From an uncultured Vicinamibacterales bacterium (GTDB lineage Bacteria > Acidobacteriota > Vicinamibacteria > Vicinamibacterales > JAKQTR01): 64,000 nt of DNA. The position numbers were made by a program, and so were the translations under genes. Numbering within the stretch: position 1 is the stretch's first letter; every line of letters begins with the position of its first letter. The DNA lies in the NCBI GenBank assembly GCA_964481395.1, contig CAYZYG010000009.1, positions 959 through 64,958 of the forward strand. Direction: 5' to 3'. Of the stretch, positions 1-64,000 are shown piece after piece. The notes under the pieces were generated by a model. That model had not been told where the DNA came from, made no database searches, and saw nothing but the letters and a program-made list of their open reading frames with translations.

Positions 1-2
1 AG

Positions 3-221
3 GTGATGACCGTGGCGACGGCGTTCATGGGGCTGCTGCCCATCATGTGGTCCGAGTCGACCGGCGCGGACGTCATGAAGCGAATCGCCGCGCCGATGAT
101 CGGCGGCCTGGCGACCTCGTTCCTGCTCGAGCTGCTGGTGTACCCTGCGGCGTTCAAGCTGTGGAAGATGGGGGAATTCAGAAGACAGAAGACAGAACAC
201 GGAATGAGCGAGCCGTCCTGA
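3..221 (+). CDS. RND heavy-metal efflux pump (CusA/CzcA family), C-terminal fragment; the gene starts upstream of the window
   Basis: Open from the window edge. LPIMWSESTGADVMKRIAAPMIGGLATSFLLELLVYPA resembles the last TM region of CusA/CzcA-type RND transporters. The last ~15 codons are encoded by GAAGACA heptamer repeats. Confidence 0.8.
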   Translation: MMTVATAFMGLLPIMWSESTGADVMKRIAAPMIGGLATSFLLELLVYPAAFKLWKMGEFRRQKTEHGMSEPS

Positions 222-405
222 TCGGCCGACCAGCGCGCTTTGGCCCCTGGACCGGATTAGACCGGGACGTACACCGGAGGGTACAGTAAGGACCAGTACA
301 GTCCGTGTGCGACCTGGGCCGGCGGAACCGTCATCGTTGGCACGGCATGGCGAGCCGCCCCCCGCGGGAGGGGCCGCGCGGGCGTCGCTGATTCAGAGGC
401 ATCCC

Positions 406-2307
406 ATGACGATGCAGATGTCGGTGAGCCGGACGAAGTGGTGGCGGCTCAGGTATCTGGAGGATCCGGACTTCACGCGCCCGCCGATTGAGGTCGGCGA
501 CGACAGCCGGGCCAGGCTGCTCGAACGCCTGGCGGCGATCTACGGTGAGGAGGTTGCCCGCGAGACGCTGCCTGAACTGCTTCGCCTGATCCGGGTGCAC
601 CATGCCCACAAACCCGCTGAGATGATCGAGGCCGAACGCTCCGTCTCCGGATGCGGCCGGTTCAGCGAGAAGGACATGATGCTCATCACCTACGGCGACA
701 TGGTCCGGGCGCAGGGCCGGTCGGGGTTGTCGGCCCTGGGCGAGTTCCTGGCGCTGTTCCGCCGTGGCGAGCCGGTCTTCAGCATCCTTCACGTCCTGCC
801 GTTCTTTCCGTATTCGTCCGACCGCGGCTTCTCCGTCGTCGACTTCCGGGCGGTCGACCCCAGGCTCGGATCCTGGCAGGACATTCTCGCGCTGGGTGAA
901 ACCTACCGCCTGATGTTCGACGGCGTGCTGAATCACGCCAGCTCACGCAGCACCCCCTTTCGCGAGATGCTGAGCGGCAACCGCGACTTCGCCGACTACG
1001 CGGTGGCCTTCCGCAGTGCCGACGAACTGACGCCGGAGCAGCGGAAGATCCTGCGAAGGCCCCGCACGAGCGACGTGCTCTCCCGCTTCGAGTCCATCGA
1101 CGGTCCGCTGTGGGTCTGGACCACCTTCTCGCGGGATCAGATCGATCTGAACTACCGCAACCCGAGGGTCCTGCTGAGCTCCGTGGACACGCTGCTGTTC
1201 TACGTGAGGATGGGGGCCGACCTCGTCCGTCTGGACGCGATCACGTACCTCTGGAAGGAGGTCGGCACGCCCAGCGCGAGCCTCGAAGAGACGCACACCA
1301 TCGTGAAACTCTTCCGCGACGTGCTCGACCTCGCGGCCCCGCAGGTGGCGCTGGTCACCGAGTCGAACGTGCCGCACGCCGAGAACATCTCGTACTTCGG
1401 CGACGGCAGAGACGAGGCACAGCTCGTGTACAACTTCGCGCTGCCGCCGCTCGTGCTGCACGCGTTCTACCGGGAGGACACGACGCGGCTCTCGAGGTGG
1501 GTGCCCGACCTCGCGTACCCGTCCGATTGCGTCACCTACCTCAACATGCTCGACACGCACGACGGCGTCGGCCTGCCAGGCGTGAAAGACGTCCTGCCCG
1601 AGGACGAGATCGGGTTCCTCGTGGAGACTGCCCGGCAGCACGGGGCGTTCATCTCCTACCGGAGCGGCGACGGCGCGGACGTGCCCTACGAGATCAACAC
1701 CACCTGGTACAGCGCTCTCAACTTCGAGAACGACGGCGAACCGAGGGCGCTCCAGGTCCAGCGGTTCGTCGCGTCGCGGAGCATCCAGCTCGTCCTGAAA
1801 GGCGTGCCGGCCATCTACCTCCACTCGCTCGCGGGCTCCCGGAACGACGTCCGGCTGGCGCTGCAGACGAAGGTGAAGCGCGACGTCAACCGCTCGACCC
1901 TCGACTTCGAGATCCTGGCGCGGAATCTCGCGGACCCCGGGGCGAAGCTGTACCTCCTGTCCGAGAATCTGCGACGGCTCCTGCGGACGCGCGTCCTCGC
2001 GCCTGCGTTTCATCCGAACGGAGGCCAGCGCGTTCTCATGCTGTCACCCTCGGTCTTCTCGCTGCTTCGCGTGTCGGTCGACGGGGCCGAGCATGTGTTG
2101 TGCCTGACGAACGTCACGCGGCGCCTGCAGTCGCTCACGATCGACCTCGCGGATCTCGGCGTCAGATCCTCCTACTGGTTCGACCTGATTGCGGGCCGGG
2201 GATGGGTGGCGTCGAACGGGACGATGAAGATCGATCTGGGGCCGTATGAGGTGCTGTGGCTCACGCCGTCGCAGGAACTGGAGCGCAGGATCGAGTCGCG
2301 GGCGTAA
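406..2307 (+). CDS. GH13 sucrose-phosphorylase-family sugar phosphorylase
   Basis: ATG at 406 chosen inside track ORF 307..2307. Motifs FSVVDFRAVDPRLGSW, FDGVLNHAS and DLVRLDAITYLWKE are typical of GH13_18 sugar phosphorylases. Confidence 0.85.
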   Translation: MTMQMSVSRTKWWRLRYLEDPDFTRPPIEVGDDSRARLLERLAAIYGEEVARETLPELLRLIRVHHAHKPAEMIEAERSVSGCGRFSEKDMMLITYGDMVRAQGRSGLSALGEFLALFRRGEPVFSILHVLPFFPYSSDRGFSVVDFRAVDPRLGSWQDILALGETYRLMFDGVLNHASSRSTPFREMLSGNRDFADYAVAFRSADELTPEQRKILRRPRTSDVLSRFESIDGPLWVWTTFSRDQIDLNYRNPRVLLSSVDTLLFYVRMGADLVRLDAITYLWKEVGTPSASLEETHTIVKLFRDVLDLAAPQVALVTESNVPHAENISYFGDGRDEAQLVYNFALPPLVLHAFYREDTTRLSRWVPDLAYPSDCVTYLNMLDTHDGVGLPGVKDVLPEDEIGFLVETARQHGAFISYRSGDGADVPYEINTTWYSALNFENDGEPRALQVQRFVASRSIQLVLKGVPAIYLHSLAGSRNDVRLALQTKVKRDVNRSTLDFEILARNLADPGAKLYLLSENLRRLLRTRVLAPAFHPNGGQRVLMLSPSVFSLLRVSVDGAEHVLCLTNVTRRLQSLTIDLADLGVRSSYWFDLIAGRGWVASNGTMKIDLGPYEVLWLTPSQELERRIESRA

Positions 2308-2346
2308 GGCAGGGGACGGTCATCAGATAATAGACAGCAGGGCGGA

Positions 2347-2365
2347 GTCGGCCTGAAAGGCCGAC
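2347..2365. terminator. Stem-loop GTCGGCC-TGAAA-GGCCGAC between convergent genes
   Basis: Perfect 7-bp stem read directly from the sequence. It lies between the stop at 2307 (+) and the stop at 2401 (-). There is no clear U-tract. Confidence 0.45.
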
Positions 2366-2400
2366 CGCTCGCGGGCACTGACCCGGCGGAAGCGGCTAGT

Positions 2401-2598
2401 CTAGCCCCCGGCGATCATGTGGATGACCTTGACGTCCGCGCCGTCGGGGACCTTGGTCGCTCGGTACTGGTCGCGAGGCACGAACTCGCCGTCGATCCAC
2501 ACCGCGAGCATCCGGAAGATGTAGTTCTTCCGGTCGAGGATGTCCGACACGGTCATCCCGTCCTCGTACTCGAGCGGCTCTTCGTTGACGGTCAGCAT
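2401..2598 (-). CDS. ThiS/MoaD-family sulfur-carrier-like small protein (C-terminal GG)
   Basis: 65 aa ending ...VIHMIAGG, with a beta-grasp-like sequence pattern. Immediately upstream in the same orientation as the AOR gene. Confidence 0.8.
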   Translation of the reverse strand: MLTVNEEPLEYEDGMTVSDILDRKNYIFRMLAVWIDGEFVPRDQYRATKVPDGADVKVIHMIAGG

Positions 2599-2608
2599 GC
2601 TCTTCGAT

Positions 2609-2720
2609 GAACAGAAGACAGAATACAGAAGACAGGAGACAGAAGGAAAGGAATCGGCCTGATCGGCCGACTGTTGCTATTCTGTCCCCTGGCTTCTGTC
2701 TACTGTCTCCTGTCTCCTGA
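2609..2720. repeat. Composite palindromic element: AGACAGA-type heptamer arm, central hairpin TCGGCC-TGATC-GGCCGA, complementary TGTCTCC-type heptamer arm
   Basis: Left arm 2611-2645, central hairpin 2654-2670, right arm 2680-2719. The right arm is the approximate reverse complement of the left arm. Confidence 0.8.
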
Positions 2721-2728
2721 CGGAGTCC

Positions 2729-4936
2729 TTACTTCCAATACGGCCTCGCCAGCTCCACCACGTCCGGGAAGTCGATCCTGAACTTCTTCAGCGTGGCCTC
2801 CGTCGGCACCCCGTCCGTCGTCCAGCCTCGGCGCTTGTACACCGCATCCACGAGCTTGTTGTAGCGGTCCATCCGCCACTCGCGGTGCAGCCTCACTTTC
2901 TCCTCGGTCGTTTTGCCGGCCGGATCGATCCCGACGATGTCCTTGAGCTGCTTGTCGTAGCGCTCGGATCGTGACTCGTACTCTTCATTGGTGACCGGTC
3001 CGACCGCCCTGTACGGCGGGATGTCGAACTCGCGCCCGCCCTGGCCCATGCGCAGGTTGAACATCCGCTGGAAGTTGTAGACCGCTTCCGACTGCTCGAT
3101 CAGGCTCTGGCGGTCGAGCGGCTTCCCGGTAATACCCGTGTACAGCTCGAGGTAGTTGTTGACGTGCGCCGGAACCTTGGCGGCCTCAGGCCCGGGGTAC
3201 ATCTTCGCGTTGTCCGGGGGCTCGATGTCGTTCCACGGCAGCTTGCACAGCCCCTGCAGGCTGAACCACGTTCGGAACAGGGGGAAGTAGTGCAAGGCCT
3301 CGGCCTTGTCCTCGAAGGTGGGGATCTGGTTGTTCACCATGTCCATGAAGATGAGCCACGCCTCATCGTGCTGGGGGCCCTTGTTGGCCAGCGCGTATCC
3401 GCCCTGCTGCGCCAGCGACTCCTTGGACATGTACTGGGAGATCTCGAGGCCCTTGATCTGCATTCCGATGTCGCGGATCAGCTGCGGATCTCCCCATCCC
3501 TTCTCGATGAAGAGGTTCTGCATGTAGCGGACGCCCTTGCCCACGATCACGCCGAAGCCCTCGCCACGGGCCATGTCGTGGAGGAGCTGCACCTCGGACT
3601 CGCCGTTGCCCCAGCCGAGGTCGAGGCCCCCCGTGCGCTCCTTGTTCAGGATGCCCCGGTCGTAGCACTCCATCACGAACGCGCAGGCCGTGCCGTACGA
3701 GATCGTGTCGATGCCGTAGGTGTCGCAGTAGAAGTTCACCTCGAGCAGCCAGTCGGGATCGAACAGCCCGCAGTTGGACCCCAGGCCGGCCGCGTTCTCG
3801 TACTCGGGCCCGTCCACCGTGACGATGTGGCCCTTGTACGGCCCCGTGCGCACGACATGACCGTCCGCGCCCTTCGAGCAGGCCATGCCGCACCCGTACC
3901 AGCACCGGTCCGGCACCGCCTGTGTGAACCGTTTGTCCCACACCTGCGAGTCGATCTTCGGCGTGTCCGGGTGCTTGCCGTACTGGAAGTTGTAGACCGG
4001 CAGCAGGTCGTACGCGTCCATGATCTCGACGAGGTGCGCCGTGCCCTGCCGGCGCATGTGGTTCTGCTCGTCGTCGAAGTCGTGGATTTCCTTGTTGATG
4101 ATCCGCCCGACCTTGATGACCTGCTGGATGTCCGCCGCGTTGTTCAGGTCCGGCCCCATCTTGAAGCCATGGACGACGAGCGCCTTCAGCTTCTTGTCGC
4201 GGAACACCGTGCCCGTGCCGCCGCGGCCGGCCTGCTTCAGGCGGACGGCCCCGCGCTTCGGGTCGTACCAGGAGAAGTTCAGGCAGCCCATGTAGGCCGA
4301 CTCGGCGGCCTTGCCCGCTGACACGACCGCCACGTTCTGCATGTCCTTCGGATTGTCCGCGTACATGTGCGTGAAGATCTCGGCGGCGATGTGACTGTCG
4401 GGCGTCTCCTCGGGCGCCTCCTCGATGGTGATCGTGCCCTTCGGGCCGTCGATGACCACGATGACGTCGGTCTTCGCCTTGCCCCGGATCTCGACGGCAT
4501 CGAAGCCGACGAACTTGACGAGGGGCCCGAAATACCCGCCCACGTTGCAGTCGATGGGAATGCTCGTCATCGGCGACAGCGACACGACGATCGACTTGCC
4601 CGAGCCTGCGTACTGCGTGTTGCCCGCCAGGGGCCCCGGACTGATGATGATCTCGTTTTCGGGGTCGTTCCACTTCGTCTGCGGGGTGATGGCGTGCCAG
4701 AGATAGTAGAGGCCGAAGCCGCGGCCGCCGGTGAAGACGTCGATCATCTCGTCGGTGATGGCCTTCTCGCTGATCGCCATCGTGTCGAGATCGATGAAGA
4801 GGGTCCGCCGGGTGTAGCCCCGGACCGGCTGGCTCGGCGTGAACGGCACCTCGACGAGCACCTTGTGCGCGGCTTTCATCGCCGGCACGTCGTCGGCGTA
4901 GTTGGTTCGGACCTTGTAATCGTAGGTTACGGACAT
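2729..4936 (-). CDS. aor: Aldehyde:ferredoxin oxidoreductase family (tungsten/molybdopterin AOR), long form of 735 aa
   Basis: N-terminal GYTRRTLFIDLD...FTGGRGFGLYYLW and an overall AOR-family pattern across the full-length ORF. Confidence 0.9.
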   Translation of the reverse strand: MSVTYDYKVRTNYADDVPAMKAAHKVLVEVPFTPSQPVRGYTRRTLFIDLDTMAISEKAITDEMIDVFTGGRGFGLYYLWHAITPQTKWNDPENEIIISPGPLAGNTQYAGSGKSIVVSLSPMTSIPIDCNVGGYFGPLVKFVGFDAVEIRGKAKTDVIVVIDGPKGTITIEEAPEETPDSHIAAEIFTHMYADNPKDMQNVAVVSAGKAAESAYMGCLNFSWYDPKRGAVRLKQAGRGGTGTVFRDKKLKALVVHGFKMGPDLNNAADIQQVIKVGRIINKEIHDFDDEQNHMRRQGTAHLVEIMDAYDLLPVYNFQYGKHPDTPKIDSQVWDKRFTQAVPDRCWYGCGMACSKGADGHVVRTGPYKGHIVTVDGPEYENAAGLGSNCGLFDPDWLLEVNFYCDTYGIDTISYGTACAFVMECYDRGILNKERTGGLDLGWGNGESEVQLLHDMARGEGFGVIVGKGVRYMQNLFIEKGWGDPQLIRDIGMQIKGLEISQYMSKESLAQQGGYALANKGPQHDEAWLIFMDMVNNQIPTFEDKAEALHYFPLFRTWFSLQGLCKLPWNDIEPPDNAKMYPGPEAAKVPAHVNNYLELYTGITGKPLDRQSLIEQSEAVYNFQRMFNLRMGQGGREFDIPPYRAVGPVTNEEYESRSERYDKQLKDIVGIDPAGKTTEEKVRLHREWRMDRYNKLVDAVYKRRGWTTDGVPTEATLKKFRIDFPDVVELARPYWK

Positions 4937-5223
4937 GGCCGTCTCCAGATGGAACGGACGGCCGTGCCCGGGGATCCGGCGATCCCGGCAACGGACCGTT
5001 CGTGGTGTGTGCAGCGTCGGGGGCTGCCTGCTGCCGGGGAGGAACGCCGCCCGGCAGCGTACCGGACAGTCTACCAGAACGCCGGCACCCGCAGGAGAGC
5101 GGCTGGGCGCCGCGGGGCGCCGCTGGGCACCGCTTCCGCGGGGGTGTGCAGGCCATGCGGAGCGGTGGCAGTTGACCTGACTCGGGGTATCCTTGTGGGC
5201 TCCGACTGTGAAGGAGGGTACAG

Positions 5224-5406
5224 ATGAGCGCTGTGAAGAACGAGGAGTTGTTGACGGCTGGTGCCATCGCCAAGGCTGTTGGTGCGTCCGACGCCAAGGT
5301 GAAGAAGGCCATCAAGGACCTGGCCATCCAGCCCAAGGCCAAGAAGGGCGTGTGCGCCTACTACGGGGCGGATGCGGTTGCCAAGGTGAAGAAGGCGCTG
5401 GGGTAG
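5224..5406 (+). CDS. Small Lys/Ala-rich protein (60 aa), possibly DNA-binding
   Basis: Strong RBS GAAGGAGGG 6 nt upstream of the ATG. GC3-rich codons. Internal repeat G-A-x-D-A-K-V-K-K-A occurs twice. Confidence 0.65.
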   Translation: MSAVKNEELLTAGAIAKAVGASDAKVKKAIKDLAIQPKAKKGVCAYYGADAVAKVKKALG

Positions 5407-5411
5407 GGGGA

Positions 5412-5472
5412 GAAGACAGAAGACGCGTGGGGAAAGAGTAGATAGTAGATAGTAGACAGTAGACAGTAGACA
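5412..5472. repeat. Heptamer tandem repeats (GAAGACA x2, then GTAGATA/GTAGACA x5)
   Basis: Units read directly: 5412-5425 and 5438-5472. Located between convergent gene ends. Confidence 0.9.
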
Positions 5473-5506
5473 GGCGGAGCATCGCTGCCGCCGAGGCCAT
5501 CGATCC

Positions 5507-7210
5507 CTACGGCGTCCGGCAGAGCCCGGCGAGGGCGGGGCCGAGCTTCGGGTGGGCGTCGAACTGCGTCACGTAATCCGACTCGCGGCGACCGCCCTTT
5601 GCCAGGATGACGGCCCGGAGCGCGGCCCGCTCCGCGTCGGTCCACCCGCCCACGGGGAGCAACGCCACGAGCGGCGCCCACCGTTCCCAGAACAGACGCT
5701 GGCCCGGGCGAAGCCGCCGCCAGGCCGGGAGACCGAGCGCCGCCCCGGCCTCATCGGCGAGCGTCTCTGTGGCCCGCTCACGGTCGGATCCGAATCGCGC
5801 CGCCACCATCCCGGTGACTCGCAGCGCCACGGCATCCGTCTCGAGCGCGCCGAGCACGTCGCCTCTGTCGGCGCCGAGGCTGAAGAACACGTTGGCTGCG
5901 ACGAGCCGCCGGAGCACCGGCAGACCGGTGCGATAGCCGGGACGGCTGCGGACGCGCTCCGCCTCGCGCCGGGCGAGCGTCGACGCGCGCCGATCGCGCG
6001 GCCTGAACCCGAGCTTGTAGTAGAACCACCACGCGCCCGACTGCAGCCCCTCGTCGTTGTGGTGACCGAGTTGGTACGGGTCGACGGTGATCGTGTCCAC
6101 GCCGAACATCGCATGCACCGCAGCCAGCAGGCGCCCGTAGATCCACGCCGCTTCGGCGCCGCGGAAGCTCTCGAAGACGTTGTACGCAACTTCGGCGGAG
6201 CGCCAGAGCGCGCCGAACAGGGCGTAGCCGATCGGCACGCCGTTGCGCAGCGTCAGGAAGCCGTAGACGGCGTCGAGCAGCAGCCGCTGTTCGACCTGCA
6301 CGCCCATGCAGGCGAACTCGAGCCCGTTCCCGCAGTCGATCAGGCGGACGTCCTCGGGGTCGGCCGCCGCAAAGCAGTAGAGATCGCGGGCCCGAGTGAC
6401 CATGGCCTCCCGCGAGAGGTCGATGAGTTCGACGGCCCGCCGCCCGGTGACCGGACGGATGCGGCGCGGCGGCACTCGCATGTCGACTCTCAGGTCGGGA
6501 CGCGCCGAGCGCAGCGGGCCGGGCTGCGCGACGACCGGGTGGCCGGCGACGCGCGCACGCGTCCGGTCAGGCGAGAGCGGCCCTGCCTTCACGCGCAACG
6601 TCAGGTTCAGCTCGTCGTACAGCTGGTCGCCAAGGAGGTCGTGGCCGGTCACGGCCGCGCTTCGTCGCACGAGGAAGGCGGCATCGGTCTCGCCGCCGCA
6701 CAGCCGGTCCAGCCACGCGCGGCCCAGCAGCGGGGGCTCGTCGAACACCGCCCGCTCGGACCAGAGCGTCAGCAGCGGAAGACGCGTGTCGAGAGCGGCC
6801 TCGTTCTCCCCGCTGTCCCATTCGACCGTCAGCGCATCGCCGGTACGCGCCGCCAGCCACCGCGCGGTGGACGCGGCAAACGGATAGACCGTATCCGTAC
6901 CGGCGATGCCGCTGTTCTCCAGGGCTGCCTGGTGGCGTCGAAGGTCCGTCCGGCGGTCGAAGACCATCAGCATCACCCGCACGGTCTCGAAGACGCGCGC
7001 GTCGTCCGGATAAGCGTAAAGAAACACCAGCGTTTCGTGCAGGAGGACGACCTGATCCACCCGAGACAGGGTGGATCGTCGCAGCAGGCGAAGCAGGCTG
7101 AGCTTCCGTCGTGCCGCGTCCCCGACGAACTCGGTCTTCAGCGCGGCCAGGGCGGTCAACGCCCGGCCGGGGCTTTGCCGTCGCGGAGAACGGGATGTTG
7201 AAGGGCTCAT
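5507..7210 (-). CDS. Conserved-looking hypothetical protein (567 aa); the C-terminal half is possibly acyltransferase (GNAT)-like
   Basis: Long ORF with an ATG start and normal amino-acid composition. The segment GYALFGALWRSAEVAYNVFESFRG...YKLGFRP weakly recalls a GNAT fold. No firm family assignment is possible by eye. Confidence 0.6.
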   Translation of the reverse strand: MSPSTSRSPRRQSPGRALTALAALKTEFVGDAARRKLSLLRLLRRSTLSRVDQVVLLHETLVFLYAYPDDARVFETVRVMLMVFDRRTDLRRHQAALENSGIAGTDTVYPFAASTARWLAARTGDALTVEWDSGENEAALDTRLPLLTLWSERAVFDEPPLLGRAWLDRLCGGETDAAFLVRRSAAVTGHDLLGDQLYDELNLTLRVKAGPLSPDRTRARVAGHPVVAQPGPLRSARPDLRVDMRVPPRRIRPVTGRRAVELIDLSREAMVTRARDLYCFAAADPEDVRLIDCGNGLEFACMGVQVEQRLLLDAVYGFLTLRNGVPIGYALFGALWRSAEVAYNVFESFRGAEAAWIYGRLLAAVHAMFGVDTITVDPYQLGHHNDEGLQSGAWWFYYKLGFRPRDRRASTLARREAERVRSRPGYRTGLPVLRRLVAANVFFSLGADRGDVLGALETDAVALRVTGMVAARFGSDRERATETLADEAGAALGLPAWRRLRPGQRLFWERWAPLVALLPVGGWTDAERAALRAVILAKGGRRESDYVTQFDAHPKLGPALAGLCRTP

Positions 7211-7379
7211 GTGCGACGCAGTATCGGGCCGGCGTCGGTCCCGGTCAAGAGGCCGGGCGCCTGCGGGGCGTCAGTTCGTGGTGGACGCCGCACGGCCGGT
7301 CACGCCACCGCCCGGTTCCGACCCGCGCTCGCATCCTGCCCGGTGCCCGGATATGATCGACCCCGCACGAGGTGGAGGG

Positions 7380-7832
7380 ATGACGACCAGAGCCGACATT
7401 GACGGGTTCATCGCCGAGAAGACGCTGGCCATCGCCGGGGTGTCCCGAGGGGGGAAGAAGTTCGGGAACACCATCCTGAAGGAACTGCGGGCGAAGGGCT
7501 ACACGATCCTCCCCGTGCATCCCCACGCCGACGCGGTGGAGGGTCTGCCGGCGTACCCGTCGTTCGCAGCGCTGCCGGAGCAGGCTGGCGGGGCCATCGT
7601 CTGCGTACCGCCGGCCGAGGCGGCGAAGGTCGTGCGGGCGGCAGCCGAGGCGGGCATCAGGCGCATCTGGTTGCAGCAGGGCGCCCAGTCGCCTGACGCG
7701 CTCGTCCTCTGCCGGGAGCACGGGCTGAGCGTCGTCCACGGGCACTGCATCCTGATGTTCGCCGAGCCCGCAGGGCTTCCTCACCGCATCCACCGGTGGA
7801 TCTGGCAGATCATCCGAAAGGTCCCGGCCTGA
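7380..7832 (+). CDS. CoA-binding domain protein (YccU/YneT-like)
   Basis: ATG at 7380 after GGTGGAGGG. IAGVSRGGKKFGNTILKELRAKGYTILPVHP is typical of single-domain CoA-binding proteins. Confidence 0.8.
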   Translation: MTTRADIDGFIAEKTLAIAGVSRGGKKFGNTILKELRAKGYTILPVHPHADAVEGLPAYPSFAALPEQAGGAIVCVPPAEAAKVVRAAAEAGIRRIWLQQGAQSPDALVLCREHGLSVVHGHCILMFAEPAGLPHRIHRWIWQIIRKVPA

Positions 7833-9385
7833 TGACGACGCCGCGCAAGGACGATCCGCTCGACGAGGTGGTCGACGCGATCGAAGACGCTGTTGAGGAC
7901 GCGGTGGAAGAACCAGCCCGCTACGGGCTGCGCCAGTGGTCCGGCTGGGTGCTCGGCCCGGCGGCGCTCGTCGCGCCGTTGCTGCTTCCGGCGCCCGCCG
8001 GTCTCTCGCCAGAGGGCTGGAAGACCGCTGGTGCCGGCGCGCTGATGGCCATCCTCTGGATCACCGAGGCGATTCCGATACCCGCGACCGCGCTGCTGCC
8101 GTTGGTGCTGTTTCCGCTCCTCGGCCTGAGCAACATCCGAGACGCCGCGGCACCCTTCGCGAACCCGGTGATCATGCTGTTCCTCGGCGGCTTCATCATC
8201 GCGCTGGCCATGCAGAAATGGGGGCTGCACCGCCGGGTGGCCGTCACCCTGATTGGCGCAATGGGCACGCGACCACGGCGCATCATCCTGGGGTTCCTAC
8301 TCTCCTCGACGGCCGTGAGCATGTGGGTCAGCAATACCGCCACCGCGCTGATGATGCTGCCGATTGCGACGTCGGTCGTCGCGCTTCTGCCGACTGGCAC
8401 CAGGCGCAGCTCCCCGCTGCGCGGATTCGGCACGGCCTTGCTGCTGGCGGTCGCGTACGGCTCGACTACCGGCGGCATGGCCACGCTCATCGGCACGCCG
8501 CCGAACGCGCTGCTGGCGGGGTACATGGACAGCGTTTACCACCGCGAAGTCGGATTCGCCCAGTGGATGCTCCTCGGCGTACCTGTGACCCTCGTGACGC
8601 TGCCGGTGGTGTTCTTCGTGCTGACGCGCGTCTCGTTCCGCCTCGGCACCGCCGAGGTGCCTGGGATGAAGGCCCTGCTCGCCGGTGAGCGGGCCCGGCT
8701 CGGACGGCCCAGCCGGGGCGAGATCTCGGTGGCCATCGTCTTCGCGCTGACGGCGGTCGGCTGGATCTTCCAGCCGCTGGTTGCACGCGCATTTCCCATG
8801 GTGTCCGACACTACCGTGGCCATGGTGGGGGCCCTGGCCCTGTTCATGATTCCCGTCGACGCCGGGCGCGGTCAGTTCGTGATGGACTGGGGCGCGACGA
8901 AGAGCCTGCCGTGGGAAGTCCTGCTGCTGTTCGGCGGCGGGCTCAGCCTGGCCGGCCTGATCGAGAAGCACGGCCTGTCGCACTACCTGGGCAGCCTGAG
9001 CGGCGGTCTTCATGGCGTGCCGGTGGTGGTCACGCTCTGCATCGTGTGCTTCCTCATCCTGATGCTGACCGAGTTGACCAGCAACACGGCGACCGCCGCG
9101 ACGTTCCTGCCCATCGTCGGCGCAACCGCCATCAGTCTCGGTCAGAACCCGCTGCTGTTCCTGATTCCCGCGGCGCTGGCGTCGAACTGCTCGTTCATGC
9201 TGCCCGTTGGGACGCCGCCCAACGCCATCGTCTTTGGCAGCGGCCTCATCACGTTGCCGCAGATGGCCAAAGCGGGCTTCATCCTCAATGTCGTCATGGT
9301 GCCCGTCATCGTCGGCCTCGTGCTGCTGCTCGGGCCGTACGTGTTCGATCTGCAGCTGGGGGTGATTCCAGAATGGGTGAAGTAG
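7832..9385 (+). CDS. DASS/SLC13-family anion:sodium symporter
   Basis: SNTATALMMLP and GTPPNA motifs are each present twice (inverted-repeat topology) with many TM segments. The ATG overlaps the previous stop (TGATG). Confidence 0.85.
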   Translation: MTTPRKDDPLDEVVDAIEDAVEDAVEEPARYGLRQWSGWVLGPAALVAPLLLPAPAGLSPEGWKTAGAGALMAILWITEAIPIPATALLPLVLFPLLGLSNIRDAAAPFANPVIMLFLGGFIIALAMQKWGLHRRVAVTLIGAMGTRPRRIILGFLLSSTAVSMWVSNTATALMMLPIATSVVALLPTGTRRSSPLRGFGTALLLAVAYGSTTGGMATLIGTPPNALLAGYMDSVYHREVGFAQWMLLGVPVTLVTLPVVFFVLTRVSFRLGTAEVPGMKALLAGERARLGRPSRGEISVAIVFALTAVGWIFQPLVARAFPMVSDTTVAMVGALALFMIPVDAGRGQFVMDWGATKSLPWEVLLLFGGGLSLAGLIEKHGLSHYLGSLSGGLHGVPVVVTLCIVCFLILMLTELTSNTATAATFLPIVGATAISLGQNPLLFLIPAALASNCSFMLPVGTPPNAIVFGSGLITLPQMAKAGFILNVVMVPVIVGLVLLLGPYVFDLQLGVIPEWVK

Positions 9386-9490
9386 GAAGACAGTAGCCTT
9401 GAGAACGGCTACTCCAGCCCTGAACCGGCGGGCACCTTCGAGGCGTTCCAGCGGCACCAGCAGAGCATTAACAACGGCCTGTCGTTCTAC

Positions 9491-10480
9491 ATGCGCCGGA
9501 AGAAAGCGGCCGACGACGTGGCGGTGAAGGCGCAACTGGCGCAACTGGCCGGCGTGCCGCCTGACGAGATCGTGATCACCCGTAACACCACCGAGTCGCT
9601 GGGCACGGTGACCCACGGCATCGACCTCGCGCCGGGGGACGAGGCGGTGATGTGCAACCAGGACTACGGTTCGATGCTGGAGCAGTTCCGCCAGCAGTCG
9701 AAGCGCCGCGGGCTCAAGTGCGTCGAGATCGCCATTCCGCTGCACCTAAAGGACGACCAGGAAATGGTCGACACCTACGCGGCGGCGATGACGCCGCGCA
9801 CGAAGCTGCTGCTCGTGTCCCACATGGTGAACATCACCGGGCAGATCCTGCCCGTGCGCAAGATCGCCGACATGGCCCACGCGCGGGGCGTTTCGGTGAT
9901 CGTGGACGCGGCGCACTCGTTCGCCCACCTGAACTTCACGATTCCCGAGCTGGACGGCGACTTCTTCGGCGCGAGTCTGCACAAGTGGCTGTGTACGCCG
10001 CTCGGCGCCGGCATCCTGCACATCAAGAAGGATCGGATCAAGGACGTGTGGCCGCTCCTTGGCGACACCTCTCGGCCCGCAGACGACATCCGCAAGTTCG
10101 AGCGTCTCGGCACGCAGCCCGTGTGGACGATGCTGGCCGTTGCCGACGCGATCCGCTTCCACACGATGATTGGCGCGGCGCGCAAGGAAGCGCGGCTGCG
10201 TTACCTGCAGCAGTACTGGACCGACAAGGTGCGCGGGTTCCCGAAGGTCTACCTGAACACGCCGACCGGCAACCGCGCGTGCGGCATCGCGAACGTAGGC
10301 GTCACGGGGATGACGCCGAAGGAGCTGGCGGACACGCTCTTCGACCGGTTCAACATCTACACCGTGGCCATCGACACGGTGGCCGTCAAAGGGACGCGCG
10401 TCACGCCGCACCTCTATACGACGACGGCCGAACTCGACGCGCTCGTGAAGGCGCTTCAGGAACTCGCCCGCCGGGCCTGA
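9491..10480 (+). CDS. Class V aminotransferase-fold PLP enzyme (cysteine desulfurase / isopenicillin-N epimerase-like), apparently 5'-truncated
   Basis: Motifs ITRNTTESL, SHMVNITGQILP and ASLHKWL (PLP lysine). In-frame homologous-looking codons (LENGYSSPEP...FYMR) extend upstream to the TAG at 9383-9385 with no ATG/GTG/TTG start. Confidence 0.7.
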   Translation: MRRKKAADDVAVKAQLAQLAGVPPDEIVITRNTTESLGTVTHGIDLAPGDEAVMCNQDYGSMLEQFRQQSKRRGLKCVEIAIPLHLKDDQEMVDTYAAAMTPRTKLLLVSHMVNITGQILPVRKIADMAHARGVSVIVDAAHSFAHLNFTIPELDGDFFGASLHKWLCTPLGAGILHIKKDRIKDVWPLLGDTSRPADDIRKFERLGTQPVWTMLAVADAIRFHTMIGAARKEARLRYLQQYWTDKVRGFPKVYLNTPTGNRACGIANVGVTGMTPKELADTLFDRFNIYTVAIDTVAVKGTRVTPHLYTTTAELDALVKALQELARRA

Positions 10481-10631
10481 AGTCGCGCGGCGGGCCCGTC
10501 CGGCGCCACCCGCCCGGGCGTGGAGATGCTCAGTTCAGGAGCGGTCCGCATACCCGTCGCGCTTCAGGATCTCGGCCGTCGGGCCTGAGAGCTCGCTGCG
10601 TCGCTTCCGGCCCGTGAGGGCTGACAAGGAG

Positions 10632-10650
10632 GCCCGCCGATTAGGCGGGC
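10632..10650. terminator. Stem-loop GCCCGCC-GATTA-GGCGGGC between convergent genes
   Basis: Perfect 7-bp GC stem read directly from the sequence. Confidence 0.45.
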
Positions 10651-10660
10651 TCGTTCCATT

Positions 10661-10695
10661 CTGACTCCTGACTCCTGACTCCTGAATTCTGTCCT
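10661..10695. repeat. Heptamer tandem repeat (CTGACTC x3 plus degenerate units)
   Basis: CTGACTC CTGACTC CTGACTC CTGAATT CTGTCCT, ending 3 nt before the stop codon of the minus-strand protease gene. Confidence 0.9.
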
Positions 10696-10698
10696 GAT

Positions 10699-13600
10699 TC
10701 AACGAACCTGCTTGAGCAATTCCGCGACGGCGGTCTCGAGCTGCTGGTCCTTGCCCGCGCTCATCACGGCGAACTCGTTCATCACCGTGATGTCGGGCTC
10801 GGTCTGGCGGTTCTCGAGGTACTGGCCCGCCATGTTCTTTACGCCGAGCGGCGGAACGCCCCAGCGTGTGCTGCCGTCCTGGAGCGACTCCCAGCCGGCG
10901 AAGGTGCACGTGCCCGGGACGGGCATGCCGACCAGCTTGCCGATGCCGAGCACCTTGTAGGTGTCGGCGTAGCAGTGGCCGTCGCTGTAGTTGGCTTCGT
11001 TGGCCAGCGAGATGCTCGGCTTGGTCCAGCGGAAGTTCGGCTCGAAACCGTTGCTGCGCGTATCGTTCGTGTAGTCGAAGAATCGCTTGCCGCTGAGGAA
11101 CATCGCGAGGTCGGCCACCAGGTCTCCGCCGCCGTTGAAGCGCGTGTCGACCACGAGCCCCTTCCGCGTGGCGAACTTGCCCATGGCCTCCTCGAAGGTG
11201 GTGCGGTAGGCGCCGTCGTTCATGCCCGGCACGTGGATGTAGCCGAGTTGGCCGTTGCTGAGGCGGTCCACCTCTTCCTGGTTGCGGCGGACCCAACGCG
11301 TGTACAGCAGCCTGTTCTCATCCCCGAGCGAAACGGGCGAGACGACGATCTCCCGTCTCGTGTCGCCCTCGACAATCACGAGCAGCGTCTTCCTGCCGGC
11401 CTTTCGATTCAGATACCGCGCCGGATCCCTGTCGGGCGCGATCGTCTCGCCGTCGATCGACTCGATGATCGCGCCCGGCTTGACGTTCATCCCCGCCTTG
11501 TCGAGCGGGCCGTTCCTGATCACCTCGACGACCTTGATGCCTGGGCCGGCGTACGCCTGGTCGTAGAAGATGCCCAGCGACGCCGTGGCATCGCCTTCGG
11601 AGCCGGATTGGCTGTAGCGGGCGCCGCTGTGGCTGACGTTGAGTTCTCCCAGCATCTCGCTGAGGACCTCCGCGAACTCGTACCCGTTGCCCACGTGCGG
11701 CAGGTACTTCTGATAGACGGGCTTGAGGCCGTCCCAGTCGATGCCGTGGTAGCCCGCCGTGTAGAACGTCTGCTTCGTGCGCCGCCAGACGTGCTCGAAC
11801 ATGAACGCCCGCTCGCCGGCGGTATCGAGGGTCATCTCGCCCTTGATGGCGATGCTCTCGCGCTTGCCGCCGGCCGGATCGATCTTCGAGAGGCTCCCGT
11901 CGGCCAGCAGGAAGATGTTCTTCTGGTCCTTGTCCCACGCCAGACTCCCGCCGTTGGCGTTGAGGGTGACCAGCATCTTCGTTTCCCGCGTGCGGAGCGT
12001 GGTCGTCCAGAGGTTCATGCCGCGCTCGAATCGGGCGAGGTAGTAGAGCGTCTCCCCGTCCTTGCTGACGAGCGCGTCGCCGAGAGACGAGGAGTGAATC
12101 GTCAGACGGGCCTTCCGCAGATCGAGGCCGTCGAACTCGATGTCGATGCCCTCGGGCTTCGCCTCGGTCTTCTCGTCCTTGGCGGCTTCCTTCTTCGCGG
12201 CGTCGGCCTTCTCCTTGTCCTTCTTCTCCTCGGCTTCCTTGACGAGGGCGAAGTCCTCCTTGCTCAACCGGAAGCGGTCCCAGGCTTCCTGGGTGAAGAA
12301 CATTCCGTAGACGTCGGCCTGCGCGCTGCCCGACTGGGCCACCGACTTGAGGCCGTCGCGGTTGCTGAACCACAGCATGGCCTTGCCGCCGAGCACCCAC
12401 TTGGCGCGCCGGTCGTGAAACCCGCTCTCGGTCAGGTTGATGACCTTGCCCTTGCCGTCGGTGCTGACGAGACCGACCTCTCCGGGTGCGAGCCCCGGGA
12501 CCGCGTAGTCGAAGAGGATCCACTTGCCGTCCGGGCTCCACTGGAAATACTGGTCCGCGTCGGAACCGGAATAGAGATGGTCGTTCGTCAGCAGCGTCCG
12601 GCTCTGCTTCGTCTCGACGTTGTAGACCTTGAGCGTCGTCCGGTTTTCGACGTAGGCGATCTCCTTGCCGTCGGGCGAGAACTCGGGCTGGTAGTTCTCG
12701 TGCTCGTTGGCGATGAGCGGCGTCTCCTTGATGATGGTGGACGCGTAGAAGTAGGGCTCCTCATCGCGGGCGCGCCGGGCCTCCATGATGCGCCAGCGGT
12801 TGCCGCGCTCGGAGGCGTACACCAGCGCCTTACCGTCCGGCGAGAACGTCAGGCCGCGTTCCTGCTCTGGCGTGCTGGTGATGCGCTTGGTGACCCCGCC
12901 CTCGACGCTGGTCACGAAGACCTCGCCGCGCGAGATGAAGGCGATCTCCTTGCCGGTCGGCGACACCGCCATCTCACGCGCGTTGCCCGTAATGGGCAGC
13001 ACACGCTCGTTGTTGGCCCTGGTGTCGGCTGCGATGGTCACCTTGACCTTCTCAGGGCCGCCCGAACCCCGCTTCGTGTAGAGTTCGCCGTCCCGGCTGA
13101 AGCAGAGGGTGCCATCGGCCGCCGTACTGAGGAACCGGACGGGTACGCCCTTGAACGACGTGACCTGTTCCGAGCGGCCGCCCTGCAGGCTCATCTTGTG
13201 CACGTTGAATGTGCCGCTCTCCTCGCTGAGGTAGAAGAAGGCCTGATCGTTGTCCGTGAGCACGGGCGTGCGGTCCTCACCCGCGAAGGTCGTGATCTTC
13301 CGGTGGGTGCCGGCGGCGATGTCGTACACCCACACGTCGCGGGCGATGGCAGACGAGTGGTGCTTGCGCCACTCATTCTCGCCGCCCTTCTTGTCGTGGT
13401 AGAGGAAGAACTTCCCGTCCCGGCTCAGCGCCACATCTTCAGCGGGGGTCGTCAGCACCTGGGTGACCCGGCCGCCGGTCACGGGCACCAAGTAGAGTTC
13501 CGGCTGCGACCCGGTGGGGAAGCTCCGGTTCGTCGCGGCGTCCTGGCGCGCGGCACCGAAGTAGACGCTCTTCCCGTCGTTCGCGAAGGCGTAGGGGTAC

Positions 13601-13941
13601 TCGGCGGCCGAGTGGTAGGTCAGACGCGTCGGTTCCCCGCCCTCGGCCGGCATCACGAAGACGTCGAAGTTGCCGTGCCGGTCGCTGGCGAAGGCGATCT
13701 GCTTCCCGTCGCGGCTCCACACGGGCATGTAGTCGTGGGCCTCGTGAGACGTCAGCGCGACGGCCGCGCCGCCGGAAGCGGGGACCCGATACAGGTCGCC
13801 CTCGTAGGTGAAGACAATCGTTTTCCCGTCCGGAGAGATGGCCGGGTACCGGCACCAGAGGGGCGTCGTCGGGGCGGTCGTGACGGGGAAGGCCGCCACG
13901 AAGAGGAGGCAGAGGGTCAGGACGGCTGTTCGCTTGGGCAT
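10699..13941 (-). CDS. Tricorn-protease-like S41 peptidase with TolB-like beta-propellers, exported
   Basis: Signal peptide, repeated PxxSPDGKxIxF propeller motifs, and a C-terminal S41 region (GYIHVPGM...VVDTRFNGGGD). Confidence 0.9.
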   Translation of the reverse strand: MPKRTAVLTLCLLFVAAFPVTTAPTTPLWCRYPAISPDGKTIVFTYEGDLYRVPASGGAAVALTSHEAHDYMPVWSRDGKQIAFASDRHGNFDVFVMPAEGGEPTRLTYHSAAEYPYAFANDGKSVYFGAARQDAATNRSFPTGSQPELYLVPVTGGRVTQVLTTPAEDVALSRDGKFFLYHDKKGGENEWRKHHSSAIARDVWVYDIAAGTHRKITTFAGEDRTPVLTDNDQAFFYLSEESGTFNVHKMSLQGGRSEQVTSFKGVPVRFLSTAADGTLCFSRDGELYTKRGSGGPEKVKVTIAADTRANNERVLPITGNAREMAVSPTGKEIAFISRGEVFVTSVEGGVTKRITSTPEQERGLTFSPDGKALVYASERGNRWRIMEARRARDEEPYFYASTIIKETPLIANEHENYQPEFSPDGKEIAYVENRTTLKVYNVETKQSRTLLTNDHLYSGSDADQYFQWSPDGKWILFDYAVPGLAPGEVGLVSTDGKGKVINLTESGFHDRRAKWVLGGKAMLWFSNRDGLKSVAQSGSAQADVYGMFFTQEAWDRFRLSKEDFALVKEAEEKKDKEKADAAKKEAAKDEKTEAKPEGIDIEFDGLDLRKARLTIHSSSLGDALVSKDGETLYYLARFERGMNLWTTTLRTRETKMLVTLNANGGSLAWDKDQKNIFLLADGSLSKIDPAGGKRESIAIKGEMTLDTAGERAFMFEHVWRRTKQTFYTAGYHGIDWDGLKPVYQKYLPHVGNGYEFAEVLSEMLGELNVSHSGARYSQSGSEGDATASLGIFYDQAYAGPGIKVVEVIRNGPLDKAGMNVKPGAIIESIDGETIAPDRDPARYLNRKAGRKTLLVIVEGDTRREIVVSPVSLGDENRLLYTRWVRRNQEEVDRLSNGQLGYIHVPGMNDGAYRTTFEEAMGKFATRKGLVVDTRFNGGGDLVADLAMFLSGKRFFDYTNDTRSNGFEPNFRWTKPSISLANEANYSDGHCYADTYKVLGIGKLVGMPVPGTCTFAGWESLQDGSTRWGVPPLGVKNMAGQYLENRQTEPDITVMNEFAVMSAGKDQQLETAVAELLKQVR

Positions 13942-14482
13942 CGTTCGCTCGCTGGATGATCACGGACCGTAGACGCGGTGTCACACCCACGCGGGTCCTG
14001 TCGCCGGACAGCCCACCGGTGCTCAGACCCACAACCATGACCACGGCTGGGGGTCTTCCGCCCCGGCGGGCGCCCATCCGGCGCCACCCGCGCGGGCTGC
14101 GCGAACCGCTCCAGATTGTAGACAGTAGACAGTCGGAAGCGCGAACGCAAGTGGACGCGTCCGCGCAGGTCGTGCCGTGGTGCAACCCCGTGGTGCGACC
14201 CCCGGTCTTGTCCCGACTTGAACGTCGGTTCCCGAATGCCGATCCGTACTTGGGGCAAGCGGCCCCTATCGTGCTGCTTGCCAACAGCAGATTTCGTGCG
14301 ACTCGTCCAGTGAGTCTGCACACTGTTTGCGCCGCGGAGAATCCTCCGTGCAATGTGCGCCGGAGGTCTTGACCGCCTGATGCCGGACGTGGAGGATGTT
14401 CATGCCGCGTATGTGCTGGCGTGGGGCGGTGCCCACTCTGGCCTGTTTTCGCCCGAAGTCGTGGCGCCGAACCGGTGAGCCC

Positions 14483-15118
14483 TCACCGCAGCGCCTGTAC
14501 AGCCAGCAGGAACAGGGCCGCGCCGGTGACGACGTGCATGATCCACGCGCGGCGCCCCAGCAGGGCTGTCAGCCAGCTGAACGCCGAGCTGTAGCCGAGG
14601 TGGCAGACGAACGCCATCGCCACGTGCAGGAACGCCAGCGCGAGAAACTTTGCGGCGAAGCCGGGACCCGGCTCGACGAACAACGGGATGGAGCCCACGT
14701 AGAGGAGAGGCACGGCCGGGTTCAGCAGATTCGTCACGAGCCCCTGGCCGATCAGGAGCGGGTTCGAGGGCGCGGACAAGGCAGCCGCCGACGGCGGGGC
14801 GTCGGCCGCCGTGAGCGCACCGGCCCGTGCCAGGCGCCAGGCCTGCTGCAGGCTCCGTGCCCCGAGCCATGCCAGGCAAACCGCACCGCCCCACCTGATC
14901 ATCGACAATGCGTCCGGTGACTGACGCAGCAGCGCTGCCAGGCCTGCGGCCGATGCCACGGCCCACGTCGAATTGCCCAGCGCGATGCCGGCGGCCGTCA
15001 GCAGGCCGCCCGTGCGGCCGCGGGCGGCGGTGTTGCGAAGGACCACGGCCGTCGACATGCCGGGCGTGATGACGACCAGTGCCGCGACGCCGACGAACCC
15101 GGCCCAGTGCGCAGCCAC
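14483..15118 (-). CDS. LysE/RhtB-family amino-acid exporter
   Basis: 211 aa, GTG start, about 6 TM segments. The N-terminal VVITPGMSTAVVL motif matches the family. Starts 3 nt after the NRPS stop. Confidence 0.85.
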   Translation of the reverse strand: MAAHWAGFVGVAALVVITPGMSTAVVLRNTAARGRTGGLLTAAGIALGNSTWAVASAAGLAALLRQSPDALSMIRWGGAVCLAWLGARSLQQAWRLARAGALTAADAPPSAAALSAPSNPLLIGQGLVTNLLNPAVPLLYVGSIPLFVEPGPGFAAKFLALAFLHVAMAFVCHLGYSSAFSWLTALLGRRAWIMHVVTGAALFLLAVQALR

Positions 15119-15121
15119 CCC

Positions 15122-18100
15122 TCACTCCACCGCGCGCGTCGGCGAGCCCGCATAGATGCGATCCGGCTCGAGCGCATCCCGCTTCATGACGATGCCCTGG
15201 GGCGCGACGAAGGCCCGGTCTCCGATGTCGGCTCCGTAGAACACGACCGTATGACTGCCGACTGAGGCGCTGCGACCGACCCGCACCTTGTCGATCTTCA
15301 GGATGCGATCCTCGAAGGTGTGCGCCTGCAGATCGCACGACACGGTCGAGTCGTCCTCGAAGTGGAGCATGTCCGGATCGACGACCTGAGCGAATCCCGG
15401 TCCCAGCACGACGCGCCGGCCGATCCGCATCCCCATCAGCCTGAGGACCGCGTTGATGAGGAGCGTGCCCTCGAGCTGCGCCAGGACCCCCCGCGCCCAT
15501 TGATTCCAGGCGACGTAGAAGAAGTCCCACCGGCTGCACCAGCACGACCACAGCGGATGCTGTCCGGAACGCACGCGACCGAGCAGCAGCCACTTCAGGA
15601 CGACCGTGGCTCCCACGAGCACGCCCGCGGCGGCCAATGTCACGGCCGGGGCCAGCACGAAATGTGAGAACGCGCCACCCACCCGCCTGGAGCCCAGGAA
15701 CAGGCCCGCGTACCACAGGTACGCGATCAGGAGCGGCACGACCGGCAGGCCCAGGCGCAGAGACTCCCAGAAGAATCTGGTCGCATAGCGCAGGGCGTCA
15801 GGGTCATGGGTGAGGCTGCGATCGGCGGTGACCACCTCACGGCGCGGCAGCTCCATGGGCGGCACGCCGAACCACGTGCTGTCGGTCCGGGCCACGTCGG
15901 CATCCGCGACGGTGGCGACTCCGATGAACAGGTCTGCCGGCCACGCGTGGCCGGCGGGCACCACTGCGTGATTGCCGAGGAAGGTGCTCCGTCCGAGGCT
16001 CGTGTCGGCGATCGTCACGGTGCCGCGATGCCGCCAGGGCGCGCAGAAGTAAATACCGTCCGCGAAGAAGCTCTCGTCGCCAATCGACACGGTTTCGGGC
16101 AGGACGTCGATGATCGTGCTCACCTCGCAGTTCCTGCCGATGCGCATCCCTGCCAGGCGCAGCCACCACGGCCAGAACAGGCCTCCACTCAACCAGCGGC
16201 TGGCCGCGTCGACGATGCCCGTTCTGGTCCAGATTCGGATGGACTCGGCGCTCCACTGGCTGACCACGCCGGGCGAGATGGGGCGTGTGAGCCGCATGAC
16301 GACGCCCTGCGTGACGAGCCTCGCGGCCACGACGACGAACGCTCCGGCGATGACGATCACCACGCCGCGCGCCGAGACTGCCGGATGCTCCAGCCACGCC
16401 AGGACCCGCGAATCCAGGTCGGGCACCAGGGCCGCGGCAGCGATCATCCCGAGGACGATCGGGATCCACGACGCCAACGTCGCCGCCGTGCGGCCACCGA
16501 TGGCCAGCAGCGTGTAGCCGACTGGCCCGATCTCGCGTCCGCGCGTCACGTCTGGTGCCGGCGGTGCCTCGCCGGTCCTGGTCGCAGGCACCCCGGTCCA
16601 CCGCTCGTGGTCACCGACGGACTGGCCGGCAGGCAGCCACGAGAGTGGTGCCAGAAACCCGCCGCGTCCGACCGCGCTGCCGGGGCTCATGCCAGCCCGC
16701 ACGTCGAGCGTCGCGTCGGCGCCGATGTGGATTGGCCCGATGACGACGTGGCCGTCCTCGCGCTCGACGAGCCGGGCGCCACTGTCCTGCGCGAGCGTGG
16801 CGCCGTCTCCAATCGAGAGCAGGTCCCACCCCCCACGCTGCAGGTCCACACCGCGGTGGATGTAGACGCGCTTCCCGATCTGCGCGCCGAGGCACCGCAG
16901 AACGAAGGGCAGCACCGGCGTGCCTTCGATCCACCGCCAGGGGATCGACTGCGCCGTGCTCACCACAATCCAGTGCCTGGTGTAGAAACCGCTCCACACC
17001 GGCGCGCGCGTGGGCGTGTACCGACCCACGGCGAGCCGCTTGACCAGCAGGGTCAGCGGCACGGAGGCGAGGAGCCGTGCCAGCGTGGCGAGCACGATCA
17101 CCACCGGCATCGCGGCGACCACCCCGACGAGGCCAACGTTGCTCAGGGCCCATGGCAGGATCTCGAACGCTGCGAAGGCCAGCACCGCGCCCACGGCGAC
17201 GACTCTCAGCGCGAGCCAGACCGACTGGATCGTCGTCGAGAGAACGGGGCGGCCCGCTCGCTGGGGACCTCCCGCGCGGGGCGGCAACGTGGACAGCGCC
17301 GTGCTCTTCCGCGCGCGCATCCGTGCGGCGAGCGCGGCGACGGTCCGCGCCTCGTACAAGTCGCGGACCGTGGCCGTAGCCCCCCCGGCCACTCCCGCGT
17401 CACGCAACTCGCAGACGGCCGCCACGGCGGCCAGAGAGTCGCCGCCGAGATCGAGGAAGAAATCGTCGTCAACCGATAGCGGGCCGTCATGGTGGAGCGA
17501 GGCCGCGAACGCGGCCGCGACAGCCCGTTCGTCATCGGAACGCGCGCCGACGACAGCCTCACGGCCGTTGCCGTTCTCAGGCGGAAGGTCCGGCAACGAC
17601 TTCCGGTCCAGCTTGCCGCCGACGGTCGTTGGCAGATCCGCCGTCACGCCGAACCGGTTCGGAACCATGTACTCCGGGAGCACGCGTCGGAGCGCGGTCT
17701 TCAGCGCGGCAGTATCGACCGGCCCCAGCGGACCGTTCGGGACGATGTGGGCGGCGAGAACCTGGCGTGCGCCCGAACCCTGGACGCGGCACGCGGCCGC
17801 GCGGATGCCGGGCAGCGCCGCGAGGTGCGCCTCGATGGCGGTGAGTTCGACCCGATACCCGCGGAGCTTCACCTGCCCGTCGATGCGTCCCAGATACTCG
17901 AGGGCGGAATGGCCATTGCGGCGAACGAGATCCCCGGTGCGGTAGATCCGTCCGTGAACGGGATGGACCGGAAACTTCGTCGCGGTGACGGCCTCGCGAC
18001 CCCTGTACCCGCGAGCCAGTCCTGGCCCGGCAAGGCACAGCTCGCCAGGCTCCCCGTCCGGCAGCTCCTCGAGCGCATCGTCGAGCACGAAGGCACGATG

Positions 18101-19087
18101 TCCCCGGACGGGCCATCCGATCGTCACGGGCTCTCCCGGCCGAACACGGCCGCGGACGACGGTAACGGAGCACTCGGTCGGACCGTATCCGTTCTCAAGC
18201 CACAGGCCCTCAGACCAGAGGTCGGCCAGATCCGCCGGCAGCGCCTCACCGCCGACGTAGACGAGCTTCAGATCGGGCAGCTCGGCCCGGGGGTGGCTGC
18301 AGCCCATGCTGCGAAGGAGCGTCGGCGGCGGGCAGAAGACGGTGATGCGTTCCCGGCGGAGCCAGGGGACGAGATCCGGCCCCAGCCTCACGGTGTCGTC
18401 GTCCAGCGGTACGAGTGTTGCCCCAGCGGCGAACGCGAGCCAGCTCTCCTCGAGCGACGAATCGTAGGCCGGGGAGGAACACTGCGCGACGCGTTCGTTC
18501 GGCGTCAGACGGAAGTACTCGAGATCGGACGCCACGAGATTGCCGATGCCGCGATGCTCGATCATCACGCCTTTGGGCTCGCCTGTCGTGCCCGAGGTGT
18601 AGATGACGTACGCGAGATTGGAGAGATCGCCGTCGCGGCCGTTCAGCGACCGGACGGGAGGCGGCAGGCCTCGGGGAACCACGACCGGTCGCGGCCGGGC
18701 CCCGATCGCCGTCAGCCTGGCCTGGCCCTCTTCGCTGGTGATGACCGCCGCGGGATCGGCATCGTCCAGAATGCGGCGCACGTGTTCGTCCGGGAACACC
18801 GGATCGAGGCAGGTGAAGGCGCCGCCGACCTTCATCACGCCAATCTGCGCCGCGTACAACGCCGGCGTTTCACGGCCGAGAAAGACAGCGACGAGGCCTT
18901 CCGGAGCGACCAGGCTCTCCAGGGATTCGGCGACGGCGTCCGCCTGATGGCGGAGCGCCGCGTAGGTGATCTGCTGCCGATCGCGCCGCCCCCGTCCCGG
19001 TGGGACGTCGACGGCCACGCGGTTCGGGCAGCGCCCGGCGACCTCGTCGAAGAGCCGGTGGAGGAGCGGTATGCCGTCCGGGGGCAT
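15122..19087 (-). CDS. Pls/PosA-type single-module NRPS: adenylation + thiolation + three TM-separated hexapeptide-like C-terminal domains
   Basis: A-domain cores YTSGTTGEPKG, NGYGPTE, YRTGD, GRIDGQVKLRGYRVEL. Carrier motif LGGDSL. These are followed by three MRIGR/RVYIH-type left-handed-helix-like segments, each preceded by hydrophobic TM pairs. 1321 aa. Confidence 0.9.
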   Translation of the reverse strand: MPPDGIPLLHRLFDEVAGRCPNRVAVDVPPGRGRRDRQQITYAALRHQADAVAESLESLVAPEGLVAVFLGRETPALYAAQIGVMKVGGAFTCLDPVFPDEHVRRILDDADPAAVITSEEGQARLTAIGARPRPVVVPRGLPPPVRSLNGRDGDLSNLAYVIYTSGTTGEPKGVMIEHRGIGNLVASDLEYFRLTPNERVAQCSSPAYDSSLEESWLAFAAGATLVPLDDDTVRLGPDLVPWLRRERITVFCPPPTLLRSMGCSHPRAELPDLKLVYVGGEALPADLADLWSEGLWLENGYGPTECSVTVVRGRVRPGEPVTIGWPVRGHRAFVLDDALEELPDGEPGELCLAGPGLARGYRGREAVTATKFPVHPVHGRIYRTGDLVRRNGHSALEYLGRIDGQVKLRGYRVELTAIEAHLAALPGIRAAACRVQGSGARQVLAAHIVPNGPLGPVDTAALKTALRRVLPEYMVPNRFGVTADLPTTVGGKLDRKSLPDLPPENGNGREAVVGARSDDERAVAAAFAASLHHDGPLSVDDDFFLDLGGDSLAAVAAVCELRDAGVAGGATATVRDLYEARTVAALAARMRARKSTALSTLPPRAGGPQRAGRPVLSTTIQSVWLALRVVAVGAVLAFAAFEILPWALSNVGLVGVVAAMPVVIVLATLARLLASVPLTLLVKRLAVGRYTPTRAPVWSGFYTRHWIVVSTAQSIPWRWIEGTPVLPFVLRCLGAQIGKRVYIHRGVDLQRGGWDLLSIGDGATLAQDSGARLVEREDGHVVIGPIHIGADATLDVRAGMSPGSAVGRGGFLAPLSWLPAGQSVGDHERWTGVPATRTGEAPPAPDVTRGREIGPVGYTLLAIGGRTAATLASWIPIVLGMIAAAALVPDLDSRVLAWLEHPAVSARGVVIVIAGAFVVVAARLVTQGVVMRLTRPISPGVVSQWSAESIRIWTRTGIVDAASRWLSGGLFWPWWLRLAGMRIGRNCEVSTIIDVLPETVSIGDESFFADGIYFCAPWRHRGTVTIADTSLGRSTFLGNHAVVPAGHAWPADLFIGVATVADADVARTDSTWFGVPPMELPRREVVTADRSLTHDPDALRYATRFFWESLRLGLPVVPLLIAYLWYAGLFLGSRRVGGAFSHFVLAPAVTLAAAGVLVGATVVLKWLLLGRVRSGQHPLWSCWCSRWDFFYVAWNQWARGVLAQLEGTLLINAVLRLMGMRIGRRVVLGPGFAQVVDPDMLHFEDDSTVSCDLQAHTFEDRILKIDKVRVGRSASVGSHTVVFYGADIGDRAFVAPQGIVMKRDALEPDRIYAGSPTRAVE

Positions 19088-19104
19088 ATGGGCGCGCGAG
19101 CCCT

Positions 19105-19557
19105 CTACTTCGGATGCGTGTAATAGATCTTGCCGACGATCTTCCAGCCCTCCGGGAACTTGTAGAGCGAGAGGTAGTCGGTGAACGTGTGGACGCCGTC
19201 CCGCCAGATCTCGACCCGGACGACGGCGGCGGTGCCCTGTATGTCAACCTGGGTGAAGTCGTACTTGATGGCGGGCGGCTTCGGCGCCGCAGGATCGGCG
19301 GCGGCCTTTTCGATACGCCCGGCCCAGTCCGCGAGCGTCACGAAGGACATCTTCCCGTCGCCGCCGAGGACGAGCATGCGGAAGTCGGGGTGGAAGCCGG
19401 CCCGCATGGCGGCGGCATCGCGCTTGATGTGGACGCCGTTGATGTACGCCTCGGTGACGACCTTGATGACGTCCTCCCGGTCGGCCGCGAGGCCGGACGA
19501 CGGGACCATCAGCATCAGGCAGATCGCGAAGGCGACGGCGGTGATCGGTCTGAACAT
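19105..19557 (-). CDS. NTF2-like (SnoaL / putative lumazine-binding) exported protein
   Basis: ATG at 19557 after GAGGAG. Signal peptide MFRPITAVAFAICLMLMVPSSGLA, and an NTF2-like pattern ending YKFPEGWKIVGK. Confidence 0.7.
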   Translation of the reverse strand: MFRPITAVAFAICLMLMVPSSGLAADREDVIKVVTEAYINGVHIKRDAAAMRAGFHPDFRMLVLGGDGKMSFVTLADWAGRIEKAAADPAAPKPPAIKYDFTQVDIQGTAAVVRVEIWRDGVHTFTDYLSLYKFPEGWKIVGKIYYTHPK

Positions 19558-19667
19558 GGCCACTCCTCTACGCGAGTGCCGGAAGCGGGGCACGGCGCGT
19601 CATCGCAGTGTAGCAAACACGGAGGAGGATCGAACGGGGATTCCCGGATTCGTGAGACGATGAAGGC

Positions 19668-20195
19668 ATGTCGATCCTGAAGATGCTGGGTTTCGGTCGC
19701 GGGGGCGACCAGGGCCGGTCCGGCAACACCGATACCGTGCGGCGCATCGTCGATGCCCTGCAGCACATGGAGCCCGACCGCGCGCGGTACGTCGCCGCGT
19801 TCGCGTACATCCTCGGTCGCGTGGCCATCGCCGACCACGAGGTCAGCGACGCCGAGACGCGTCTGATGGAGCGGATTGTGATGGAGCGGGGCGGGCTTCC
19901 CGAGGAGCAGGCCATCATCGTCGTCCAGATCGCGCGCAGCCAGAACCAGCTCTTCGGCGGAACCGAGGACTTTCTCGTGACGAGGGAGTTCAACACGCTC
20001 GCCAGCTACGAACAGAAGCTGGCCCTCATCGACTGCCTCTTCGCCGTGTCGTCGGTGGACGGCACCATTGCCCTGAGCGAGGAGCAGGAGATCGCCCGGA
20101 CGGCCCTCGAACTCAAAGTCGAGCACGCCGATGTGGTCCGGGCCCGCGTGGCCTACCGCGAGTATCTGGCCGTCCTGAAGCGCGACATGCCCTGA
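19668..20195 (+). CDS. TerB-family (tellurite-resistance TerB-like) protein
   Basis: The patterns AFAYILGRVAIADHEVSDAETRLM and LIDCLFAVSSVDGTIALSEEQEI resemble the tandem TerB helical repeat. Confidence 0.7.
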   Translation: MSILKMLGFGRGGDQGRSGNTDTVRRIVDALQHMEPDRARYVAAFAYILGRVAIADHEVSDAETRLMERIVMERGGLPEEQAIIVVQIARSQNQLFGGTEDFLVTREFNTLASYEQKLALIDCLFAVSSVDGTIALSEEQEIARTALELKVEHADVVRARVAYREYLAVLKRDMP

Positions 20196-20417
20196 TTCCT
20201 GAGCACGCCGGAGCTTCGCTCTTCCTTCGCGGAGCGGCCGCTTCCGATCCCGCATCCTTTGAAGTCCCGTCTGGCGGACGCCGATACAGCAGTTAGCGTG
20301 GAGTGTCCCACGGGTGGCCCCCTGTGCACGCGGCAATCGTCCGCCGGGGCGGTCGAGATTCCGCGCGAGGTCTGACACCGGTCGAAGCCACAGGAGCGCC
20401 GAGTAGAGCGAACGAGC

Positions 20418-22517
20418 ATGTCAGCCGGCATCAGCCAGACCCCCGCGTCCGTGGAGACTCAGATCCTGCAGTTCGCGCGGGCGTTTCGAAGTGCCGCCCG
20501 CGTGGTCGGCTTCTACCCGCCCGCCCATCCTGCTGTCGGCACGTCGCTGGAACACGTCGCGGCGGCCGCACGCAGCGCGGCGGCCGGGCGTCCCCTGGCG
20601 CTCACCATCCTGCCGGACGCATTCCTCGTGGGGGGCGAGCCGCTCGAGAGCCGGGAGACGGCCATCGCCGAGCTGGCCGAGATTCTGCACCGCCACCGTG
20701 TCGGGGCCCTGAATCTCCGGGGCAGCGCCGGCACCCAGGCCTGGCGCGCGCTGTTCGAACTGCTGGCGCTGCCGCCGGAGGACATCAGCGCCACGGGCGG
20801 CATCCAGCGCAGGTGGATGGCCCTCCGGTACTCGGACCCCGTGATTCTCGAAATCGACTTTGGCGAGATGCTGCGGGGACGTGTCGGCGGTGACTTCGCC
20901 GAGCTGGCCGGCGTCATCAACCACTATCTCGAGGCAGCGGGCGTCGGGTCGTCCTTCGCGGACGACCCCTACGCCATTCTCCTGGCGGCGCTGGAGAGGG
21001 CGGTCGGCGACGAAGCCGCCGTGGCGACCCTGATTGCCGAACTCCGCGCCGGGGCGCAGCTCATCCGGATGACCCAGGCCGACCGCTTCGACCATCTGAT
21101 GCGGAACGCTGCGCGCATCGGCGAACACCTCACCGAGAGCCAGATGGCCGGGCTGCTCGGGGAGCGGGGCAAACCCACGGCGCTGGTGGGGGCCGTCGAC
21201 GTGGTCGCGTCCCTCATCGAGCGGATGTCCGACACGACGGTGGCCCGGTTCCTGGCGGCGGCGATGAGCATTGGGGACCGGCCGTCGGACCGGTTGATCG
21301 AGGTCTTCACGTCGCTCGCGCCAGACGCGCAGCGGCGGTCGGCCATCCTGCCGATGGCGCGTGCCAGTGTCGCCGGTATTTCACCGGACGCGGTGGCAGG
21401 GTGGACGGACCTGGAACGGCAGCTGGAGTCCCTGTCGGATCGGCAGTTCGTGTCGGACGCGTACGAACGGGAACTCGAAACCGCGAGACGCCGCAGCGAG
21501 GAGGCGGGGCGCCTGAGCCAGGATCCGCCGGAGCGCATCACCGCATGGGTGCAGTCGCTGGACGACGGCGCGGTAGAGGATCTGGACCTGCGGCTCATCG
21601 AGGACCTCGCGCGGATCGAGCAGGATCCCGCCCAGTTCCGCGTCGTGGTCGGTATCTTGATCGGCCGAATCAACGAGGCCGCCGAGCCCGGTGACTGGGC
21701 CACGGCCGGGCGGCTTGCGGCCGCTCTGATGGGTGCGGTGAGGGCGGCGACCGCGGGAGAATTGGCCGAGGCCGCGACCCACGCCCACACGCTGCTCAGA
21801 GACTCGCCGGCGTGCGCTGATGCCCTGGCGGCGCTTGAGGATGCTCGAACGGCGGCCCCTGTAGGGCAGATCAGGTTCCTCCTGACCGTCGGTCCGGCCC
21901 TGATCCCCCGAATCGTGCGTCGGTGGGTCACGGCCAAGGAGCCTGCCGTGCGCGCGCGCCTCGAGTCAGCGCTCGGAGAGTTCGGGAAGGAGGGACGTGA
22001 GGCCCTCCGCCGGATGCTCGGTTCGACGGAGACGTCACTGAAGACGGCTGCGATCAGATTGCTGAACGTGGGATCTGCGACGGACCATCTCGGCGCGCTC
22101 GAATCGCTTCTGTCCGACGCCAGTCAGGACGTGCGCCAGGAAGCGCTCCGGGCGCTGACCACGGCCGAAGCGGACCGAGCGCATGAGGTGCTGGCGAGAG
22201 GGATCGCACGTGCCGACGCCGACCAACAGCTTGCGTTCGTCGGCGAGCTCGTCGCGGTGTCGGGACGGGGGCTGGTGCCGGTCCTCCGGCGCCTCGTGTC
22301 GTACCTCGACCAAGCTGCCGTGGAGCCGCAGGTGTACCTCGCGGTCATCGACGGTCTGAAGCAGACGGGCGGTCCCGAGGCCGCGTCAGCGCTGCGGCAG
22401 GTGTCCGAGCGCGGGTCCTGGCGGACGCCGCTCCGCACGATGAAATTCCGGAGCGCCGCGAAGAACGCGCTGCGCACGATCGGATCACCCGATCTGCCCG
22501 GTGGGAGCCACGCATGA
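20418..22517 (+). CDS. Hypothetical protein with C-terminal HEAT-like repeats and an N-terminal domain resembling that of the downstream HD-GYP protein
   Basis: 699 aa. The C-terminal ~250 aa show repeated Ala/Leu-rich helical pairs (e.g. DVRQEALRAL). The stop overlaps the next start (ATGA). Confidence 0.7.
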   Translation: MSAGISQTPASVETQILQFARAFRSAARVVGFYPPAHPAVGTSLEHVAAAARSAAAGRPLALTILPDAFLVGGEPLESRETAIAELAEILHRHRVGALNLRGSAGTQAWRALFELLALPPEDISATGGIQRRWMALRYSDPVILEIDFGEMLRGRVGGDFAELAGVINHYLEAAGVGSSFADDPYAILLAALERAVGDEAAVATLIAELRAGAQLIRMTQADRFDHLMRNAARIGEHLTESQMAGLLGERGKPTALVGAVDVVASLIERMSDTTVARFLAAAMSIGDRPSDRLIEVFTSLAPDAQRRSAILPMARASVAGISPDAVAGWTDLERQLESLSDRQFVSDAYERELETARRRSEEAGRLSQDPPERITAWVQSLDDGAVEDLDLRLIEDLARIEQDPAQFRVVVGILIGRINEAAEPGDWATAGRLAAALMGAVRAATAGELAEAATHAHTLLRDSPACADALAALEDARTAAPVGQIRFLLTVGPALIPRIVRRWVTAKEPAVRARLESALGEFGKEGREALRRMLGSTETSLKTAAIRLLNVGSATDHLGALESLLSDASQDVRQEALRALTTAEADRAHEVLARGIARADADQQLAFVGELVAVSGRGLVPVLRRLVSYLDQAAVEPQVYLAVIDGLKQTGGPEAASALRQVSERGSWRTPLRTMKFRSAAKNALRTIGSPDLPGGSHA

Positions 22518-23932
22518 TGGATCGGGGAGTGCGGCTGCAGCGATTCGAAGAAGTCGTTCACCGGCTCAGCGGCGCGCTCAACGCCGCGCGCATGTACTCC
22601 AGCGACCACCCGAGTGTCGCCGAGCACTGCCGGGCGCTCGTTGCCGCGCTCGGGCCGCTCTATCAGACCGAGAAGGCGGTGCTCATCGGATTCCTCGGCG
22701 GAGAGGTTATCGCCGACGACACTCCCCTGCTTCGGGCGAGCGCCTACCGGACCGAGCTCATCCGCGACATGCAGGCGCTGGGCGTCCATCGGGTGATCTT
22801 CGAGCGGGGCGTGACCGAGGAGGAGGTCAGGCAGTTCGTGCACGCCGCGGCCATCGCCCGGCCTGAGGACCGGACGGCAGTTGATGACGCCGCCGCGTCT
22901 GACGCGACTGTAGACTTCCTCGTGCTCGCGCACCTCAGGGCCGGACGCATCCCCGTCGACGGCACGGCTGGCCGGTGGGGATCCAGTTTCGTGTCGGCCC
23001 GCCAGGTGTACAGCGGGTCGGTTGAGTCGGCTCGTGCCGTGTGGGACAACGCGCTGGCAGAGGGGCGCGCCGACACGCTGCTGGCGCGCGAGACGGTCGA
23101 TCAGCTTGCCGAGGCCGTCGGCGACTCGATGGGCCTGATGATCGGACTCACAGGAATGAAAAGCCACGATGAGTACACGTTCACCCACATGGTGAACGTG
23201 TCCATCCTGACCATGGCGCAGGCACGCTCGCTCGGCGTCGAAGGGTCGCAGTTGCGCGCGCTCGGCCTGGCCGGGTTGATGCACGACATCGGCAAGGTCA
23301 AGACGCCGCTCGAGATCCTCACCAAGCCCAGCAAACTGACGGATCGTGAGTTCGACATCATGAAGCGGCACCCGGTCGAGGGCGCGGAAATGCTGCGTTC
23401 GGCGGCCGAGATGCCCCGCATCGCGCCCGTCGTGGCCTTCGAGCATCACCTGCGGCTCGACGGGACCGGCTACCCGTTCGGCCTGCAGCGGCCTGGACTG
23501 AACCTCGCGACGCAACTCGTCGGGATTGCCGACGTCTACGACGCCATGCGATCGAAACGGTCGTACCAGCAGGCATTTCCCACGGACCGGATCATCGAGG
23601 TGATGCGGCGCAACGACGGCAAGCAGTTCGACCAGCACCTCGTGCGTCGTTTCATCGACCTGATGGGCGTGTACCCCCCGGGATCGCTCGTCCGCCTGTC
23701 GACCAACGAGGTGGCGGTCGTCGTGGCGAACGACGGTCCTGACCCGTCGCAGCCTACGGTGAAGGTGCTGTTCGACTCGGGCAGTCAGCCCTTGCCGGAT
23801 CCGGAGACGCGCCGGCTGTGGGCTGAGGCGTCCGACGATCCCTACGGGGATCCCGGGACGAGCATCGTCGAGGCCCTCGACCCGTCGGCGTTCGACGTCG
23901 ACGCCCTCAGTCTGCTGGCGGCGACGTCCTGA
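22514..23932 (+). CDS. HD-GYP domain phosphohydrolase (probable c-di-GMP phosphodiesterase)
   Basis: HDIGKVKTP...KRHPVEG...FEHHLRLDGTGYPFG is the HD-GYP signature. Confidence 0.9.
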   Translation: MMDRGVRLQRFEEVVHRLSGALNAARMYSSDHPSVAEHCRALVAALGPLYQTEKAVLIGFLGGEVIADDTPLLRASAYRTELIRDMQALGVHRVIFERGVTEEEVRQFVHAAAIARPEDRTAVDDAAASDATVDFLVLAHLRAGRIPVDGTAGRWGSSFVSARQVYSGSVESARAVWDNALAEGRADTLLARETVDQLAEAVGDSMGLMIGLTGMKSHDEYTFTHMVNVSILTMAQARSLGVEGSQLRALGLAGLMHDIGKVKTPLEILTKPSKLTDREFDIMKRHPVEGAEMLRSAAEMPRIAPVVAFEHHLRLDGTGYPFGLQRPGLNLATQLVGIADVYDAMRSKRSYQQAFPTDRIIEVMRRNDGKQFDQHLVRRFIDLMGVYPPGSLVRLSTNEVAVVVANDGPDPSQPTVKVLFDSGSQPLPDPETRRLWAEASDDPYGDPGTSIVEALDPSAFDVDALSLLAATS

Positions 23933-24008
23933 CCCGGCTCGTGTCCGCTTCTCCGTGCCTGCCTGGCATCGCCGAGGGCTGGAAGCCTCGAGCGCCGACC
24001 TGGAGAAC

Positions 24009-24074
24009 GTCATTCCGGGAGCGCGAAGCGAAGCCCGGAATCCAGCTCTGGATTCCCGCTTCCGCGGGAATGAC
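24009..24074. repeat. MITE-like imperfect inverted-repeat element (GTCATTCC...GGGAATGAC), copy 1
   Basis: Termini GTCATTCCGGGAG / CGCGGGAATGAC are inverted. Translating it gives the WIPxSAGMT-type pseudo-peptide. A second copy is at 60215-60312. Confidence 0.75.
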
Positions 24075-24104
24075 GTGGGGTGGCGCCAGGGGACATCCAC
24101 AGCC

Positions 24105-24167
24105 GATCTCCGGTCCCCGGTCCCCGATCCCCGGTCCCCGATCCCTGTTCTCCGACTCCCGGTTCCC
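24105..24167. repeat. Heptamer tandem repeat, C-rich class (GGTCCCC/GATCCCC, about 9 units)
   Basis: GATCTCC GGTCCCC GGTCCCC GATCCCC GGTCCCC GATCCCT GTTCTCC GACTCCC GGTTCCC, read directly. Confidence 0.9.
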
Positions 24168-24182
24168 GACCTGTCCGTTTCC

Positions 24183-24875
24183 CTATCCCTGCCCGTAGTA
24201 CGCTGCCGGACCGTGTTTGCGCTCGAAGTGTTTCCGGAGCAGTACCTGGTCTATCGGGGCGGCCTGCGGATTGGCAGCGAGCGTTTCGGTCGCGAGCCTG
24301 GCGATGTACTCGGTGGCGATGGCGCGGTCGACGGCTTCGTCCGGCGTGGCTCCCCAGCAGACCGGACCATGGTTGGAGACGAGTACGGCGGGGAATTCTG
24401 ACGGATCCACCCCGTTGAAGCGTTCCACAATGACCAGGCCGGTGTTCAGCTCGTACTCGTGCTCGATCTCCGCCGGGGTCATCGGGCGAGTGCACGGAAC
24501 GGGACCGTTGAAGTAGTCGGCGTGCGTCGTGCCGAACACCGGGATCTCGCGACGCGCCTGCGCCCAGGCGGTGGCGTACAGGCTGTGCGTGTGGACGATG
24601 CCTCCAACGCCGGGAAATGCCCGGTAGAGAGCCAGGTGCGTGGGCGTATCCGAGCTGGGACGAAGCGTCCCGCCGACGACGTCGCCCCCCTCGAGTGAGA
24701 CGACGACCATCTGCCCCGCCGTCATGATGTCGTACGCGACGCCAGACGGCTTGATGACGACGAGGCCGCGCTCGCGGTCGATGCCGCTGACGTTGCCGAA
24801 CGTTCCCGTGACGAGTCCGGCTCGCACGACCTGTTGATTGGCGGCGAGCACCTGCTGCTTCAGGCTTTCCAGCAT
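24183..24875 (-). CDS. araD: L-ribulose-5-phosphate 4-epimerase
   Basis: GNVSGIDRERGLVVIKPSGV, SSDTPTHLALY and IVHTHS match class II aldolase/AraD. Confidence 0.9.
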   Translation of the reverse strand: MLESLKQQVLAANQQVVRAGLVTGTFGNVSGIDRERGLVVIKPSGVAYDIMTAGQMVVVSLEGGDVVGGTLRPSSDTPTHLALYRAFPGVGGIVHTHSLYATAWAQARREIPVFGTTHADYFNGPVPCTRPMTPAEIEHEYELNTGLVIVERFNGVDPSEFPAVLVSNHGPVCWGATPDEAVDRAIATEYIARLATETLAANPQAAPIDQVLLRKHFERKHGPAAYYGQG

Positions 24876-24958
24876 CGGGCTATCTTACCGAAAAGACGAC
24901 GCGCCTCTCCCGGGCGAGGAGCCCGGCAAGATCGAATGCCACCTCTTCCTGTCAAAGG

Positions 24959-26644
24959 TCAGCGCACGCGGCTCCGGATGTCGATGAGCTGCTTCATGAC
25001 GTGGTAGAGCGAGCCCTGCCATGACTGGGTGCCGAACGCGTCGTGCAGCGTGCGGTACAGGGGGTACAGCTCTTGATACACCGCGTGGGCCTGGGGCTTG
25101 GGCGTGTAGATCCGGGACTTGAGGCCGGTCATGGCCCGTTGGGCGCTGGCGTAGGTGGCATGCCCTCCTGCGGCCTGCCCGGCCACGACGGCGCCGGCGA
25201 TGGCCGCGCCGAGCGCGCAGGTCTGGGCCGACCGGCTGATGCGCATGGGACGGCCGGTCACGTCGGCGTAGATCTGCATGACGAGCGCGTTCTTCTCGGC
25301 GATGCCCCCACAGTTGACGACCTGCTTCACGCTGACCCCGTAGTCCTCGAACCGCTCGATGATGGCGAGGGCGCCGAACGCGGTGGCTTCGATGAGCGCC
25401 CTGTAAATCTCGGCGGGCTCCGTGTAGAGCGTCTGCCCCACCAGCAGCCCGGTGAGCCGCTGGTCGACCAGGATCGTGCGATTGCCGTTGTTCCAGTCCA
25501 GCGCCAGCAGGCCCGACTCGCCCGGCCGGATTCGCGCGGCCCTGACCGCCAGCGCCTCGTGCGTGCCCTTGGCGCCGCCCGGCTGCAGGTACGAGACGAA
25601 CCAGTTGAAGATGTCGCCCACGGCCGACTGGCCGGCTTCGAGACCGAAGAACCCCGGCATCACGCTGCCGTCGACGATGCCGCAGAGTCCGGGGACGTCC
25701 TGCAGCGGCTTGCCGCGCGGCGACACGGTGATATCGCAGGTGCTCGTCCCGATGATCTTGACGAGCGTTCCCGGCGACACGCCGGCCCCGACGGCCCCGA
25801 GGTGCGCGTCGAACGCGCCGACCGCCACGGGTATACCGGCGCGCAGGCCCGTCCGCTTCGCCCACTCCTCGGTCAACCCGCCGACGGCCTGGTCGACCGA
25901 ATAGGCCCGCGGCCGGAGCCGCGGTCGCAGGTCGCCGAGTTTCGGATGGAGTCGTGCGAGGAACTCCGCGTCGGGGTAGCCTCCCCACGTGTCGCTGTAC
26001 ATGGCCTTGTGGCCCGCGGCGCACACGCCGGCGACGAGACGTTCGGGGCGCTCGGTCCCGGTCAGCATGGCCGGGATCCAGTCCGCAATCTCCACCCAGA
26101 GATGGGCCGCGTCGAACACCACCGGGTTCGTGCGGCAGCAATGGAGGATCTTGCTGAAGAACCACTCGCTCGAGTAGGTTCCGCCGATCTTCGCCAGGTA
26201 CTGCGGCCGCAGTCGCGACGCCAGCGCCGTGATCTCGGCCGCCTCGGCGACGCCGGTATGGTCCTTCCACAGCCAGGCCATGGCCGCCGGGTTCTTCGCA
26301 AAGCGATTCTGGAGGGCGAGCGGCTGACCTCGACGGTCGACCGGCAGGGGGGTGCTGCCCGTGGTGTCGACGCCGATGCCGATGACCTGTTCCGGCCGGA
26401 ACGCGCGAACGGCCTTCCTGGCCTGCGCGAGGGCTCCCGCGATCGAGATCTGAGCGCCCGTCACGTAGTCGGCCGGGTGCTGGCGGGCGAGATTCGGATC
26501 GCGCGACAGGATGACGCCGTGATCGCCGTGTTCGTAGTTCCAGACCGCGGTCCCGACCTCCCGCCCGGTCGCGACATCGACCACGAGGGCCCGGACGGAG
26601 TTGGTGCCGTAGTCGAGGCCGATCGTGTATTTGCGTCTGGGCAT
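24959..26644 (-). CDS. araB: Ribulokinase (FGGY family)
   Basis: YTIGLDYGTNSVRALVVD N-terminus. Length 561 aa and overall FGGY pattern typical of AraB. Confidence 0.9.
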   Translation of the reverse strand: MPRRKYTIGLDYGTNSVRALVVDVATGREVGTAVWNYEHGDHGVILSRDPNLARQHPADYVTGAQISIAGALAQARKAVRAFRPEQVIGIGVDTTGSTPLPVDRRGQPLALQNRFAKNPAAMAWLWKDHTGVAEAAEITALASRLRPQYLAKIGGTYSSEWFFSKILHCCRTNPVVFDAAHLWVEIADWIPAMLTGTERPERLVAGVCAAGHKAMYSDTWGGYPDAEFLARLHPKLGDLRPRLRPRAYSVDQAVGGLTEEWAKRTGLRAGIPVAVGAFDAHLGAVGAGVSPGTLVKIIGTSTCDITVSPRGKPLQDVPGLCGIVDGSVMPGFFGLEAGQSAVGDIFNWFVSYLQPGGAKGTHEALAVRAARIRPGESGLLALDWNNGNRTILVDQRLTGLLVGQTLYTEPAEIYRALIEATAFGALAIIERFEDYGVSVKQVVNCGGIAEKNALVMQIYADVTGRPMRISRSAQTCALGAAIAGAVVAGQAAGGHATYASAQRAMTGLKSRIYTPKPQAHAVYQELYPLYRTLHDAFGTQSWQGSLYHVMKQLIDIRSRVR

Positions 26645-26711
26645 GACAGCGTCCCTCGGTCCCGGGTTCGGGGGGCGGGGATTGGCTCAACCGATCCCCG
26701 GTCCCCGGTCC

Positions 26712-28121
26712 CTACACGTGTCTGTACACTTCCCACCCGAGGTACGTCTCGAGCGCGTCCTCGATGGCTTCTGCCACGGTTTCCCGTGTCGCGGCCACGT
26801 GGTGTTCGAACCCCATGCGGCAGATGTACTGCAACAGGTCCTGGAAGCGCGGGATCTCGACGACCCCGTAGCCGCCGAACGTGTCGAGCGCATCGTCCGT
26901 GAAGCGCCCTTCGCCGACGTACGCCGCGATCGCGCCCCTGATCTCGTCCGTGGAGACGCGGCAGTAGGTGAACGGCCCGGGCGCGACCCGGCCGACAATC
27001 GTGCCGTACGTGTTCTCGCGGCCGACGGTGCCCGCGATGATCTCCTGGTAGTCCATCCGCTGCTCCGCAAAGAAAGCCCTCGGCAGGTTGGAGCAGTGGA
27101 AGACGACGGCCTTGTCGGGATCGTCGGCGTAGTTGTTGTTCCAGTCGAGGAGGGCGGCGGGCTTCTGCGAGGCCGCCTGCAGCACGTACATGCCGACGAC
27201 ACCGGCCACGTCCGTCTCGCAGCCACTGGGCAGGAGCGAGTCGGACATCATGCTCATCAGCGTGCACGGAACGATGCCGTAGAACTCCTCGAGCGCCGTC
27301 CAGCACTGGATGGCCGTGGCCGAGAGGTGCTTGTCCCGCACCCAGCGATCGATGGCGACGCCCAGTTTCGCCATCTTCATCAGGCTCAGCGTCGGGATTC
27401 CCTTTACGGATGTGTAGCCCATGACGGCGTCGAGCTTGGCCCTGACCTCCGGCTCCGCGTCCGGCATCTTCGCGATCCACCCGAGCGCCTCGGACAGGTC
27501 GAGGGTCTCGATGCTGATGCCCGACCGCTCGAGCAGTTTCTCGCTGTAGCGGACCGTGTTGAAAGCGGCCGGCCTGGCGCCAAGAGCGCCGATCCTCGCG
27601 TGCCTGAGGGCGCGGACCACGCGGCACGTCGCGCCGAAGCGGCGGAGGTCGTCTCGGAAGGACGCTGATGCCGGGTCGACGGTGTGCAGCGACGTCAGGG
27701 AGTAGCGGATGCCGTACTGCCGGAGGTTGTTGCAGACCGACATCTTGCCGCAGAAGGCATCGCGCCGGTGTGTGATGGTCATCCGGTCGCCCGCGTCGCT
27801 GAACGCGTGGATGAGGACCGGCACGTCGAGTTCGGCCCAGCGGAGGGTGTTGGCCACCGCCCGCTCGTCGCCGAAGTTCGGGAGCGTGACCAGCACGCCG
27901 TCGATCTCGTCTCGGTGGGCGCGCAACAGGTCCGCGCACGCCCGGGCCTCCTCGAGGCTCTCGACGGCGCCGTGGCGCGTTGCGTCCGGAGCCAGAGCAA
28001 CCGACTGGAACCCTTCGGCTGCCAGGGCTTCAAGAACGGCCTGGCGGCCTGTTTCACACAGATGCGCCGGGAAAAACCCTCGGTTGCCGACGACGAGGGC
28101 GAGGGTGGTGGGCGTAGGCAT
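26712..28121 (-). CDS. L-fucose/L-arabinose isomerase-family protein (about 470-aa type)
   Basis: N-terminal LALVVGNRGFFP...VTLPNFGDE pattern. Positioned upstream of araB-araD in the same orientation. Confidence 0.8.
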   Translation of the reverse strand: MPTPTTLALVVGNRGFFPAHLCETGRQAVLEALAAEGFQSVALAPDATRHGAVESLEEARACADLLRAHRDEIDGVLVTLPNFGDERAVANTLRWAELDVPVLIHAFSDAGDRMTITHRRDAFCGKMSVCNNLRQYGIRYSLTSLHTVDPASASFRDDLRRFGATCRVVRALRHARIGALGARPAAFNTVRYSEKLLERSGISIETLDLSEALGWIAKMPDAEPEVRAKLDAVMGYTSVKGIPTLSLMKMAKLGVAIDRWVRDKHLSATAIQCWTALEEFYGIVPCTLMSMMSDSLLPSGCETDVAGVVGMYVLQAASQKPAALLDWNNNYADDPDKAVVFHCSNLPRAFFAEQRMDYQEIIAGTVGRENTYGTIVGRVAPGPFTYCRVSTDEIRGAIAAYVGEGRFTDDALDTFGGYGVVEIPRFQDLLQYICRMGFEHHVAATRETVAEAIEDALETYLGWEVYRHV

Positions 28122-28374
28122 GCAACAGTTCTCCGTCAGGCAGGCGAGGGGCGGCCGACGCGGAGAACGTTATCACGGTCCGGGGGATGACCGGTACACG
28201 AAGACCGGGCCTCGAGATCCGGGAGCCGGGATCCGGGATGCGGTCCTGCACGGCACAGACGCCTGGAACGGGCGCCGACAGGGCCGGTGGTACACGCCTC
28301 GACCGAGGGTCACAGACGAGCCATGCCGCGGCCTGCGGGCCCGCCTGTAGAATGATGGTCTCTGAGGAGCAGTC

Positions 28375-29343
28375 GTGTTCAACCAGACTGAGGAAGCGTC
28401 AATCCGCGCGTGGAACGACGGGCTCGACGGCCACGTGACGCTGCACGTGCTGCTGAGCGACGACACGAGGAGCGAACGTGTCGAAGCTTTTGCCAGGCAG
28501 TTCGCGGCGCTCGCGCCGCGCGTGGGCCTGGCCATCGACCGGAGGCCAGGCGCCGAGGCTCCATCGATGCACGTGAGCCGTCGCGTGCGGTACCTGGCCG
28601 TCCCTGTCGGGACCGAACTGGCGCCCTTTCTGGAGTGCGTCCGCCGCTTATCTCCATGCGTGACGGACGCCTCCCGATCCGCACTCGCCCGCGAGCCCGG
28701 TTCAGGCGACGCGGACGTGCACCTCTACGTGTCGCCGCACTGCCCGCATTGTCCGGTCGCGACGCGGGCGTTGTTCGGGCTGCTCGATGAAAACCCGGCG
28801 GCGAGACTCGTGGTCGTCGACGTGGACCTGCTGCCCGAAATGGCGACGCGCGACGCCGTTCGCTCGGTGCCGACGGTGCTGGTGGGCCGTCACTACCGCT
28901 CGACGGGGGCGATCTCGGTCGACGAGATTCGCCGGGCGCTGGCGAGCACCGAGCCCGATGCGGCCGCTATCGGTCGGCTGCTCGACGGGGGCGAGGCCGC
29001 AGCCGTGGCGGACATGATGGCTGAGGCCGGGCGGGTGTTTTCCACAGTCCTCGACCGCGTGGCACACGAGACGATGACCGTCCGGCTCGGGGCCATGGCC
29101 GCCCTGGAGCGGCTCATCGAGATCGCGCCCGAGGTGGCGGCCACCGCGGAGTCCGGGCTCTGGGAGCGGATCGCCGGCACCGGGCGCGAGGCGACGGGAG
29201 ACGTGCTCTACATGCTCGGTGAGGCAGGGACACCGGCCACCGTGCCGTGGCTCAGGGCGTTCCACGAGGCGACGGCGGATCCGGAGCTGCAGGAGGCGGT
29301 GACGGACGCCCTCGCGCGGCTGGCCGAGCGCGCAGAGCGCTGA
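28375..29343 (+). CDS. Thioredoxin/glutaredoxin-fold protein (CPHC) with a C-terminal HEAT-like segment
   Basis: HLYVSPHCPHCPVA...VRSVPTVLV is a classic Trx-fold active site plus cis-Pro region. GTG start as in the ORF track. Confidence 0.7.
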   Translation: MFNQTEEASIRAWNDGLDGHVTLHVLLSDDTRSERVEAFARQFAALAPRVGLAIDRRPGAEAPSMHVSRRVRYLAVPVGTELAPFLECVRRLSPCVTDASRSALAREPGSGDADVHLYVSPHCPHCPVATRALFGLLDENPAARLVVVDVDLLPEMATRDAVRSVPTVLVGRHYRSTGAISVDEIRRALASTEPDAAAIGRLLDGGEAAAVADMMAEAGRVFSTVLDRVAHETMTVRLGAMAALERLIEIAPEVAATAESGLWERIAGTGREATGDVLYMLGEAGTPATVPWLRAFHEATADPELQEAVTDALARLAERAER

Positions 29344-29374
29344 GGCCGCTGCACGCGGCGGGGCCGGGCCGGCC

Positions 29375-29404
29375 GGCGAGGTGGAGCGAGCGCCCCACCT
29401 CGCC
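29375..29404. terminator. Stem-loop GGCGAGGTGG-(10 nt)-CCACCTCGCC between convergent genes
   Basis: Perfect 10-bp stem read directly from the sequence. Confidence 0.5.
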
Positions 29405-29437
29405 CGGTCTGGGCCTTCACAGCGGGCTAGCCCCGTG

Positions 29438-31390
29438 CTAGCGGGCGGCCTTGGCGCCAGCCGGCACGACGTACACCGACTCGAGCACCTTGTTCGATTC
29501 CTCGTCCTGCACGAAGGCCACGACCACGAGGTTGCCGGTGATCTCGTGCTTCTTCTGGCGGAACCGGTACTGGCCGTCCCGCTCCTTGACCTCGAACTCA
29601 TCGAGGTGGGCCTTCGCGTCGGCGACGGCCTTGGCGATGTCGAACGTGTACTCGAACGTCCCGCCCTTGCCCGGCTGGAGGGCGAACCCCAGCACAGCCT
29701 TCGCGTCGACGGCCATGCTGCGCACGACCATGGGGTGGAAGCGTTCGCCGTTCTCGCCGCTGTAGGTGACCGACTCCTCGGCGAGCACGATCTGCAGTCG
29801 CGGCTTTACCGCCTTTGCCGAGAGTCTGGAAACCGTGGCCCTGACTGTGACCGTCGCCGGCGCCGCGGTCGCCTGGAGGGCGATGCGCGCCCCCGGCTGC
29901 TCGGCGAGACGCTTCTCGATCGCGGGATCGACCTTCGACTCGAAGATCGACTTCGCGTTGTCGGCGCTGCCGCCGCCGCCGTCGCGGTCACCGTCGAAGA
30001 AGTAGCTGGGCGAGCTGTTGACGGCGTAGTACTGCCGTCGCGCGACCGTGGCAGGATTCACCATCGGGTCGGGCTGGGGAATGTGGACGTGGTAGTTCAG
30101 CAGGATGAAGTCGTCCCGGGTGTAACGTTCGTGCGCGGCATCGAAGGCGAGACCCGCCCCCACGCACGGAGGTCAACCCGCGCCGGGGAAGACCTCGGCC
30201 AGCACGGTCTTCCCGGTCGACCTCGCCCCGGCCTTCCGGGCGAACGGGGTGACGGCGAAACGCGTGTGATCGCGGCGGTAGCGCTCGTCGAGCATCGTCT
30301 CGAGACCGTCGAGCGAGCCGTTGTGCGTCTTGCTGTACACGGCCTCGAGTTCCTTGGTCTCGTCGGCCGTGATGCGGCCCGTGAGTGCGAGGGCACTCAG
30401 GTACTCGAGTTGCTGGACGTCGTTGCCGGCCTTCTTTGCGACCTCGGCCAGCGTTCGGGCAACCGGCGCCATGGCGCTGGCGGCCGGCTTGGCCGCGTAG
30501 GCCTCGTTCAGTGCCTTTACGCCTTCTGCGTCCTTGCCCCGCTTGACGAGAATCTGTCCGAGCGTCGCCAGCGCGGAGGCGCGGACCGACTTGAAGGCGG
30601 CCCGCATGTCATCGTCCGTGGGCGCCTCCGGCCGCGTGGGCGGGCGTGGCGGCGTGGCCGGCCGAGGGGGCGCGGGTGGTGCGAGACTGACCTGTGTCAC
30701 CCCGCCCTTGGTCGAGAACCGGTAGGCGGGGGGCGGAGGCGCGGGCGTTGACGGTTCGGCCGCCGGCTTGTCAGTCGCGGGTCCTCCACCGGCCGCCGCC
30801 GGTTTCGGCTGGGAGGCCTGCGCCGTCATCTTCTCGTAGTTGGCGAGCGTGCGCTCGTACTGCTTCCGGCGCATGTCCATGTAGGCGCGCTCGTCCATGT
30901 CCGCGAGCGCCTTTCTGGCGAACTCCTCCGCTTCTTCGGAGTAGATACCCGCGTTCACCAGCCGAGACGCGAGGTTGGCGTACGTGGAGTAGATGGGTGT
31001 CGTGTCCGCTCGCTTCTCCGCCTCGGCGATCTCCGCCTCCGTGCCGGCGAGGAACTTCGCGCGTGAGTCCTTGTAGGCGGCGAGCACGGACGTGGTGATC
31101 TGGCTCCTGGCCATGCTGAGGAGCTGCGGCGTGGCTTTCGGGAAGTCGGCGATGAACTTCTCGAGCGCCTCCACACGCTTGAGCGGATTCGTCTCGCCGG
31201 CGGCCGCGTTGAAGGCCTTGGCTTCGTCGGGAAGCTCTTTCGCCGGCTCGGCCGGCTTCTGGGCACCGGCCGCGGCGGCAGGCTTCTGGTCGGGCGGCTT
31301 CTGCTGCGCCGTGTCCTGGGCGCGGGGCCACGACGTCGCCGCGAGAACGAGGGCGATGATGAGAACGGTGAATCGACGGAATCGTGCCAT
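29438..31390 (-). CDS. Exported Pro/Ala-rich helical protein fused to a thioredoxin-like domain with a candidate selenocysteine redox motif U-P-P-C (in-frame TGA at 30173-30175)
   Basis: Track ORFs 30173..31663 and 29438..30163 share one frame and are separated only by TGA. The junction reads KTVLAEVFPGAG-TGA-PPC-VGAGLAFDAA. ATG at 31390 has RBS AAGGAG and a signal peptide. A SECIS-like hairpin follows the TGA. Confidence 0.6.
30130..30168 (-). promoter_or_regulatory. Candidate bacterial SECIS hairpin downstream of the in-frame UGA
   Basis: With U of UGA as +1: lower stem 8-13 / 41-46 (CGUGCG/CGCACG), upper stem 15-21 / 27-33, apical loop G22 G23 U24 C25 U26. Confidence 0.5.
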
Positions 31391-31466
31391 GGGGTGCTCC
31401 TTGAGCTGAGCGAGGAACAGTGCCGGGCATTCTAACATCGCCGGGGGCGGGCCCAAACCTTCGCCA

Positions 31467-32021
31467 TTATGGCGTTCGGGCGGGAGCGCGGCCTGCCATC
31501 CGAAGCAGTGTCGTGACCGTGCGCCAGTTCCGCGCCGTGGCGTCGACGCCAAGCAGGCGCTCGACGCGGTCGCCGAGCCGGGAGGGCCCGAAGCCATCGG
31601 GCGTGTAGAGGTAGAACGCCTTGCCGTCGAGGGCGAAGCGCTCGGTCGGCGACCGACGCGCATCCATGGCCACCAGGTCCGGGCTCGGGGGTCTACGCGC
31701 CAGGAAGAAGACGTGCACGCTTCGCGGGCTGGCGTCGGCCTCGGGAAACGGGTTGCCCGCGGCGGCGCGACGAAGCTCCGCGCCGGTGATCAGGAGGACG
31801 CGCGGCTCGAAGCCGCGCGTGCGGGCCACAGCCGCCGCGACGCGCGCCGGCAGACGACGGGCCGCCTCTGCCGGGCAGGAGAAGATCACGTTCCCGCTCT
31901 GGATGTAGGTGCGGACGTGGCGACACCCCTCGGCCTCGAACACCTCCCTGAGTTCCTTCATGGGCAAGGTGTTCCGGCCGAGGACGTTGATGCCGCGCAG
32001 CAGGGCGATGTAGGTGGGCAT
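31467..32021 (-). CDS. DUF1697 family protein
   Basis: MPTYIALLRGINVLGRNTLPMKELREVF is the family N-terminal signature. Confidence 0.85.
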   Translation of the reverse strand: MPTYIALLRGINVLGRNTLPMKELREVFEAEGCRHVRTYIQSGNVIFSCPAEAARRLPARVAAAVARTRGFEPRVLLITGAELRRAAAGNPFPEADASPRSVHVFFLARRPPSPDLVAMDARRSPTERFALDGKAFYLYTPDGFGPSRLGDRVERLLGVDATARNWRTVTTLLRMAGRAPARTP

Positions 32022-32038
32022 GAGCGTGCGGGACCGCC

Positions 32039-32515
32039 CTACGGCTTCCTCCGGTAACGCGCCAGCATGAAACGCTGCCAGGTGCCGTCCGGCTTCTGCA
32101 TCTCGGACGACAAGGTGCGCTCATCGTCACTGACGATCTCGATGATGTCGTGGTACTTCGCCATGCCGCCGTCGAAACCCGGGCCATCGGCACTGAGCGT
32201 CAGCACGCGCTGGGCGCTGTCGAGCGTGCCTTCCCCGTAAATCCACAGGTGCGTCATGCACGACGCGATGAACGTGCCGACGAAGCACTTCCGGGCCGGG
32301 TCGTAGCCGAGAGTCATCACCGACGTCATCTCGCCATCCGGGCTGCTGACGAGACCTTCGGCGATCGCCCACATGCCGCCCAGCGACCGGACGGACTCGG
32401 TTCCCGACGACTGGTAGGGGGGCTGGTCCGGACCCATGTTGGCTTCGCCCTCGAAGGTCCACTCGCCGACCAGCTTCTGCAGCCACTCGTGCTCTGCCTG
32501 GGGTTTCTCGGTCAT
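32039..32515 (-). CDS. DUF1579 family protein
   Basis: ATG at 32515 inside the track ORF. EHEWLQKLVGEWTFEGE is a DUF1579-like N-terminus. Confidence 0.75.
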   Translation of the reverse strand: MTEKPQAEHEWLQKLVGEWTFEGEANMGPDQPPYQSSGTESVRSLGGMWAIAEGLVSSPDGEMTSVMTLGYDPARKCFVGTFIASCMTHLWIYGEGTLDSAQRVLTLSADGPGFDGGMAKYHDIIEIVSDDERTLSSEMQKPDGTWQRFMLARYRRKP

Positions 32516-32759
32516 GTCGGGTCTCCTGCGCCCTGTCGATCTGCATGACGCGGCGCCGGGGCAGCCGCCCCTGGCGCGCGCCGCTGTGTTGTGCTGTCGT
32601 GAGGCCGAACGGTCACAGTATACCCGGACCGACCTGGTGCTCCCGCTGGAACCGTTGCGAACCGGGCGCCGCGCTCCGGAACTTCGACAACGAACCACTG
32701 ATACGGGCCACCGGTGGACGTGTTACACTAGTCAGAAGACTAGTCAGAAGGAGACTGTC

Positions 32760-33017
32760 ATGCCCGCGTGGCCGGTTCAGGATGCGAAGGCGAGATTCAG
32801 TGAACTGCTCGAGACCTGCCTGGCCGAAGGGCCTCAGGTGGTGACGAAGCGGGGAGCCGAGGCGGCCGTTCTGGTGCCGGTCGAGCAGTGGCGCCGGCTC
32901 GAAACGTCGGCGCGCCCGACCCTGAAGTCGCTGCTGCTGTCCGATCGCGGTCGCACGCGCCTGACGATTCCGAAGCGGGGCAGCGCCAGGCGCCGCGGGT
33001 CGGCGACGCTGGAGTGA
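32760..33017 (+). CDS. Type II antitoxin (Phd/YefM-like), partner of the downstream PIN toxin
   Basis: WPVQDAKARFSELLE...PQVVTKRGAEAAVLVPVEQW pattern. 85 aa. Ends 5 nt before the toxin start. Confidence 0.85.
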   Translation: MPAWPVQDAKARFSELLETCLAEGPQVVTKRGAEAAVLVPVEQWRRLETSARPTLKSLLLSDRGRTRLTIPKRGSARRRGSATLE

Positions 33018-33022
33018 CCTGC

Positions 33023-33436
33023 ATGTTCCTGCTCGACACCAACGTCGTCTCGGAATTGCGCAAACCGCGGCCTCATGGCGCCGTTCTGGCCTGGCTGGAA
33101 GGGGTGGAGGACCGGCGTCTGTTCGTGTCGGCCGTCACGCTCGCCGAGATTCAGGCGGGCATCGAACTGACCCGTCAGCAGGACACGATCAAGGCCGCCG
33201 AGATCGAGTCATGGCTGGATCAGGTCGCGGAGTCATGGAACGTCCTGCCGATGGACGTCGCGGCATTCCGGCTGTGGGCGAGGCTGATGCACGGCAGGCC
33301 GGACGCCCTCTACGAAGATGCGATGATCGCGGCCACCGCCCGCGTGCATCACCTCACGGTGGTCACACGCAACGTCCAGGACTTCGCACCGTTTGACGTG
33401 TCGGTGCTGAACCCGTTCAGGACGGCGAGGCGCTGA
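33023..33436 (+). CDS. vapC: PIN-domain ribonuclease toxin VapC
   Basis: MFLLDTNVVSE...AMIAATA...VVTRNVQDF carries the PIN acidic residues. Confidence 0.9.
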   Translation: MFLLDTNVVSELRKPRPHGAVLAWLEGVEDRRLFVSAVTLAEIQAGIELTRQQDTIKAAEIESWLDQVAESWNVLPMDVAAFRLWARLMHGRPDALYEDAMIAATARVHHLTVVTRNVQDFAPFDVSVLNPFRTARR

Positions 33437-33633
33437 GTGGGTCGAGTCACACGTACGGCCTCTTCGCACGTCCGCGCTCGATGGCCGCCGTTGTTCCCTC
33501 GCCACGCAGCCTGAGCGCGCGAGTTCATCACCATGACTGCCCATCGACGGACCGAAAGGCCCGCCAGGCCGAGAAGACGTCGGCGCCATGAGGCCCGCCG
33601 CCGCAACCGGCGGTGCGCTGGTAACAGGGTCTG

Positions 33634-36195
33634 TCAGGCCAAGCTTCCCAGGCGCGTCAGGGCGATCACGGGCTCGCCGGTACCGCGCGACGCCCCCAGA
33701 TCGACCTCGAACTCCGCGGCCCAGTCGTTGTGCATGTCGGGATCGACGAGCATCTGCTGGACCTTCCAGACCTCTCGGGAGTCGTCCGGCGTGACGTAGG
33801 TGTGCCGGAGGTTCCGCGCCTCCGGATCGAAACGCAGGTCCGCGTGTTCGACGCGGTACGCCTCCCACAGCGCTTTCAACCGATCCGGCGACCAGACCTG
33901 GTCGTCGCCATCGCGCGGGCTGTCGAGCACGTCAACCGCCGCGGAGTCGAGACGGGACCATCCCCGCAGGAAGGCGAAGATCCGCGCGCGGATGGCGGCG
34001 GTGAACCGCCTGGTGTCGCGCGTGACGTCGGCGGCGGCCTCCTCGGCTCCAGGCGGCCGGAGTTCCTTCACGGCCGTCGCCGCGGCGCCGGGCGGCCGGT
34101 ACGCGGGGTCGCGCATCCGCTCCCACTCGTCCGCCAGGCTCGAATCGACCATCGTCAGGAGCGTCCGCAGGTACTGCTCCATGTCGATGACCTCGTCCGA
34201 CTTCGCGTAGTCGGGAACGGTGTTCCGGAGGACTTTGTACACGCTGTTCAGATGGCGGAGCAGCAGGCCCTCGGACCGCTGCAGCTCGTAGTCGTAGATG
34301 TACTCGGCAAACGACCGGAACTGCTCGAACATCTCCCGCGCGATCGACTTCGGGCGGATGTTCTCCTCGCCGACCCACGGGTGTTTGTCGGCGAAGGCGT
34401 TGAACGTGTCGTATACGAAATCGCGCAGGGGCTTCGGATACTCGAGCTTCTCGAGCTCCTCCATGCGCTGCTCGTACTCGACGCCGTCGGCCTTCATCTG
34501 CGCGACGGCGCGGTCCTTGATCCGGTCGAGCTGGCGTCGGAGGATGATCTCGGGATTCTCGAGAATGGCCTCGACGAGCGTGAGCAGGTCGAGCGCGTAG
34601 TCCGGCGACGCGGGATCGAGCAGCGGAATCGTCTCGAGGAGGTACAGCGAGAGCGCCTGGTCCATCGAGAAGTCGTCCTGCAGCTCGACGTTGACCCGCA
34701 GCCGGGATCCCTCCTCGGTCTTCGGCACGAACTCGACGATGCGGCGATCGACCAGCGCCCTGAAGAGCTGCCAGGCGCGCCGCCGGTGCGCGTTCTTGGC
34801 CACGTCGGTGTCGTGGCAGTCCCTGATGATCCGCTGCATGGCCCGGCAGCCGTCGCCCTTCCGGCTGAGCACGTTCAACAGCATCCCGTGCGACACCTGG
34901 AACCGCGACACGAGCTGTTCGGGCTGGGCCGCGATGAGCCGCTTGAAGGTATTGAGATCCCAGTTCACGAAGTTGTGCTCGGGCGGCCTTCGCTTGACGA
35001 CTTTCTTCCCCTCCTTCGCGGCCTTCTCGCTCAGCTTGATGTTCTCGATGACGTGCTCCGGCGCCTGCACGACGACGTAGCCCTGGTCGTCGAAGCCCTT
35101 CCGCCCGGCGCGCCCGGCAATCTGATGGAAGTCGCGGGCGCTGAGGATGCTCGTCTTCCGCCCGTCGAACTTGCACAGCCTCGTGAACAGAACGGTCCGG
35201 ATCGGCACGTTGATGCCGACCCCCAGCGTGTCGGTCCCGCAGATCACCTTGAGCAGGCCGCGCTGCGCGAGCTGCTCGACGAGCACGCGGTACTTCGGCA
35301 GCAACCCCGCGTGGTGCAGGCCGATCCCGTGCTTCAGCCACTTGCGGACGTCCGATCCGTACGGGCTCGTGAAGTGGTAGTCGGCAATCGCCGACGCGAT
35401 CGCGGCCTTCTCGTCCCGCGTGCAGATCTTCAGGCTCGTGAAGTCCTGGGCGCTCGACGCGGCGTCGGCCTGGGTGAAGTGCACCACGTAGACGGGGACC
35501 CTCTCCTCGTCCACGAGTTTCTCGATCGTGTGGGCCAGGGGGATCTCGGCGTAGCTGAACTCCAGCGGCACGGGCCGCTCCCCGGACTTGATGCTCTCCG
35601 TCGGAAAGCTGTTGAGCCGGGTCAGCTCCTCCTCGAAGAAGCGTGTGTCGCCGAGCGTCGCGGACATGAGCAGGAAGCGCGAGTTCGGCAGCGTCAGGAG
35701 CGGCGTCTGCCACGCCACCCCCCGGTCCCGATCCGCGTACCAGTGGAATTCGTCCATCACGACGTCGTCGACCCACGCGTCGGCGCCCTCGCGCAAGGCG
35801 ACGTTGCCGAGAATCTCCGCGGTACAGCAGAGGATGGGCGCGTCGCGATTGACGCTGGCGTCACCAGTCGAGAGGCCCACGTATTCCGGTCCGAACTCCC
35901 GGCAGAGCGCCATCCACTTCTCGTTGACCAGGGCCTTGATGGGACAGGTATAGACGGCCCGACGGTCGTGCGCGAGCGACGCGAACAGCATGGCCGAGGC
36001 CACCAGCGACTTGCCCGAGCCCGTAGGCGTGTTGAGGATGACGTTCTTGTCCTCGAAGATTGCGAGGATGGCCTCTTCCTGCGCGGGATAGAGCGTCAGG
36101 CCGATGTTCGTCACGTAGTCGAGGAACCGCTCGAGCAGCTCGTCGGCGGACGGATCCGCGTGGCCGGGGAGGAACTCGTGAAGTGGCGCCGCCAT
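33634..36195 (-). CDS. DEAD/DEAH-box SF2 helicase with a DUF3516-like C-terminal region
   Basis: ATG at 36195. Motifs [21 protein letters not shown] and [10 protein letters not shown]. Confidence 0.9.
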
Positions 36196-36364
36196 GTGTG
36201 GCTGTTGTACTCCGAAACGACAGCGGCGCGACAGTCGGGACCCGACTTCGCCGCGCACGCGGACGCGGCTTCGTCGAGGCAGGCCCGGGACCCGGATCCC
36301 GGGACCCGATCGCCGTCAGTTCCTTTGTGCCATACTCCGCGAGTCAATCGACGGAGACCGACAC

Positions 36365-39300
36365 ATGCGATTCCGATACGTCGTCCTGGCAGCGGTCCTG
36401 ATCACCAGTACGGGCCTCTTGGCTCACACGCAGGACGGTGGCTCCGCCGCCAATCCATCTCTCTACCAGGGCCTCCGGTATCGCCTGATCGGCCCCTTTC
36501 GCGCGAGCCGCACGGTAGGCGCGGCGGGCATCCCGACGCAGCCCAACGTCTTTTTCATGGGCGTCAACAACGGAGGCGTCTGGAAAACCGACGACTACGG
36601 CCGCACCTGGAACCCGATCTTCGACGACCAACCGACCGGGTCCATTGGCGATCTCGCCGTCTCGCCATCGAACCCTGACGTGATCTACGTCGGTACCGGC
36701 GAAGGGCTCCACCGTCCGGATCTGGGCGTGGGCGATGGCATCTTCAAGTCGGCCGACGGGGGACGGACATGGGCGCACGTCGGCCTGCCGGACGTCCAGC
36801 AGGTCGCCCGCCTGGTGATCCACCCGACCGACCCTGCCGTCGTGTTCGTCGCGGGGATGGGCCATCCGTACGGCCCCAACGAGGAGCGCGGCATCTTCCG
36901 CACGACCGACGGCGGTCGCACCTGGGGCAAGGTCCTCTACATCGACCGCAACACCGGGGGCCTGCAGGTCGAGTTCGATCCGGTCGATCCGCGAACGGTC
37001 TACGCCTCGATGTGGGCACATCGCGAGGGCCCGTGGGAGAACGCCAGCTTCTCTGGACCGAACAGCGGCCTGTTCAAGTCGACCGATGGCGGCTCCACTT
37101 GGGCGCGCCTCTCCGGCGGCCTGCCCGCAGCCGGCCCGGGCGGATGGAAAGCGTTCTTCGATGTGTCCCGTTCGAATCCGAACCGCCTGTACGCCCTGGT
37201 CAGCGCCGGCGCGGGCAGCGGCGTCTACCGGACCGACGACGGCGGCGGGACCTGGACCCGGGTCAGCACAGACCGGCGCCTCGGTGTGGAGATCCGGGTG
37301 CATCCGGCGAACCCCGACGTGGTCTTCGCCGCGGGCACGGCGGCCTACCGGTCCGACGACGGGGGCCGCACGTGGACGAGCTTCAAAGGCGCGCCTGGCG
37401 GCGACGACCCGCAGCGGCTGTGGATCAACCCGCTGCAGCCGGACATCATGCTGCTCACGACCGACCAGGGCGCGACCGTGTCCGTCAACGGCGGCCGGAC
37501 GTGGAGTTCCTGGTACAACCAGCCCACGTCCCAGCTCTATCACGTGACGACCGACAACCAGTTTCCCTACTGGGTCTACGGCGGGCAGCAGGAGAGCGGC
37601 GCGATCGGCATCGCCAGCCGCGGCAACGGCGGCCAGATCTCCTTCAGGGACTGGATCGGCGTCGGCGCTGACGAGTACGCGTACGTCGCTCCCGACCCCC
37701 TGGATCCTGACATCGTGTACGGCGGCCGCGTGCAACGGTTCAACAAGAAGACGGGGCAGTCCCAGAACGTGGCGCCCGAGGCGCTCCGATCGGGGCAGTA
37801 CCGCATCCTGCGGACAATGCCGCTGCTGTTCCATTCGTCCGATCCGACGATGCTGCTGTTTGCGACGAACGTTCTGTGGATGACCACGAACGGCGGGCAG
37901 GACTGGGAGATCATCAGCCCCGACCTCTCGCGCGAGAAGCCCGATTTGCCCGACAGCGTCGGCGACTACCGCACGCCCGATCTCCCGGCCATGCCCAGGC
38001 GAGGGGTCATCTACGCAGTCGGCCCGTCGCCGCTCGACGTCAACGTCATCTGGGCCGGGACGGACGACGGCCTGGTGCACGTGACCATCGACGGCGGGAA
38101 GACATGGAGGAACGTGACGCCGCCCGCGCTTCGCGCCTGGGACAAGGTGTCGCAGATCGTGGCAGGGCACTTCAGCGTGAGGACGGCGTACATGGCGGTC
38201 AATGCCATACGCCGGGACGACATGCGCCCGCACGTCTACCGCACGCACGATGGCGGCGCGACCTGGACCCGCATCGTCACGGGCCTCCACGAGATGGGGC
38301 CGGTCAACGTGGTCCGCGAGGACGCGAAGCAGCCCGGGCTGCTGTTTGCCGGGAGCGAGCGCGAGGTGTACTTCTCGACTGACGACGGGGCGCGGTGGCA
38401 GGCGCTGCGCCAGAACATGCCGGCGTCGTCCATCCGCGACCTCATGATCCACGAGGACGACCTGGTGGTGGGGACGCACGGGCGATCGATCTGGATCATG
38501 GACAACATCCAGCCGCTGCGGGAGCTGGCGAGGGTCGCCGGAGCCGGGCGGGCCCATCTCTTCGGCCTGCCGCCGGCGACGCGCGTCCGCTGGAACATGT
38601 TTTCGGACACGCCGCTGCCCCCGGAGGAGCCGACGGGCGAGAACCCGCCGGACGGCGCGACGCTGGACTACTATCTCGACCGGCCCGCCGCCGACGTGGC
38701 CCTCGAGATCGTCGACGCCGGCGGCGCCATCGTCCGCCGGTTTTCGAGCCGCGATGATCCAGAACGGATCGACGTATCCGTGCTGCCGTACCCGACCTAC
38801 TGGTTCAGGCCCGAGCAGCGGGTCGCGACATCGCCGGGTCATCACAGGTTCGTGTGGGACCTGCGATACCCGCCACCGCGCGGGGCGACCCGGCAGTACT
38901 CCATCGCCGCCGTGTTCCGGAACACGCCGAGCGGGCCGCACGGGCCGTTCGTGGCGCCTGGGCGGTACACCGTCAGGCTGACGGTTGACGGAGAGAGCTA
39001 CGAGCGTCCGCTCGACGTGCGACTGGACCCTCGCGTCACGCTCGGTGAGGCGGATCTCCGCCTGCAAACCGACCTGTCGCTGCGATGCTACCGCGGCTAC
39101 CTGCGTGCGCAGGAGATGCGCGAGGCCATCGATGCGGCGCTCGCGGTTGGCTCGGGGGATGCCGCGCGTCAGGAGGGGCGGCGCGCTCTGCGTGGCGCCG
39201 GATCACCCTCCGAGCCTGACCTGCTCTACGGAAGTATCACGGCGGTACCCGACGACCTCGAAACCGTCGTCGGCCTGCAGCAGAAGTTCCTGTTCATGCT

Positions 39301-39412
39301 GTCGCTGCTGCAGGCGGCCGACGCGAGGCCGACGACGCAGGCCCGCGAAGCGGTGCCGGCGCTGGAGCGGACTCTCGCGGCGCTCGAAGCCCGCTGGGCA
39401 CGGCTGCGGTGA
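36365..39412 (+). CDS. Exported BNR/sortilin (VPS10)-like beta-propeller repeat protein
   Basis: ATG at 36365 and a signal peptide. Repeated S-x-D-x-G-x-T-W (BNR/Asp-box) motifs throughout. Confidence 0.85.
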   Translation: MRFRYVVLAAVLITSTGLLAHTQDGGSAANPSLYQGLRYRLIGPFRASRTVGAAGIPTQPNVFFMGVNNGGVWKTDDYGRTWNPIFDDQPTGSIGDLAVSPSNPDVIYVGTGEGLHRPDLGVGDGIFKSADGGRTWAHVGLPDVQQVARLVIHPTDPAVVFVAGMGHPYGPNEERGIFRTTDGGRTWGKVLYIDRNTGGLQVEFDPVDPRTVYASMWAHREGPWENASFSGPNSGLFKSTDGGSTWARLSGGLPAAGPGGWKAFFDVSRSNPNRLYALVSAGAGSGVYRTDDGGGTWTRVSTDRRLGVEIRVHPANPDVVFAAGTAAYRSDDGGRTWTSFKGAPGGDDPQRLWINPLQPDIMLLTTDQGATVSVNGGRTWSSWYNQPTSQLYHVTTDNQFPYWVYGGQQESGAIGIASRGNGGQISFRDWIGVGADEYAYVAPDPLDPDIVYGGRVQRFNKKTGQSQNVAPEALRSGQYRILRTMPLLFHSSDPTMLLFATNVLWMTTNGGQDWEIISPDLSREKPDLPDSVGDYRTPDLPAMPRRGVIYAVGPSPLDVNVIWAGTDDGLVHVTIDGGKTWRNVTPPALRAWDKVSQIVAGHFSVRTAYMAVNAIRRDDMRPHVYRTHDGGATWTRIVTGLHEMGPVNVVREDAKQPGLLFAGSEREVYFSTDDGARWQALRQNMPASSIRDLMIHEDDLVVGTHGRSIWIMDNIQPLRELARVAGAGRAHLFGLPPATRVRWNMFSDTPLPPEEPTGENPPDGATLDYYLDRPAADVALEIVDAGGAIVRRFSSRDDPERIDVSVLPYPTYWFRPEQRVATSPGHHRFVWDLRYPPPRGATRQYSIAAVFRNTPSGPHGPFVAPGRYTVRLTVDGESYERPLDVRLDPRVTLGEADLRLQTDLSLRCYRGYLRAQEMREAIDAALAVGSGDAARQEGRRALRGAGSPSEPDLLYGSITAVPDDLETVVGLQQKFLFMLSLLQAADARPTTQAREAVPALERTLAALEARWARLR

Positions 39413-39672
39413 TGTAAGATGCGCCGGTCCGATCGGGCGCGACAGCCCCAGGATGACATGTCACGGAGCAGTCCCTTGAGCCAGGCCGACGGCGGCCGTC
39501 TGCAAAACGCGCCGTGAGGGGGTGACTTGCGTGGGGATAGGGGCCCCCGCGCCATGCACGAGTCGAACTCCCGGCAAGGTGCGTTTTGCCGGCTTGCGCG
39601 AGCGGGACTGCGGAGGGAGATGCCGTCCTGGGGTGTACAGGGTCCACATCGGGTTGACCGTGGGGGAAGTCC

Positions 39673-41436
39673 ATGACGACGATCGACTGGGTAGTCATCT
39701 TCGCGTACTTCGCCGGGCTGGCCGCTCTGACGTGGTGGGCCATCCGCAAGAACCGCGACACCGCCGACGACTACTTCCTGGCCGGCCGGAACCTCGGCTG
39801 GTGGGTGGTCGGGGCGTCGATTTTCGCGTCGAACATCGGCTCCGAGCACCTCGTCGGTCTGGCCGGTTCAGGGGCCACCAGCGGTGTGGCGCTGGCGCAC
39901 TACGAATTGCACGCTTGGTGCCTGCTCGTGCTCGGCTGGGTGCTCGTGCCTTTCTACATCCGCTCGCGCGTCTACACGATGCCCGAGTTCCTGGAGCGGC
40001 GGTTTTCGCCGACCGCGCGCTGGGTCCTCTCGCTCATCTCGCTCGTCGCCTACGTCCTGACCAAGCTGGCCGTCGGGATCTTCGCGGGCGGCATCGTGTT
40101 CGGGACGCTGCTCCCGGAGTTGACCGTCCACATCGGCAGCTTCACGCTCAACAGCTTCTGGGTCGGTTCTGTGCTCGTCGTCCTGCTGACGGGGCTTTAC
40201 ACCGTTCTCGGCGGCATGCGCGCCGTCGCCTACACGGAGGCCGTACAGACGGCGGTCCTCGTCGTCGGGTCGCTGATGCTCACGGTCTTCGGGCTGTCGA
40301 AGCTCGGCGGGTGGGGTGAGCTGCGTGCGGCGCTCGACCCGGACATGTTCAACCTGTGGAAGCCGCTCATTCCCGCCGGCGTCGAGGGCACGTGGGCGCC
40401 CGTCAAGGAAGCGGGCCGCATGGCGTGGTACTTCAACACGAACTACCCGTGGCTGGGCATGCTGTTCTGCGCGCCGATCATCGGCCTCTGGTACTGGTGC
40501 ACGGACCAGTACATCGTTCAGCGCGCGCTCGGAGCGCCGAGCGAGCAGGAGGCGCGGCGCGGCAGCATCTTCGCGTCGTTCCTGAAGCTGCTTCCGGTTT
40601 TCATCTTCATCATCCCCGGCATGATCGCCCTGGCGCTCGCGAAGACCGGTCGAGCCACGGGCCTCGAAACCATCATCGACGCCGGCGGCAACGTCGTGAC
40701 GTCATCGGCGCAGGCTGCTTTTCCGCTGATGGTGCAGGCGGTGATGCCCGCCGGACTGCGCGGCATCGTCGTGGCGGGCCTTCTTGCCGCGCTCATGAGT
40801 TCGCTGGCGGGGACGTTCAACGCCTGCTCGACGCTCTTCACGATGGACTTCTACCAGCAGCACCGGCCCAAAGCCACCCAGCACCAGCTCGTGTGGGTCG
40901 GACGCCTCGCGACGACGGTCATGGTGCTGATCGGGCTCGCGTGGATTCCCGTCATCCAGGGGGCGAAGGGGCTCTACGAGTACCTGCAGGGCGTTCAGGG
41001 ATACCTCGCCCCGCCGATTTTCGCCGTCTTCTTCTTCGGCGTGTTCTTCAAGCGGCTCAACGCGAAGGGATGTCTGACCGCGCTCATCGTCGGCTTCGTC
41101 CTGGGGATCTTCCGACTGGCCGTGGACACCCCGATCAGCCTGGCCCTCAGCGGCTACGAGCATGGCTATGCCGTCGGCTCGTTCCTCTGGGTCGTCAACA
41201 ACATCTACTTTCAGTACTACAGTCTGTTCATTTTTGTCGTGTCGACGCTGGCGATGTTCGCGGTGAGCTACGCGACCGAGGTGCCGGACGAATCGAAACT
41301 GACGGGCCTGACCTACGCGACGGTGACCGCCGAGCACCGCGCGGAGTCGCGGCGAAGCTGGGGCCGGGGGGACGTCATCAGTTCGGGGGTCGTGCTGCTG
41401 CTGATTCTCGCGGCGTATCTGTATTTCAACGGGTAG
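39673..41436 (+). CDS. Sodium:solute symporter (SSS/SGLT family)
   Basis: DYFLAGRNLGWWVVGASIFASNIGSEHLVGLAG and about 14 TM segments. Confidence 0.9.
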   Translation: MTTIDWVVIFAYFAGLAALTWWAIRKNRDTADDYFLAGRNLGWWVVGASIFASNIGSEHLVGLAGSGATSGVALAHYELHAWCLLVLGWVLVPFYIRSRVYTMPEFLERRFSPTARWVLSLISLVAYVLTKLAVGIFAGGIVFGTLLPELTVHIGSFTLNSFWVGSVLVVLLTGLYTVLGGMRAVAYTEAVQTAVLVVGSLMLTVFGLSKLGGWGELRAALDPDMFNLWKPLIPAGVEGTWAPVKEAGRMAWYFNTNYPWLGMLFCAPIIGLWYWCTDQYIVQRALGAPSEQEARRGSIFASFLKLLPVFIFIIPGMIALALAKTGRATGLETIIDAGGNVVTSSAQAAFPLMVQAVMPAGLRGIVVAGLLAALMSSLAGTFNACSTLFTMDFYQQHRPKATQHQLVWVGRLATTVMVLIGLAWIPVIQGAKGLYEYLQGVQGYLAPPIFAVFFFGVFFKRLNAKGCLTALIVGFVLGIFRLAVDTPISLALSGYEHGYAVGSFLWVVNNIYFQYYSLFIFVVSTLAMFAVSYATEVPDESKLTGLTYATVTAEHRAESRRSWGRGDVISSGVVLLLILAAYLYFNG

Positions 41437-41443
41437 GACAACA

Positions 41444-41510
41444 GGGACCGGGGAGCTGGGACCGGGGACCAGTTGTGGAGGTCCCCAGTCCCCATTCGTG
41501 GTCCTCGGGG
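41444..41510. repeat. About 65-bp element: G-rich heptamers, spacer, C-rich heptamers, then CCATTCGTGGTCCTCGG (copy A)
   Basis: GGGACCGGGGAGCTGGGACCGGGGACCAGTTGTGGAGGTCCCCAGTCCCCATTCGTGGTCCTCGGGG. A close relative is at 52411-52476. Confidence 0.85.
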
Positions 41511-41529
41511 TGTCCGGCGGGCTCGGCGA

Positions 41530-41601
41530 GCCCGCCCTACCGTGCCCGATAAGGCCCGCCCTACCGTGCCCGATGCGGCCCGTCCTACCGCCCCCGAGGT
41601 G
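41530..41601. repeat. 24-bp tandem repeat x3 (GCCCGCCCTACCGTGCCCGATNNN)
   Basis: Units 41530-41553, 41554-41577 and 41578-41601 (the third is degenerate). Confidence 0.85.
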
Positions 41602-41695
41602 GTGGGGCGCGGTCGCCGACCGCGCCGGGACGCGTGGGCCGAACCAACCCCCAATCCCCGCCCCGAGGATCGCAGACGAGCGGCCGACGCGGCGG

Positions 41696-43918
41696 TCAGT
41701 ATCTGAATAGATAGCTCAGCTTCACGAAGACCTGACGGCCTACGTTCGTGCTCGCCGCGTCCGACCGGCGGACCGGTCGGGACATGGCATCCAGCATCCA
41801 GTTCTCGTACCTGTCCGTGTACCCCACGTACACAGCCGTCCAGGGATTCACGAGGTAGGTGACCAGCAGGTCGTATCCGAGCCGGCGCTCGTCTTCGAGA
41901 TCCACGAGGGCCGCGTTCGGGAGCACCGATTCGTAGTCGACGATCAGGCGGGCCGAGAGCTCACGGGTGAACTGGTAGCTCGCGCGGGTCCGCAGGATGT
42001 GATTCGAGAAGATCCGGCTGCCCGCGCAGCGGGGGCAGGCGCCCTCCTGGTGCCTGAGATCGAGCTTCGTATACAGATAGGACTGATCGACCCGCACGGG
42101 CGGAATCGGCTTGAACGAGAATCCGACCTCGGCCTCGATCGAATCGGCCAGAAAGGGATCGAGACCCTCCGCCGGGTAGTAGTTGATGGCCGTGCCCCAC
42201 TCCGCGGACCCGTTCAGGCCGAGCCAGGAGAGCCGCTCCGTCGACGCATAGACCACGGTGGACTGACGGCGGAAGTCGGTGTCCTCGAAGCGCTCGAAGA
42301 TGTTCCAGTGACGGACGCCGATCTCGGTCGGGCCGTCGAGCTGGATCTCGCCGCCGGGCTCGACGGTCCACTCCTCCAGTTCGCCGGCGAAGTTCCAGAT
42401 GGCGCTGCCTTCGAGGCCGACGCCGACGTTCTGGACGTTGCCCTTCGTGAAATGCCAAGTGTAGTCGGCTTCGGACTCGACCTCCCGGATGTCCCGCCTG
42501 CGGACGAATCCGAGGTCGGTCTGGAAATCGGGGCTGGCCTGGAAGTACCCCGTCGAGAAGTCGAAGCCGCGCCCCTCGCGGCTCAGTCTGGCCGCGATCA
42601 CGTTACCGGAGCGATCGGAGCCCTCGACCGGGACGGTCTGGCTGCCCACGGCCTGCCCCTCAACGGCCCAGTTGTCGTCGATCCGCCACCGCCCGTCGGC
42701 GGCGAAGACCCGATTGGCGGTCGGACCCCACTCGCGGTCGGTGACTATCGCGCCCAGGTGGGACTGGTTCGAGAACTCGCGCTGGACGCGCAGCACCGCC
42801 ACGGCAGCGGTCTTCTCGTGGCGGGAGTCGCTTTCCGGCACGAGGCTTCCAGGCGCATCGTCGTTCATCACGAGGCCGCCGAACGCCCATCCGCCGGCTT
42901 TACCGGTCACACGGCCACCGATCAGTGGGTCGGCCACACGGCGGGAGAAGAAGAGGTTGACGGGCGTCTCGAAGTAACTGGCGTTCTCGATGAAGAACGG
43001 ACGCTTCTCCGGGAAGAACACCTCGAACCGCTGATTGATCGTGACCTGGGGCTCGTCCGACTCGACCTGGCTGTAGTCCGGATTGACGGTCACATCCAGC
43101 GTCACCGTGTCCTTGATGACGGCCTTCGTGTCGATGCCGACCCGGGCCGACCGCTCGGTGACGTAGCCGTCCGGTTCCAGGATGCGATCGGCGGCGAAGT
43201 TGCCGTACGGGATGACCAGCAGGTTGCGGCCCGGGGAGATGCCCTCCAGGCCCGTGAGGCGGGCCATCTGCGGCCCGAAGCTCGCCAACCGCCGGGTAAT
43301 GTACGGCCAGAACGAGAATTCGTTGAGACGAGGCACGATACGGCCGAACGCGACACCCCAGGTCTGCCGGCTGTCCGTGCTGAAGCGCAGGCTCTTGAAC
43401 GGCACGGCAATCAGCACCGCGTACCCGAACGACGTGCGCCGGCCCTCCGATGACCACAGCGTGTCGAAGCTGTAGTCGTCGTCCTGGCCTTCGGCCGTAA
43501 TGCCGTCCATCTGAATGCCCAGAGGATTCACCAGGAACATGTACGAACGGCGGCCGTCGCCGTACGTGTCGAGCACCAGGCCCACGATGTCGTCGCCCAT
43601 GATCGATTCGCGCTTCGTCAGGTTGGCGCGAATCCTGGCCGGATCGTCGCGGCAGAGGTAGACCGCGTAGAAATGCCGATCGTCGTACGACACGTAGACG
43701 TCGGTCTCGACCTGGGAATCCACCCCGTCCCCCGGCTCGCGCTGCTTGAAGCCGGTCACCTTGAGGCCCGGGGGCACGGCCTGGCCGTCCAGGTACCGCT
43801 CCAGCACGGGAGGACTGTCCACCCGAGGAATCGTGACCTCGGGCGGCGGAGCCTGAGCTGCCGCAGCGGCGGCCCCCAGGGTCAGCATGGCAGTCAACGT
43901 CAGGAGTCGAGTAGTCAT
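41696..43918 (-). CDS. DUF5916 / carbohydrate-binding-family-9-like outer-membrane protein
   Basis: Signal peptide. The N-terminal pattern YVSYDDRHFYAVYLCRD resembles CBM9-like/DUF5916 proteins. The C-terminal ...KLSYLFRY is a typical beta-barrel terminus. Confidence 0.75.
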   Translation of the reverse strand: MTTRLLTLTAMLTLGAAAAAAQAPPPEVTIPRVDSPPVLERYLDGQAVPPGLKVTGFKQREPGDGVDSQVETDVYVSYDDRHFYAVYLCRDDPARIRANLTKRESIMGDDIVGLVLDTYGDGRRSYMFLVNPLGIQMDGITAEGQDDDYSFDTLWSSEGRRTSFGYAVLIAVPFKSLRFSTDSRQTWGVAFGRIVPRLNEFSFWPYITRRLASFGPQMARLTGLEGISPGRNLLVIPYGNFAADRILEPDGYVTERSARVGIDTKAVIKDTVTLDVTVNPDYSQVESDEPQVTINQRFEVFFPEKRPFFIENASYFETPVNLFFSRRVADPLIGGRVTGKAGGWAFGGLVMNDDAPGSLVPESDSRHEKTAAVAVLRVQREFSNQSHLGAIVTDREWGPTANRVFAADGRWRIDDNWAVEGQAVGSQTVPVEGSDRSGNVIAARLSREGRGFDFSTGYFQASPDFQTDLGFVRRRDIREVESEADYTWHFTKGNVQNVGVGLEGSAIWNFAGELEEWTVEPGGEIQLDGPTEIGVRHWNIFERFEDTDFRRQSTVVYASTERLSWLGLNGSAEWGTAINYYPAEGLDPFLADSIEAEVGFSFKPIPPVRVDQSYLYTKLDLRHQEGACPRCAGSRIFSNHILRTRASYQFTRELSARLIVDYESVLPNAALVDLEDERRLGYDLLVTYLVNPWTAVYVGYTDRYENWMLDAMSRPVRRSDAASTNVGRQVFVKLSYLFRY

Positions 43919-43924
43919 GAGTTC

Positions 43925-45322
43925 TCAGAAGCCCGCCGCGCCGATGGTCTTCCGGTCCACCTGGGGCGCGTATTTCTTCGCAAGGCCCTCGATCTCAGAT
44001 GCCTTCCCGATGAGGACGAACACCATGTTCTCGAGGGGGAAGTACTGTTTGATGACGCGGCTCACGTCGGCCATCGTCGCGGCGTCGATTCTCGCGTAAT
44101 ACGTGTCGATCTCGCGCTCGTCGAGACCGTCGGCCACCAGGCCCGCCAGCGCGTCGGCAAGCTGGTCGCTGGTCTCGATCTCCGGCGGGAACTGGCCCTT
44201 CAGGTACGTCTTCGCCGACAGCAGGTCGTCCTCGGTGATGCCCCGTTCGTGGAGCTGCTTCAGCGTTTCCAGCGTGAGATCGAGTGCCTGCTCGGTGGAC
44301 GCGTTCCGCGTGTACGAGTTGATCGCGAACGGCCCCTTCGCCCTCCACTGGGCGAACGACGACCCGGCGCCGTACGTGAGGCCGGACTTGATGCGCAGCG
44401 CGGTGTTGATCATCGACGTGAAGCGCCCGCCGAACAGCGTATTCACGATTTCGACGACGACGCGATCGGGGTTCGACCGGCTGATCCCGACGTTGCCCAG
44501 ACGGAAGAACGTCTGCGTCGAGTCCGGCTTGTCGACGAGCAGCAGCCGGCGTCCCTTCACGGGCACCGCGTCGGGCAGCGACACGACGGGCGCCTTTTTC
44601 GCGGGCCATGCGCCGAAGCGGGCCGCGATGGCCTTCTCCATGTCCGCAGCGGCAAAGTCGCCCACCACCGCCATCACGGTCGAGGAAGGCACGTAGTGCG
44701 TGTCGTAGAAGCGCGCGACATCGTCGCGCGTGACGGACGCGAGGGAGGTCTCGTCGCCGCCCGCAGGTCTGGCGTACGGGTGATTCCCATAGAGGTACGC
44801 GTTGAAATAGGTGCCGATGACGCCGGCGGCCCGGTCTTTCGCCGCCTTGATCCCGTCCACCCGCTGCGCGACGAGCTTCGTGACCTCACCGGCGGGAAAC
44901 GTGGGATGGAGCATCGCATCGGCGACCAGATCGAGCCCCTTGTCGAGGTCCTTCTTCATGAACTCGGCCGACGCCTGCGTCGAGTCGACCGACACGCCAG
45001 CCCCGAACGAACCGCCGATGAAGTCGAGTTCCTCCGCGAACCGGTCCGCCGATCGCGTGGGCGTGCCCTTGCGCAGGAGCGCCGCCGTCAACGAGGCCAC
45101 ACCTTCCTTGCCCGCGGGATCGGCGACCGAGCCGGCGCGCACGACGACGCTGAGGCTGACGATCGGCACCTCCCGCTGTTCCATGAGGAGCAGGGTGAGC
45201 CCATTGGGCAGGACGACCTTCTTGTAGGGCGGGAACTTCAGCGACGCCGGCTGCGCCAACGCAGGAACGGCCATCACGAGGACGAACAGGAGGCTGGCTG
45301 CACTTCTGGCGATGTTCTTCAT
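43925..45322 (-). CDS. M16-family peptidase, non-catalytic-type subunit (no HxxEH)
   Basis: Signal peptide and M16 fold pattern LPNGLTLLLMEQREVPIVSL. I could not find an HxxEH motif. Confidence 0.85.
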   Translation of the reverse strand: MKNIARSAASLLFVLVMAVPALAQPASLKFPPYKKVVLPNGLTLLLMEQREVPIVSLSVVVRAGSVADPAGKEGVASLTAALLRKGTPTRSADRFAEELDFIGGSFGAGVSVDSTQASAEFMKKDLDKGLDLVADAMLHPTFPAGEVTKLVAQRVDGIKAAKDRAAGVIGTYFNAYLYGNHPYARPAGGDETSLASVTRDDVARFYDTHYVPSSTVMAVVGDFAAADMEKAIAARFGAWPAKKAPVVSLPDAVPVKGRRLLLVDKPDSTQTFFRLGNVGISRSNPDRVVVEIVNTLFGGRFTSMINTALRIKSGLTYGAGSSFAQWRAKGPFAINSYTRNASTEQALDLTLETLKQLHERGITEDDLLSAKTYLKGQFPPEIETSDQLADALAGLVADGLDEREIDTYYARIDAATMADVSRVIKQYFPLENMVFVLIGKASEIEGLAKKYAPQVDRKTIGAAGF

Positions 45323-45331
45323 GTCGGCCTC

Positions 45332-46678
45332 CTACTTCTTTTCGCCTTCGACTTCGGGAACGAGTGTGGCCACGGTCCGGTTCTGTTCGGTGAAGTACTG
45401 CCGCGCGACCCGCTGGACGTCGGCTGCCGTGACCCTGGCGAAGTCGTCCGCTGCCGTGAACAGCTTCCGGTAGTCGCCGAAGAACACCTCGTAGGTGCCG
45501 ATGGCGTTGCTGCGGCCGCTGATGGTCCGGACCTGGCGGTAGAAGCCCGAGATCAGGATGTTCTTCGCCTTCTCCAGTTCCTCCGGGGTTACCGCGCCCG
45601 TTTTGACGCGGTCGATCTCCTCGTACACGGCCTTCTCGACCGCAGCCGGGTCCACCCCGGCCTTGGGCTGGGCCGTGATCGTGAAGAGCGTCGGATCGAA
45701 CGCCCAGTCGGAGCCGCCGCCGACGCTCAGAGCGATCTGGTCCCGATCGACCAGCCGTCGGTACATGCGCGAACTCTGGCCCGAGAAGAGCACGGTCTCA
45801 AGCGCCTGGAGCGCGTAGTAGTCGGGATGCGCCGTCTGCGGCACGTGCCACGCCATCATCACGATGGGCAGTTGCGCGAACTTCCTGACTTCGACCCGGC
45901 GCTCGCCGAGTTGTTCGGGTTCCTTCGTCCGGACTGCTGGCGGGGGAGCGGACGAGGGGATCGGCTCGATGTACTGCTCGGCCATCTTGACGATCTCGTC
46001 GAACGTGACGTCGCCGCTCACGACCATCGTGGCGTTCGACGGCGAGTAGCCCATTCGGAAGTGACTCTTCAAATCGTCCATCGTCCAGGCTTCGATGTCG
46101 GACATCCAACCGATGACGGGCCACTGGTACGGATGGGCCGTAAACGCGGCTGCCGAGAGCTGTTCGTTCAGCAGGCCGAAGTTGTTGGCGTCGACGGCCT
46201 GGCGGCGCTCCGACGCGATGACGCCGCGCTCGGACTCGACGATCTCGGGATCGAAGGACAGATGCTGGATGCGGTCGGCTTCGAGGTCGAAGATGAGTTC
46301 GAGCGCCGAGCGGGGGAACCAGTCCTGGTAGACCGTGACGTTCTCGCTCGTGTAGGCGTTGTTCGATCCGCCGTTGGCCTCCATCACCCGGTCGAACTCG
46401 CCCGGGCCGTACTTCTTCGCGCCGTTGAACATCATGTGCTCGAAGAAGTGGGAGATGCCGGTGATGCCCGGCCGCTCGTTGCGCGATCCGACGCGGTAGA
46501 AGATGTAGAGCGCCACGCTCGGAATCGAGTGGTCCTCCTGCACGAGGATCTTCATCCCGTTCTTGAGCGTGTGCGTCCTGACCTCGAACTCCTGCGCCGC
46601 GGCAGGGAGGGTCGCCGCACAGAGCGCAGCGGCTGCCAGCAGCGCCCTCGCGGCATTCGGTGTCTTGCGTCTGTTCAT
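45332..46678 (-). CDS. M16-family zinc peptidase (pitrilysin-like), catalytic subunit
   Basis: HFFEHMMFNG is the inverted zinc motif HxxEH. Signal peptide present. Adjacent to its partner subunit. Confidence 0.9.
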   Translation of the reverse strand: MNRRKTPNAARALLAAAALCAATLPAAAQEFEVRTHTLKNGMKILVQEDHSIPSVALYIFYRVGSRNERPGITGISHFFEHMMFNGAKKYGPGEFDRVMEANGGSNNAYTSENVTVYQDWFPRSALELIFDLEADRIQHLSFDPEIVESERGVIASERRQAVDANNFGLLNEQLSAAAFTAHPYQWPVIGWMSDIEAWTMDDLKSHFRMGYSPSNATMVVSGDVTFDEIVKMAEQYIEPIPSSAPPPAVRTKEPEQLGERRVEVRKFAQLPIVMMAWHVPQTAHPDYYALQALETVLFSGQSSRMYRRLVDRDQIALSVGGGSDWAFDPTLFTITAQPKAGVDPAAVEKAVYEEIDRVKTGAVTPEELEKAKNILISGFYRQVRTISGRSNAIGTYEVFFGDYRKLFTAADDFARVTAADVQRVARQYFTEQNRTVATLVPEVEGEKK

Positions 46679-46789
46679 GTTCGCTCCGGTCCTGTGAATC
46701 CCGTCTCGCCCAGCCCTGTGTCCGTGCCGGCACTCGGGGAAGGTTGCTTCGAATCCCGATCCCCGACCCCCGACTCCCGGATTGTGGCC

Positions 46790-48184
46790 CTATGCTCGCA
46801 GCAACGACACCACCCGATCGACCAGGTTCGTTGCGAAGACCCCACCCGACTCGAGCATCGCCCGGCTCTGGAGGAGCGCATCGGCCACCTCAGGGAATGT
46901 GAGTGGGACGCGGCTCTCCGCCTCCGCCGTGCCTCCGCCCGTGACCGCCGTCCGGGCCAGCCTGCGATCCAGGTCCGTCATGCCGCGTCCCGCGACGACC
47001 GCCTGCGCGACGCCCGCCAGCAGCAGGTGCGGGTGTGCCGAGCCGTCGGGCAGGCGAAACTCGATCGTACCGGGACTGGTCTGCCTCCCGCGCTCGTCGG
47101 TGGGGACGATAGGGATGCGAACCAGCGCCTTCCGGTTGTAGCGCCCCCAGGTGATCGCGCTCGGGGCCTCCTTGCCCTGTCCGAGTCGGACGAACGAATC
47201 GCGGCTGCGGTTCCCGAAGGCCATCAGCGCCGCCCCATGCGTGACGAGGCCTCCGATGAGCCACGTGGCCTCCGGCGCCAGTGTGCCGTCCGCCGTCGTG
47301 TGGGGCAGATAGTCCCCGTCCCGCATCGATGCGAAATGGAAGTGCATGCCGCTGCCCGCGTGGCCCTTTCGCGCCATGGGCGCGAAGCTGCACAGCATCC
47401 CGGCCCGGTGAGCCAGATTGCGGAGCACCCACTGGGTGAGCACCACGCCGTCCGCAGCCTCGGGCAGCGGGCGCAGCCACAGCTCGATTTCGTGCTGCTC
47501 CCAGACGCGCGGGTCCGAGGCATCCGACTGGACGTAGCCGACCTCGGCATGGCCGTACTTGACCGGCACACCCATTTCGGCGAGATGAACCAGCGCCTGC
47601 CGCCGCAGCGACTCGCCAAACACGAACGGCGAGGTCGCATGATAACCGCGCTCGTTCGCGCCGTAGGCGTCCGCGTCCTGGCCGCGGTGGCCGAGGAAGT
47701 ACTCGATCTCGCCGAGCGCGTGCAACTCGGTGCCCGTCTCCGCGACCAACCGCCGGTACGCGGTGCGGACAATGGTGTCCGGCGATTCCGCCAGCGGGGT
47801 GCCCTGGCGATTGAAGTGGCTGCAGAGCAGCGCCATGGCTGGCTCATGGGCGAACGGATCCAGGAACGCCGACGACAGTCGCGGCCGCAGGACGATGTCG
47901 GACGCGCCGACGGGAATCCCCAGTTCGCCGAATAGACTGGAGCCGTCGGCCCGTTCGCCGCCGGCCAGCACGTCGAGGAGATGGGCGCGATCGCGCGGAA
48001 CGAAATCCAGCGTCTTCAGCCAGCCGTCGCCGCCGACGTGCATCAGCGAGAGGAGGCGGATCCCGCGGTCGTGGACGACGCCGGCAAGGTCGTCGGCCGT
48101 CCAGTCCGCCGGAGGCTTGCCAATGAGGCGGTGCAGCGTCTGTACCGGGGCGCGATGGTCGGGGTCGGTCTGGACTGAGGACAT
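46790..48184 (-). CDS. Glutamine synthetase-family protein (GlnA-like / gamma-glutamyl ligase)
   Basis: ATG at 48184. The segments HALGEIEYFL, GYHATSPF, EVGYVQ and GSGMHFHFS resemble GS catalytic-domain beta-strands. Confidence 0.75.
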   Translation of the reverse strand: MSSVQTDPDHRAPVQTLHRLIGKPPADWTADDLAGVVHDRGIRLLSLMHVGGDGWLKTLDFVPRDRAHLLDVLAGGERADGSSLFGELGIPVGASDIVLRPRLSSAFLDPFAHEPAMALLCSHFNRQGTPLAESPDTIVRTAYRRLVAETGTELHALGEIEYFLGHRGQDADAYGANERGYHATSPFVFGESLRRQALVHLAEMGVPVKYGHAEVGYVQSDASDPRVWEQHEIELWLRPLPEAADGVVLTQWVLRNLAHRAGMLCSFAPMARKGHAGSGMHFHFASMRDGDYLPHTTADGTLAPEATWLIGGLVTHGAALMAFGNRSRDSFVRLGQGKEAPSAITWGRYNRKALVRIPIVPTDERGRQTSPGTIEFRLPDGSAHPHLLLAGVAQAVVAGRGMTDLDRRLARTAVTGGGTAEAESRVPLTFPEVADALLQSRAMLESGGVFATNLVDRVVSLLRA

Positions 48185-48308
48185 GGTCGTCTGGCTCCGT
48201 CTGCGGGGCCTCCCCATCTTATCCAATGGCCCCCGTGGCCCGAACCGCGGCTGGAAAAGGAGACCAGCCCCCAAGGTCCCCCTGCGCAGTCGGCCTACAA
48301 TGGGGCCT

Positions 48309-49682
48309 ATGCGCCTGCACCCTGCCTTCATCGCTCCGCTCGCGGTCCTGGTGCTTTCATCCTGCGCAACCGCGCCGGCGCCGCGGAGCGCACCCGGCAT
48401 CGAACCGGGGCTGTCTTCTCAGGCTCTGGCGGAGATCTGGAACCGCGAGCGCGTGTCCTGGCCGGTCCCGCCGCTGGTCCGGCATGCCGATGTGGAGGCT
48501 CGGCTGCGGGAAGTGCAGGCGTCCGCGCCCGACTTCTTCAGCCTCGAGGAGATCGGCCGGTCGGTCGAGGGACGATCGATCAACCACCTCTGGTTCGGCC
48601 GCGGCCCCTACAAGGTGCTGCTCTGGTCGCAGATGCACGGGGACGAGCCGACCGCGACGGCGGCCCTCTTCGACGTCTTCGAGTACATGAGCCGCCACCG
48701 GGACGAGCCGGCCGTGCGCCGGATGCTCGACGCGCTGACGTTTCACGTCGTGCCCATGCTGAACCCCGACGGTGCTGAGCGTTTCCAGCGGAGGAACGCC
48801 CAGGGCATTGACATCAATCGCGATGCCCTGCGCCTGCAGACGCCAGAAGGACGTGTGCTCAAAGCCCTGCGCGACCGCCTCGACGCGCCCATCGGCTTCA
48901 ACCTCCACAACCAGAACTGGAGGACGTCGGCAGGAGAGACGAAGGAGCCCGCGTCCATCTCCCTGTTGTCGGTGGCGTTTGACGAGGCGCGCACCGAGAG
49001 CCCGGGACGCATCCTGACCAAGCAGATCTGCGCCGTCATCCGTGACGCGCTCGAGCCGCTGGCACCGGGGCGGGTCGGCCGGTACGACGACGAGTTCGAG
49101 GTTCGGGCGTTCGGCGACAACATCACGAAGTGGGGCACGAGCGTCGTGCTGATTGAGACAGGGCCGTGGCCGGCTCTCGAACCTGATCCGCATCTCGTCC
49201 GGCTGAATTTCGTGGCGCTGATGTCGGCGTTCGATGCGCTGGCGACCGGCCGGGTGCGGCAGGCCGACGTGCGGCGTTACGAGACGCTGCCGATCAACGG
49301 CTCGAGCGTCTTCTACGTCCTCGTTCGCAACGCGACGGTCGTCAGTGGGACCGGCGTGGCCCCGTTCACCGCCGACATCGGGATTCTGGCTAATCGTCAG
49401 GTTCGCGAGGTCAACGGCGTCCGGCAGATCCGCCTCTCCGCGCGAATCGAGGACCTCGGCGACCTGCACCCCATGGGTGGTCTCGAGGAGATCGATGCCT
49501 CGGGTCTGGTCGCGGCACCCCTGTTCGACCCGGCGCTGAGAGCGGGAGATGTCACCCGCCTCCCGGACTGGCGCGCCAAACCGGCGGCCACGACCATCAG
49601 CCCTGGGGAGCCGGCGGCCATCCTCCTGCTCGAGCCTGCTGCGGACGGTGCCTTCCGCGTCGTTCGCGTCCTCTCCTGGTGA
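48309..49682 (+). CDS. M14-family zinc carboxypeptidase, lipoprotein
   Basis: ATG at 48309. Lipobox LVLSSC. QMHGDEPTAT (HxxE zinc site) and NPDGAER. Confidence 0.85.
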   Translation: MRLHPAFIAPLAVLVLSSCATAPAPRSAPGIEPGLSSQALAEIWNRERVSWPVPPLVRHADVEARLREVQASAPDFFSLEEIGRSVEGRSINHLWFGRGPYKVLLWSQMHGDEPTATAALFDVFEYMSRHRDEPAVRRMLDALTFHVVPMLNPDGAERFQRRNAQGIDINRDALRLQTPEGRVLKALRDRLDAPIGFNLHNQNWRTSAGETKEPASISLLSVAFDEARTESPGRILTKQICAVIRDALEPLAPGRVGRYDDEFEVRAFGDNITKWGTSVVLIETGPWPALEPDPHLVRLNFVALMSAFDALATGRVRQADVRRYETLPINGSSVFYVLVRNATVVSGTGVAPFTADIGILANRQVREVNGVRQIRLSARIEDLGDLHPMGGLEEIDASGLVAAPLFDPALRAGDVTRLPDWRAKPAATTISPGEPAAILLLEPAADGAFRVVRVLSW

Positions 49683-49688
49683 CACTAA

Positions 49689-49730
49689 CCCCCGGACCAC
49701 CCCCGCTCTAGAGCGGGGGTGATCCGGGGG
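49689..49730 (+). terminator. Long GC hairpin CCCCCGGACCACCCCCGCTC-TA-GAGCGGGGGTGATCCGGGGG
   Basis: Starts 7 nt after the stop of the carboxypeptidase gene. Near-perfect 18-20 bp stem. Confidence 0.55.
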
Positions 49731-49813
49731 ACCTTGCCCCGACCTTGGTCGGGTCTCGCCCGGGGCTCTCGCCCGGGGTTCGTCCCGCGGTGTCGCCTCG
49801 CTCTGCCCCCTGG

Positions 49814-49841
49814 TCTCCTGACTCCTGACTCCTGACCCCCC
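49814..49841. repeat. Heptamer tandem repeat (TCTCCTG ACTCCTG ACTCCTG ACCCCCC)
   Basis: Read directly. Same CTGACTC class as the array at 10661-10695. Confidence 0.85.
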
Positions 49842-50064
49842 TAATTCTGACCGCCCACCCGCGTCATCGTGCGCCATCCTCGGCCGGCGCACGATGTCGC
49901 CTTCCATTCTCCTAAGGACTGCCTAGATTCGGGACAGGGTGTCTCGATGTCTGACCCCGTCGAGCCCCAGCGGTCCGGGCGGCCGTCGCCGCGCCACGTG
50001 GTGGCCTCAGGCGCGTCGGCGGCCTGCCGGCATTCCCGTTCAGCCGGGTCCGCAGGAGACTGTC

Positions 50065-51615
50065 ATGAAACGCGCAGGCGCTCAGCACGGGCTGTCGCTC
50101 GTCGAAGCCACAATCATCCTCATGTCCCTGCTGGTGCTCGGGGGCGTTCTGGCCCCCTCCATCAAGGACTACATCGAAGACGCCAAGATGGTGAAGGTGA
50201 AGGAGGACTGCGAGGCGATCGGCCTGTCCATCGCACGCCTCCTCAGGGACGTCGGTCCGTGCGTCAAGATTGACGGGCGCCAGCCCTGCACGATGTTCAA
50301 CCGGGCCGACCTGCTCATCAGTGAGGGACACGAGGTCGAGGGCTACACAGAGACAGCCCGGGCGACCCTCTCGACCGTGACCTGCGAGAGCGTCGCCGGA
50401 GCGGTCAATTACGTGACCGAGTACGTGCCCAGGCCGGCGCCGGCCGGCGTGAGTTGGAAGGACGCGACGCACCTCGGTGGCTCGACCGCCTTCTATGCGC
50501 CGCCGCTGGTCACCACCGCCAGCCTGAAGCGGATGGTCGACACCCAGGGCCTGGCCGACGACATTCGAGCGGTGATGCGCGACAGCGGCATCCCGGACGC
50601 GGCCGAGGGCGTGATCGCGACACTGCAGACCCTCTCGACCACCACGACCCCCGCGGGGGCCCTCCCGGCGTGCAGCGGCGTCGAGCCGCCGATCGGCTCG
50701 GTCGTCGAATGCGAGCTCCGGGCCGGGGAGACGCTGCACTGGATGGCGTACCGGCCAGGAGCCAAGTCTGGCAACCGCGCTCCGGGACGGCTGGAGTACG
50801 TCCGGTGGGCGGGGAAGGAACCGGTGAAGTCCTTCGCGTTCCGAGTCGAAGCCGACAAGGAGGTCTACACGTTCCTCATTCCGGCGCCGTGCGCCAACCT
50901 CTCGCTGATGTCCGTCGCGGATATCCGCCAGCGGGAGGTGGGGGGCGGCACGACGACAGCGTGCAGCGAGACCGGCACGAGCGTCGGCGGTGGCGCGTCG
51001 TACAGATCAGCCGCGTGGTCCGAGACGGTCTCGGTGAACGCGCGGTCGGAGATCGGCTGGTATCACACGCCCCTCTGGGCCGGCCTGCCCAACGGGCATC
51101 CGAACGTCGACTACATCGAGAACCATCTGATCCGCAACTGGCCGTCGAACGCGCCGGGTCTGCACTATGCGATCCCGGGCCAGCACCCGGACCTGCTCGT
51201 GGGGCCCCGGTTCAACCTCGGCTGGCGGGGGCCGTATCTGTCCGCTCCGATTGGGGATGACCCGTGGGGGCACAAGTACTTCGTCAACACGATCTTCCTC
51301 TTCGCCATGGGCAACCAGCCGCACGCCGAAGGCTACTCGACCTGGTCATCCGACACGGTCTGCCTGTCGGCCGGCCCGAATGGCTGGGTCGAGACGCCCT
51401 TCACGTCGTACGGGTATCCGGGTACCAGTGGCTATGAATCCGGGTACTACAGCACGACTTCGACGAGCTACTACGGTTCGTTCGGCGACGATCCGAGGCG
51501 TCTGAGTTCCTACGGTTACGGCGGGCGCAGGTACGTTCCGGGTCCGCAGTACCCCGCGGGCACCATTCGCAGCGGCGACGACTTCGTCTACGTGATCTCG
51601 GGCAGCTCGCGCTAG
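50065..51615 (+). CDS. Giant GspG-like pseudopilin (516 aa) with a prepilin-type N-terminus and large internal insertions
   Basis: RBS AGGAGA. AQHG-LSLVEATIILMSLLVLGGVLAP is a class III signal with Glu at +5. The C-terminal GWRGPYL..DDPWGHKYFV..LSAGPNG..GDDFVYVI matches the GspG core motifs. Confidence 0.75.
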   Translation: MKRAGAQHGLSLVEATIILMSLLVLGGVLAPSIKDYIEDAKMVKVKEDCEAIGLSIARLLRDVGPCVKIDGRQPCTMFNRADLLISEGHEVEGYTETARATLSTVTCESVAGAVNYVTEYVPRPAPAGVSWKDATHLGGSTAFYAPPLVTTASLKRMVDTQGLADDIRAVMRDSGIPDAAEGVIATLQTLSTTTTPAGALPACSGVEPPIGSVVECELRAGETLHWMAYRPGAKSGNRAPGRLEYVRWAGKEPVKSFAFRVEADKEVYTFLIPAPCANLSLMSVADIRQREVGGGTTTACSETGTSVGGGASYRSAAWSETVSVNARSEIGWYHTPLWAGLPNGHPNVDYIENHLIRNWPSNAPGLHYAIPGQHPDLLVGPRFNLGWRGPYLSAPIGDDPWGHKYFVNTIFLFAMGNQPHAEGYSTWSSDTVCLSAGPNGWVETPFTSYGYPGTSGYESGYYSTTSTSYYGSFGDDPRRLSSYGYGGRRYVPGPQYPAGTIRSGDDFVYVISGSSR

Positions 51616-51679
51616 CCCGGTCCCGGCATTTCAGATCGCCCGGCCGCGCCCGCGCGCGCGGCCGGGGCGGCGAACCGAG

Positions 51680-52384
51680 ATGGACCGACGTCGCGAGCCT
51701 CTTCCCTTCAGACGGCCGGAAAGCCCGGCGGGACTACGGCCGGGCCCGGTCCCCGTCCCGCCGAAGCGCTCCGGCCCCGCGCGCCGCCGCGTTCGCGGGA
51801 TCGGTCTCTACGTCATTCTAGCGTGTGCGGTCGCGGTGGCACTGATGCTGGCACCCTCGATCCAGCGCGCGCCGGACGGACCGCTGATCGATCGGGCGCG
51901 GAGCGACTGCATCACGATCGGGTCCGCCATCCTGCGCTTCCAGACCGACACGGGTCTGGCGCCACGCTGGTTCCGCGCGTCGGACGTTCACGCGCCGGCT
52001 ACGTCACGCGTCATGGTCATCGTCGGGCCTGGCCGGATTCCTCGCGAGGTCGGGTCGACCGGGTGGACGACCGAGGCCACCGATGAACTCAACGCGCAAC
52101 TGACGACGAACGGCCCCGGTTACGCCGTCATGGAACCCAGCGGCGCGCCAGGGTGGAACGGACCGTACCTCGCGCCAGGTCAGATCGGACCCGACCCTTG
52201 GAACCACCGCTACATGGTCAACGTGGGGCTGTTGTCGTCACGCGGATCCGGATCGCGAGAGCATGACGCCCGCGCCGTCTGGGTCCTCTCGGCCGGTCCG
52301 AACGGCATCATCGAGACGACGATCGACCAGCCTGCGGATCGCGCTCGCACGGGCGGCGACGACATCGTGTATCGGATTCAGTGA
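51680..52384 (+). CDS. GspG-like pseudopilin paralogue with a degenerate N-terminal signal
   Basis: GWNGPYLAPGQIGPDPWNHRYMVN...LSAGPNGIIET...GGDDIVYRIQ. The hydrophobic N-helix GIGLYVILACAVAVALMLAP lacks the +5 Glu. The start choice is uncertain. Confidence 0.65.
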   Translation: MDRRREPLPFRRPESPAGLRPGPVPVPPKRSGPARRRVRGIGLYVILACAVAVALMLAPSIQRAPDGPLIDRARSDCITIGSAILRFQTDTGLAPRWFRASDVHAPATSRVMVIVGPGRIPREVGSTGWTTEATDELNAQLTTNGPGYAVMEPSGAPGWNGPYLAPGQIGPDPWNHRYMVNVGLLSSRGSGSREHDARAVWVLSAGPNGIIETTIDQPADRARTGGDDIVYRIQ

Positions 52385-52410
52385 AGGACGGGGCAGATTC
52401 CCACACGGTC

Positions 52411-52476
52411 GGGACCCGGGACCCGGGGCCGGGGATCAGCTGTTGAGTCCCGAGTTCCCATTCGTGGTCCTCGGTG
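52411..52476. repeat. About 65-bp heptamer-arm element, copy B
   Basis: GGGACCCGGGACCCGGGGCCGGGGATCAGCTGTTGAGTCCCGAGTTCCCATTCGTGGTCCTCGGTG. Begins 27 nt after a plus-strand stop codon. Confidence 0.85.
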
Positions 52477-52670
52477 ATGATGAACCCCACTGTCTCGAAA
52501 CGAGGCACTGGGCGCTGGCTCATGTCCAATACCTAGGCACAGTGCCTGGCATGCCCCGAAACGAGACAAAGACACTGCCCAGTAACGGGACATTCTGCTC
52601 AGAAACCAGGCATCGGCGACAGCCGGAAGTGGTAATCTCTTCGATCGCAGACACACGCTGCTGGCTTCCG

Positions 52671-54089
52671 ATGTCGCCGGTGCAGAACTCACTCGCCCTG
52701 ACGCCCGCTACGCAATCAGACCGCCTGCACGGCTGGAAAGAGATCGCGTCCTATCTCGGGCGCGGCGTGCGCACGGTGCAGCGCTGGGAGCGCGAGCTGG
52801 GCCTGCCGGTCTACCGGTTCGTGACGAAGGGGTCAGAGGTCGTCTACGCGCGGCGCGGCGAACTCGATGCCTGGATGAGTTCGACGGAGCGCACCCGGGC
52901 GGGTGGTCCGACTGCTCCGGAACAGCCGTCCGAACCCGAGCCTGCTCTGCTTCGGCGGCACGTGACACGCCTCGATCTCGGCTGGGCTGCACTGGCGATC
53001 GCGGTGTTCGTCGTGCTGCTGATGGGACTGGCCAACAGGCTGCCGGCCACGCTCTGGCCGTTCGGCGCCGGTCCTCCCGCGGAGGCGCCAGTCTCGGCCC
53101 GCTTCGACCATCAGCGCCTGCAGGTCTTCGACGCCCAGGGCTCTCCTGTCTGGGAGCATCCGTTCGAGTTCCCCGTTGACGAGGGCGTGTATCGTTCGGG
53201 GTTTCTCGCCGATGGCCAGGCTCCAGGGATCGTCGTCGATGATGTGAACACCGACGGCGAACCCGAGGTCCTGCTCGTGCCGTGGGCCGCAGATTCAGGA
53301 AACCGGCGCCTCTACTGCTTCGGCTCGCGCGGTACTCTGCTGTTCTCTGCGCCGACCCTCCGTGCGGAGTCGGGTCGTCTCGCCCGCCGCGCGCAGGAAT
53401 TCAGTGCCGGGCGTTTCGCGGTCACCGGCAGCGCCGGCGGGGCGAAGTCGATCTGGGTGAGCTTGCCTCACGCCTACAGGCCCGAGACGATCGTGCAGCG
53501 CCTGGATGGCCGGGGCCGCCTGGTCTCTGAGTACGCGAGCGGCGGCACGGTCACGCTGTTGAAGGCGCTCTCCGTGAACGGACACCGCGTGATGCTGGTG
53601 GGTGGAACGAGCGCCGACTTGCAGGCGGCCACGCTCGCGGTCCTGGACTACGACGACGCCGCAGGACAGGAACCGACCGGCGCCGTCGCCGGATGCGCGG
53701 ATTGCAGCACGGCCGCACCGCTGGCGTTCCTCGCCTATCCCCGCCTGGCCGTCGCGGCGGCCGTGTCGCGGCCTCCCCTCGTCACCGCTGTGCAGACGCG
53801 CGCCGACGGCGGCCTGGACGTGTCCGTTCTGCAGGCCCGGCTGGGTATCGCTGCCGACCGCCCGTTCACGCATGCGGTGGTCGTCTACAGTTTCTCGCCG
53901 GACCTTCGCCTTGAATCGGCGATGGCAACCGAGGGCTACCTGCTGGCGCACTCGCAGCTGCAACTGGCAGGCAGTCTGGCGCGGCCGTTCGGCGAGGACG
54001 ACCGACGTGCGATGTTGCCCGTGCGCGCCTGGCAGGGCGACGGTTTCGGGGCGGTGGCGCTGGGAGATCGGATTCCGTTCACACGGTAG
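52671..54089 (+). CDS. HTH-domain membrane-anchored protein with a large extracytoplasmic domain
   Basis: ATG at 52671. HGWKEIASYLGRGVRTVQRWERELGLPV is an excisionase/MerR-like HTH. One TM (LGWAALAIAVFVVLLMGL) is followed by about 370 aa of unknown function. Confidence 0.6.
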   Translation: MSPVQNSLALTPATQSDRLHGWKEIASYLGRGVRTVQRWERELGLPVYRFVTKGSEVVYARRGELDAWMSSTERTRAGGPTAPEQPSEPEPALLRRHVTRLDLGWAALAIAVFVVLLMGLANRLPATLWPFGAGPPAEAPVSARFDHQRLQVFDAQGSPVWEHPFEFPVDEGVYRSGFLADGQAPGIVVDDVNTDGEPEVLLVPWAADSGNRRLYCFGSRGTLLFSAPTLRAESGRLARRAQEFSAGRFAVTGSAGGAKSIWVSLPHAYRPETIVQRLDGRGRLVSEYASGGTVTLLKALSVNGHRVMLVGGTSADLQAATLAVLDYDDAAGQEPTGAVAGCADCSTAAPLAFLAYPRLAVAAAVSRPPLVTAVQTRADGGLDVSVLQARLGIAADRPFTHAVVVYSFSPDLRLESAMATEGYLLAHSQLQLAGSLARPFGEDDRRAMLPVRAWQGDGFGAVALGDRIPFTR

Positions 54090-54274
54090 TCCCCCTCTCG
54101 TCGGCCGCGCGCGGCTTCGCGTCGCTCCACCGGTCACTTACGAGAAGCGCGTCGTGGCTCGACGGGCTCTCGTCGTGTCGGTTCTGCCCGACCTGAGACG
54201 GGACGACGTGAGGCCGAGGTAGAATTCGACTCGTCGGCAGCAGCTTCAGGCCGTCGAGACGTCCGGAGGGAGCC

Positions 54275-55351
54275 ATGCGAGTGCGGGTGGCTGTCTGCGC
54301 CATGGTCTGGTCGTGTCTGGCGGGATCGGTGGTCGGCCTGTCGGCCACGCCACCGCAATCCGATGCGCGGCCGACGATCACCGTCGGGAACGTTACCGCG
54401 TCCCGGGGGCAGGTGGCGACGGGCTTCATTCAGGTCCCGGCGGGTTCGGATGACGAACTGAAGATTCCCGTCGCCGTCGTACACGGCGCGAAGCCCGGCC
54501 CTGTTCTCGCGCTGGTGGCTGGCCTGCACGGTACGGAGTACGCGTCGATCGTCGCCCTGGAGCAGCTCATCGGCGGCCTCGACGCCACGATGATTTCCGG
54601 CACCGTCATCATCGTACCGCTGGTGAACGTCCCGTCGTTCGAGCGCAAGACGGCTCACCTCAACCCCGTCGACGGGAAGAACATGAACCGCACGTTTCCC
54701 GGACGAGCCGACGGCACGCAGAGCGAGCGCGCGGCGCTCGCCCTCACGCGGGAAGTCGTGGACCAATGCGATCACCTCATCGACCTGCACGGCGGGGATC
54801 TCGACGAGAGCCTGCGGCCGTATGCTTACTGGACGGTCACCGGCGACCGCCGCCAGGACGCGATCTCGCGGGAGATGGCGCTGGCGTTCGGCCTCGACCA
54901 CATCATCATCTCCGCGGACCGGCCGCGGGACCCGAGCCAGTCGCGCTATCTCGAGAACACCGCCACGCTGAGCGGCAAGCCCTCCCTGACCGCTGAAGCA
55001 GGACACGCCGGGCGAACCGACGCCGAGGACGTGACGGTGCTGGTCGACGGGTGCCTGAACGTGATGCGGTACCTGCGCATGCTGCCGGGCGCGCCGTCAG
55101 TCGTCGAGAACCCGGTATGGATCGAATCGACCGCGAGCATCACGAGTTCGCAGACGGGCCTGTTCTACCCCCTTGTGAAGCGCGGCGCTTACGTGCAGCA
55201 GGGGATGAAGGTCGGCTACGTCACCGACTTCTTCGGGAAAGTCGTCTTCGAGGCCCGCGCGCCGGAATCTGGCGTCATCCTCTACATTCGCGCCGTGCCG
55301 TCAATGACGAAGGGCGAAACGATCGCGAGCGTCGGCGTCGTCAGGCGCTGA
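54275..55351 (+). CDS. Succinylglutamate desuccinylase/aspartoacylase (AstE/AspA, M14-like) family protein, exported
   Basis: Signal peptide. LVAGLHGTEY, NMNRTFPG and DLHGGD motifs. Confidence 0.85.
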   Translation: MRVRVAVCAMVWSCLAGSVVGLSATPPQSDARPTITVGNVTASRGQVATGFIQVPAGSDDELKIPVAVVHGAKPGPVLALVAGLHGTEYASIVALEQLIGGLDATMISGTVIIVPLVNVPSFERKTAHLNPVDGKNMNRTFPGRADGTQSERAALALTREVVDQCDHLIDLHGGDLDESLRPYAYWTVTGDRRQDAISREMALAFGLDHIIISADRPRDPSQSRYLENTATLSGKPSLTAEAGHAGRTDAEDVTVLVDGCLNVMRYLRMLPGAPSVVENPVWIESTASITSSQTGLFYPLVKRGAYVQQGMKVGYVTDFFGKVVFEARAPESGVILYIRAVPSMTKGETIASVGVVRR

Positions 55352-55430
55352 ACCCGCGTCACGGCCGCAGCGACGCCGAGCAGCCATTCCCGCAGATCGG
55401 CGATAATGGGGAGACTCCGAGCCTTGATTG

Positions 55431-58400
55431 ATGACCTGCCCCCGATGCGGTACCAGCGCGCCGCCACGTGACGGTGTCTGCGGAACCTGCGGCGAACCAT
55501 CGCCTGCGGGCGACCAGACCATCCTGCCGGGCGGCCAGCTGCCAGCGGACCAGACCACCCTGCCTTCTGCCGCGGGCGTCGGCGGCGACGAGGCCCCTCT
55601 CGTGCCAGATGCCCCGGGCGCGACGATGGTGCCGTCCCGACCGCCCGATCCCGACTCGACGATCCTGCCGCAGACGAGTCCGGCGCCTGAGGCGACGGTC
55701 TTGCCCTTGGTGCCGGCGGACCCCGACGGAACCGTTACACCAGAAAGCCGCCCCCCGGCGCGTTCGCGCACCAATACCGGATCGTCGGTTGGCACGACTG
55801 GCGGCGCGAGCGCGGTCCTCGAAGTCGGCCAACCGTTCGGAAGCCGGTATCACATCATCCGGGTTCTCGGCGAAGGCGGGATGGGCGCCGTCTACCAGGC
55901 CTGGGACGAGGAGTTGGGCGTGGCCGTCGCGCTCAAGGTGATCAGGCCCGAGGTGCTGAGCGATCCCGTCCAGGCGAGGGAGCTTGAACGCCGCTTCAAG
56001 CGCGAGCTGCTGCTGGCGCGTCAGGTCACGCACAAGAACGTCGTCCGCATTCACGATCTCGGCGAAGTCGAGGGCATCAAGTACATCACGATGACCTTCG
56101 TGCACGGCGACGACCTGGCCACCGCGCTGAAGAAGGACGGGCGGCTCCCGGTGCCGCGCGTACTCGCAGCTGCACGGCAGGTCGTGTCCGGCTTGCAGGC
56201 CGCGCACGAGGCGGGCGTGGTGCACCGCGACCTGAAACCCGCCAACATCATGATGGACGCCGACGGCAGCGCGCTCATCATGGACTTCGGCATCGCGCTG
56301 TCGACCGGTGACGGCGAGAAGAAGACCGGGCAGGCGGGCGCGGCCGCGCAAGCGTCTGCCGTCCAGGATGACGCCGCCACCATGATGGGGGCGCCGCCGC
56401 CGCCAGACCTGATGCGGGCGACCGGCAGCGGCACCATCCTCAGCACGCGCTCGGGCGGCATCGTCGGCACGCTGGAGTACATGGCGCCCGAACAGGCCCG
56501 AGGCGAGAAGGTCGATCACCGCGCGGACATCTACGCGTTCGGGCTGATTCTCTCAGACCTGCTGACGGGACGACGCGAGGCCAAACCCGGGTCGACCCCG
56601 TGGGACACGCTGACGGATCGCATTACCACCGCCCCCGCGCCACTGCGCGGACGGTGCGCCGACATCCCAGAAGCGCTGGATGCCGTCGTCACGAAGTGCG
56701 TGCAACTCGATCCGGCGGCTCGCTATCAGACGACGGCCGAACTGGCCGCGGCCCTCTCGCGGCTGGACGATGAAGGGAACTCGATACCCGAGCCGGTCGT
56801 GAAGCGCTTCACACCGAAGGTCCTGGCCGCCGCGGCAGCCCTGGTCATGACGCTGGTTGGCGGGACGTACTTCCTGGCCCGAGGGCCGGGAGAGGCGCCG
56901 CCTCCGCCAGAGCCGATGTCGGTGCTGATTGCCGATTTCGCCAACAACACCCAGGAGCCTGTGTTCAATGGCCTGATCGAGCAGGCGATGACCGTCGGCG
57001 TCGAAGGCGCCTCCTTCGTGTCCGCGTACCCGCGCGCCGACGCGTTGAAGGTGGCCGGCCAGGTCAGACCCGGCAGCAGACTCGACGACGCGACGGCGGC
57101 GCTCGTCGCGCTGCGTGAAGGCGTGGACCGGGTCATCACGGGCGCCATCAGCAAGGACGGCTCCCGCTATCGGGTCGACGTGAGACTGATCGATCCTTCG
57201 GAGGCCGCGGAACAGCAGGTGCTGGCTTCGTGGGACGGACAGGCGTCCGACCGGGACGCCGTCCTTCCGGCGGTGGCCCGTCTGGCCACCAGCGTCCGCG
57301 AGGGGCTTGGTGATACGACGGCCGCGAGCGACGCCACGCGCGATGAGGAGAGCTTCACGGCCTCGTCGCTCGAGGCTGCGCAGGCGTACACGGCGGCTCA
57401 GGAGTTCCAATGGGCCGGCAAGTACCAGGAGGCCTTCGACCAGTACAAGCGGGCCTCGGAGCTCGATCCCACCATGGGGCGGGCATTCTCGGGGCTCGGG
57501 GCGATGGCGAGCAGCCTCGGGCGGACCGCCGAGGCGGAGGAGTACTACAAGCAAGCGCTCGGGCGGCTGAATCGCATGACGGACCGGGAGAAGTACCGCA
57601 CGCGTGGCGGCTACTATCTGCTCACGCGCAACTCGGACAAGGCGCGCGAGGAGATGCAGGCGCTCGTTCAGCAGTACCCGGCCGACAGTGCGGGCCTGAT
57701 CAACCTGGCGCTGGCCGAATTCTACCGGCGCAACATGGCGAAGTCCGTCGAACTGGGGCTCCAGGCATCTGCTCTCCTGCCGCGCAACGTGCTGTACAAG
57801 AACAACACCGCGTTGTTCGCGATGTACGCCGGCAACTTCGAGCTGGCCGAGAAGGAAGCCAGCGGCGTGCTCGAGATCAACCCCGAGTTCGCGAAGGCGT
57901 TTGTGGCCATCGCGTTGTCGCAGCTTGCGCTCGACCGGGTGGCCGATGCCGACACGACGTGGCGACGCCTGGAACCGCTGCCAGGGTCGGCCACGTGGTT
58001 CGAGGCCCTCGGGCTGGCCGATCTGGCCATGTACCAGGGCAAGCTCTCCGATGCCGCCACGCTCCTTGACGCGGCCGTGAAGGCCGAGGCCGACCCGTCG
58101 CGCCAGGCCCGGCTGCTCGTGACGCTGGCCGAGGTCAGGAACCTCCAGGGGCGCTGGCGCGACGCCGTGAAGCTGGCCCGGCAGGCTACGACGGTGAGCG
58201 ATCGAGCCAGCATCGCGTTCCTGGCCGGGCGCGAGCTTGCGAAGGGCGGGCAGACGAGAGAAGCCTTCGAGATCGTCCGCAAGCTCCTGCAGCGCCTCGA
58301 CGCCGAGTCGCTGGCCAACGCCCGCGTCCTCGAAGGCGAGATCGCGCTCGAGGAGAACGATCCGCGCAAGGCCATCGAGCGCTTCAAGACGGCTCAGCAG

Positions 58401-58706
58401 TTCGCCGACTCCTGGCTGGGCCGCTTCGGCCTCGGACGCGCGTACCTCGCCGCGGGCGCGATTGCCGAGGCCGACTCGGAGTTCGACCTCTGCTTCAAGC
58501 GGCGCGGCGAGGCCACAGCCGTGCTGCTCGACGACGTGCCGACGTACCGGCTGTTCGCGCCGGTGCTGTACTACCAGGGCCGTGTCCGGCAGGAGTTGGG
58601 CAGTCCCGACGCGTCCGCGTCGTACGAGGCATTCGTGGCGCTGAAGGCGAACGGCGACGAGCAGGGGCTCGTGGCCGACGCCCGCACGCGGCTGGCCGCG
58701 CAGTAG
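55431..58706 (+). CDS. Ser/Thr protein kinase with an N-terminal zinc ribbon, TM segment and extracytoplasmic TPR region
   Basis: CPRCG...CGTCG. Kinase motifs GEGGMGAVY, VALKV, HRDLKPANIM, DFG and YMAPE. One TM. C-terminal TPR-like repeats. Confidence 0.9.
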   Translation: MTCPRCGTSAPPRDGVCGTCGEPSPAGDQTILPGGQLPADQTTLPSAAGVGGDEAPLVPDAPGATMVPSRPPDPDSTILPQTSPAPEATVLPLVPADPDGTVTPESRPPARSRTNTGSSVGTTGGASAVLEVGQPFGSRYHIIRVLGEGGMGAVYQAWDEELGVAVALKVIRPEVLSDPVQARELERRFKRELLLARQVTHKNVVRIHDLGEVEGIKYITMTFVHGDDLATALKKDGRLPVPRVLAAARQVVSGLQAAHEAGVVHRDLKPANIMMDADGSALIMDFGIALSTGDGEKKTGQAGAAAQASAVQDDAATMMGAPPPPDLMRATGSGTILSTRSGGIVGTLEYMAPEQARGEKVDHRADIYAFGLILSDLLTGRREAKPGSTPWDTLTDRITTAPAPLRGRCADIPEALDAVVTKCVQLDPAARYQTTAELAAALSRLDDEGNSIPEPVVKRFTPKVLAAAAALVMTLVGGTYFLARGPGEAPPPPEPMSVLIADFANNTQEPVFNGLIEQAMTVGVEGASFVSAYPRADALKVAGQVRPGSRLDDATAALVALREGVDRVITGAISKDGSRYRVDVRLIDPSEAAEQQVLASWDGQASDRDAVLPAVARLATSVREGLGDTTAASDATRDEESFTASSLEAAQAYTAAQEFQWAGKYQEAFDQYKRASELDPTMGRAFSGLGAMASSLGRTAEAEEYYKQALGRLNRMTDREKYRTRGGYYLLTRNSDKAREEMQALVQQYPADSAGLINLALAEFYRRNMAKSVELGLQASALLPRNVLYKNNTALFAMYAGNFELAEKEASGVLEINPEFAKAFVAIALSQLALDRVADADTTWRRLEPLPGSATWFEALGLADLAMYQGKLSDAATLLDAAVKAEADPSRQARLLVTLAEVRNLQGRWRDAVKLARQATTVSDRASIAFLAGRELAKGGQTREAFEIVRKLLQRLDAESLANARVLEGEIALEENDPRKAIERFKTAQQFADSWLGRFGLGRAYLAAGAIAEADSEFDLCFKRRGEATAVLLDDVPTYRLFAPVLYYQGRVRQELGSPDASASYEAFVALKANGDEQGLVADARTRLAAQ

Positions 58707-58780
58707 GCTTGACCGCCGGTTCGCGAGGACACTCGGTCTCGAGTGTTGACGGCCGCGTAGTAAGACGATATCTTACCTTC

Positions 58781-59032
58781 ATGACCACCGTGATCTCCAG
58801 CAAGGGCCAGATCGTGCTCCCCGCCGAGATCCGAAGGCAGGACGACATCCGCCCGGGGGAGGAGTTCAAGGTCGAGCGCCTCGATCCCGGAGAGTACCGT
58901 CTGACGCGTCTGACTCGGAGGAAGAACGCCGGCCTCGTGGATGTGCTCCTGTCGTGTCCGGCAGAGGGCGGGCTCAGTCCGATCGACCGGACGGAGACGA
59001 CCGACGACATCCATCTCCCGGGCGTGGCCTGA
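58781..59032 (+). CDS. AbrB/MazE/SpoVT-type antitoxin (VapB-like)
   Basis: TVISSKGQIVLPAEIRR is the SpoVT/AbrB swapped-hairpin motif. The stop overlaps the toxin ATG. Confidence 0.85.
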   Translation: MTTVISSKGQIVLPAEIRRQDDIRPGEEFKVERLDPGEYRLTRLTRRKNAGLVDVLLSCPAEGGLSPIDRTETTDDIHLPGVA

Positions 59033-59460
59033 TGTTCCTCGTCGATGCGAACGTGCTCAGTGAGGCCACGAAGCCTCAGCCGGACCGAAAGGTCGTCGAC
59101 TGGCTGCGCGCGAACGAAGCGACGATCGTCGTGGACGCCATCGTGCTCGGAGAACTGCGGGCCGGCGTCCTCACACGGCCGGCCGGACGCAAGCGCGAGC
59201 AACTCGAGCGCTGGTTTGCCGTACTGGTTGAGACCGTCGAGTGCGTTCCCTGGGACGCTCGGGTCGGCCTGCGATGGGCCGGACTGATTGCCGATCTCAG
59301 ACGGCGCGGGCGCACGCTGCCGCTCCTCGACAGTATGATTGCCGCGACCGCGTTGGAGCACGAGTTCACTGTGGTGACCCGCAACGTCCGTGACTTCCGT
59401 CGGGCGGGCGTGAAGGTTCTGGATCCGTTCGCGTCACAGCCGAAATCACGGCCGGAGTGA
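59032..59460 (+). CDS. vapC: PIN-domain toxin VapC
   Basis: MFLVDANVLSE...DSMIAATA...VVTRNVRDF. Confidence 0.9.
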   Translation: MFLVDANVLSEATKPQPDRKVVDWLRANEATIVVDAIVLGELRAGVLTRPAGRKREQLERWFAVLVETVECVPWDARVGLRWAGLIADLRRRGRTLPLLDSMIAATALEHEFTVVTRNVRDFRRAGVKVLDPFASQPKSRPE

Positions 59461-59530
59461 TTCCGGCCGAAGACCGAAATCATCCACCGAAATCAGTCCG
59501 GGAGTGTCCGGGAGTGATTGCGCGAACCGC

Positions 59531-60586
59531 ATGCCTGTTGCCATCACCCGTGGCGTGAGCGCGTCGCTGGCCTCGTGCGAGCTGACGCACCTGGCGCGGG
59601 CGCCGATTGACCTGAACCTGGCTTGCGCCCAGCACGCGGCGTACGAGGCGGCGCTCGAGCGCGCGGGCTGCCGGGTCGTCTGCCTGCCGCCGCTGGACGA
59701 CTGTCCGGATGCGGTGTTCGTCGAGGACGTCGCGGTGGTGCTCGACGAGATCGCCATCGTCACGAGGCCTGGTGCGGAGTCCAGGCGGGGCGAGGTCGAA
59801 TCCGTTGCGCGGGCGCTCGGGGGCTACCGCAGCGTCAGGCGCATCGAGCCGCCGGGCACGCTCGACGGCGGGGACGTGCTGAGGCTCGGCCGGCGAATCT
59901 ACGTCGGCTTGTCCGGGCGCAGCAACCAGAGCGGGATCGAGCAACTCGGGGCGATGCTGGCCCCGCACGGCTACGAGGTCACGGCCGTGCCCGTGACCGG
60001 CTGCCTGCACCTGAAGTCGGCGGTGACGGAAGTTGCCCTGGGCGTGATCCTCGTCAATCCCGAGTGGGTGAACGCGGCTACGTTCGTCGATGTGGAGGTG
60101 ATCGAGGTCGATCCCGCCGAGCCTTACGCGGCGAACGGGCTGTTCATCGCCTCGCCGCCGGCTGCGCCCGCGCCCGCCGAGCCACCAGCGTTATCTGCGA
60201 ACCTCCCCCGGGTCGTCATTCCGGGGCCGGATCCCTCGGCCTGTCCGTTGGGGGCCGAGGGGCGGGCGGCACCAGGAATCCGGCCCTGGATTCCCACTTC
60301 CGCGGGAATGACGCCAGGAACTCCCAGGGCCTGTCCCAGCGCGTCCTGGCCCACGCGCTGGGACGAGGCAGCACCGAGTCCCGAATCCCGATTCCCGACT
60401 CCCGACGAGAGTCACCTCTGCGTCCGTCTCCCGCCGTCCCACTCGACGCTCATCTACCCCGCATCGTTTCCCCGCACGCGCGCCCGGCTGGAAGCTCACG
60501 GCATTCGACTTGAGATCGTCGACGTCTCGGAGCTGCAGAAGGCCGAAGGCGCGGTGACCTGCTGCAGCCTGGTGTTTCGCGACTAA
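59531..60586 (+). CDS. Dimethylarginine dimethylaminohydrolase (DDAH/amidinotransferase fold) carrying an in-frame insertion of about 99 codons derived from repeat elements
   Basis: VFVEDVAVV, TRPGAESRRGE, LDGGDV, CLHLKS (His) and GAVTCCSL (Cys) align with DDAH. The segment 60149-60445 has no DDAH counterpart and contains the MITE-like and heptamer repeats. Confidence 0.75.
   Translation: MPVAITRGVSASLASCELTHLARAPIDLNLACAQHAAYEAALERAGCRVVCLPPLDDCPDAVFVEDVAVVLDEIAIVTRPGAESRRGEVESVARALGGYRSVRRIEPPGTLDGGDVLRLGRRIYVGLSGRSNQSGIEQLGAMLAPHGYEVTAVPVTGCLHLKSAVTEVALGVILVNPEWVNAATFVDVEVIEVDPAEPYAANGLFIASPPAAPAPAEPPALSANLPRVVIPGPDPSACPLGAEGRAAPGIRPWIPTSAGMTPGTPRACPSASWPTRWDEAAPSPESRFPTPDESHLCVRLPPSHSTLIYPASFPRTRARLEAHGIRLEIVDVSELQKAEGAVTCCSLVFRD
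60215..60312. repeat. MITE-like inverted-repeat element, copy 2, located inside the DDAH reading frame
   Basis: GTCATTCCGGGG...CTGGATTCCCACTTCCGCGGGAATGAC. Same termini and right arm as copy 1 at 24009-24074. Followed at 60378-60405 by GTCCCGA ATCCCGA TTCCCGA CTCCCGA. Confidence 0.8.
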
Positions 60587-60600
60587 CCGTACAGACGAAC

Positions 60601-60629
60601 GGCGGGTGCGGCCCGCTGCCGCACCCGCC
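60601..60629. terminator. 12-bp perfect hairpin GGCGGGTGCGGC-CCGCT-GCCGCACCCGCC between convergent genes
   Basis: Read directly. Begins 15 nt after the DDAH stop. Confidence 0.6.
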
Positions 60630-60630
60630 G

Positions 60631-60690
60631 CCGTTCGTCCCGTCCGTTCGTCCCGTTCGTCCCGTTCGTCCCGTTCGTCCCGTCCGTCCG
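60631..60690. repeat. 9-bp tandem repeat (CCGTTCGTC, about 6 units with CCGTCCGT variants)
   Basis: CCGTTCGTC CCGTCCGTTCGTC CCGTTCGTC CCGTTCGTC CCGTTCGTC CCGTCCGTCC. Confidence 0.85.
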
Positions 60691-60696
60691 GCTCGG

Positions 60697-63600
60697 CTAC
60701 GGCGTGAAGCGGACGGCGTTGCTGAGGAGGCTCGGTCCAAACAGGTAGACCTGGACATCGACCCACCCGCTGACATCGAGATCGGCCGGTATCTGAACGG
60801 TGTGGCGGATTCCGCCCGCGACACCGCCGACGTTTGCGGCCCAACCGGTGCTCGTCTTTGCATTCCCGGCGCCGCTCGCTGGCGTGAAGACGTACGTGGC
60901 CAAGTAGGCACTCGTCGACACGCCGTCAGCCTCGACCGTCAGCCAGGCTCCCGGGATCAGCGACGCCACTGGCGTGGTTGTGAACCCAGTGGCGCTGGTC
61001 GCTTGGAAGATGTGCTGGATGACCGGCGCGCTCGGCGTGTCGGACACGGTGATCGAGAAGGGGTTGGTCGTCGTCGTCTCTTCCGCGTTCCTCAGCGTGA
61101 TTGTTGCGGCACCAGGCAGGAGGGCCTGGGGCAGCATGAAGATCCACTTCGATGCCGTTGCGAGGTGCACCTCGACGGCGGGGTACTCCACCCCGCCTTG
61201 TGTGATCACCACCTGCTGCGCAATCGCGGGCGGGTAGGTTCCGGGCAGCAGGTCGCTGAACGGCAGGCCACTGCCCACAACGGTCACCGCCTGGGCAAAT
61301 GCCTTCCCCGCAGGCTGGGGCGTTACCGACGTGATCGTCCCTCCAGACGCCGGCACTGGCGAGCACACCAGCGCCATGGAGTCGACAATAGAGCCGGCGC
61401 CCCCGACGACGCCGGTCACGGCCTCGCCAGCCGGGCAGTCGTAGGAGAACGCCGTGCCGTTCCAGGCCGCCGGCTGCGGGCCGAGCGGTGCCGGCGCAAT
61501 GGGCCCACCGGCCAGGGCCTGGCACCGTGGCGCAATCGAGGTGACGAAGTCACCGGTGCTGGCCCATGCCGGGCGCCCGTAGGTTCCGTAGAAGCCCACC
61601 ATCACCTCACCCGCCGGGCAGGCCGTGGAGTAGGTTGGCGGGCCCCAGCCCGGATTGGTTACACCCCCGAACTGGGACGGGTGGTTGCCGTCACTGCAGA
61701 GCAGGCCGGCGCTTCCTAGTGCGTCGGTGCCCTGGTTCACGATGAACCCGTTTGCGAACACCCCCGCCGCGCAGTACCCTCCGTACGGGCCGCCCCCCTG
61801 TCCCCCGGCCGGCAGCGTCGATGCGATGGTGTGGGTCGCCGACGCCGACCCGACGTAGCCCGGCTGCGTGACGGTTGCGACCACGGCGTAGGCGCCGATC
61901 GCGCTCGGCACGGTCAGGGTGCCATCGTAGGTGACGGAGTACGCGACCGAGGGCGTCGTGATCACGTTGGCAGGCTTCGGCGAGCCGTCGTACACCGCCC
62001 CCGTTCCGGTAATCGACACACTCACCGGCGTCGCGCCTGCCGGCACCTGAAGGCAGTTCGAGAACTCCGTTGTGCCGCGTGAGTCTGTGGCCGACATCGT
62101 GATGAACGACCCCGGGGCCGCGCTGAAGAACGCGGTGCCGCTGGTGCCTCCCGAGAACGATCCGATGAACGTCTGTCCTTCGCCGCTGCCGCTCGGATCA
62201 CAGGCCACATTCGAGAACAGCTCGAAGATGTAGGGGCCCGCCACGGGCGAGGTGAAGGCGAAGTCGGCTTGCGTGGGTTGGATGTTGCTCAGGACGGGGG
62301 CACCGTTTGCCGCTCCCAGCGGTTCGTAGTCGATGCCGAGACCGCCGTTGACGTAGATGGCGTTCGCGCTGACGGTGGTTCCAGTTGCACCCTGCCACAC
62401 CACGACGCCCGGACCCGCATTGGCGGAAATCGTGTTCCCCGCCAGGATCCCGGACGCGCCCTCGCGGACGTCAACGCCGGCCCCGCCGTTGGGAATCGTG
62501 CCCGTGCCAGCCGCGTTGAGACCGATGTAGTTACCCGTGATCTGCGTGTTGGTGGCCCCCGCGTACGCGCCCTGACCGGTCAGCGCGATGCCCGCAGCGA
62601 GATTCCCTGAAATGACGTTGCGCTGCCCTGGCGCCGCCCCGCCAATCACGTTGTTCGGACCGACCTCGACGTGAATGCCGAACTTGACGTTGGGCAGGGC
62701 AGCGGTGCCGGCGGCGTTCGTGCCGATGAGATTGCCGAACACCGAGTTGCCCGTGCCCCAGATCTTGACACCGTAGGCCGAATTGCCGGAGATGACGTTT
62801 CCCTCGCCGGCGGTGGTGTCTCCACCAATCTGAACACCCGAGACGCCCGAGGCGATCATCACGGCGGCCAGGTCACCCCCGACGGGGCCGTTCGGCCGGG
62901 CCGCGGTTCCGGCGGGATCCGTGCCGATCCGGTTGCTCTTGACGATCACGCCCGCGCCAGTACCTTGCACCAGCACGGCGTGCCCGCCGTTCCCCGAGAT
63001 GACGTTGCCGCTGCCAGGCGCACCGATGGTCGTGCCGCCGGCGTTGACATGCAGGACCCCGCCCCCGACGTTGCCGAGCGCCGCCCCCGACGTGTCCAGG
63101 CCGATCGTGTTCTGCAGAATCTGGGTTCCCGTGGGGGCTCCGGCACCGGTGCTCTGAAGGGCGATGCCCCAACCGGAATTCCCCGACACGAAGTTCCCGT
63201 GAATGATCGTGTTCTGGACGAGGTTGTACGCGGACACGCCCTGGTTGTTCGGAATCGCGCCGGTCCCGGCAGCGTTCAGACCGATGCGGTTTCCCCGGAT
63301 CTCTGTGCCCGTGCCGCCGCGCAGCAGGACGCCGACGTTGTTGCCCGAAATGACGTTGCCGGCCCCGGGCGCGGCCGGCGGGGCGCCGGCCGGTGCGAGC
63401 CCGATGACCGTCGCTGTCGCGCCGCCATCGATGGTGACGCCCGCGTCGTTGCTCCACGCCGCGAGGCCGAGGCCTACCACCGCAATGCCGTTGTTGCCGA
63501 TGAAGTTGCCTTCGATGCGGTTGCCGGCGCCGCTGCGCACCCAGACGCCCTGTGACTGACCGTTGCCGCCGATGACATTACCCTGACCGGGCAGGTGGCC

Positions 63601-64000
63601 GCCGATCAGGTTGGCGCTCGATTGGACCTCGACGCCCGTGTAGTTCGAGGCAATCATGCCGAAGTGGCTCGCCTGAACGGTGTGGCTCCCACCGCCCGCG
63701 AGGAGCAGGGCCGCACCGCTCGTGTAGCTCGCGTTGGGGACAAAGCCATTGAACTCGATCCCCCGTACCGTCGAACCCGTGCCCGTGAGCGCCAGCCCGA
63801 TGCTGCCCGCCGGCATGTTCGCGCCGGAGATCTGGATGACTGGCTGGCCACCACCCAGCGCGTAGTGCGAGTCCGTCGTGGCGTCGACGATGACGCCGCT
63901 GCCAACCGCGGGCAGCGGATTCAGCGGCGCGAAGACGTGCGGACCGGGCTCGACGACCTCGAACGTAATCGTCTGGCCGGATGTGGCCTGCTGCAACGCC
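60697..64000 (-). CDS. Very large right-handed parallel beta-helix (PbH1/CASH-like) repeat protein with C-terminal Ig-like (IPT/TIG-like) domains; the N-terminus lies beyond the window
   Basis: Dozens of about 22-25-aa G-N-x-I-x-G-N repeats (e.g. GNVISGN, GNRIG, GNYIG). The frame is still open at the window edge, so the TTG at 63996 is probably not the true start. Confidence 0.8.
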   Translation of the reverse strand, partial: ALQQATSGQTITFEVVEPGPHVFAPLNPLPAVGSGVIVDATTDSHYALGGGQPVIQISGANMPAGSIGLALTGTGSTVRGIEFNGFVPNASYTSGAALLLAGGGSHTVQASHFGMIASNYTGVEVQSSANLIGGHLPGQGNVIGGNGQSQGVWVRSGAGNRIEGNFIGNNGIAVVGLGLAAWSNDAGVTIDGGATATVIGLAPAGAPPAAPGAGNVISGNNVGVLLRGGTGTEIRGNRIGLNAAGTGAIPNNQGVSAYNLVQNTIIHGNFVSGNSGWGIALQSTGAGAPTGTQILQNTIGLDTSGAALGNVGGGVLHVNAGGTTIGAPGSGNVISGNGGHAVLVQGTGAGVIVKSNRIGTDPAGTAARPNGPVGGDLAAVMIASGVSGVQIGGDTTAGEGNVISGNSAYGVKIWGTGNSVFGNLIGTNAAGTAALPNVKFGIHVEVGPNNVIGGAAPGQRNVISGNLAAGIALTGQGAYAGATNTQITGNYIGLNAAGTGTIPNGGAGVDVREGASGILAGNTISANAGPGVVVWQGATGTTVSANAIYVNGGLGIDYEPLGAANGAPVLSNIQPTQADFAFTSPVAGPYIFELFSNVACDPSGSGEGQTFIGSFSGGTSGTAFFSAAPGSFITMSATDSRGTTEFSNCLQVPAGATPVSVSITGTGAVYDGSPKPANVITTPSVAYSVTYDGTLTVPSAIGAYAVVATVTQPGYVGSASATHTIASTLPAGGQGGGPYGGYCAAGVFANGFIVNQGTDALGSAGLLCSDGNHPSQFGGVTNPGWGPPTYSTACPAGEVMVGFYGTYGRPAWASTGDFVTSIAPRCQALAGGPIAPAPLGPQPAAWNGTAFSYDCPAGEAVTGVVGGAGSIVDSMALVCSPVPASGGTITSVTPQPAGKAFAQAVTVVGSGLPFSDLLPGTYPPAIAQQVVITQGGVEYPAVEVHLATASKWIFMLPQALLPGAATITLRNAEETTTTNPFSITVSDTPSAPVIQHIFQATSATGFTTTPVASLIPGAWLTVEADGVSTSAYLATYVFTPASGAGNAKTSTGWAANVGGVAGGIRHTVQIPADLDVSGWVDVQVYLFGPSLLSNAVRFTP

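Follow-up and report, generated by a model that had tools for sequence, protein, structure and literature searches.

Within the 64,000-nucleotide stretch analysed here (the window), the minus strand carries a complete open reading frame (ORF) for a membrane nonribosomal peptide synthetase (NRPS), organised as an adenylation (A) domain, a carrier (T) domain and three units that each pair two transmembrane (TM) helices with a beta-helix (Table 1). A preliminary description of the locus had reported a protein of exactly this length and position, giving no strand, and all six of the sequence strings it quoted were found. The GC3 of the ORF (0.85, with normal GC1 and GC2) is typical of real genes in a window of 67.8% GC. 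The identical protein occurs with the same flanking genes in at least three other metagenome samples, and the closest genome match, an Acidobacteriota metagenome-assembled genome (87% identity), has the same downstream LysE-family gene, which supports the earlier impression of an acidobacterial genome. We conclude that the gene is real and intact. Scans of the window for tRNAs and Rfam families gave no matches.

The exporter gene begins 4 nt past the NRPS stop, so the two are probably co-transcribed; by NCBIfam its product is nearer to RhtB/LeuE than to LysE proper. On the other side, 17 nt separate the end of the gene for the NTF2-like protein from the NRPS start. Both neighbours are confined to the lineage of the window and its close relatives, and being lineage-specific they say little about the chemistry of the wider clade described below. 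The possibility that a LysE-type exporter accompanies the whole clade, and so points to Lys or Arg, was considered and rejected when tblastn against 80 homologous loci matched the closest relative only.

Table 1. Coordinates and residue positions of the NRPS gene, its domains and its neighbours in the window.
Feature	Coordinates	Strand	Residues and motifs	Basis
LysE-superfamily (RhtB/LeuE-like) amino-acid exporter	14483..15118	minus	211 aa	NCBIfam, homologous loci
Membrane NRPS ORF, complete, A-T-(TM pair + beta-helix) x3	15122..19087	minus	1321 aa + stop	ORF call, Pfam, NCBIfam, GC3
Adenylation domain	17612..19051	minus	13-492	Pfam, NCBIfam, GrsA alignment
A-domain core motifs			A3 YTSGTTGEPKG 163-173; A5 NGYGPTE; A7 YRTGD 382-386; A8 400-415; A10 GGKLDRK 490-496	
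Quoted strings, A domain			YDSSLEE 208-214; LENGYGPTE 297-305	
Carrier (PP-binding) domain	17321..17524	minus	522-589	Pfam
Phosphopantetheine serine, within LGGDSL	17432-17449	minus	547-552	motif
C-terminal Pls/PosA-type polymerisation domain	15140..17200	minus	630-1316	TIGR02353 full length, below cut-off
Unit 1: TM pair and beta-helix repeat 1	16508..17236	minus	TM pair ~618-687; RVYIHRGVDL 740-749 ... WTGVPA	hydropathy, repeats, profiles, model
Unit 2: TM pair and beta-helix repeat 2	15788..16507	minus	TM pair ~867-934; MRIGRNCEVS 981-990	hydropathy, repeats, conservation
Unit 2, family-conserved residues			E988-S-T; FFADGIY 1007-1013; FLGNH 1036-1040; W1072xGxP	
Unit 3: TM pair and beta-helix repeat 3	15125..15787	minus	TM pair ~1112-1172; MRIGRRVVLG 1220-1229	hydropathy, repeats, conservation
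Unit 3, family-invariant loop and following residues			QAHTFEDR 1254-1261; K1264; M1301-K1302	
Small protein, signal-peptide-like N-terminus and Lumazine_bd_2 (NTF2/SnoaL-like) domain	19105..19557	minus	150 aa	domain search

Adenylation domain and substrate pocket

Pfam identified AMP-binding (residues 13-361, E 5e-67), AMP-binding_C (418-492) and PP-binding (522-589) domains in the NRPS, which also scores above the cut-off of TIGR01733. Pfam and the motif positions thus agree with the earlier account of one A domain with all core motifs and one LGGDSL carrier domain, and the Pfam search of the 1321-aa protein found neither a Condensation nor a Thioesterase domain, again as described. Having one A and one T domain at the N-terminus and neither C nor TE is a feature of the Pls/PosA family.

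Alignment to GrsA PheA, whose sequence was verified against PDB 1amu, gave the specificity code DSECYGGVTK (D209, S210, E213, C252, Y277, G279, G300, V308, T309 and K492), and the same procedure, applied to other family members, returned the codes published for Lys (DAESIGTVVK) and Orn (DMEHNGTVSK). The preliminary description had placed acidic pocket residues at about positions 239 and 299. The first stands: the pocket has an Asp at code position 1 (D209, equivalent to D235) and a Glu at code position 3 (E213, equivalent to E239). The second was an alignment error, as GrsA position 299 corresponds to Tyr277 and the Glu of LENGYGPTE (E298) aligns, against the verified GrsA sequence, to position 320, outside the code; positions 301 and 322 are Gly. 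All characterised cationic homopolymer synthetases keep D235 and E239, with the Asp binding the alpha-amine, the Glu binding the side-chain cation and code position 2 setting the chain length (PMC10522769). With both acidic residues present, a basic amino acid, as proposed earlier, is still the best guess for the substrate.

The code matches that of no characterised synthetase, be it for Lys, Orn, Dap, Dab, D-Dab or beta-Lys. It differs from the Lys-type code DAESIGTV(V/I)K, including that of the synthetase for epsilon-poly-L-lysine, Pls (DAESIGTVVK), at five of ten positions (2, 4, 5, 7 and 9), and compared with that of the delta-poly-L-ornithine synthetase PosA (DMEHNGTVSK) it has a small Ser for the chain-length Met, a Gly for the Thr that binds the amine, and a Tyr at position 299. 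DSECYGGVTK was previously listed as an “unknown pocket” in Bdellovibrionales OFZ39577.1 and Novosphingobium WP_072382105.1 (Patel and Gulick, 2023; PMC10522769). These two proteins belong to the same clade as the window NRPS and share its local motifs YDSSLEE, CPPPTLL, VYVGGEALP and WLENGYGPTEC, whereas their phylum differs from that of the window organism and the NTF2-like and LysE/RhtB neighbours are specific to the lineage of the window gene. The Bdellovibrionales A domain modestly activated L-Arg and was no more active with four diamino acids tested, and the authors considered that its true substrate may be a larger analogue (PMC10522769). Our comparison of the assayed domain with the window NRPS, made from an OCR-damaged DNA copy, gave fragmentary alignments with 26-42% identity, and an A-domain identity of roughly 35-40%, to be read qualitatively only. 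The earlier statement that the product is unknown holds, and the novelty of the code is partly pre-empted by the 2023 study, which listed it and assayed one A domain.

A small Ser where chain length is set, Gly at both 301 and 322, the invariant aromatic residue at 299 and Glu239 suggest that the pocket would best fit a long substrate ending in a guanidino or ammonium group, such as L-arginine or an analogue close to it. The guanidino group of Arg is a poor nucleophile, and an Arg polymer would need an alpha-linkage or unusual chemistry, unlike all known products of the family.

The C-terminal domain and its clade

The C-terminal ~690 aa comprise six TM helices in three pairs (hydropathy, residues ~618-649/652-687, 867-893/901-934 and 1112-1133/1138-1172) and three homologous left-handed beta-helix repeats. 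The three units are mutually homologous in an internal repeat BLAST (26-31% identity, E 2e-10 to 1e-4), and each matches hexapeptide/gamma-carbonic-anhydrase beta-helix proteins in PDB profile searches (best E 1.5e-8). Foldseek with an AlphaFold2 model (pLDDT 81, pTM 0.84; low confidence in the QAHTFEDR loop, model residues 625-634) retrieved left-handed beta-helix acetyltransferases with probability 0.95-1.0, each match covering one repeat only, while the Pfam Hexapep match scored 16 bits, below the threshold of 27. Repeats, profiles and model therefore agree with the three tandem hexapeptide-like domains, each preceded by a hydrophobic helix pair, that the preliminary description had recognised. 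The fold of each repeat is common to serine, galactoside and maltose acetyltransferases, and a trimer-like packing is predicted; unlike these enzymes, the window NRPS carries its three repeats in one membrane-anchored chain, and the acyl group would come from a carrier-protein thioester, not from acyl-CoA. Sequence-profile and fold searches (to April 2026) returned no solved structure of a Pls-type C-terminal domain.

The NCBI model for the Pls/PosA C-terminal domain (TIGR02353) aligns end to end with residues 630-1316 (profile positions 11-694 of 695, E 1e-103), although the score of 347.6 bits is below the curated cut-off of 423.1. Three other clade members score 328-374 bits, compared with 611-644 bits for proteins with Lys, Orn or Dap codes. 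The end-to-end alignment, the Pfam domains and the six TM helices with three repeats bear out the Pls/PosA-type architecture proposed earlier; family membership, in turn, stands at the level of type but not of plain membership, since a score under the curated threshold makes the NRPS, by sequence, part of a sister clade.

PosA of Acinetobacter baumannii (ATY43264.1; sequence from the PMC10522769 supplement) has the same colinear architecture of ~1320 aa without C/TE and the same predicted pseudo-trimeric beta-helix domain, shares D235 and E239, and is usually encoded by a stand-alone gene, as in the clade; it aligns with the window NRPS end to end (27.6% identity over 1321 columns, E 1e-115). 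Pls also shares the architecture and the presumed mechanism, iterative with the chain held non-covalently (summarised in PMC9205021), and the C-terminal motifs conserved in the family are kept here. Lys-code representatives are ~33% identical to the window NRPS overall and ~26-29% in the C-terminal domain.

A neighbour-joining tree of C-terminal domains places the window NRPS in a monophyletic clade (bootstrap 80/100) apart from the Lys, Orn and Dap types and from PosA, with a mean identity of 43.5% inside the clade compared with 26% outside. In searches with this domain, matches above ~320 bits almost all carry DSECYGGVTK, and those scoring under 280 bits have codes of the Lys, Orn or Dap type. 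The code is near-invariant across the clade, being exact in 56 of 61 full-length genomic homologues from at least six phyla. Hence, neither of the checks called for earlier, the A-domain alignment and the C-terminal phylogeny, groups the protein with epsilon-poly-L-lysine synthetases. Clade members occur in at least 506 species genomes of at least six phyla (Acidobacteriota, Planctomycetota, Verrucomicrobiota, Chloroflexota, Actinomycetota and others), with hundreds of full-length homologues at 45-71% identity to the window NRPS, and cultured actinomycetes of the genera Kutzneria, Lentzea, Amycolatopsis and Planosporangium have the same code.

At most clade loci the surroundings hold no genes for precursor biosynthesis, in keeping with a substrate from primary metabolism. 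A SET-domain methyltransferase gene, translationally coupled, is present at 40% of clade loci; no SET-domain gene was found in the window. Some members are fused at the C-terminus to an HGSNAT/DUF418/Acyl_transf_3 membrane acyltransferase, and in one natural chimera (P0153) the A-T half is of the Dap type and the C-terminal half of the clade type. Beyond Patel and Gulick (2023), our literature search found no product of DSECYGGVTK proteins and no link between SET-domain proteins and NRPSs.

The C-terminal domains of the Lys, Orn and Dap types have 104 positions with at least 85% conservation, and at 76 of these the window NRPS has the identical residue. All the conserved charged and polar residues that we listed are kept, including E988, D1010, N1039, R1104, E1108, R1111 and K1165 as well as Q1254, H1256, E1259, D1260, R1261, K1264 and K1302. 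Kito and colleagues reportedly demonstrated in 2013, by experiment, which residues are essential in the C1-C3 domains of Pls. The preliminary description had allowed that residues needed for amide-bond formation might be missing; judged by conservation, those of the family are retained and the domain would be catalytically competent.

Proposed function and competing explanations

Modelled on epsilon-poly-L-lysine synthetase, the cytoplasmic A domain would adenylate one specific cationic amino acid, and the T domain would take it up as a thioester on its phosphopantetheine arm. The C-terminal domain, a single chain mimicking a trimer of left-handed beta-helix acyltransferases and anchored by three helical hairpins, would then repeatedly pass the aminoacyl group to an amino group, either on a free monomer or on the growing chain held non-covalently, and the resulting cationic homo-oligomer or polymer would exit via the membrane part. 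The monomer would not be Lys, Orn, Dab or Dap, with L-arginine or a close analogue as the best fit, and in the window lineage the RhtB/LysE-type exporter might balance the monomer pool. By analogy with the characterised synthetases, we favour the view that the NRPS is an intact member of a distinct and widespread Pls/PosA-like clade working in this way, and it probably makes a new cationic polymer of amino acids.

The least credible alternative, a decayed remnant or an artefact of a long GC-rich ORF, starts from the frequency of long spurious ORFs at 68% GC and is effectively refuted by the codon-position GC, the intact A-domain core motifs, carrier serine and A10 lysine, the strong HMM matches, the identical protein in several metagenomes and the hundreds of full-length homologues. 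It is also quite improbable that the enzyme simply makes epsilon-poly-L-lysine, delta-poly-ornithine, poly-Dap or poly-Dab in a new host. The shared architecture, full-length TIGR02353 alignment and retained D235/E239 would all be expected of such an enzyme, but the code departs from that of Pls at half of its positions and from every other characterised code, the C-terminal domain lies in a separate clade with a far lower profile score (348 bits), and the same-code A domain was no more active with the four known diamino substrates in vitro (PMC10522769).

The C-terminal domain, ~26% identical to the characterised types and below the family cut-off, could use a different acceptor. The remaining alternative is a fused “Dlt/MprF-like” aminoacyl transferase, in which A-T would load the cationic amino acid and the membrane beta-helix domain would move single residues to a lipid head group, exopolysaccharide, LPS or peptidoglycan of the envelope, tuning surface charge. 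The fold of the C-terminal domain is that of sugar, alcohol and amine acyltransferases, and the HGSNAT/DUF418/Acyl_transf_3 family, to which some clade members are fused, has members that act on glycans. The gene is, moreover, single copy, very broadly distributed and often surrounded by housekeeping genes only, as one might expect of a cell-envelope function. Against this, the window NRPS keeps the polar residues conserved among its polymerising relatives, glycosyltransferase or lipid-synthesis genes do not recur near clade loci, and the P0153 chimera argues that a clade-type C-terminal domain handles amino-acid acceptors and can polymerise an amino-bearing monomer. We therefore regard single-residue transfer as unlikely, though a more serious contender than the other two, and retain the polymer synthetase as the preferred reading.

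Significance of the clade

Cationic homopoly(amino acid)s serve as food preservatives, antimicrobials and cell-penetrating carriers, and to our knowledge only six have been linked to a synthetase. Here, a large clade from hundreds of species, in phyla that are mostly uncultured, has a near-perfectly conserved pocket that fits none of the six polymers. Left unnamed by the NCBI family model, the clade is overlooked by current annotation because its members score below the Pls/PosA cut-off. The same code in cultured actinomycetes makes the question of the product directly testable; identifying it would bring a new natural polymer to light and add a substrate rule for the enzyme class, and might also reveal an unexpected role of bacterial SET-domain methyltransferases. 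More tentatively, the clade may make an undescribed biopolymer, a homo-oligomer or polymer of Arg or of another long guanidino or ammonium monomer with a linkage unlike the six known isopeptide polymers, which in many lineages could be N-methylated by the coupled SET enzyme or acylated by the fused HGSNAT-like acyltransferase. If so, few nonribosomal products of soil and freshwater bacteria would be as widespread.

Domain architecture and fold of the synthetase

The synthetase open reading frame occupies exactly the span assigned to it in the preliminary description, and its GC3 (0.85, codon-position GC) is at the level of the other credible genes in the window (GC 67.8%). Pfam identified adenylation and carrier domains (see table), no condensation or thioesterase domain, and a sub-threshold match to Hexapep. 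Against NCBIfam profiles, the protein scores above the cut-off for amino-acid adenylation (TIGR01733), and residues 630-1316 align to positions 11-694 of the 695 in TIGR02353, the “Pls/PosA family NRPS” C-terminal domain (E 1.4e-103), with a score of 347.6 bits that lies below the curated cut-off of 423.1. Kyte-Doolittle hydropathy revealed six hydrophobic segments arranged as three pairs, and the three C-terminal units are homologous to one another (26-31% identity, E down to 2e-10). In profile searches of the PDB, each repeat matched hexapeptide-repeat and gamma-carbonic-anhydrase beta-helix proteins, while a profile of the C-terminal domain found no Pls-like structure there. An AlphaFold2 model built from 10 sequences of the clade that shares the window protein's adenylation code (pLDDT 81.4, pTM 0.84) led Foldseek to serine, galactoside and maltose acetyltransferases. 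Given these domain, hydropathy, repeat, profile and fold matches, the membrane-embedded single-module architecture previously proposed is real, and all of the peptide strings quoted for it occur in the protein.

Features of the window and of homologous loci
Feature	Position	Strand	Remarks
Aldehyde:ferredoxin oxidoreductase	2729-4936	-	AFOR_N/AFOR_C, tungsten-enzyme family
Tricorn-protease-like protein	10699-13941	-	1080 aa; PD40 propellers, Tricorn_C1, PDZ, Peptidase_S41
LysE-superfamily exporter	14483-15118	-	211 aa; starts 4 nt after synthetase
Pls/PosA-like synthetase	15122-19087	-	1321 aa
AMP-binding	residues 13-361		Synthetase, Pfam
AMP-binding_C	residues 418-492		Synthetase, Pfam
PP-binding	residues 522-589		Synthetase, Pfam
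Code residues (GrsA position)	D209 (235), S210 (236), E213 (239), C252 (278), Y277 (299), G279 (301), G300 (322), V308 and T309 (330, 331), K492 (517)		Synthetase; V308 and T309 ungapped from GPTE motif
Lumazine_bd_2 (NTF2/SnoaL-like) protein	19105-19557	-	150 aa; signal-peptide-like N-terminus; 17-nt gap before synthetase
TerB-domain, HEAT-repeat and HD/HDIG phosphohydrolase proteins	19668-23932	+	175, 699 and 472 aa
DEAD-box helicase with DUF3516	33634-36258	-
SET-domain genes (examples)	L011:7502-8101, L040:7570-8118, L065:7482-8099, L017:1284-1856		Homologous loci
FadD-like neighbour	L010:1155-2729, L016:6365-7933, L023, L026, L059, L079		Six homologous loci
Acyltransferase fusions	L011, L013, L035, L048		Homologues P0027, P0032, P0050, P0051, P0054, P0055, P0057, P0089, P0107, P0111

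Specificity code and extent of the clade

Following a check proposed in the preliminary description, we aligned the adenylation domain to the GrsA PheA reference sequence, which gives DAWTIAAICK at the canonical positions and agrees with PDB 1amu over essentially all of residues 1-557, with differences at residue 2 and at the final aligned position. The resulting code is DSECYGGVTK. The extraction is validated by its recovery of the published S. albulus Pls and A. baumannii PosA codes; the identical procedure returned DAESIGTVVK and DMEHNGTVSK from other family members. Two acidic pocket residues had been read by eye: the one at position 239 (E213) is present, but the supposed glutamate at 299 is E298 of the LENGYGPTE motif, which corresponds to GrsA 320 and lies outside the pocket. 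E239 is the single side-chain-binding acidic residue.

The code matches none of the six that have been experimentally confirmed (Orn, DMEHNGTVSK; Lys, DAESIGTVVK; Dab, DFECLSAVTK; Dap, DFEYVGTVTK; beta-Lys, DGESVSVVNK; D-Dab, DFECLSCVSK; PMC10522769). It is identical to those of Novosphingobium sp. WP_072382105.1 and Bdellovibrionales bacterium OFZ39577.1, both marked “uncharacterised binding pocket” (PMC10522769); the Bdellovibrionales adenylation domain was expressed by Patel & Gulick 2023 (PMC10522769) and showed modest L-Arg activation. All such synthetases share an Asp at the first code position and a Glu at the third, and position 2 determines how long the substrate is, with Phe for Dap/Dab, Met for Orn and Ala for Lys (PMC10522769). 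Compared with the characterised codes, the window enzyme has Ser at position 2 and, where a Thr would support the terminal amine, Gly. Position 299 is aromatic throughout (Tyr in nearly all homologues, with one Trp and one Phe variant). From the pocket sequence we infer a long substrate with a guanidinium or (methyl)ammonium head group, which Glu213 would bind and Tyr277 would stack against.

Through a word-indexed search we obtained 120 full-length homologues with 49-71% identity, which belong to Acidobacteriota, Phycisphaerae/Planctomycetota and Anaerolineae. All are annotated simply as “amino acid adenylation domain-containing protein” or “NRPS-like”, and nearly all carry DSECYGGVTK. With the C-terminal 722 aa as query, exhaustive HMMER searching of 1.84 billion cluster representatives (E up to 0.001) yielded 2564 proteins with a clear step in scores: matches above ~320 bits almost all have DSECYGGVTK, and below ~280 bits the codes are of Lys, Orn or Dap type. 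A single bipartition (bootstrap 80/100) unites the DSE-code proteins in a neighbor-joining tree of the C-terminal domain, a phylogeny also proposed earlier. The window C-terminal domain shares on average 43.5% identity with clade members and 26% (maximum 29%) with non-clade domains, which average 35% among themselves. Scores against TIGR02353 are 328-374 bits for three further clade members and 611-644 bits for four Lys/Orn/Dap-code proteins. Full-length alignments of the window protein are colinear with both PosA (27.6% identity) and Lys/Orn/Dap-code representatives (30-33%).

When one genome was scanned for each GTDB species, relatives appeared in at least 506 genomes, and the exact 10-residue code occurs in 56 of 61 full-length loci. 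Cultured carriers of this exact code are Kutzneria viridogrisea DSM 43850, K. buriramensis DSM 45791, Lentzea terrae and Planosporangium thailandense, among others. Among the matches listed, the carriers include cultured strains of Kutzneria, Amycolatopsis, Lentzea, Planosporangium and Streptomyces, and many MAGs of Acidobacteriota, Planctomycetota, Verrucomicrobiota, Chloroflexota, Armatimonadota, Gemmatimonadota and Proteobacteria. Among these listed matches the closest genome is that of an Acidobacteriota MAG (87% identity) whose locus also holds homologues of the LysE-family and tricorn-protease genes; this supports the acidobacterial origin suggested previously.

Polymerisation domain and genomic neighborhood

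As a proxy for competence, we compared 27 C-terminal domains of Lys/Orn/Dap type and took the positions with at least 85% conservation; the window protein is identical at 76 of these 104 positions. The conserved charged or polar residues listed here are all kept: E988, D1010 (FFADGIY), N1039 (FLGNH), R1104, E1108, R1111 and K1165, and in repeat 3 Q1254-x-H1256-x-F-E1259-D1260-R1261, K1264 and K1302. The QAHTFEDR loop breaks into beta-helix 3 of the AlphaFold2 model, where confidence is low, a behavior often shown by flexible catalytic loops and possibly of that kind here. A natural chimera, the 1349-aa cluster representative P0153, combines a Dap-type A-T half (code DFEALGTVTK; 54% identity to a DFE-code synthetase, 40% to the window protein) with a clade-type C-terminal half (42.5% identity to the window protein, 31-32% to Dap-/Lys-type representatives). 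Its mixed halves suggest that a clade-type domain is able to polymerise an amino-bearing monomer. Since the conserved residues are kept and this chimera exists, a loss of amide-forming residues, which the preliminary description had named as evidence against its assignment, is not apparent.

The synthetase lies between genes for an NTF2-like protein and an exporter that, among NCBIfam models, is closest to the RhtB/LeuE type. This trio recurs, with an identical synthetase, in contigs of at least three other metagenome samples, and is kept around a 71%-identical homologue although the outer neighbors differ. Homologues at 57-59% identity stand alone amid housekeeping genes and the exporter was found in 0 of 79 other genomic loci; by these sequence comparisons the trio is therefore a lineage-specific unit, no clade signature. 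The tricorn-protease-like gene follows the exporter on the same strand after 540 nt; the Acidobacteriota MAG with 87% identity has it too, and it is absent beside the 71% homologue; that its protein degrades the product, in the manner of Pld, is speculation. The TerB/HEAT-repeat/HD set is transcribed divergently, with the HEAT-repeat and HD/HDIG genes overlapping by 4 nt, and is also found beside the synthetase in the contigs of 100% and 71% identity. The remaining window DNA looks like ordinary chromosomal sequence, with no further biosynthetic genes; scans of 1-64000 found no tRNA genes and no Rfam families at gathering score. The AFOR and DEAD-box genes likewise appear to be ordinary chromosomal genes with no relation to the synthetase.

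Clustering of all ORFs in 80 homologous loci identified one recurrent neighbor, a SET-domain protein (Pfam PF00856, ~145-200 aa) encoded directly upstream on the same strand; in most loci the two genes overlap at stop/start or lie a few nt apart. Of the 70 loci whose upstream sequence is long enough, 28 have this gene, and they span at least six phyla; in the homologue P0073 the SET domain is fused to the synthetase N-terminus. A literature search found no published link between SET domains and such synthetases. Several homologues carry a ~350-aa C-terminal fusion to an integral-membrane acyltransferase (HGSNAT_cat/DUF418/Acyl_transf_3), and this HGSNAT-like partner hints that the product or its acceptor may be acylated at the membrane. 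Neither the SET-domain gene nor the acyltransferase fusion is present in the window. Six loci, from Blastocatellia/Acidobacteria, a Gemmatimonadaceae MAG, and Pedosphaera and Verrucomicrobiae MAGs, have a FadD-like AMP-binding sequence of acyl-CoA-ligase type (~520 aa) just upstream of the synthetase or overlapping its 5' part. No dedicated precursor-biosynthesis genes recur around the synthetase in the homologous loci, which fits a common metabolite as monomer.

Proposed activity and place in the family

Pls adenylates its monomer at the A domain and holds the resulting thioester on the T domain; the tandem C-terminal domains then couple the loaded residue to a monomer or oligomer that diffuses freely and is at no point bound covalently (PMC9205021). 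By analogy, the A domain of the window enzyme would activate a single cationic amino acid, with arginine or a close analogue the likeliest candidate; this residue would be passed iteratively to an acceptor amine, and a cationic oligomer or polymer would leave through the membrane part; the NTF2-like protein and the exporter may have roles in this process. The main rival, in which a single aminoacyl group is transferred onto an envelope acceptor, seems to us unlikely, and retains some weight because the C-terminal domain is divergent and some clade members are fused to acyltransferases of a glycan type.

Pls/PosA-like synthetases are already a known kind of enzyme, and the DSECYGGVTK pocket was published in 2023; our literature search found no reported product for any clade member. 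The window gene is thus a new, intact member of an uncharacterised branch. To our knowledge, what is new is the size and phylogenetic coherence of this clade, its near-invariant code, its position below the curated family threshold, and the coupling of a SET-domain gene to the synthetase.

Follow-up and report, generated by a model that had tools for sequence, protein, structure and literature searches.

Arrays of head-to-tail heptamers recur throughout the window, by which we mean the whole 64-kb stretch of DNA analysed here. We consider it probable, at roughly 75%, that these arrays are heptanucleotide SSRs generated by slippage and that they often lengthen a hairpin's 5' arm at the 3' end of a gene; any functional role is putative. 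They are the same kind of repeat as the long SSRs and STRR-type repeats of Xanthomonas, Nostoc/Calothrix, Geobacter, Beggiatoaceae, and others, and not a new class; the discovery is a modest one because the repeat class has already been described. Many large, high-GC genomes and those of cyanobacteria show an excess of 7-nt tandem repeats, a fact on record since 2007 for which no explanation has emerged. To this the window adds a further lineage, as well as a clean natural experiment in which three unrelated units side by side obey the same strand and stop-codon rule.

Period-seven arrays in the window

The heptamer arrays are real and non-random. Under one fixed criterion, self-match segments in which 12 or more of 14 positions agree, 13 arrays were counted at lag 7 against about 0.7 expected; third-order Markov simulations of the window (n = 100) averaged 0.71 at lag 7 and never exceeded 5. 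Other lags yielded 0 to 5 segments by the same criterion (0 or 1 each at lags 4, 5, 8, 10, and 11), save lag 14 with seven, 14 being a multiple of 7. Exact self-match runs numbered nine at lag 7 and between zero and two at each other lag from 1 to 15. Tandem Repeats Finder placed period-7 arrays across the entire 64 kb (Table 1), and the call at 24110-24145 grew to 24103-24169 when made as period 14/21. The curated set for the whole window comprised 15 arrays of about two to nine units (2.3 to about 9). Every array listed in the initial annotation was recovered at the same coordinates or a few bases away, and its strict 7-nt period, its several unit families, and the enrichment of period 7 over other periods within the window were all borne out.

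Period 7 was also the commonest period other than multiples of 3 in 1.35 Mb of unrelated genomes that served as a control. This set consisted of 80 loci from a scan of a genome collection with the FGGY kinase adjoining an array, whose top matches were 76 to 78% identical and belonged to Verrucomicrobiota, Ignavibacteria, Acidobacteriota, and others, none of them closely related. A cluster look-up yielded a single named homolog, 69% identical and from a Vicinamibacterales bacterium; the taxonomic placement is tentative. Since arrays were seen in many independent public assemblies, they are no assembly artefact. Nor do they form a CRISPR array, the units being contiguous, 7 nt long, and without spacers; CRISPR arrays have repeats of 24 to 48 nt with unique spacers of similar length between them. 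Rfam and tRNA scans returned no match.

Almost all curated arrays lay in non-coding DNA, which makes up about 8 to 9% of the window. With a looser threshold and the first gene map, 13 of 16 period-7 segments were intergenic, in 9.4% of the sequence, in agreement with the anticipated intergenic bias; among the other three, one fell in a doubtful N-terminal extension and one in a within-gene insertion. The initial statement that nearly every larger intergenic gap holds an array was too strong, arrays being present in 8 of the 15 gaps of at least 180 nt, or about half.

Table 1. Heptamer arrays and related elements of the window, with the corresponding period-7 calls of Tandem Repeats Finder (TRF)
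Position	Strand	Unit or element	Context	TRF call
179..201	+	class A CAGAAGA, about 3 units; then GGAAT...CCTGATCGGCCGAC	inside last 14 codons of ORF entering from window start, resembling a CusA/RND transporter C-terminus (by eye)	179-197
2611..2645	+	class A ACAGAAG, 5 units	far arm of long palindrome, between AOR and ThiS-like genes	2611-2645
2652..2672	-	GC-rich central hairpin AGTCGGCC GATCA GGCCGATT	then pyrimidine-rich tail	
2682..2719	-	class A, sense GGAGACA/GTAGACA, about 5 units	9 nt past AOR stop (2729); pairs with 2611-2645	2682-2719
5412..5473	+	class A GAGAAGACAGAAGAC, then AGTAGAT x2, AGTAGAC x3	5 nt past stop of 60-aa ORF (5224-5406); then hairpin GGCGGAGCATCGCTGCCGCC	5437-5473
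9386..9396	+	lone class A-like unit GAAGACAGTAG	right after TAG stop of Na/sulfate symporter gene	
10661..10691	-	class B, sense GAGTCAG x3-4; + strand CTGACTC, rotates to CTCCTGA	7 nt past tricorn protease stop (10699); then hairpin GCCCGCC-TAATC-GGCGGGC	10661-10685
14118..14133	+	class A GTAGACA, 2.3 units	within 540-nt tricorn-LysE spacer; no adjacent stop codon identified	14118-14133
24008..24075	.	REP-like palindromic doublet CGTCATTCCGGG...CCCGGAATCC / GGATTCCCGCTTCCGCGGGAATGACG	flanks 24105..24167 array	
24105..24167	-	class C, 9 units, sense GGGAACC GGGAGTC GGAGAAC AGGGATC GGGGACC GGGGATC GGGGACC GGGGACC GGAGATC	15 nt past aldolase stop (24183); G4 motif	24110-24145
26690..26713	-	class C TAG/GGACCG GGGACCG GGGATCG	overlaps stop codon of isomerase-like gene; 5' arm of hairpin with ATCCCCGCCCCCC	26691-26712
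28216..28243	+	class C variant GGGATCC/GGGAGCC, 4 units	divergent promoter region	28216-28243
36284..36311	-	class C variant, + strand CCCGGGA/CCCGGAT	85-nt divergent spacer; G4 motif on - strand	36284-36308
41444..41508	+	class C GGGACCG GGGAGCT GGGACCG GGGACCA, loop, inverted units GGTCCCC AGTCCCC ATTCGTG GTCCTCG	7 nt past sodium:solute symporter (SSF) stop	41444-41470
46751..46782	-	class C, sense GGGAGTC GGGGGTC GGGGATC GGGATTC	7 nt past GlnA-like stop, within operon; G4 motif	46755-46782
49815..49840	-	class B, + strand CTCCTGA x3	5' region of hypothetical gene	49815-49836
52411..52474	+	class C GGGACCC GGGACCC GGGGCC GGGGATC, loop, inverted units, tail ATTCGTGGTCCTCGG	26 nt past stop codon; G4 motif; tail shared with 41444..41508 array	52410-52435
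60374..60406	-	class C, sense GGGAGTC GGGAATC GGGATTC GGGACTC	G4 motif; in composite insertion of ~290 nt (about 60150-60442) in dimethylargininase gene	60374-60406
60644..60689	-	related 9-nt array, sense GGGACGAAC, 5 units	between beta-helix gene stop (60697) and hairpin	

Stop codons, strand, and copy-number variation

Nine of the 15 arrays began no more than 40 nt past a stop codon with the purine- or G-rich strand as sense, where 2.5 were expected (permutation P about 1e-4), an association even stronger than the abutment to stop codons pointed out initially. The purine-rich strand was the + strand in seven arrays and the - strand in eight, and a DNA-strand bias was absent. Among the eight class C arrays, five followed a stop codon at a distance of -2 to 26 nt, the G-rich strand being the sense strand. 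Two of the eight (28216 and 36284) lay in divergent spacers, small numbers for gauging an under-representation between divergent ORFs as in GGGNATC-type repeats. These stop-codon and sense-strand details of the 15 arrays are new here. A universal purine-rich sense rule was rejected, as the sense strands of arrays in other phyla exceeded a purine content of 0.5 slightly at best; G-rich units and the present lineage may be where this bias is confined.

Between near-identical strains, with contigs otherwise about 99% identical, arrays differed by exactly 14 nt at 24105 and by 7 nt at both 26690 and 5433, while the array at 28216 showed a 3-nt indel instead. Whole-unit differences at three arrays indicate that replication slippage is active, which refutes the initial view that slippage does not fit and supplies the copy-number variation among close relatives that had been proposed for comparison. 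A 7-nt indel within coding sequence shifts the reading frame. Heptamer arrays can sit in-frame within genes, and they break short-read assemblies; both matter for the annotation of metagenome-assembled genomes. At a syntenic site in relatives, one (L176) carried about 19 units and another (L178) two to three. The heptamers of relatives were different ones (GGGACAG, GGGGCTA, GGGACAT/GGGGCTT, and CTAGAGG), and an orthologous spacer was found without an array. Such other units, together with the absence of arrays from this spacer, point to fast turnover rather than to conserved sequence-specific sites.

Folding, origin, and competing explanations

Folding varied widely among the arrays. RNA of the - strand at 2595-2731 folded with a dG of -68.2 kcal/mol (z -7.35), 41434-41520 with a dG of -47.9 (z -2.85), and 60290-60420 with a z of -3.07; a stable hairpin was absent from the folds of 24060-24185 (z +2.4), 5404-5510, and 150-260. 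In all five class C arrays that follow a stop codon, the last units pair with a short inverted unit 8 to 12 nt downstream, but the energies of the last units plus downstream sequence were mostly no better than those of shuffled controls, and hairpin formation by the last units was set aside. The description of the arrays as often forming inverted arms applies clearly to 2611/2682 and to the short inverted units behind 26690, 41444, and 52411; as a general statement it is too strong.

Canonical G4 motifs (G3+N1-7, four times) occurred in six of the eight class C arrays, which supply six of the nine in the window. Class C units combine a G3-4 tract with a loop of 3 to 4 nt in 7 nt (GGGACCG, GGGGATC, GGGAATC, GGGATTC, and GGGAGTC); exactly four G-tracts are present in four of these arrays, and three tracts in 26690 and 28216. 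Classes A and B are incapable of forming a G4, and therefore G4s cannot explain the common period. Terminator-like matches, a GC-rich stem-loop with a U-tract, numbered 15 in positions 1-60000, at or below the shuffle expectation, and canonical intrinsic (Rho-independent) terminators were rejected with counts not above chance in the window. Inspection of the sequences gave no support to a Shine-Dalgarno-like ribosome trap: GGAG occurs in class B units and in some of class A, and AGTAGAC and AGAAGAC lack it. By inspection, too, a three-frame stop module was rejected as a general explanation: TAG occurs in CTAGGGG, TAGAGGC (relatives), and AGTAGAC, and there is no stop codon in GAAGACA, GAGTCAG, or GGGACCG.

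We suggest that arrays originate in situ when the 5' arm of a GC-rich hairpin behind a gene, or its 5' flank, is duplicated in tandem, in the setting of a terminator-poor, high-GC genome. Slippage would then homogenise them, and a few composite versions may have been copied to other sites. The 7-nt period would be a property of the slippage process, with no sequence-specific reader. A single rule for three units, slippage between strains, and exchange of the unit with retention of the period argue against such a reader and for a process linked to the transcription unit. A published hypothesis would equate 7 nt with the length of DNA held by the polymerase. Class C arrays (G3-4N3-4, often with exactly four G-tracts) could also form G-quadruplexes, either in the 3' end of the mRNA or in the non-template DNA strand, and inverted pairs could give long hairpins that stabilise or end transcripts, a putative use. 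It is reasonable to hypothesise that the arrays have a role at the 3' ends of transcripts. Independent slippage leaves unexplained why about three families recur at 15 sites and why GGGACCG and CTCCTGA recur in Geobacter. The initial objection that a few recurring families do not follow from independent slippage is thus fair, though partly answered by shared flanks that imply dispersal. The complete sense-strand bias, too, is beyond slippage unless selection or a transcription-linked process is added.

A possibility, though less likely than not, is that the arrays are selected RNA-level elements of 3' ends, kept because they terminate transcription, stop 3'-to-5' exonucleases, or adjust expression of the cistron downstream. 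The part of slippage would then be confined to creating variation, making this compatible with the preferred explanation, to which it adds a function. Consistent with selection, arrays begin at or beside stop codons and their orientation tracks transcription rather than the DNA strand, a rule published for Xanthomonas and Nostoc, where the repeats are transcribed, and visible in the Geobacter alignment. Further points in its favour are the very stable hairpins at 2595-2731 and 41434-41520, the frequency of four G-tracts, and the lack of an excess of canonical intrinsic terminators, of which the sole array-borne match among the 15 (2652-2672) is the centre of the class A palindrome. Yet about half of gene ends in the window are without an array, as are orthologous gene ends in relatives, copy number varies freely and in some cases falls below four G-tracts, several arrays are predicted to stay single-stranded, folding no better or even worse than shuffles (24060-24185), and Rehm et al. 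(PMC4692102) found no regulatory role. Extending this further, heptamer arrays might constitute a module of transcript 3' ends that is general in bacteria and independent of sequence, namely expandable 5' arms of terminator or stabiliser hairpins in a register set by the machinery. Such a module could follow from the conserved period and position, the turnover of units, and the one rule for all families, but we regard it as rather unlikely. If it were true, the replisome, RNA polymerase, or terminating ribosome would set the register, the arrays would not be neutral junk, and the heptamer excess of Xanthomonas, cyanobacteria, Geobacter, and the present lineage would share one mechanism.

Rather doubtful is the proposal that the arrays are dispersed, mobile, or recombining REP/MITE-like composite palindromes whose unit families are element families. 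Several non-repeat flanks are indeed shared: ATTCGTGGTCCTCGG is exact at 41494 and 52460 (52460-52474), CCTGATCGGCCGAC at 217 and 2658, and 24089-24124 is 81% identical to 26677-26712. The 42-nt core of the REP-like doublet (24034-24075) recurs with 90% identity at 60272-60313, again next to an array, and its first palindrome has a degenerate copy at 60214-60227. The composite in the dimethylargininase gene is an in-frame insertion of ~98 aa that is missing from homologs of 254 to 259 aa, and together with the shared flanks it indicates some dispersal. Against dispersal as the general explanation, the approximately placed element ends revealed neither terminal inverted repeats nor target-site duplications, and a transposase or REP-associated tyrosine transposase (RAYT) was absent from the Pfam matches of the window, in which several proteins had no match. 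Each flank type has just two copies in 64 kb, with three to four pairs in all. An 18-nt shared-flank probe, CCCATTCGTGGTCCTCGG, gave 66 matches in metagenome contigs, all 66 of them chance matches in conserved coding sequence and none beside heptamers. The related 9-nt array clearly arose in place: its unit is the base of the 5' stem of the adjacent hairpin, which is kept in three orthologous loci without the array. Moreover, Rehm et al. (PMC4692102) saw no association with mobile elements.

We consider it very unlikely that the arrays are bound by a protein with a 7-nt reading register on single- or double-stranded nucleic acid, whether of the cold-shock-domain or nucleoid-associated kind or a global regulator. 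In the Geobacter paper (PMC2700814), MTYCTGA x5 carries the annotation of a putative site for a global regulator, MacGregor 2015 (PMC4679880) notes that each heptamer of a repeat is bound by one CspB protein, and the units of the three classes can be aligned by inspection, without statistics, to a loose purine-rich consensus. But units differ completely among related species with period and position unchanged, copy number is unconstrained, most arrays lie behind genes rather than in promoters, and no candidate protein was identified. Least credible of all are phase-variation (contingency) loci that switch neighbours via promoter spacing or reading frame. Polymorphic copy number and the three arrays in 5' or divergent regions (28216, 36284, and 49815) would suit them, but this reading is already largely refuted by array position, most arrays (9 of 15) being downstream of stop codons. 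The neighbours are ordinary metabolic genes (aldolase, isomerase, symporter, protease, and GlnA-like), and Rehm et al. (PMC4692102) concluded likewise for Xanthomonas and Nostoc.

Comparison with known repeats

The initial annotation knew of no described family with these properties, yet both the heptanucleotide SSR excess and GGGNATC/GGGACCG repeats had already been published. Similar to the present arrays, REP/BIME elements are intergenic, often between convergent genes or within operons, form transcript hairpins, and occur as dispersed copies that share sequence. They are not tandem heptamers and show no unit slippage; RAYT was not seen in the window, and only a minority of the arrays are palindromic. 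The TAACTGA repeats of marine Beggiatoaceae, cyanobacteria, and Bacteroidetes (MacGregor 2015, PMC4679880) are likewise heptamer direct repeats in 2 to 6 or more copies, intergenic and biased in orientation relative to genes, with one unit recurring in unrelated phyla. Unlike the present arrays, they are mostly found directly upstream of start codons and are AT-rich, with a single dominant unit that contains a stop codon.

In 2007, Mrazek, Guo & Shah reported that heptanucleotide SSRs are over-represented in bacteria (cited via PMC4679880 and PMC4692102). According to these accounts, the long SSRs and the cyanobacterial STRR of Calothrix/Anabaena favour period 7 among 5 to 11 nt, are intergenic, and belong mostly to non-pathogens, with large, high-GC or cyanobacterial genomes in which several units coexist, all as here. 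The same accounts do not report the purine-rich-sense-after-stop rule for non-G-rich units or a connection between arrays and the 5' arms of hairpins at 3' ends.

In Geobacter metallireducens, Aklujkar et al. 2009 (PMC2700814) described GGGACCG x4 at 49 sites and MTYCTGA x5 at 15 sites. The first is identical to a class C unit, and the class B unit CTCCTGA fits the second. Many of the Geobacter elements begin with a stop codon (TAA/TAG/TGA) and occur as convergent pairs. Copy number is near-fixed there, at four units, the A-rich flanks are conserved, and some elements lie in genes; they received, without tests, an annotation as putative regulatory RNA or binding sites. The present arrays, by contrast, have 2 to 9 units and are polymorphic.

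Rehm et al. 2015 (PMC4692102) showed that GGGNATC repeats form G-quadruplexes, with GGGAATC in Xanthomonas and GGGGA(C/T)T in Nostoc PCC 7120. Their 7-nt G3-4N3-4 units match those of class C, GGGGATC and GGGAATC being found literally in the present arrays. Both are scattered and over-represented in non-coding DNA, commonly have four G-tracts, form inverted pairs, vary in length among close relatives, and have metabolic neighbours. G4 folding was characterised for the Rehm repeats and is predicted from the motif for the present units, of which GGGACCG/GGGATCG dominates. The host here is another, uncultured high-GC lineage, possibly of the Acidobacteriota, some copies form part of composite palindromic elements (within a gene in one case), and class C coexists with two non-G4 heptamer families that follow the same positional rule.

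Period-7 arrays in non-coding DNA

Across the 64-kb window, period 7 was in excess over other periods and restricted to non-coding DNA, with the arrays mostly intergenic. Tandem Repeats Finder recovered 15 period-7 arrays, at the sites named in the initial annotation, whose array coordinates were all right to within a few bases. Nine exact self-match runs occurred at lag 7, against zero to two at each of the remaining lags up to 15. Segments matching at 12 or more of 14 positions numbered 13 at lag 7 and 0 to 5 at other lags, except its multiple, lag 14, with seven. Segment counts were slightly raised at multiples of 3, as expected of coding sequence, and a third-order Markov null (100 simulations) produced 0.71 segments on average at lag 7 and never more than 5. 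On a GC3-based, Pfam-annotated gene map, intergenic DNA made up 9.4% of the window and held 13 of the 16 period-7 segments found at a looser threshold; of the other three, one lay in an N-terminal extension of doubtful status and one in an insertion within a gene. Two early generalizations held in part: arrays occupied about half of the larger gaps (8/15 of those of at least 180 nt) rather than nearly every one, and clear inverted arms, described as frequent, were present in a minority of arrays. Units fell into class A (GAAGACA, GGAGACA or GTAGACA), class B (GAGTCAG; CTGACTC or CTCCTGA on the other strand), and class C (GGGACCG, GGGGATC, GGGAATC, and similar).

Coordinates of arrays, associated elements and neighboring genes (window positions unless a contig is named)
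Feature	Position	Description
Focal class C array	24105-24167	+ strand, C-rich heptamer run, CCGGTCC CCGGTCC CCGATCC ...
9-nt array	60644-60689	Sense GGGACGAAC; between beta-helix/MBG gene stop and hairpin ACGGCGGG...CCCGCCGTTCGTC
24-nt tandem repeat	41530-41597	GCCCGCCCTACCGTGCCCGATAAG, 2.8 copies; G-quadruplex motif on - strand; ~100 nt downstream of DUF5916 stop
Dispersed GC-rich repeat	10473-10519; 14051-14097	…CCGGCGCCACCCGC(C/G)CGGGC; 74% identical; one copy directly 3' of aminotransferase stop, the other just upstream of class A array 14118
Shared flank ATTCGTGGTCCTCGG	41494; 52460	Exact; non-repeat flanks of distant arrays
Shared flank CCTGATCGGCCGAC	217; 2658	Exact; non-repeat flanks of distant arrays
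REP-like palindromic doublet	24008-24075; 60214-60313	Built on GTCATTCC(C/G)G...C(G/C)GGAATGAC
REP-like 42-nt core	24034; 60272	90% identical; each beside an array
Dimethylargininase (DDAH) gene	59504-60586	
DDAH in-frame insertion	about 60150-60442	~290 nt, ~98 aa; holds REP-like doublet (60272 copy), hairpin and class C heptamer array
Aldolase gene	24183-24875	
60-aa ORF	5224-5406	Lysine/alanine-rich; canonical AAGGAGG ribosome-binding site; identical in 12 contigs; no Pfam match
Aldehyde:ferredoxin oxidoreductase (AOR) gene, then 65-aa ThiS/MoaD-like gene ending in GG	2401-4936	128-nt class A palindrome in between
Toxin-antitoxin-type genes	32699-33436; 58709-59032	
PIN-domain gene	32888-33436	PhdYeFM antitoxin upstream in matching contigs L001 and L002
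MazE-like gene	58709-59032	
Array, syntenic relative L167		GGGACAG
Array, syntenic relative L174	13067-13398	GGGGCTA / GGGACTA; ~330-nt inverted cluster
Array, syntenic relative L176	1160-1296	137 nt; GGGACAT / GGGGCTT plus CTAGAGG units
Array, sister contig L178 (L176 site)	105-129	2-3 units only; upstream flank different

Copy-number variation and turnover

Exact copies of the aldolase gene and the 60-aa ORF were looked up in public assemblies, each look-up giving 10 contigs from independent sequencing runs with flanks ~99% identical to the window. The arrays proved real and polymorphic, slipping by whole units: 14 nt (two units) were missing from the 24105 array in four contigs, 7 nt from the 26690 array in four, and 7 nt from the 5433 class A array in three. 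Array 28216 carried a 3-nt indel, not a whole unit, and the long palindrome at 2609-2723 did not vary among the contigs compared. Slipped-strand mispairing characteristically adds or removes whole units, as seen here, and these differences lend no support to the initial objection that slippage does not fit. Short-read contigs of this organism (L001-L010 and L157-L166) broke in or beside heptamer arrays and the REP-like element, ending within an array in 6/10 aldolase and 7/10 small-ORF contigs.

Syntenic loci of related organisms (~70% protein identity, GC 68-70%) also contained heptamer arrays, with units other than those of the window. No heptamer array was found in 21 kb of L169 and L175, and the orthologous GlnA-M16 spacer, which holds an array in the window, has none in L174. 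These comparisons indicate conserved period and location but fast turnover of unit sequence and presence. In 1.35 Mb of sequence from 80 unrelated genomes, period 7 likewise ranked first among periods other than multiples of 3 (40 segments vs. 6 to 17), at a density of ~0.03 per kb compared with 0.2 per kb in the window, some of the loci being heptamer-rich; in other phyla the sense-strand purine bias was weak. No close relative was among the matches in two large collection scans. One homolog carries a Vicinamibacterales label, and the gene complement would suit Acidobacteriota.

For the 9-nt array, sequence comparison points directly to an origin in place. The adjoining hairpin was conserved in three syntenic loci of related organisms (L167, L169, and L176), all of which lack the array, and the array unit is identical to the base of the 5' stem, arguing for duplication of the hairpin's 5' side.

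Strand orientation and 3' structures

The reported proximity to stop codons was confirmed across the 64-kb window, where 9/15 arrays started at -43 to +26 nt relative to a stop codon and were oriented so that the purine/G-rich strand is sense for the gene just ended (CusA-like tail, AOR, 60-aa ORF, tricorn protease, aldolase, isomerase-like, SSF sodium:solute symporter, GlnA-like, and a hypothetical gene ending at 52384). When arrays were placed and oriented at random within non-coding DNA, 2.5 on average qualified, and nine were reached in ~1 per 10,000 trials. Since the purine-rich strand was + in seven arrays and - in eight, orientation tracks transcription, not DNA strand.

GC-rich hairpins were commonly predicted 3' of arrays, including GCCCGCC-TAATC-GGCGGGC after tricorn and GGCGGAGCATCGCTGCCGCC after the 60-aa ORF. 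After AOR, a GC hairpin lies between inverted class A arrays, the whole predicted fold reaching -68 kcal/mol (z -7.35 relative to shuffled controls). In all five post-stop class C arrays the last units could pair with a short inverted unit, (G/A)TCCCC, 8-12 nt downstream, at energies mostly no better than those of shuffled controls; partnerless arrays were predicted to be unstructured (e.g., 24060-24185, z +2.4). Canonical hairpin-plus-U-tract terminators showed no excess over chance in a scan of positions 1-60000, one of the 15 hits falling in an array element, the center of the class A palindrome. Of the nine canonical G-quadruplex (G4) motifs in the window, six were class C arrays, out of eight in that class; two of the remaining three were likewise tandem repeats (periods 9 and 24), lying 3' of gene ends and with the G-rich strand sense.

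Array origin and known heptamer repeats

We propose that arrays would start by duplication of a hairpin's 5' arm or flank at 3' ends and would then be homogenized by slippage, whose machinery may be the source of the 7-nt preference. Such arrays would be excluded from coding sequence, 7 not being divisible by 3. To the core of this reading, array identity and slippage, we assign a probability of about 0.75. The orientation bias could reflect transcription-linked mutational asymmetry or else RNA-level selection on a 3'-terminal hairpin or G4 of the transcript. A selected 3'-end function would fit the sense orientation and the hairpins, less readily the pairing energies, and is possible though doubtful. 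Sequence-specific protein binding, against which the turnover of units among relatives counts, and phase variation, with which the differences in unit number between contigs would agree, are each very improbable.

Mobility would mean that elements are copied between sites. A few distant arrays share non-repeat flanks, and the REP-like doublet, which we take to resemble the ATTCCC...GGGAAT extragenic palindromes of some proteobacteria, recurs inside DDAH, whose homologs (254-259 aa) are without the ~98-aa insertion. Shared flanks and insertion together imply that at least some composite elements were copied from one site to another. The window showed no transposase, terminal repeats or target duplications, and mobility is unlikely to be a significant contributor. 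At the corresponding DDAH loop, homologs P0002 and P0004 from related organisms carry a shorter palindromic insert, CCCCGGACCTTCAGGTCCGGGG, and homologs P0061 and P0109 carry different inserts; the loop appears to be a preferred site of palindromic insertion.

The arrays have close counterparts among known repeats. Heptanucleotide repeats outnumber every other long SSR class in many bacterial genomes, a preference tentatively linked to the DNA segment held by polymerase, according to the summaries of Mrazek et al. 2007 in MacGregor 2015 (PMC4679880) and Rehm et al. 2015 (PMC4692102). Rehm et al. 2015 described the GGGAATC repeats of Xanthomonas and GGGGA(C/T)T repeats of Nostoc as scattered, transcribed non-coding sequences that favor four units and form G4 in vitro (PMC4692102); class C fits feature by feature, two of its units being literally GGGNATC, with G4 present as a sequence motif. 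Geobacter metallireducens has 49 elements with four repeats of GGGACCG, a class C unit here, many starting with TAA, TAG or TGA and occurring in convergent pairs, and 15 sites with five MTYCTGA repeats, a consensus that class B CTCCTGA fits (PMC2700814). The initial annotation knew of no described family with these properties; these units show that the arrays belong to a known kind, to which the STRR heptamers of cyanobacteria and the TAACTGA repeats of Beggiatoaceae are also related.

Follow-up and report, generated by a model that had tools for sequence, protein, structure and literature searches.

The current catalogue of prokaryotic selenoproteins (2026) contains 119 families. The most frequent selenoprotein pattern is a thioredoxin fold in which selenocysteine (Sec) and Cys replace each other as the first residue of a CxxC motif (PMC13188914). 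One catalogued family is GOS_C, which corresponds to the NCBIfam model NF045500 'Omp28-related selenoprotein' (Zhang and Gladyshev, 2008, PMC2398784; PMC13188914). UxxC selenoprotein versions of exported reductases (DsbG-like, 'thiol:disulfide interchange protein') are already catalogued as well. HBP35 of Porphyromonas gingivalis has thioredoxin activity (PMC2907840). The published bSECIS model describes the hairpin that follows a recoded UGA. It has a loop of 3-9 nt with a G in the first two loop positions and a stem of 4-16 bp, it lies 16-37 nt from the UGA, and its minimum free energy (MFE) is -7.5 kcal/mol or lower (PMC13188914). The SECIS of E. coli is a 17-nt minihelix with G23/U24 (PMC8659212). 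Decoding of Sec is known from Acidobacteria (PMC1794560).

Here we describe a locus from an uncultured Vicinamibacterales bacterium. The window is the whole 64,000-nucleotide stretch of DNA that was analysed. Comparison of sequences indicates that the locus very probably holds a single gene for an exported selenoprotein of 650 residues, with Sec in the motif U406-P-P-C409 and a putative redox role in the periplasm.

Reading frame and codon exchange at the TGA

The gene occupies 29438..31390 on the minus strand. One frame runs from the ATG at 31390 to a TAG at 29440-29438, and sequence and translation agree that its sole break is a TGA at 30175-30173. The frame comprises 405 codons, the TGA and 244 codons more, which gives 650 residues (Sec being residue 406) followed by the stop. 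The initial annotation had described two adjacent ORFs that share this frame and are interrupted only by the TGA, and it read them as one candidate selenoprotein gene. The completeness of the gene is further indicated by homologues that are split at the TGA and by the same-frame continuation in complete Sec loci. A ribosome binding site AAGGAG (31397..31402, minus strand) stands six bases 5' of the ATG. It is followed at 31319..31390 (minus strand) by a predicted signal peptide of the Sec type, MARFRRFTVLIIALVLAATSWPRA, which has no lipobox Cys and to which the N-termini of orthologues are comparable. Both features had been pointed out earlier, and the sequence agrees.

At the junction the translation reads ...TVLAEVFPGAG-TGA-PPC-VGAGLAFDAAHERY..., so that the TGA falls inside G-[TGA]-P-P-C. 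The codon read as selenocysteine, U406, is at 30173..30175 and the redox motif U-P-P-C spans 30164..30175 (both minus strand). The resolving Cys of the motif, C409, is the only cysteine of the whole protein. The GTG 'start' of the downstream 241-aa ORF is codon 4 after the TGA, a Val of the continuous frame as previously proposed, and no purine-rich ribosome binding site precedes it (the upstream bases are ...GGTTGACCTCCGTGC). Composition is coding-like on both sides of the TGA, with GC3 of 0.88-0.91 and GC2 of 0.43-0.49. No other coding-TGA-coding junction was found in the 64-kb window except one ordinary gene boundary. Genome-wide reassignment of UGA was rejected as an explanation because table 11 gives normal boundaries for the ordinary genes of the window and the U-P-P-C junction is the only one at which coding sequence flanks a TGA.

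The aligned codon was compared in 149 loci. It is TGA in 71 of them (the window and 70 further loci), TGC or TGT in the other 78, and nothing else. Conservation of a TGA at the same codon in 70 other loci is far beyond chance. The Cys orthologues are uninterrupted full-length proteins of 520-670 aa that carry Cys at the TGA column, and every complete Sec locus retains a same-frame extension of 240-285 codons after the TGA. The 64 unique Sec forms make up a single clade with no Cys form within it, and divergence inside this clade reaches a protein distance of 0.47, against 0.44 to the nearest Cys forms. The best 120 matches to the fused protein are all about 400 aa long and end at the TGA, and the C-terminal matches all begin at the GTG after U-PPC. 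Between these two points, the three P-P-C codons show third-position synonymous changes only (48 unique sequences).

One could suppose that the TGA is a nonsense mutation in a pseudogene, or a sequencing or assembly error in which TGC or TGT was misread. The TGA is indeed one base from either Cys codon, and the window holds no Sec machinery. The same TGA is, however, present in 71 loci from many samples, and the gene is identical at 1951-1953 of its 1953 nt, TGA included, in four independent run assemblies. The 240-285 downstream codons are free of stops and frameshifts across a clade with protein distances of up to 0.47, and GC3 downstream of the TGA is of the coding type. This explanation is effectively refuted and retains next to no probability.

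The split of the locus into two genes, in which the TGA would be a real stop and a 241-aa Omp28-like ORF would have its own start, perhaps through re-initiation, at a GTG nine bases further on, is highly improbable. It is what gene callers predict in each assembly examined (ORFs of 405 aa and 241 aa), and the GTG is near the stop. Such a split would fall between strand β1 and helix α1 of a thioredoxin fold, within the active-site motif, and it would yield a second product without ribosome binding site, signal peptide or catalytic residue. In the orthologues one polypeptide spans the position of the TGA and has Cys there, and the P-P-C codons before the GTG are under purifying selection at the protein level. 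We therefore retain a single gene that is read through the TGA.

The hairpin downstream of the UGA and the decoding machinery

A SECIS-type hairpin extends from nt +14 to +34, counted from the U of the UGA (30142..30162, minus strand). It is recognised from its MFE, its conserved pairing and its frozen third positions. The stem has 6-8 bp with an invariant core at +16..+21/+27..+32, the spacing from the UGA is 18 nt, and the apical loop (30150-30154, minus strand) is GGUCU, 5 nt in length, formed by G22-G23-U24-C25-U26. The MFE is -10.7 ± 0.6 kcal/mol in Sec forms versus -4.3 ± 2.9 kcal/mol in Cys forms. The hairpin agrees with the published bSECIS model in each of its four constraints, and its position agrees with that of the E. 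coli 17-nt minihelix carrying G23/U24. A lower helix taken from the MFE fold of the window itself was rejected as part of the element, as it is paired in only 82.6% across orthologues. A search of the whole window against Rfam at the gathering threshold gave no match, and a permissive scan of 30050-30250 gave chance matches to miRNA and sRNA models only.

The hairpin is under constraint at the RNA level. Its core helix is paired in all 48 unique Sec sequences, and G23 and U24 are invariant. Covariation is limited to one compensatory pair, probably a single event, in which G21:C27 became C21:G27 through two synonymous substitutions, a change carried by 4 of these 48 sequences; the remaining five pairs of the six-pair core are invariant. 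In Sec forms the third positions of codons 5-11 have an entropy of 0-0.4 bit, versus 1.1-1.7 bit in 74 Cys forms. The constraint also reaches the protein. An Asp (codon GAY) that is present in 72 of the 74 Cys forms is replaced by Gly or Ser (GGU/AGU) in the Sec forms, because the loop requires G23-U24.

Compared with the fdhF-type SECIS of E. coli, the element is alike in being a hairpin of 17-21 nt that begins 11-13 nt past the UGA and in displaying G23 and U24 in the apical loop at an equal distance from the UGA. It differs in that it has no bulged U17, in that G-U wobbles are present at the base of its stem, and in that the lower helix is weak.

Genes for Sec decoding are sparse in the available sequence. 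ARAGORN detected no tRNA-Sec, either in the window or across related loci totalling 1.77 Mb, and Pfam and NCBIfam scans found no selA, selB or selD among the roughly 40 ORFs of the window. A six-frame motif scan of all related loci for SelA, SelB and SelD recovered only one gene. This is a true selD (TIGR00476, 390.9 bits, cutoff 125) that is located 8.5 kb upstream of a Sec form in a Vicinamibacterales MAG (locus L002). The selD gene on its own also serves selenouridine synthesis. The search for Sec-decoding genes that the initial annotation had proposed thus gave partial support, namely selD beside an orthologue in one related MAG, and no sel gene was found in the window. Since the window and the flanks of the related loci hold no sel gene other than this selD, we infer rather than observe that the source genome decodes Sec.

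The conserved TGA, the hairpin and the Cys of the orthologues show recoding and leave the identity of the inserted residue to other evidence. A selC-like tRNA(Cys), together with a SelB-like factor, might insert Cys at the UGA, or a near-cognate tRNA (Trp, Cys or Arg) might read through it. Non-canonical selC-like tRNAs and allo-tRNAs are known from Acidobacteria among others (PMC7609411), and the window and the related loci yielded no selA, selB or selC. We nevertheless consider insertion of another residue unlikely. The geometry of the hairpin and its G23/U24 loop are those of SelB-binding elements, a true selD is close to the gene in one genome of the clade, and the first-position exchange with Cys in CxxC is the commonest selenoprotein pattern (PMC13188914). 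Simple read-through, moreover, leaves the frozen synonymous sites unexplained.

Selenocysteine is thus the preferred reading of the codon. The initial proposal to this effect is now strongly supported by the codon exchange, the hairpin, the clade of Sec forms, the four assemblies and the selD of L002. Homologues have Cys at the TGA column in 78 loci and TGA in 70 further orthologues, with no third kind of codon among them, and assembly error is ruled out as the source of the TGA. The hairpin stands at the right distance, with suppressed synonymous variation and one compensatory pair. Translation would start at the ATG at 31390, and at the UGA (30175-30173) SelB would deliver Sec-tRNA(Sec). SelB would be recruited by the hairpin in the coding sequence, 14-34 nt downstream, through its GGUCU loop (G23, U24), and the ribosome would then continue to the TAG at 29438.

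Domain architecture, gene neighbourhood and possible role

Behind a cleavable signal peptide, the product would have a helical domain resembling TPR proteins and then an Omp28/HBP35-type domain that combines a thioredoxin fold with a β-sandwich. An AF2 model was made of the Cys orthologue P0241, which is 45% identical to the window protein (pLDDT 89, pTM 0.84). In this model residues 1-60 are disordered and 13 helices occupy residues 72-326. The helical domain is matched by TPR proteins in Foldseek, and homologues carry TPR Pfam matches. By these three lines of evidence the TPR-like, all-helical domain of the window protein covers about residues 55-385 (30236..31228, minus strand). It is interrupted at about residues 193-262 (30605-30814, minus strand) by an insert of low complexity that is rich in Pro and Ala.

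The C-terminal part, about residues 390-645 (29456..30223, minus strand), is a thioredoxin fold followed by a β-sandwich of the Omp28/HBP35/DUF1223-like kind, as indicated by Pfam, NCBIfam, the model, Foldseek and invariant columns. The P0241 model has a strand at 347-353, C357/C360, a helix at 358-373, a strand at 379-385, P412 and a strand at 413-416. This is the thioredoxin-fold order of β1, CxxC at the start of α1, β2 and a Pro before β3. The CxxC layout suggested earlier is therefore confirmed in the orthologue, where the motif sits between β1 and α1. P461 (30008-30010, minus strand), within the thioredoxin-fold domain, is the candidate cis-Pro of the window protein. The top Foldseek match of the C-terminal half is HBP35 (5y1a; E=1.9e-8, TM 0.57 over 293 columns), and Omp28 (2r2c) is a weak match at rank 50 (E=1.1e-3, TM 0.58 over the 121-residue target). 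The Pfam model PF11551 Omp28 scores 32.1 bits with the window protein and 34.2 bits with P0241, at a gathering cutoff of 34.9, and a precomputed PF11551 match is present in many homologues. NCBIfam Omp28 models match weakly, as does Redoxin of Pfam (E=0.076). A sequence search of the PDB with the C-terminal domain returned nothing significant. The motifs YHxHIPxPDP and SGENGxRFH are invariant in this domain.

The active site U406-P-P-C409 would lie at the N-terminus of helix α1 and cycle between selenol/thiol and selenenylsulfide. The protein may act as a thiol-disulfide oxidoreductase in the periplasm, most likely one that reduces protein substrates bound by its TPR domain. The reductase role is suggested because Cys orthologues are encoded directly upstream of the electron importer DsbD. 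In about 60 Cys-form loci a gene for a three-domain DsbD is located 30-300 nt downstream on the same strand. No dsbD was found near the gene in any Sec-form locus, the window included, so a DsbD-dependent role of the Sec form is an extrapolation from its Cys orthologues. The neighbours in the window (DUF1697, DUF1579, PIN, helicase, Trx_3 and fucose isomerase) do not recur next to the gene in other genomes, and the comparison of synteny gave no candidate operon partner for the Sec form.

A tentative scenario, which we regard as possible and rather less than probable, is that of an uncatalogued family (TPR plus Omp28-like, with U-P-P-C) limited to a Vicinamibacterales-like clade and derived from a DsbD-linked Cys ancestor. 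The gain of Sec would have accompanied the loss of the dsbD operon and a change of redox partner or role. The Sec form could then be a DsbD-independent periplasmic reductase, or a peroxidase using the His-rich YHxHIPxPDP and GENGxRFH motifs near the active site.

In public protein collections every Sec-clade homologue among the matches listed (about 240 clusters) is split in two: a product of about 400 aa labelled 'TPR repeat protein' or 'hypothetical protein', and an orphan ORF of 241 aa. Because of this split, the active site of an exported redox protein is invisible in current annotation. With this family, Vicinamibacterales-like Acidobacteriota, represented here by metagenome-assembled genomes only, gain a selenoprotein, and a periplasmic use of selenium is suggested for them. 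Its 64 unique Sec forms and more than 70 Cys forms are a natural pair for comparing the two chemistries, and the change from Asp to Gly or Ser is a plain example of a SECIS that constrains protein sequence. It is also a concrete family for NCBIfam and Pfam curators to model.

Comparison with known systems

Literature searches for Omp28 with selenoprotein found nothing, and those for Vicinamibacter with seleno found nothing relevant. Among described proteins, HBP35 has a thioredoxin-like CxxC motif and measurable thioredoxin activity, and it is located outside the cytoplasm, as is predicted for the window protein. Sequence identity is about 18%. HBP35 and Omp28 are cell-surface proteins of Bacteroidota with Cys in place of Sec, and both lack a TPR domain. 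PDB entry 2r2c calls Omp28 a lipoprotein, and HBP35 carries a C-terminal secretion domain.

Reductases of the DsbC, DsbG and CcmG/TlpA types share with the family an exported thioredoxin fold with CxxC or UxxC, and the Cys orthologues of the family seem to form an operon with the gene for a full DsbD. They have no significant sequence similarity to the window protein, as the weak Redoxin match illustrates. The family differs from them further in its added β-sandwich and TPR domain, and its Sec forms are not linked to dsbD.

The closest catalogued selenoprotein is GOS_C. Both have a thioredoxin-like fold with UxxC and belong to the Omp28-related domain superfamily. In both, Sec forms exist alongside many Cys homologues and a SECIS-like hairpin follows the UGA, and for both the function is a presumed thiol redox role only. 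They differ when compared through the NF045500 profile, which scores 17.6 bits with the window protein and 46.9 bits with P0241 at a cutoff of 200 bits, and whose match spans about 160-170 of 377 positions (36-208 for the window protein, 27-189 for P0241). GOS_C comes from marine metagenomes, whereas the window's family comes from MAGs and metagenome contigs of Vicinamibacterales-like Acidobacteriota and has an additional TPR-like domain, about 330 residues long, in its N-terminal part. The long Pro/Ala-rich architecture had not been recognised as a described selenoprotein family in the initial annotation. This holds in that the family is absent from the 2026 catalogue; the domain itself is less unfamiliar, as it belongs to the Omp28-related superfamily, in which a UxxC family (GOS_C/NF045500) is already catalogued. 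With a profile match so far below the cutoff, the window protein is taken as a further member of an already known kind.

A reading frame conserved across an in-frame TGA

The gene occupies a single minus-strand frame that is broken by a TGA alone, as the initial annotation had proposed. An RBS (AAGGAG, 31402-31397) precedes an ATG at 31390, both already assigned to the upstream part, and 405 sense codons lead from this ATG to the in-frame TGA (30175-30173, minus strand). The same frame then reads CCT CCG TGC GTG and runs for 244 codons beyond the TGA to a terminal TAG (29440-29438). The fused product has 650 residues. The TGA is residue 406, in the context ...VLAEVFPGAG-U-PPC-VGAGLAFDAAHERY..., and C409 is the sole cysteine of the entire protein. 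The GTG "start" of the 241-aa downstream ORF is, as suspected, a mere Val at the fourth codon past the TGA and lacks an RBS. GC by codon position is coding-like both 5' and 3' of the TGA; besides one normal gene boundary, this is the single case of same-frame coding on both sides of a TGA in the window. A Pro/Ala-rich insert of ~70 residues (PAAAGGGPATDKPAAEPSTPAPPPP...PPRPPTRPEAP; 30605-30814, minus strand) splits the TPR-like domain of the protein and is far shorter in the orthologue P0241, which has Cys at the TGA position.

The fused protein, with U changed to C, matched 300 relatives in a protein search. The best 120 of these (55-95% identity, ~400 aa) align to the query over exactly its first 62% and therefore end at the TGA. 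The C-terminal part retrieved 305 relatives and, among the matches listed, all start with (M/V)GA[GS]LAF, that is, at the GTG after U-P-P-C. All retrieved database copies of the TGA-containing gene (Sec form) are split and are named "hypothetical" or "TPR repeat protein". Homologues with an aligned Cys and further TGA orthologues had been named as support for a selenoprotein, and both exist. The aligned codon was read in the DNA of related loci, 160 of which were fetched from species-representative genomes and metagenomes. It is TGA in 71 loci (window counted) and TGC or TGT in 78 (59 and 19, respectively; Cys forms), and no other codon occurs among the loci read. The frame is open for 240-285 codons past the TGA in every complete Sec locus. 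The Pro-Pro-Cys codons, which separate the TGA from the supposed GTG start, vary at synonymous third positions only and are therefore translated.

Neighbour-joining on the C-terminal domain groups the 64 unique Sec forms in one clade that contains no Cys form. The largest distance inside this clade (0.47) is comparable to that to the nearest Cys forms (0.44), and the TGA has therefore been kept by selection over substantial divergence. The Sec clade comprises Vicinamibacterales and unclassified Acidobacteriota MAGs; Cys forms are found in Vicinamibacterales, Bryobacterales, Blastocatellia, Terriglobales, and others. An assembly error behind the TGA is excluded, since the window gene is present in four independent run assemblies that are identical at 1951-1953 of 1953 nt, TGA included. 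In an exhaustive profile search the family has 2166 representative clusters with E<=1e-3, of which 467 reach E<=1e-30; most are full-length (500-650 aa). Three distant members in the representative library (P0428, P0437, and P0473) start just past the CxxC position (VDKAFDA..., VGADLAFDA..., and MDLAFDA...); judged by these starts, they may represent additional, independent Sec forms or simply contigs truncated at the 5' end.

A SECIS-type hairpin and the Sec machinery

Downstream of the TGA lies the bSECIS-type element that had been looked for. With the U of UGA as +1, it spans +14 to +34 (30162-30142, minus strand; MFE -10.7 kcal/mol) and reads U14 G15 G16 G17 G18 G19 C20 G21 [G22 G23 U24 C25 U26] C27 G28 C29 C30 U31 U32 C33 G34. 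It fits the published bacterial SECIS model, which asks for a loop of 3-9 nt, a stem of 4-16 bp, a G in the first two loop positions, a distance of 16-37 nt from the UGA, and an MFE <= -7.5 kcal/mol (PMC13188914). The E. coli SECIS is a 17-nt minihelix (nt 15-31) with G23 and U24 (PMC8659212). The window hairpin occupies the same position and likewise has G23/U24, but it is without the bulged U17 of E. coli. No Rfam family matches the hairpin. A lower helix (10-15 with 39-44) was left out of the element because it is merely 82.6% paired.

The hairpin separates 48 unique Sec sequences from 74 unique Cys sequences. All six core pairs (16-21 with 27-32) are formed in 48/48 Sec but in only 4/74 Cys sequences, and the MFE of +14 to +34 is -10.7 +/- 0.6 vs -4.3 +/- 2.9 kcal/mol. 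Third-position entropy over codons 5-11 is 0-0.4 bit in Sec and 1.1-1.7 bit in Cys forms. At codons 3 and 12-17 of these Sec sequences the third-position entropy is about 1.0-1.9 bit, and the synonymous suppression over the hairpin is therefore local. Four Sec sequences carry C21:G27 in place of G21:C27 through two synonymous changes (GCG to GCC and CUC to CUG); the covariation amounts to one pair, probably from one event. Bases 23-24 are GU in 48/48 Sec forms, even where the residue differs (Gly GGU to Ser AGU); they are AU or AC, within an Asp codon, in 73/74 Cys forms and CG in one. Codon 8 after the UGA (30152-30154) is Asp (GAY) in 72/74 Cys forms, whereas every Sec form has Gly or Ser there (GGU/AGU). 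Since this change is what puts G23-U24 in the loop, the RNA element dictates the protein sequence.

No tRNA was found in the window, and SelA, SelB, and SelD are absent among the about 40 ORFs scanned there. A motif scan of all fetched loci, extending up to +/-10 kb round each match, found SelD in one locus alone, L002; this locus belongs to a Vicinamibacterales MAG with a Sec form, CWP4-1.bin.183. The SelD ORF, situated 8.5 kb 5' of the selenoprotein gene, reaches 390.9 bits with TIGR00476 selD (cutoff 125). At L002 53-1603 (plus strand), a single open frame joins selD to a NifS/IscS-like cysteine desulfurase, represented by its C-terminal 140 residues, an arrangement that suggests a NifS-SelD fusion protein cut at its start by the end of the locus. 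Sec decoding, with 3 selenoprotein families, had been recorded for Acidobacteria before (PMC1794560).

Predicted fold, neighbouring genes, and possible role

Profile matches of the window protein are weak: Omp28 (32.1 bits, cutoff 34.9) and Redoxin (E=0.076, spanning the motif) in Pfam, and an Omp28 lipoprotein model and NF045500 "Omp28-related selenoprotein" in NCBIfam. The Cys orthologues are single proteins of 520-670 aa with precomputed Pfam matches to Omp28, DUF1223, and TPR families, and NCBI names some of them "Omp28-related outer membrane protein". The Cys orthologue P0241, 45% identical overall to the window protein, was modelled from 73 aligned sequences (mean pLDDT 89.1, pTM 0.84). 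Residues 1-60 (signal peptide and low-complexity linker) are disordered, and 13 helices follow (residues 72-326). Next come a strand (347-353), C357-P-P-C360 opening a helix (358-373), a second strand (379-385), the loop YHLHIPRPDP, another helix, P412 immediately ahead of strand 413-416, and a beta-sandwich up to residue 594. As modelled, this is the layout of a thioredoxin fold that has a cis-Pro-type loop and places Sec/Cys at the attacking position, in agreement with the thioredoxin-type X-P-P-C first proposed. The best Foldseek match in the PDB is HBP35 of P. gingivalis (5y1a, E=1.9e-8, TM 0.57 over 293 columns), a hemin-binding protein that has a thioredoxin-like motif and shows thioredoxin activity (PMC2907840). 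There is also a match to the Omp28 domain 2r2c, and every other significant hit is to a TPR protein. The motifs YHxHIPxPDP and SGENGxRFH are invariant in the family. Thioredoxin-fold topology places the YHxHIPxPDP loop at the same predicted sheet end as the active site and, speculatively, the two motifs may together form a ligand or metal site.

In about 60 Cys-form loci, a gene with DsbD_N, DsbD_TM, and a thioredoxin-like domain lies 30-300 nt downstream on the same strand. Examples include L010, L027, L017, and L156, where a three-domain DsbD (DsbD_N, DsbD_TM, Thioredoxin_7; 5294-7432, plus strand) is directly 3' of the Cys orthologue. DsbD classically imports the reducing power used by periplasmic thioredoxin-fold proteins. 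Because Cys forms adjoin DsbD, we infer a family of periplasmic reductases or isomerases whose TPR domain would hold the substrate; we give the reductase role an even chance. Near the gene, dsbD is absent from every Sec-form locus, among them the window and ten loci whose flanks span 10 kb. Either dsbD has been relocated elsewhere in these genomes or a different partner is used.

The window's flanking genes were not found beside the gene in other genomes. Convergent with it is a gene (28375-29343, plus strand) whose 322-aa product combines a Thioredoxin_3 domain with a CPHC motif; this gene adjoins the selenoprotein gene only in the near-identical contigs L161-L164. The 322-aa protein matches TIGR02187 "PDO_seleno_TRX" weakly (48 bits, cutoff 185), as it does the AhpF N-terminal domain; PDO_seleno_TRX is a catalogued UxxC selenoprotein family, and the 322-aa protein has Cys instead. 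A VapBC-like toxin-antitoxin pair (32630-33436, plus strand), made up of a PhdYeFM-type antitoxin ORF and, after it, a PIN-domain protein, lies between DUF1579/DUF1697 genes and a DEAD-box/DUF3516 helicase. The window also encodes an aldehyde:ferredoxin oxidoreductase (AFOR_N, AFOR_C; 2729-4936, minus strand), a class-V aminotransferase of the SufS/cysteine desulfurase/selenocysteine-lyase type (9491-10480, plus strand; sub-cutoff matches only, without a linked selD in the window), and a 1321-aa NRPS-like protein (AMP-binding, PP-binding; 15122-19087, minus strand) whose long C-terminal part matches nothing in Pfam.

Relation to known selenoproteins

The gene is very probably a genuine selenoprotein gene. 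The TGA/Cys codons, the hairpin, and the modelled fold uphold the proposal of a U-P-P-C selenoprotein in an exported thioredoxin-like protein. This corrects the annotation of an Acidobacteriota (Vicinamibacterales-like) family, offers a clear Sec/Cys and SECIS comparison, and raises the question of why the Sec clade lost its dsbD linkage.

The initial annotation did not recognise the architecture as a described selenoprotein family. This stands in that the 2026 catalogue of 119 prokaryotic families has no entry corresponding to the window family; it is qualified by a catalogued relative, NF045500, entered as "Hypothetical protein GOS_C" with a UxxC motif (PMC13188914). GOS_C, a Trx-like protein, was first found in the Global Ocean Sampling data, where it comprised 74 Sec and 312 Cys sequences (PMC2398784); it is the nearest described selenoprotein. 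The window family scores 17.6-46.9 bits against its 200-bit cutoff, has an extra TPR domain, and belongs to another phylum, and is therefore a relative at the superfamily level, not a member. The commonest bacterial selenoprotein pattern combines Sec at the first CxxC position of a thioredoxin fold, a SECIS inside the coding region, and Cys orthologues, and the mechanism here therefore follows a known principle.
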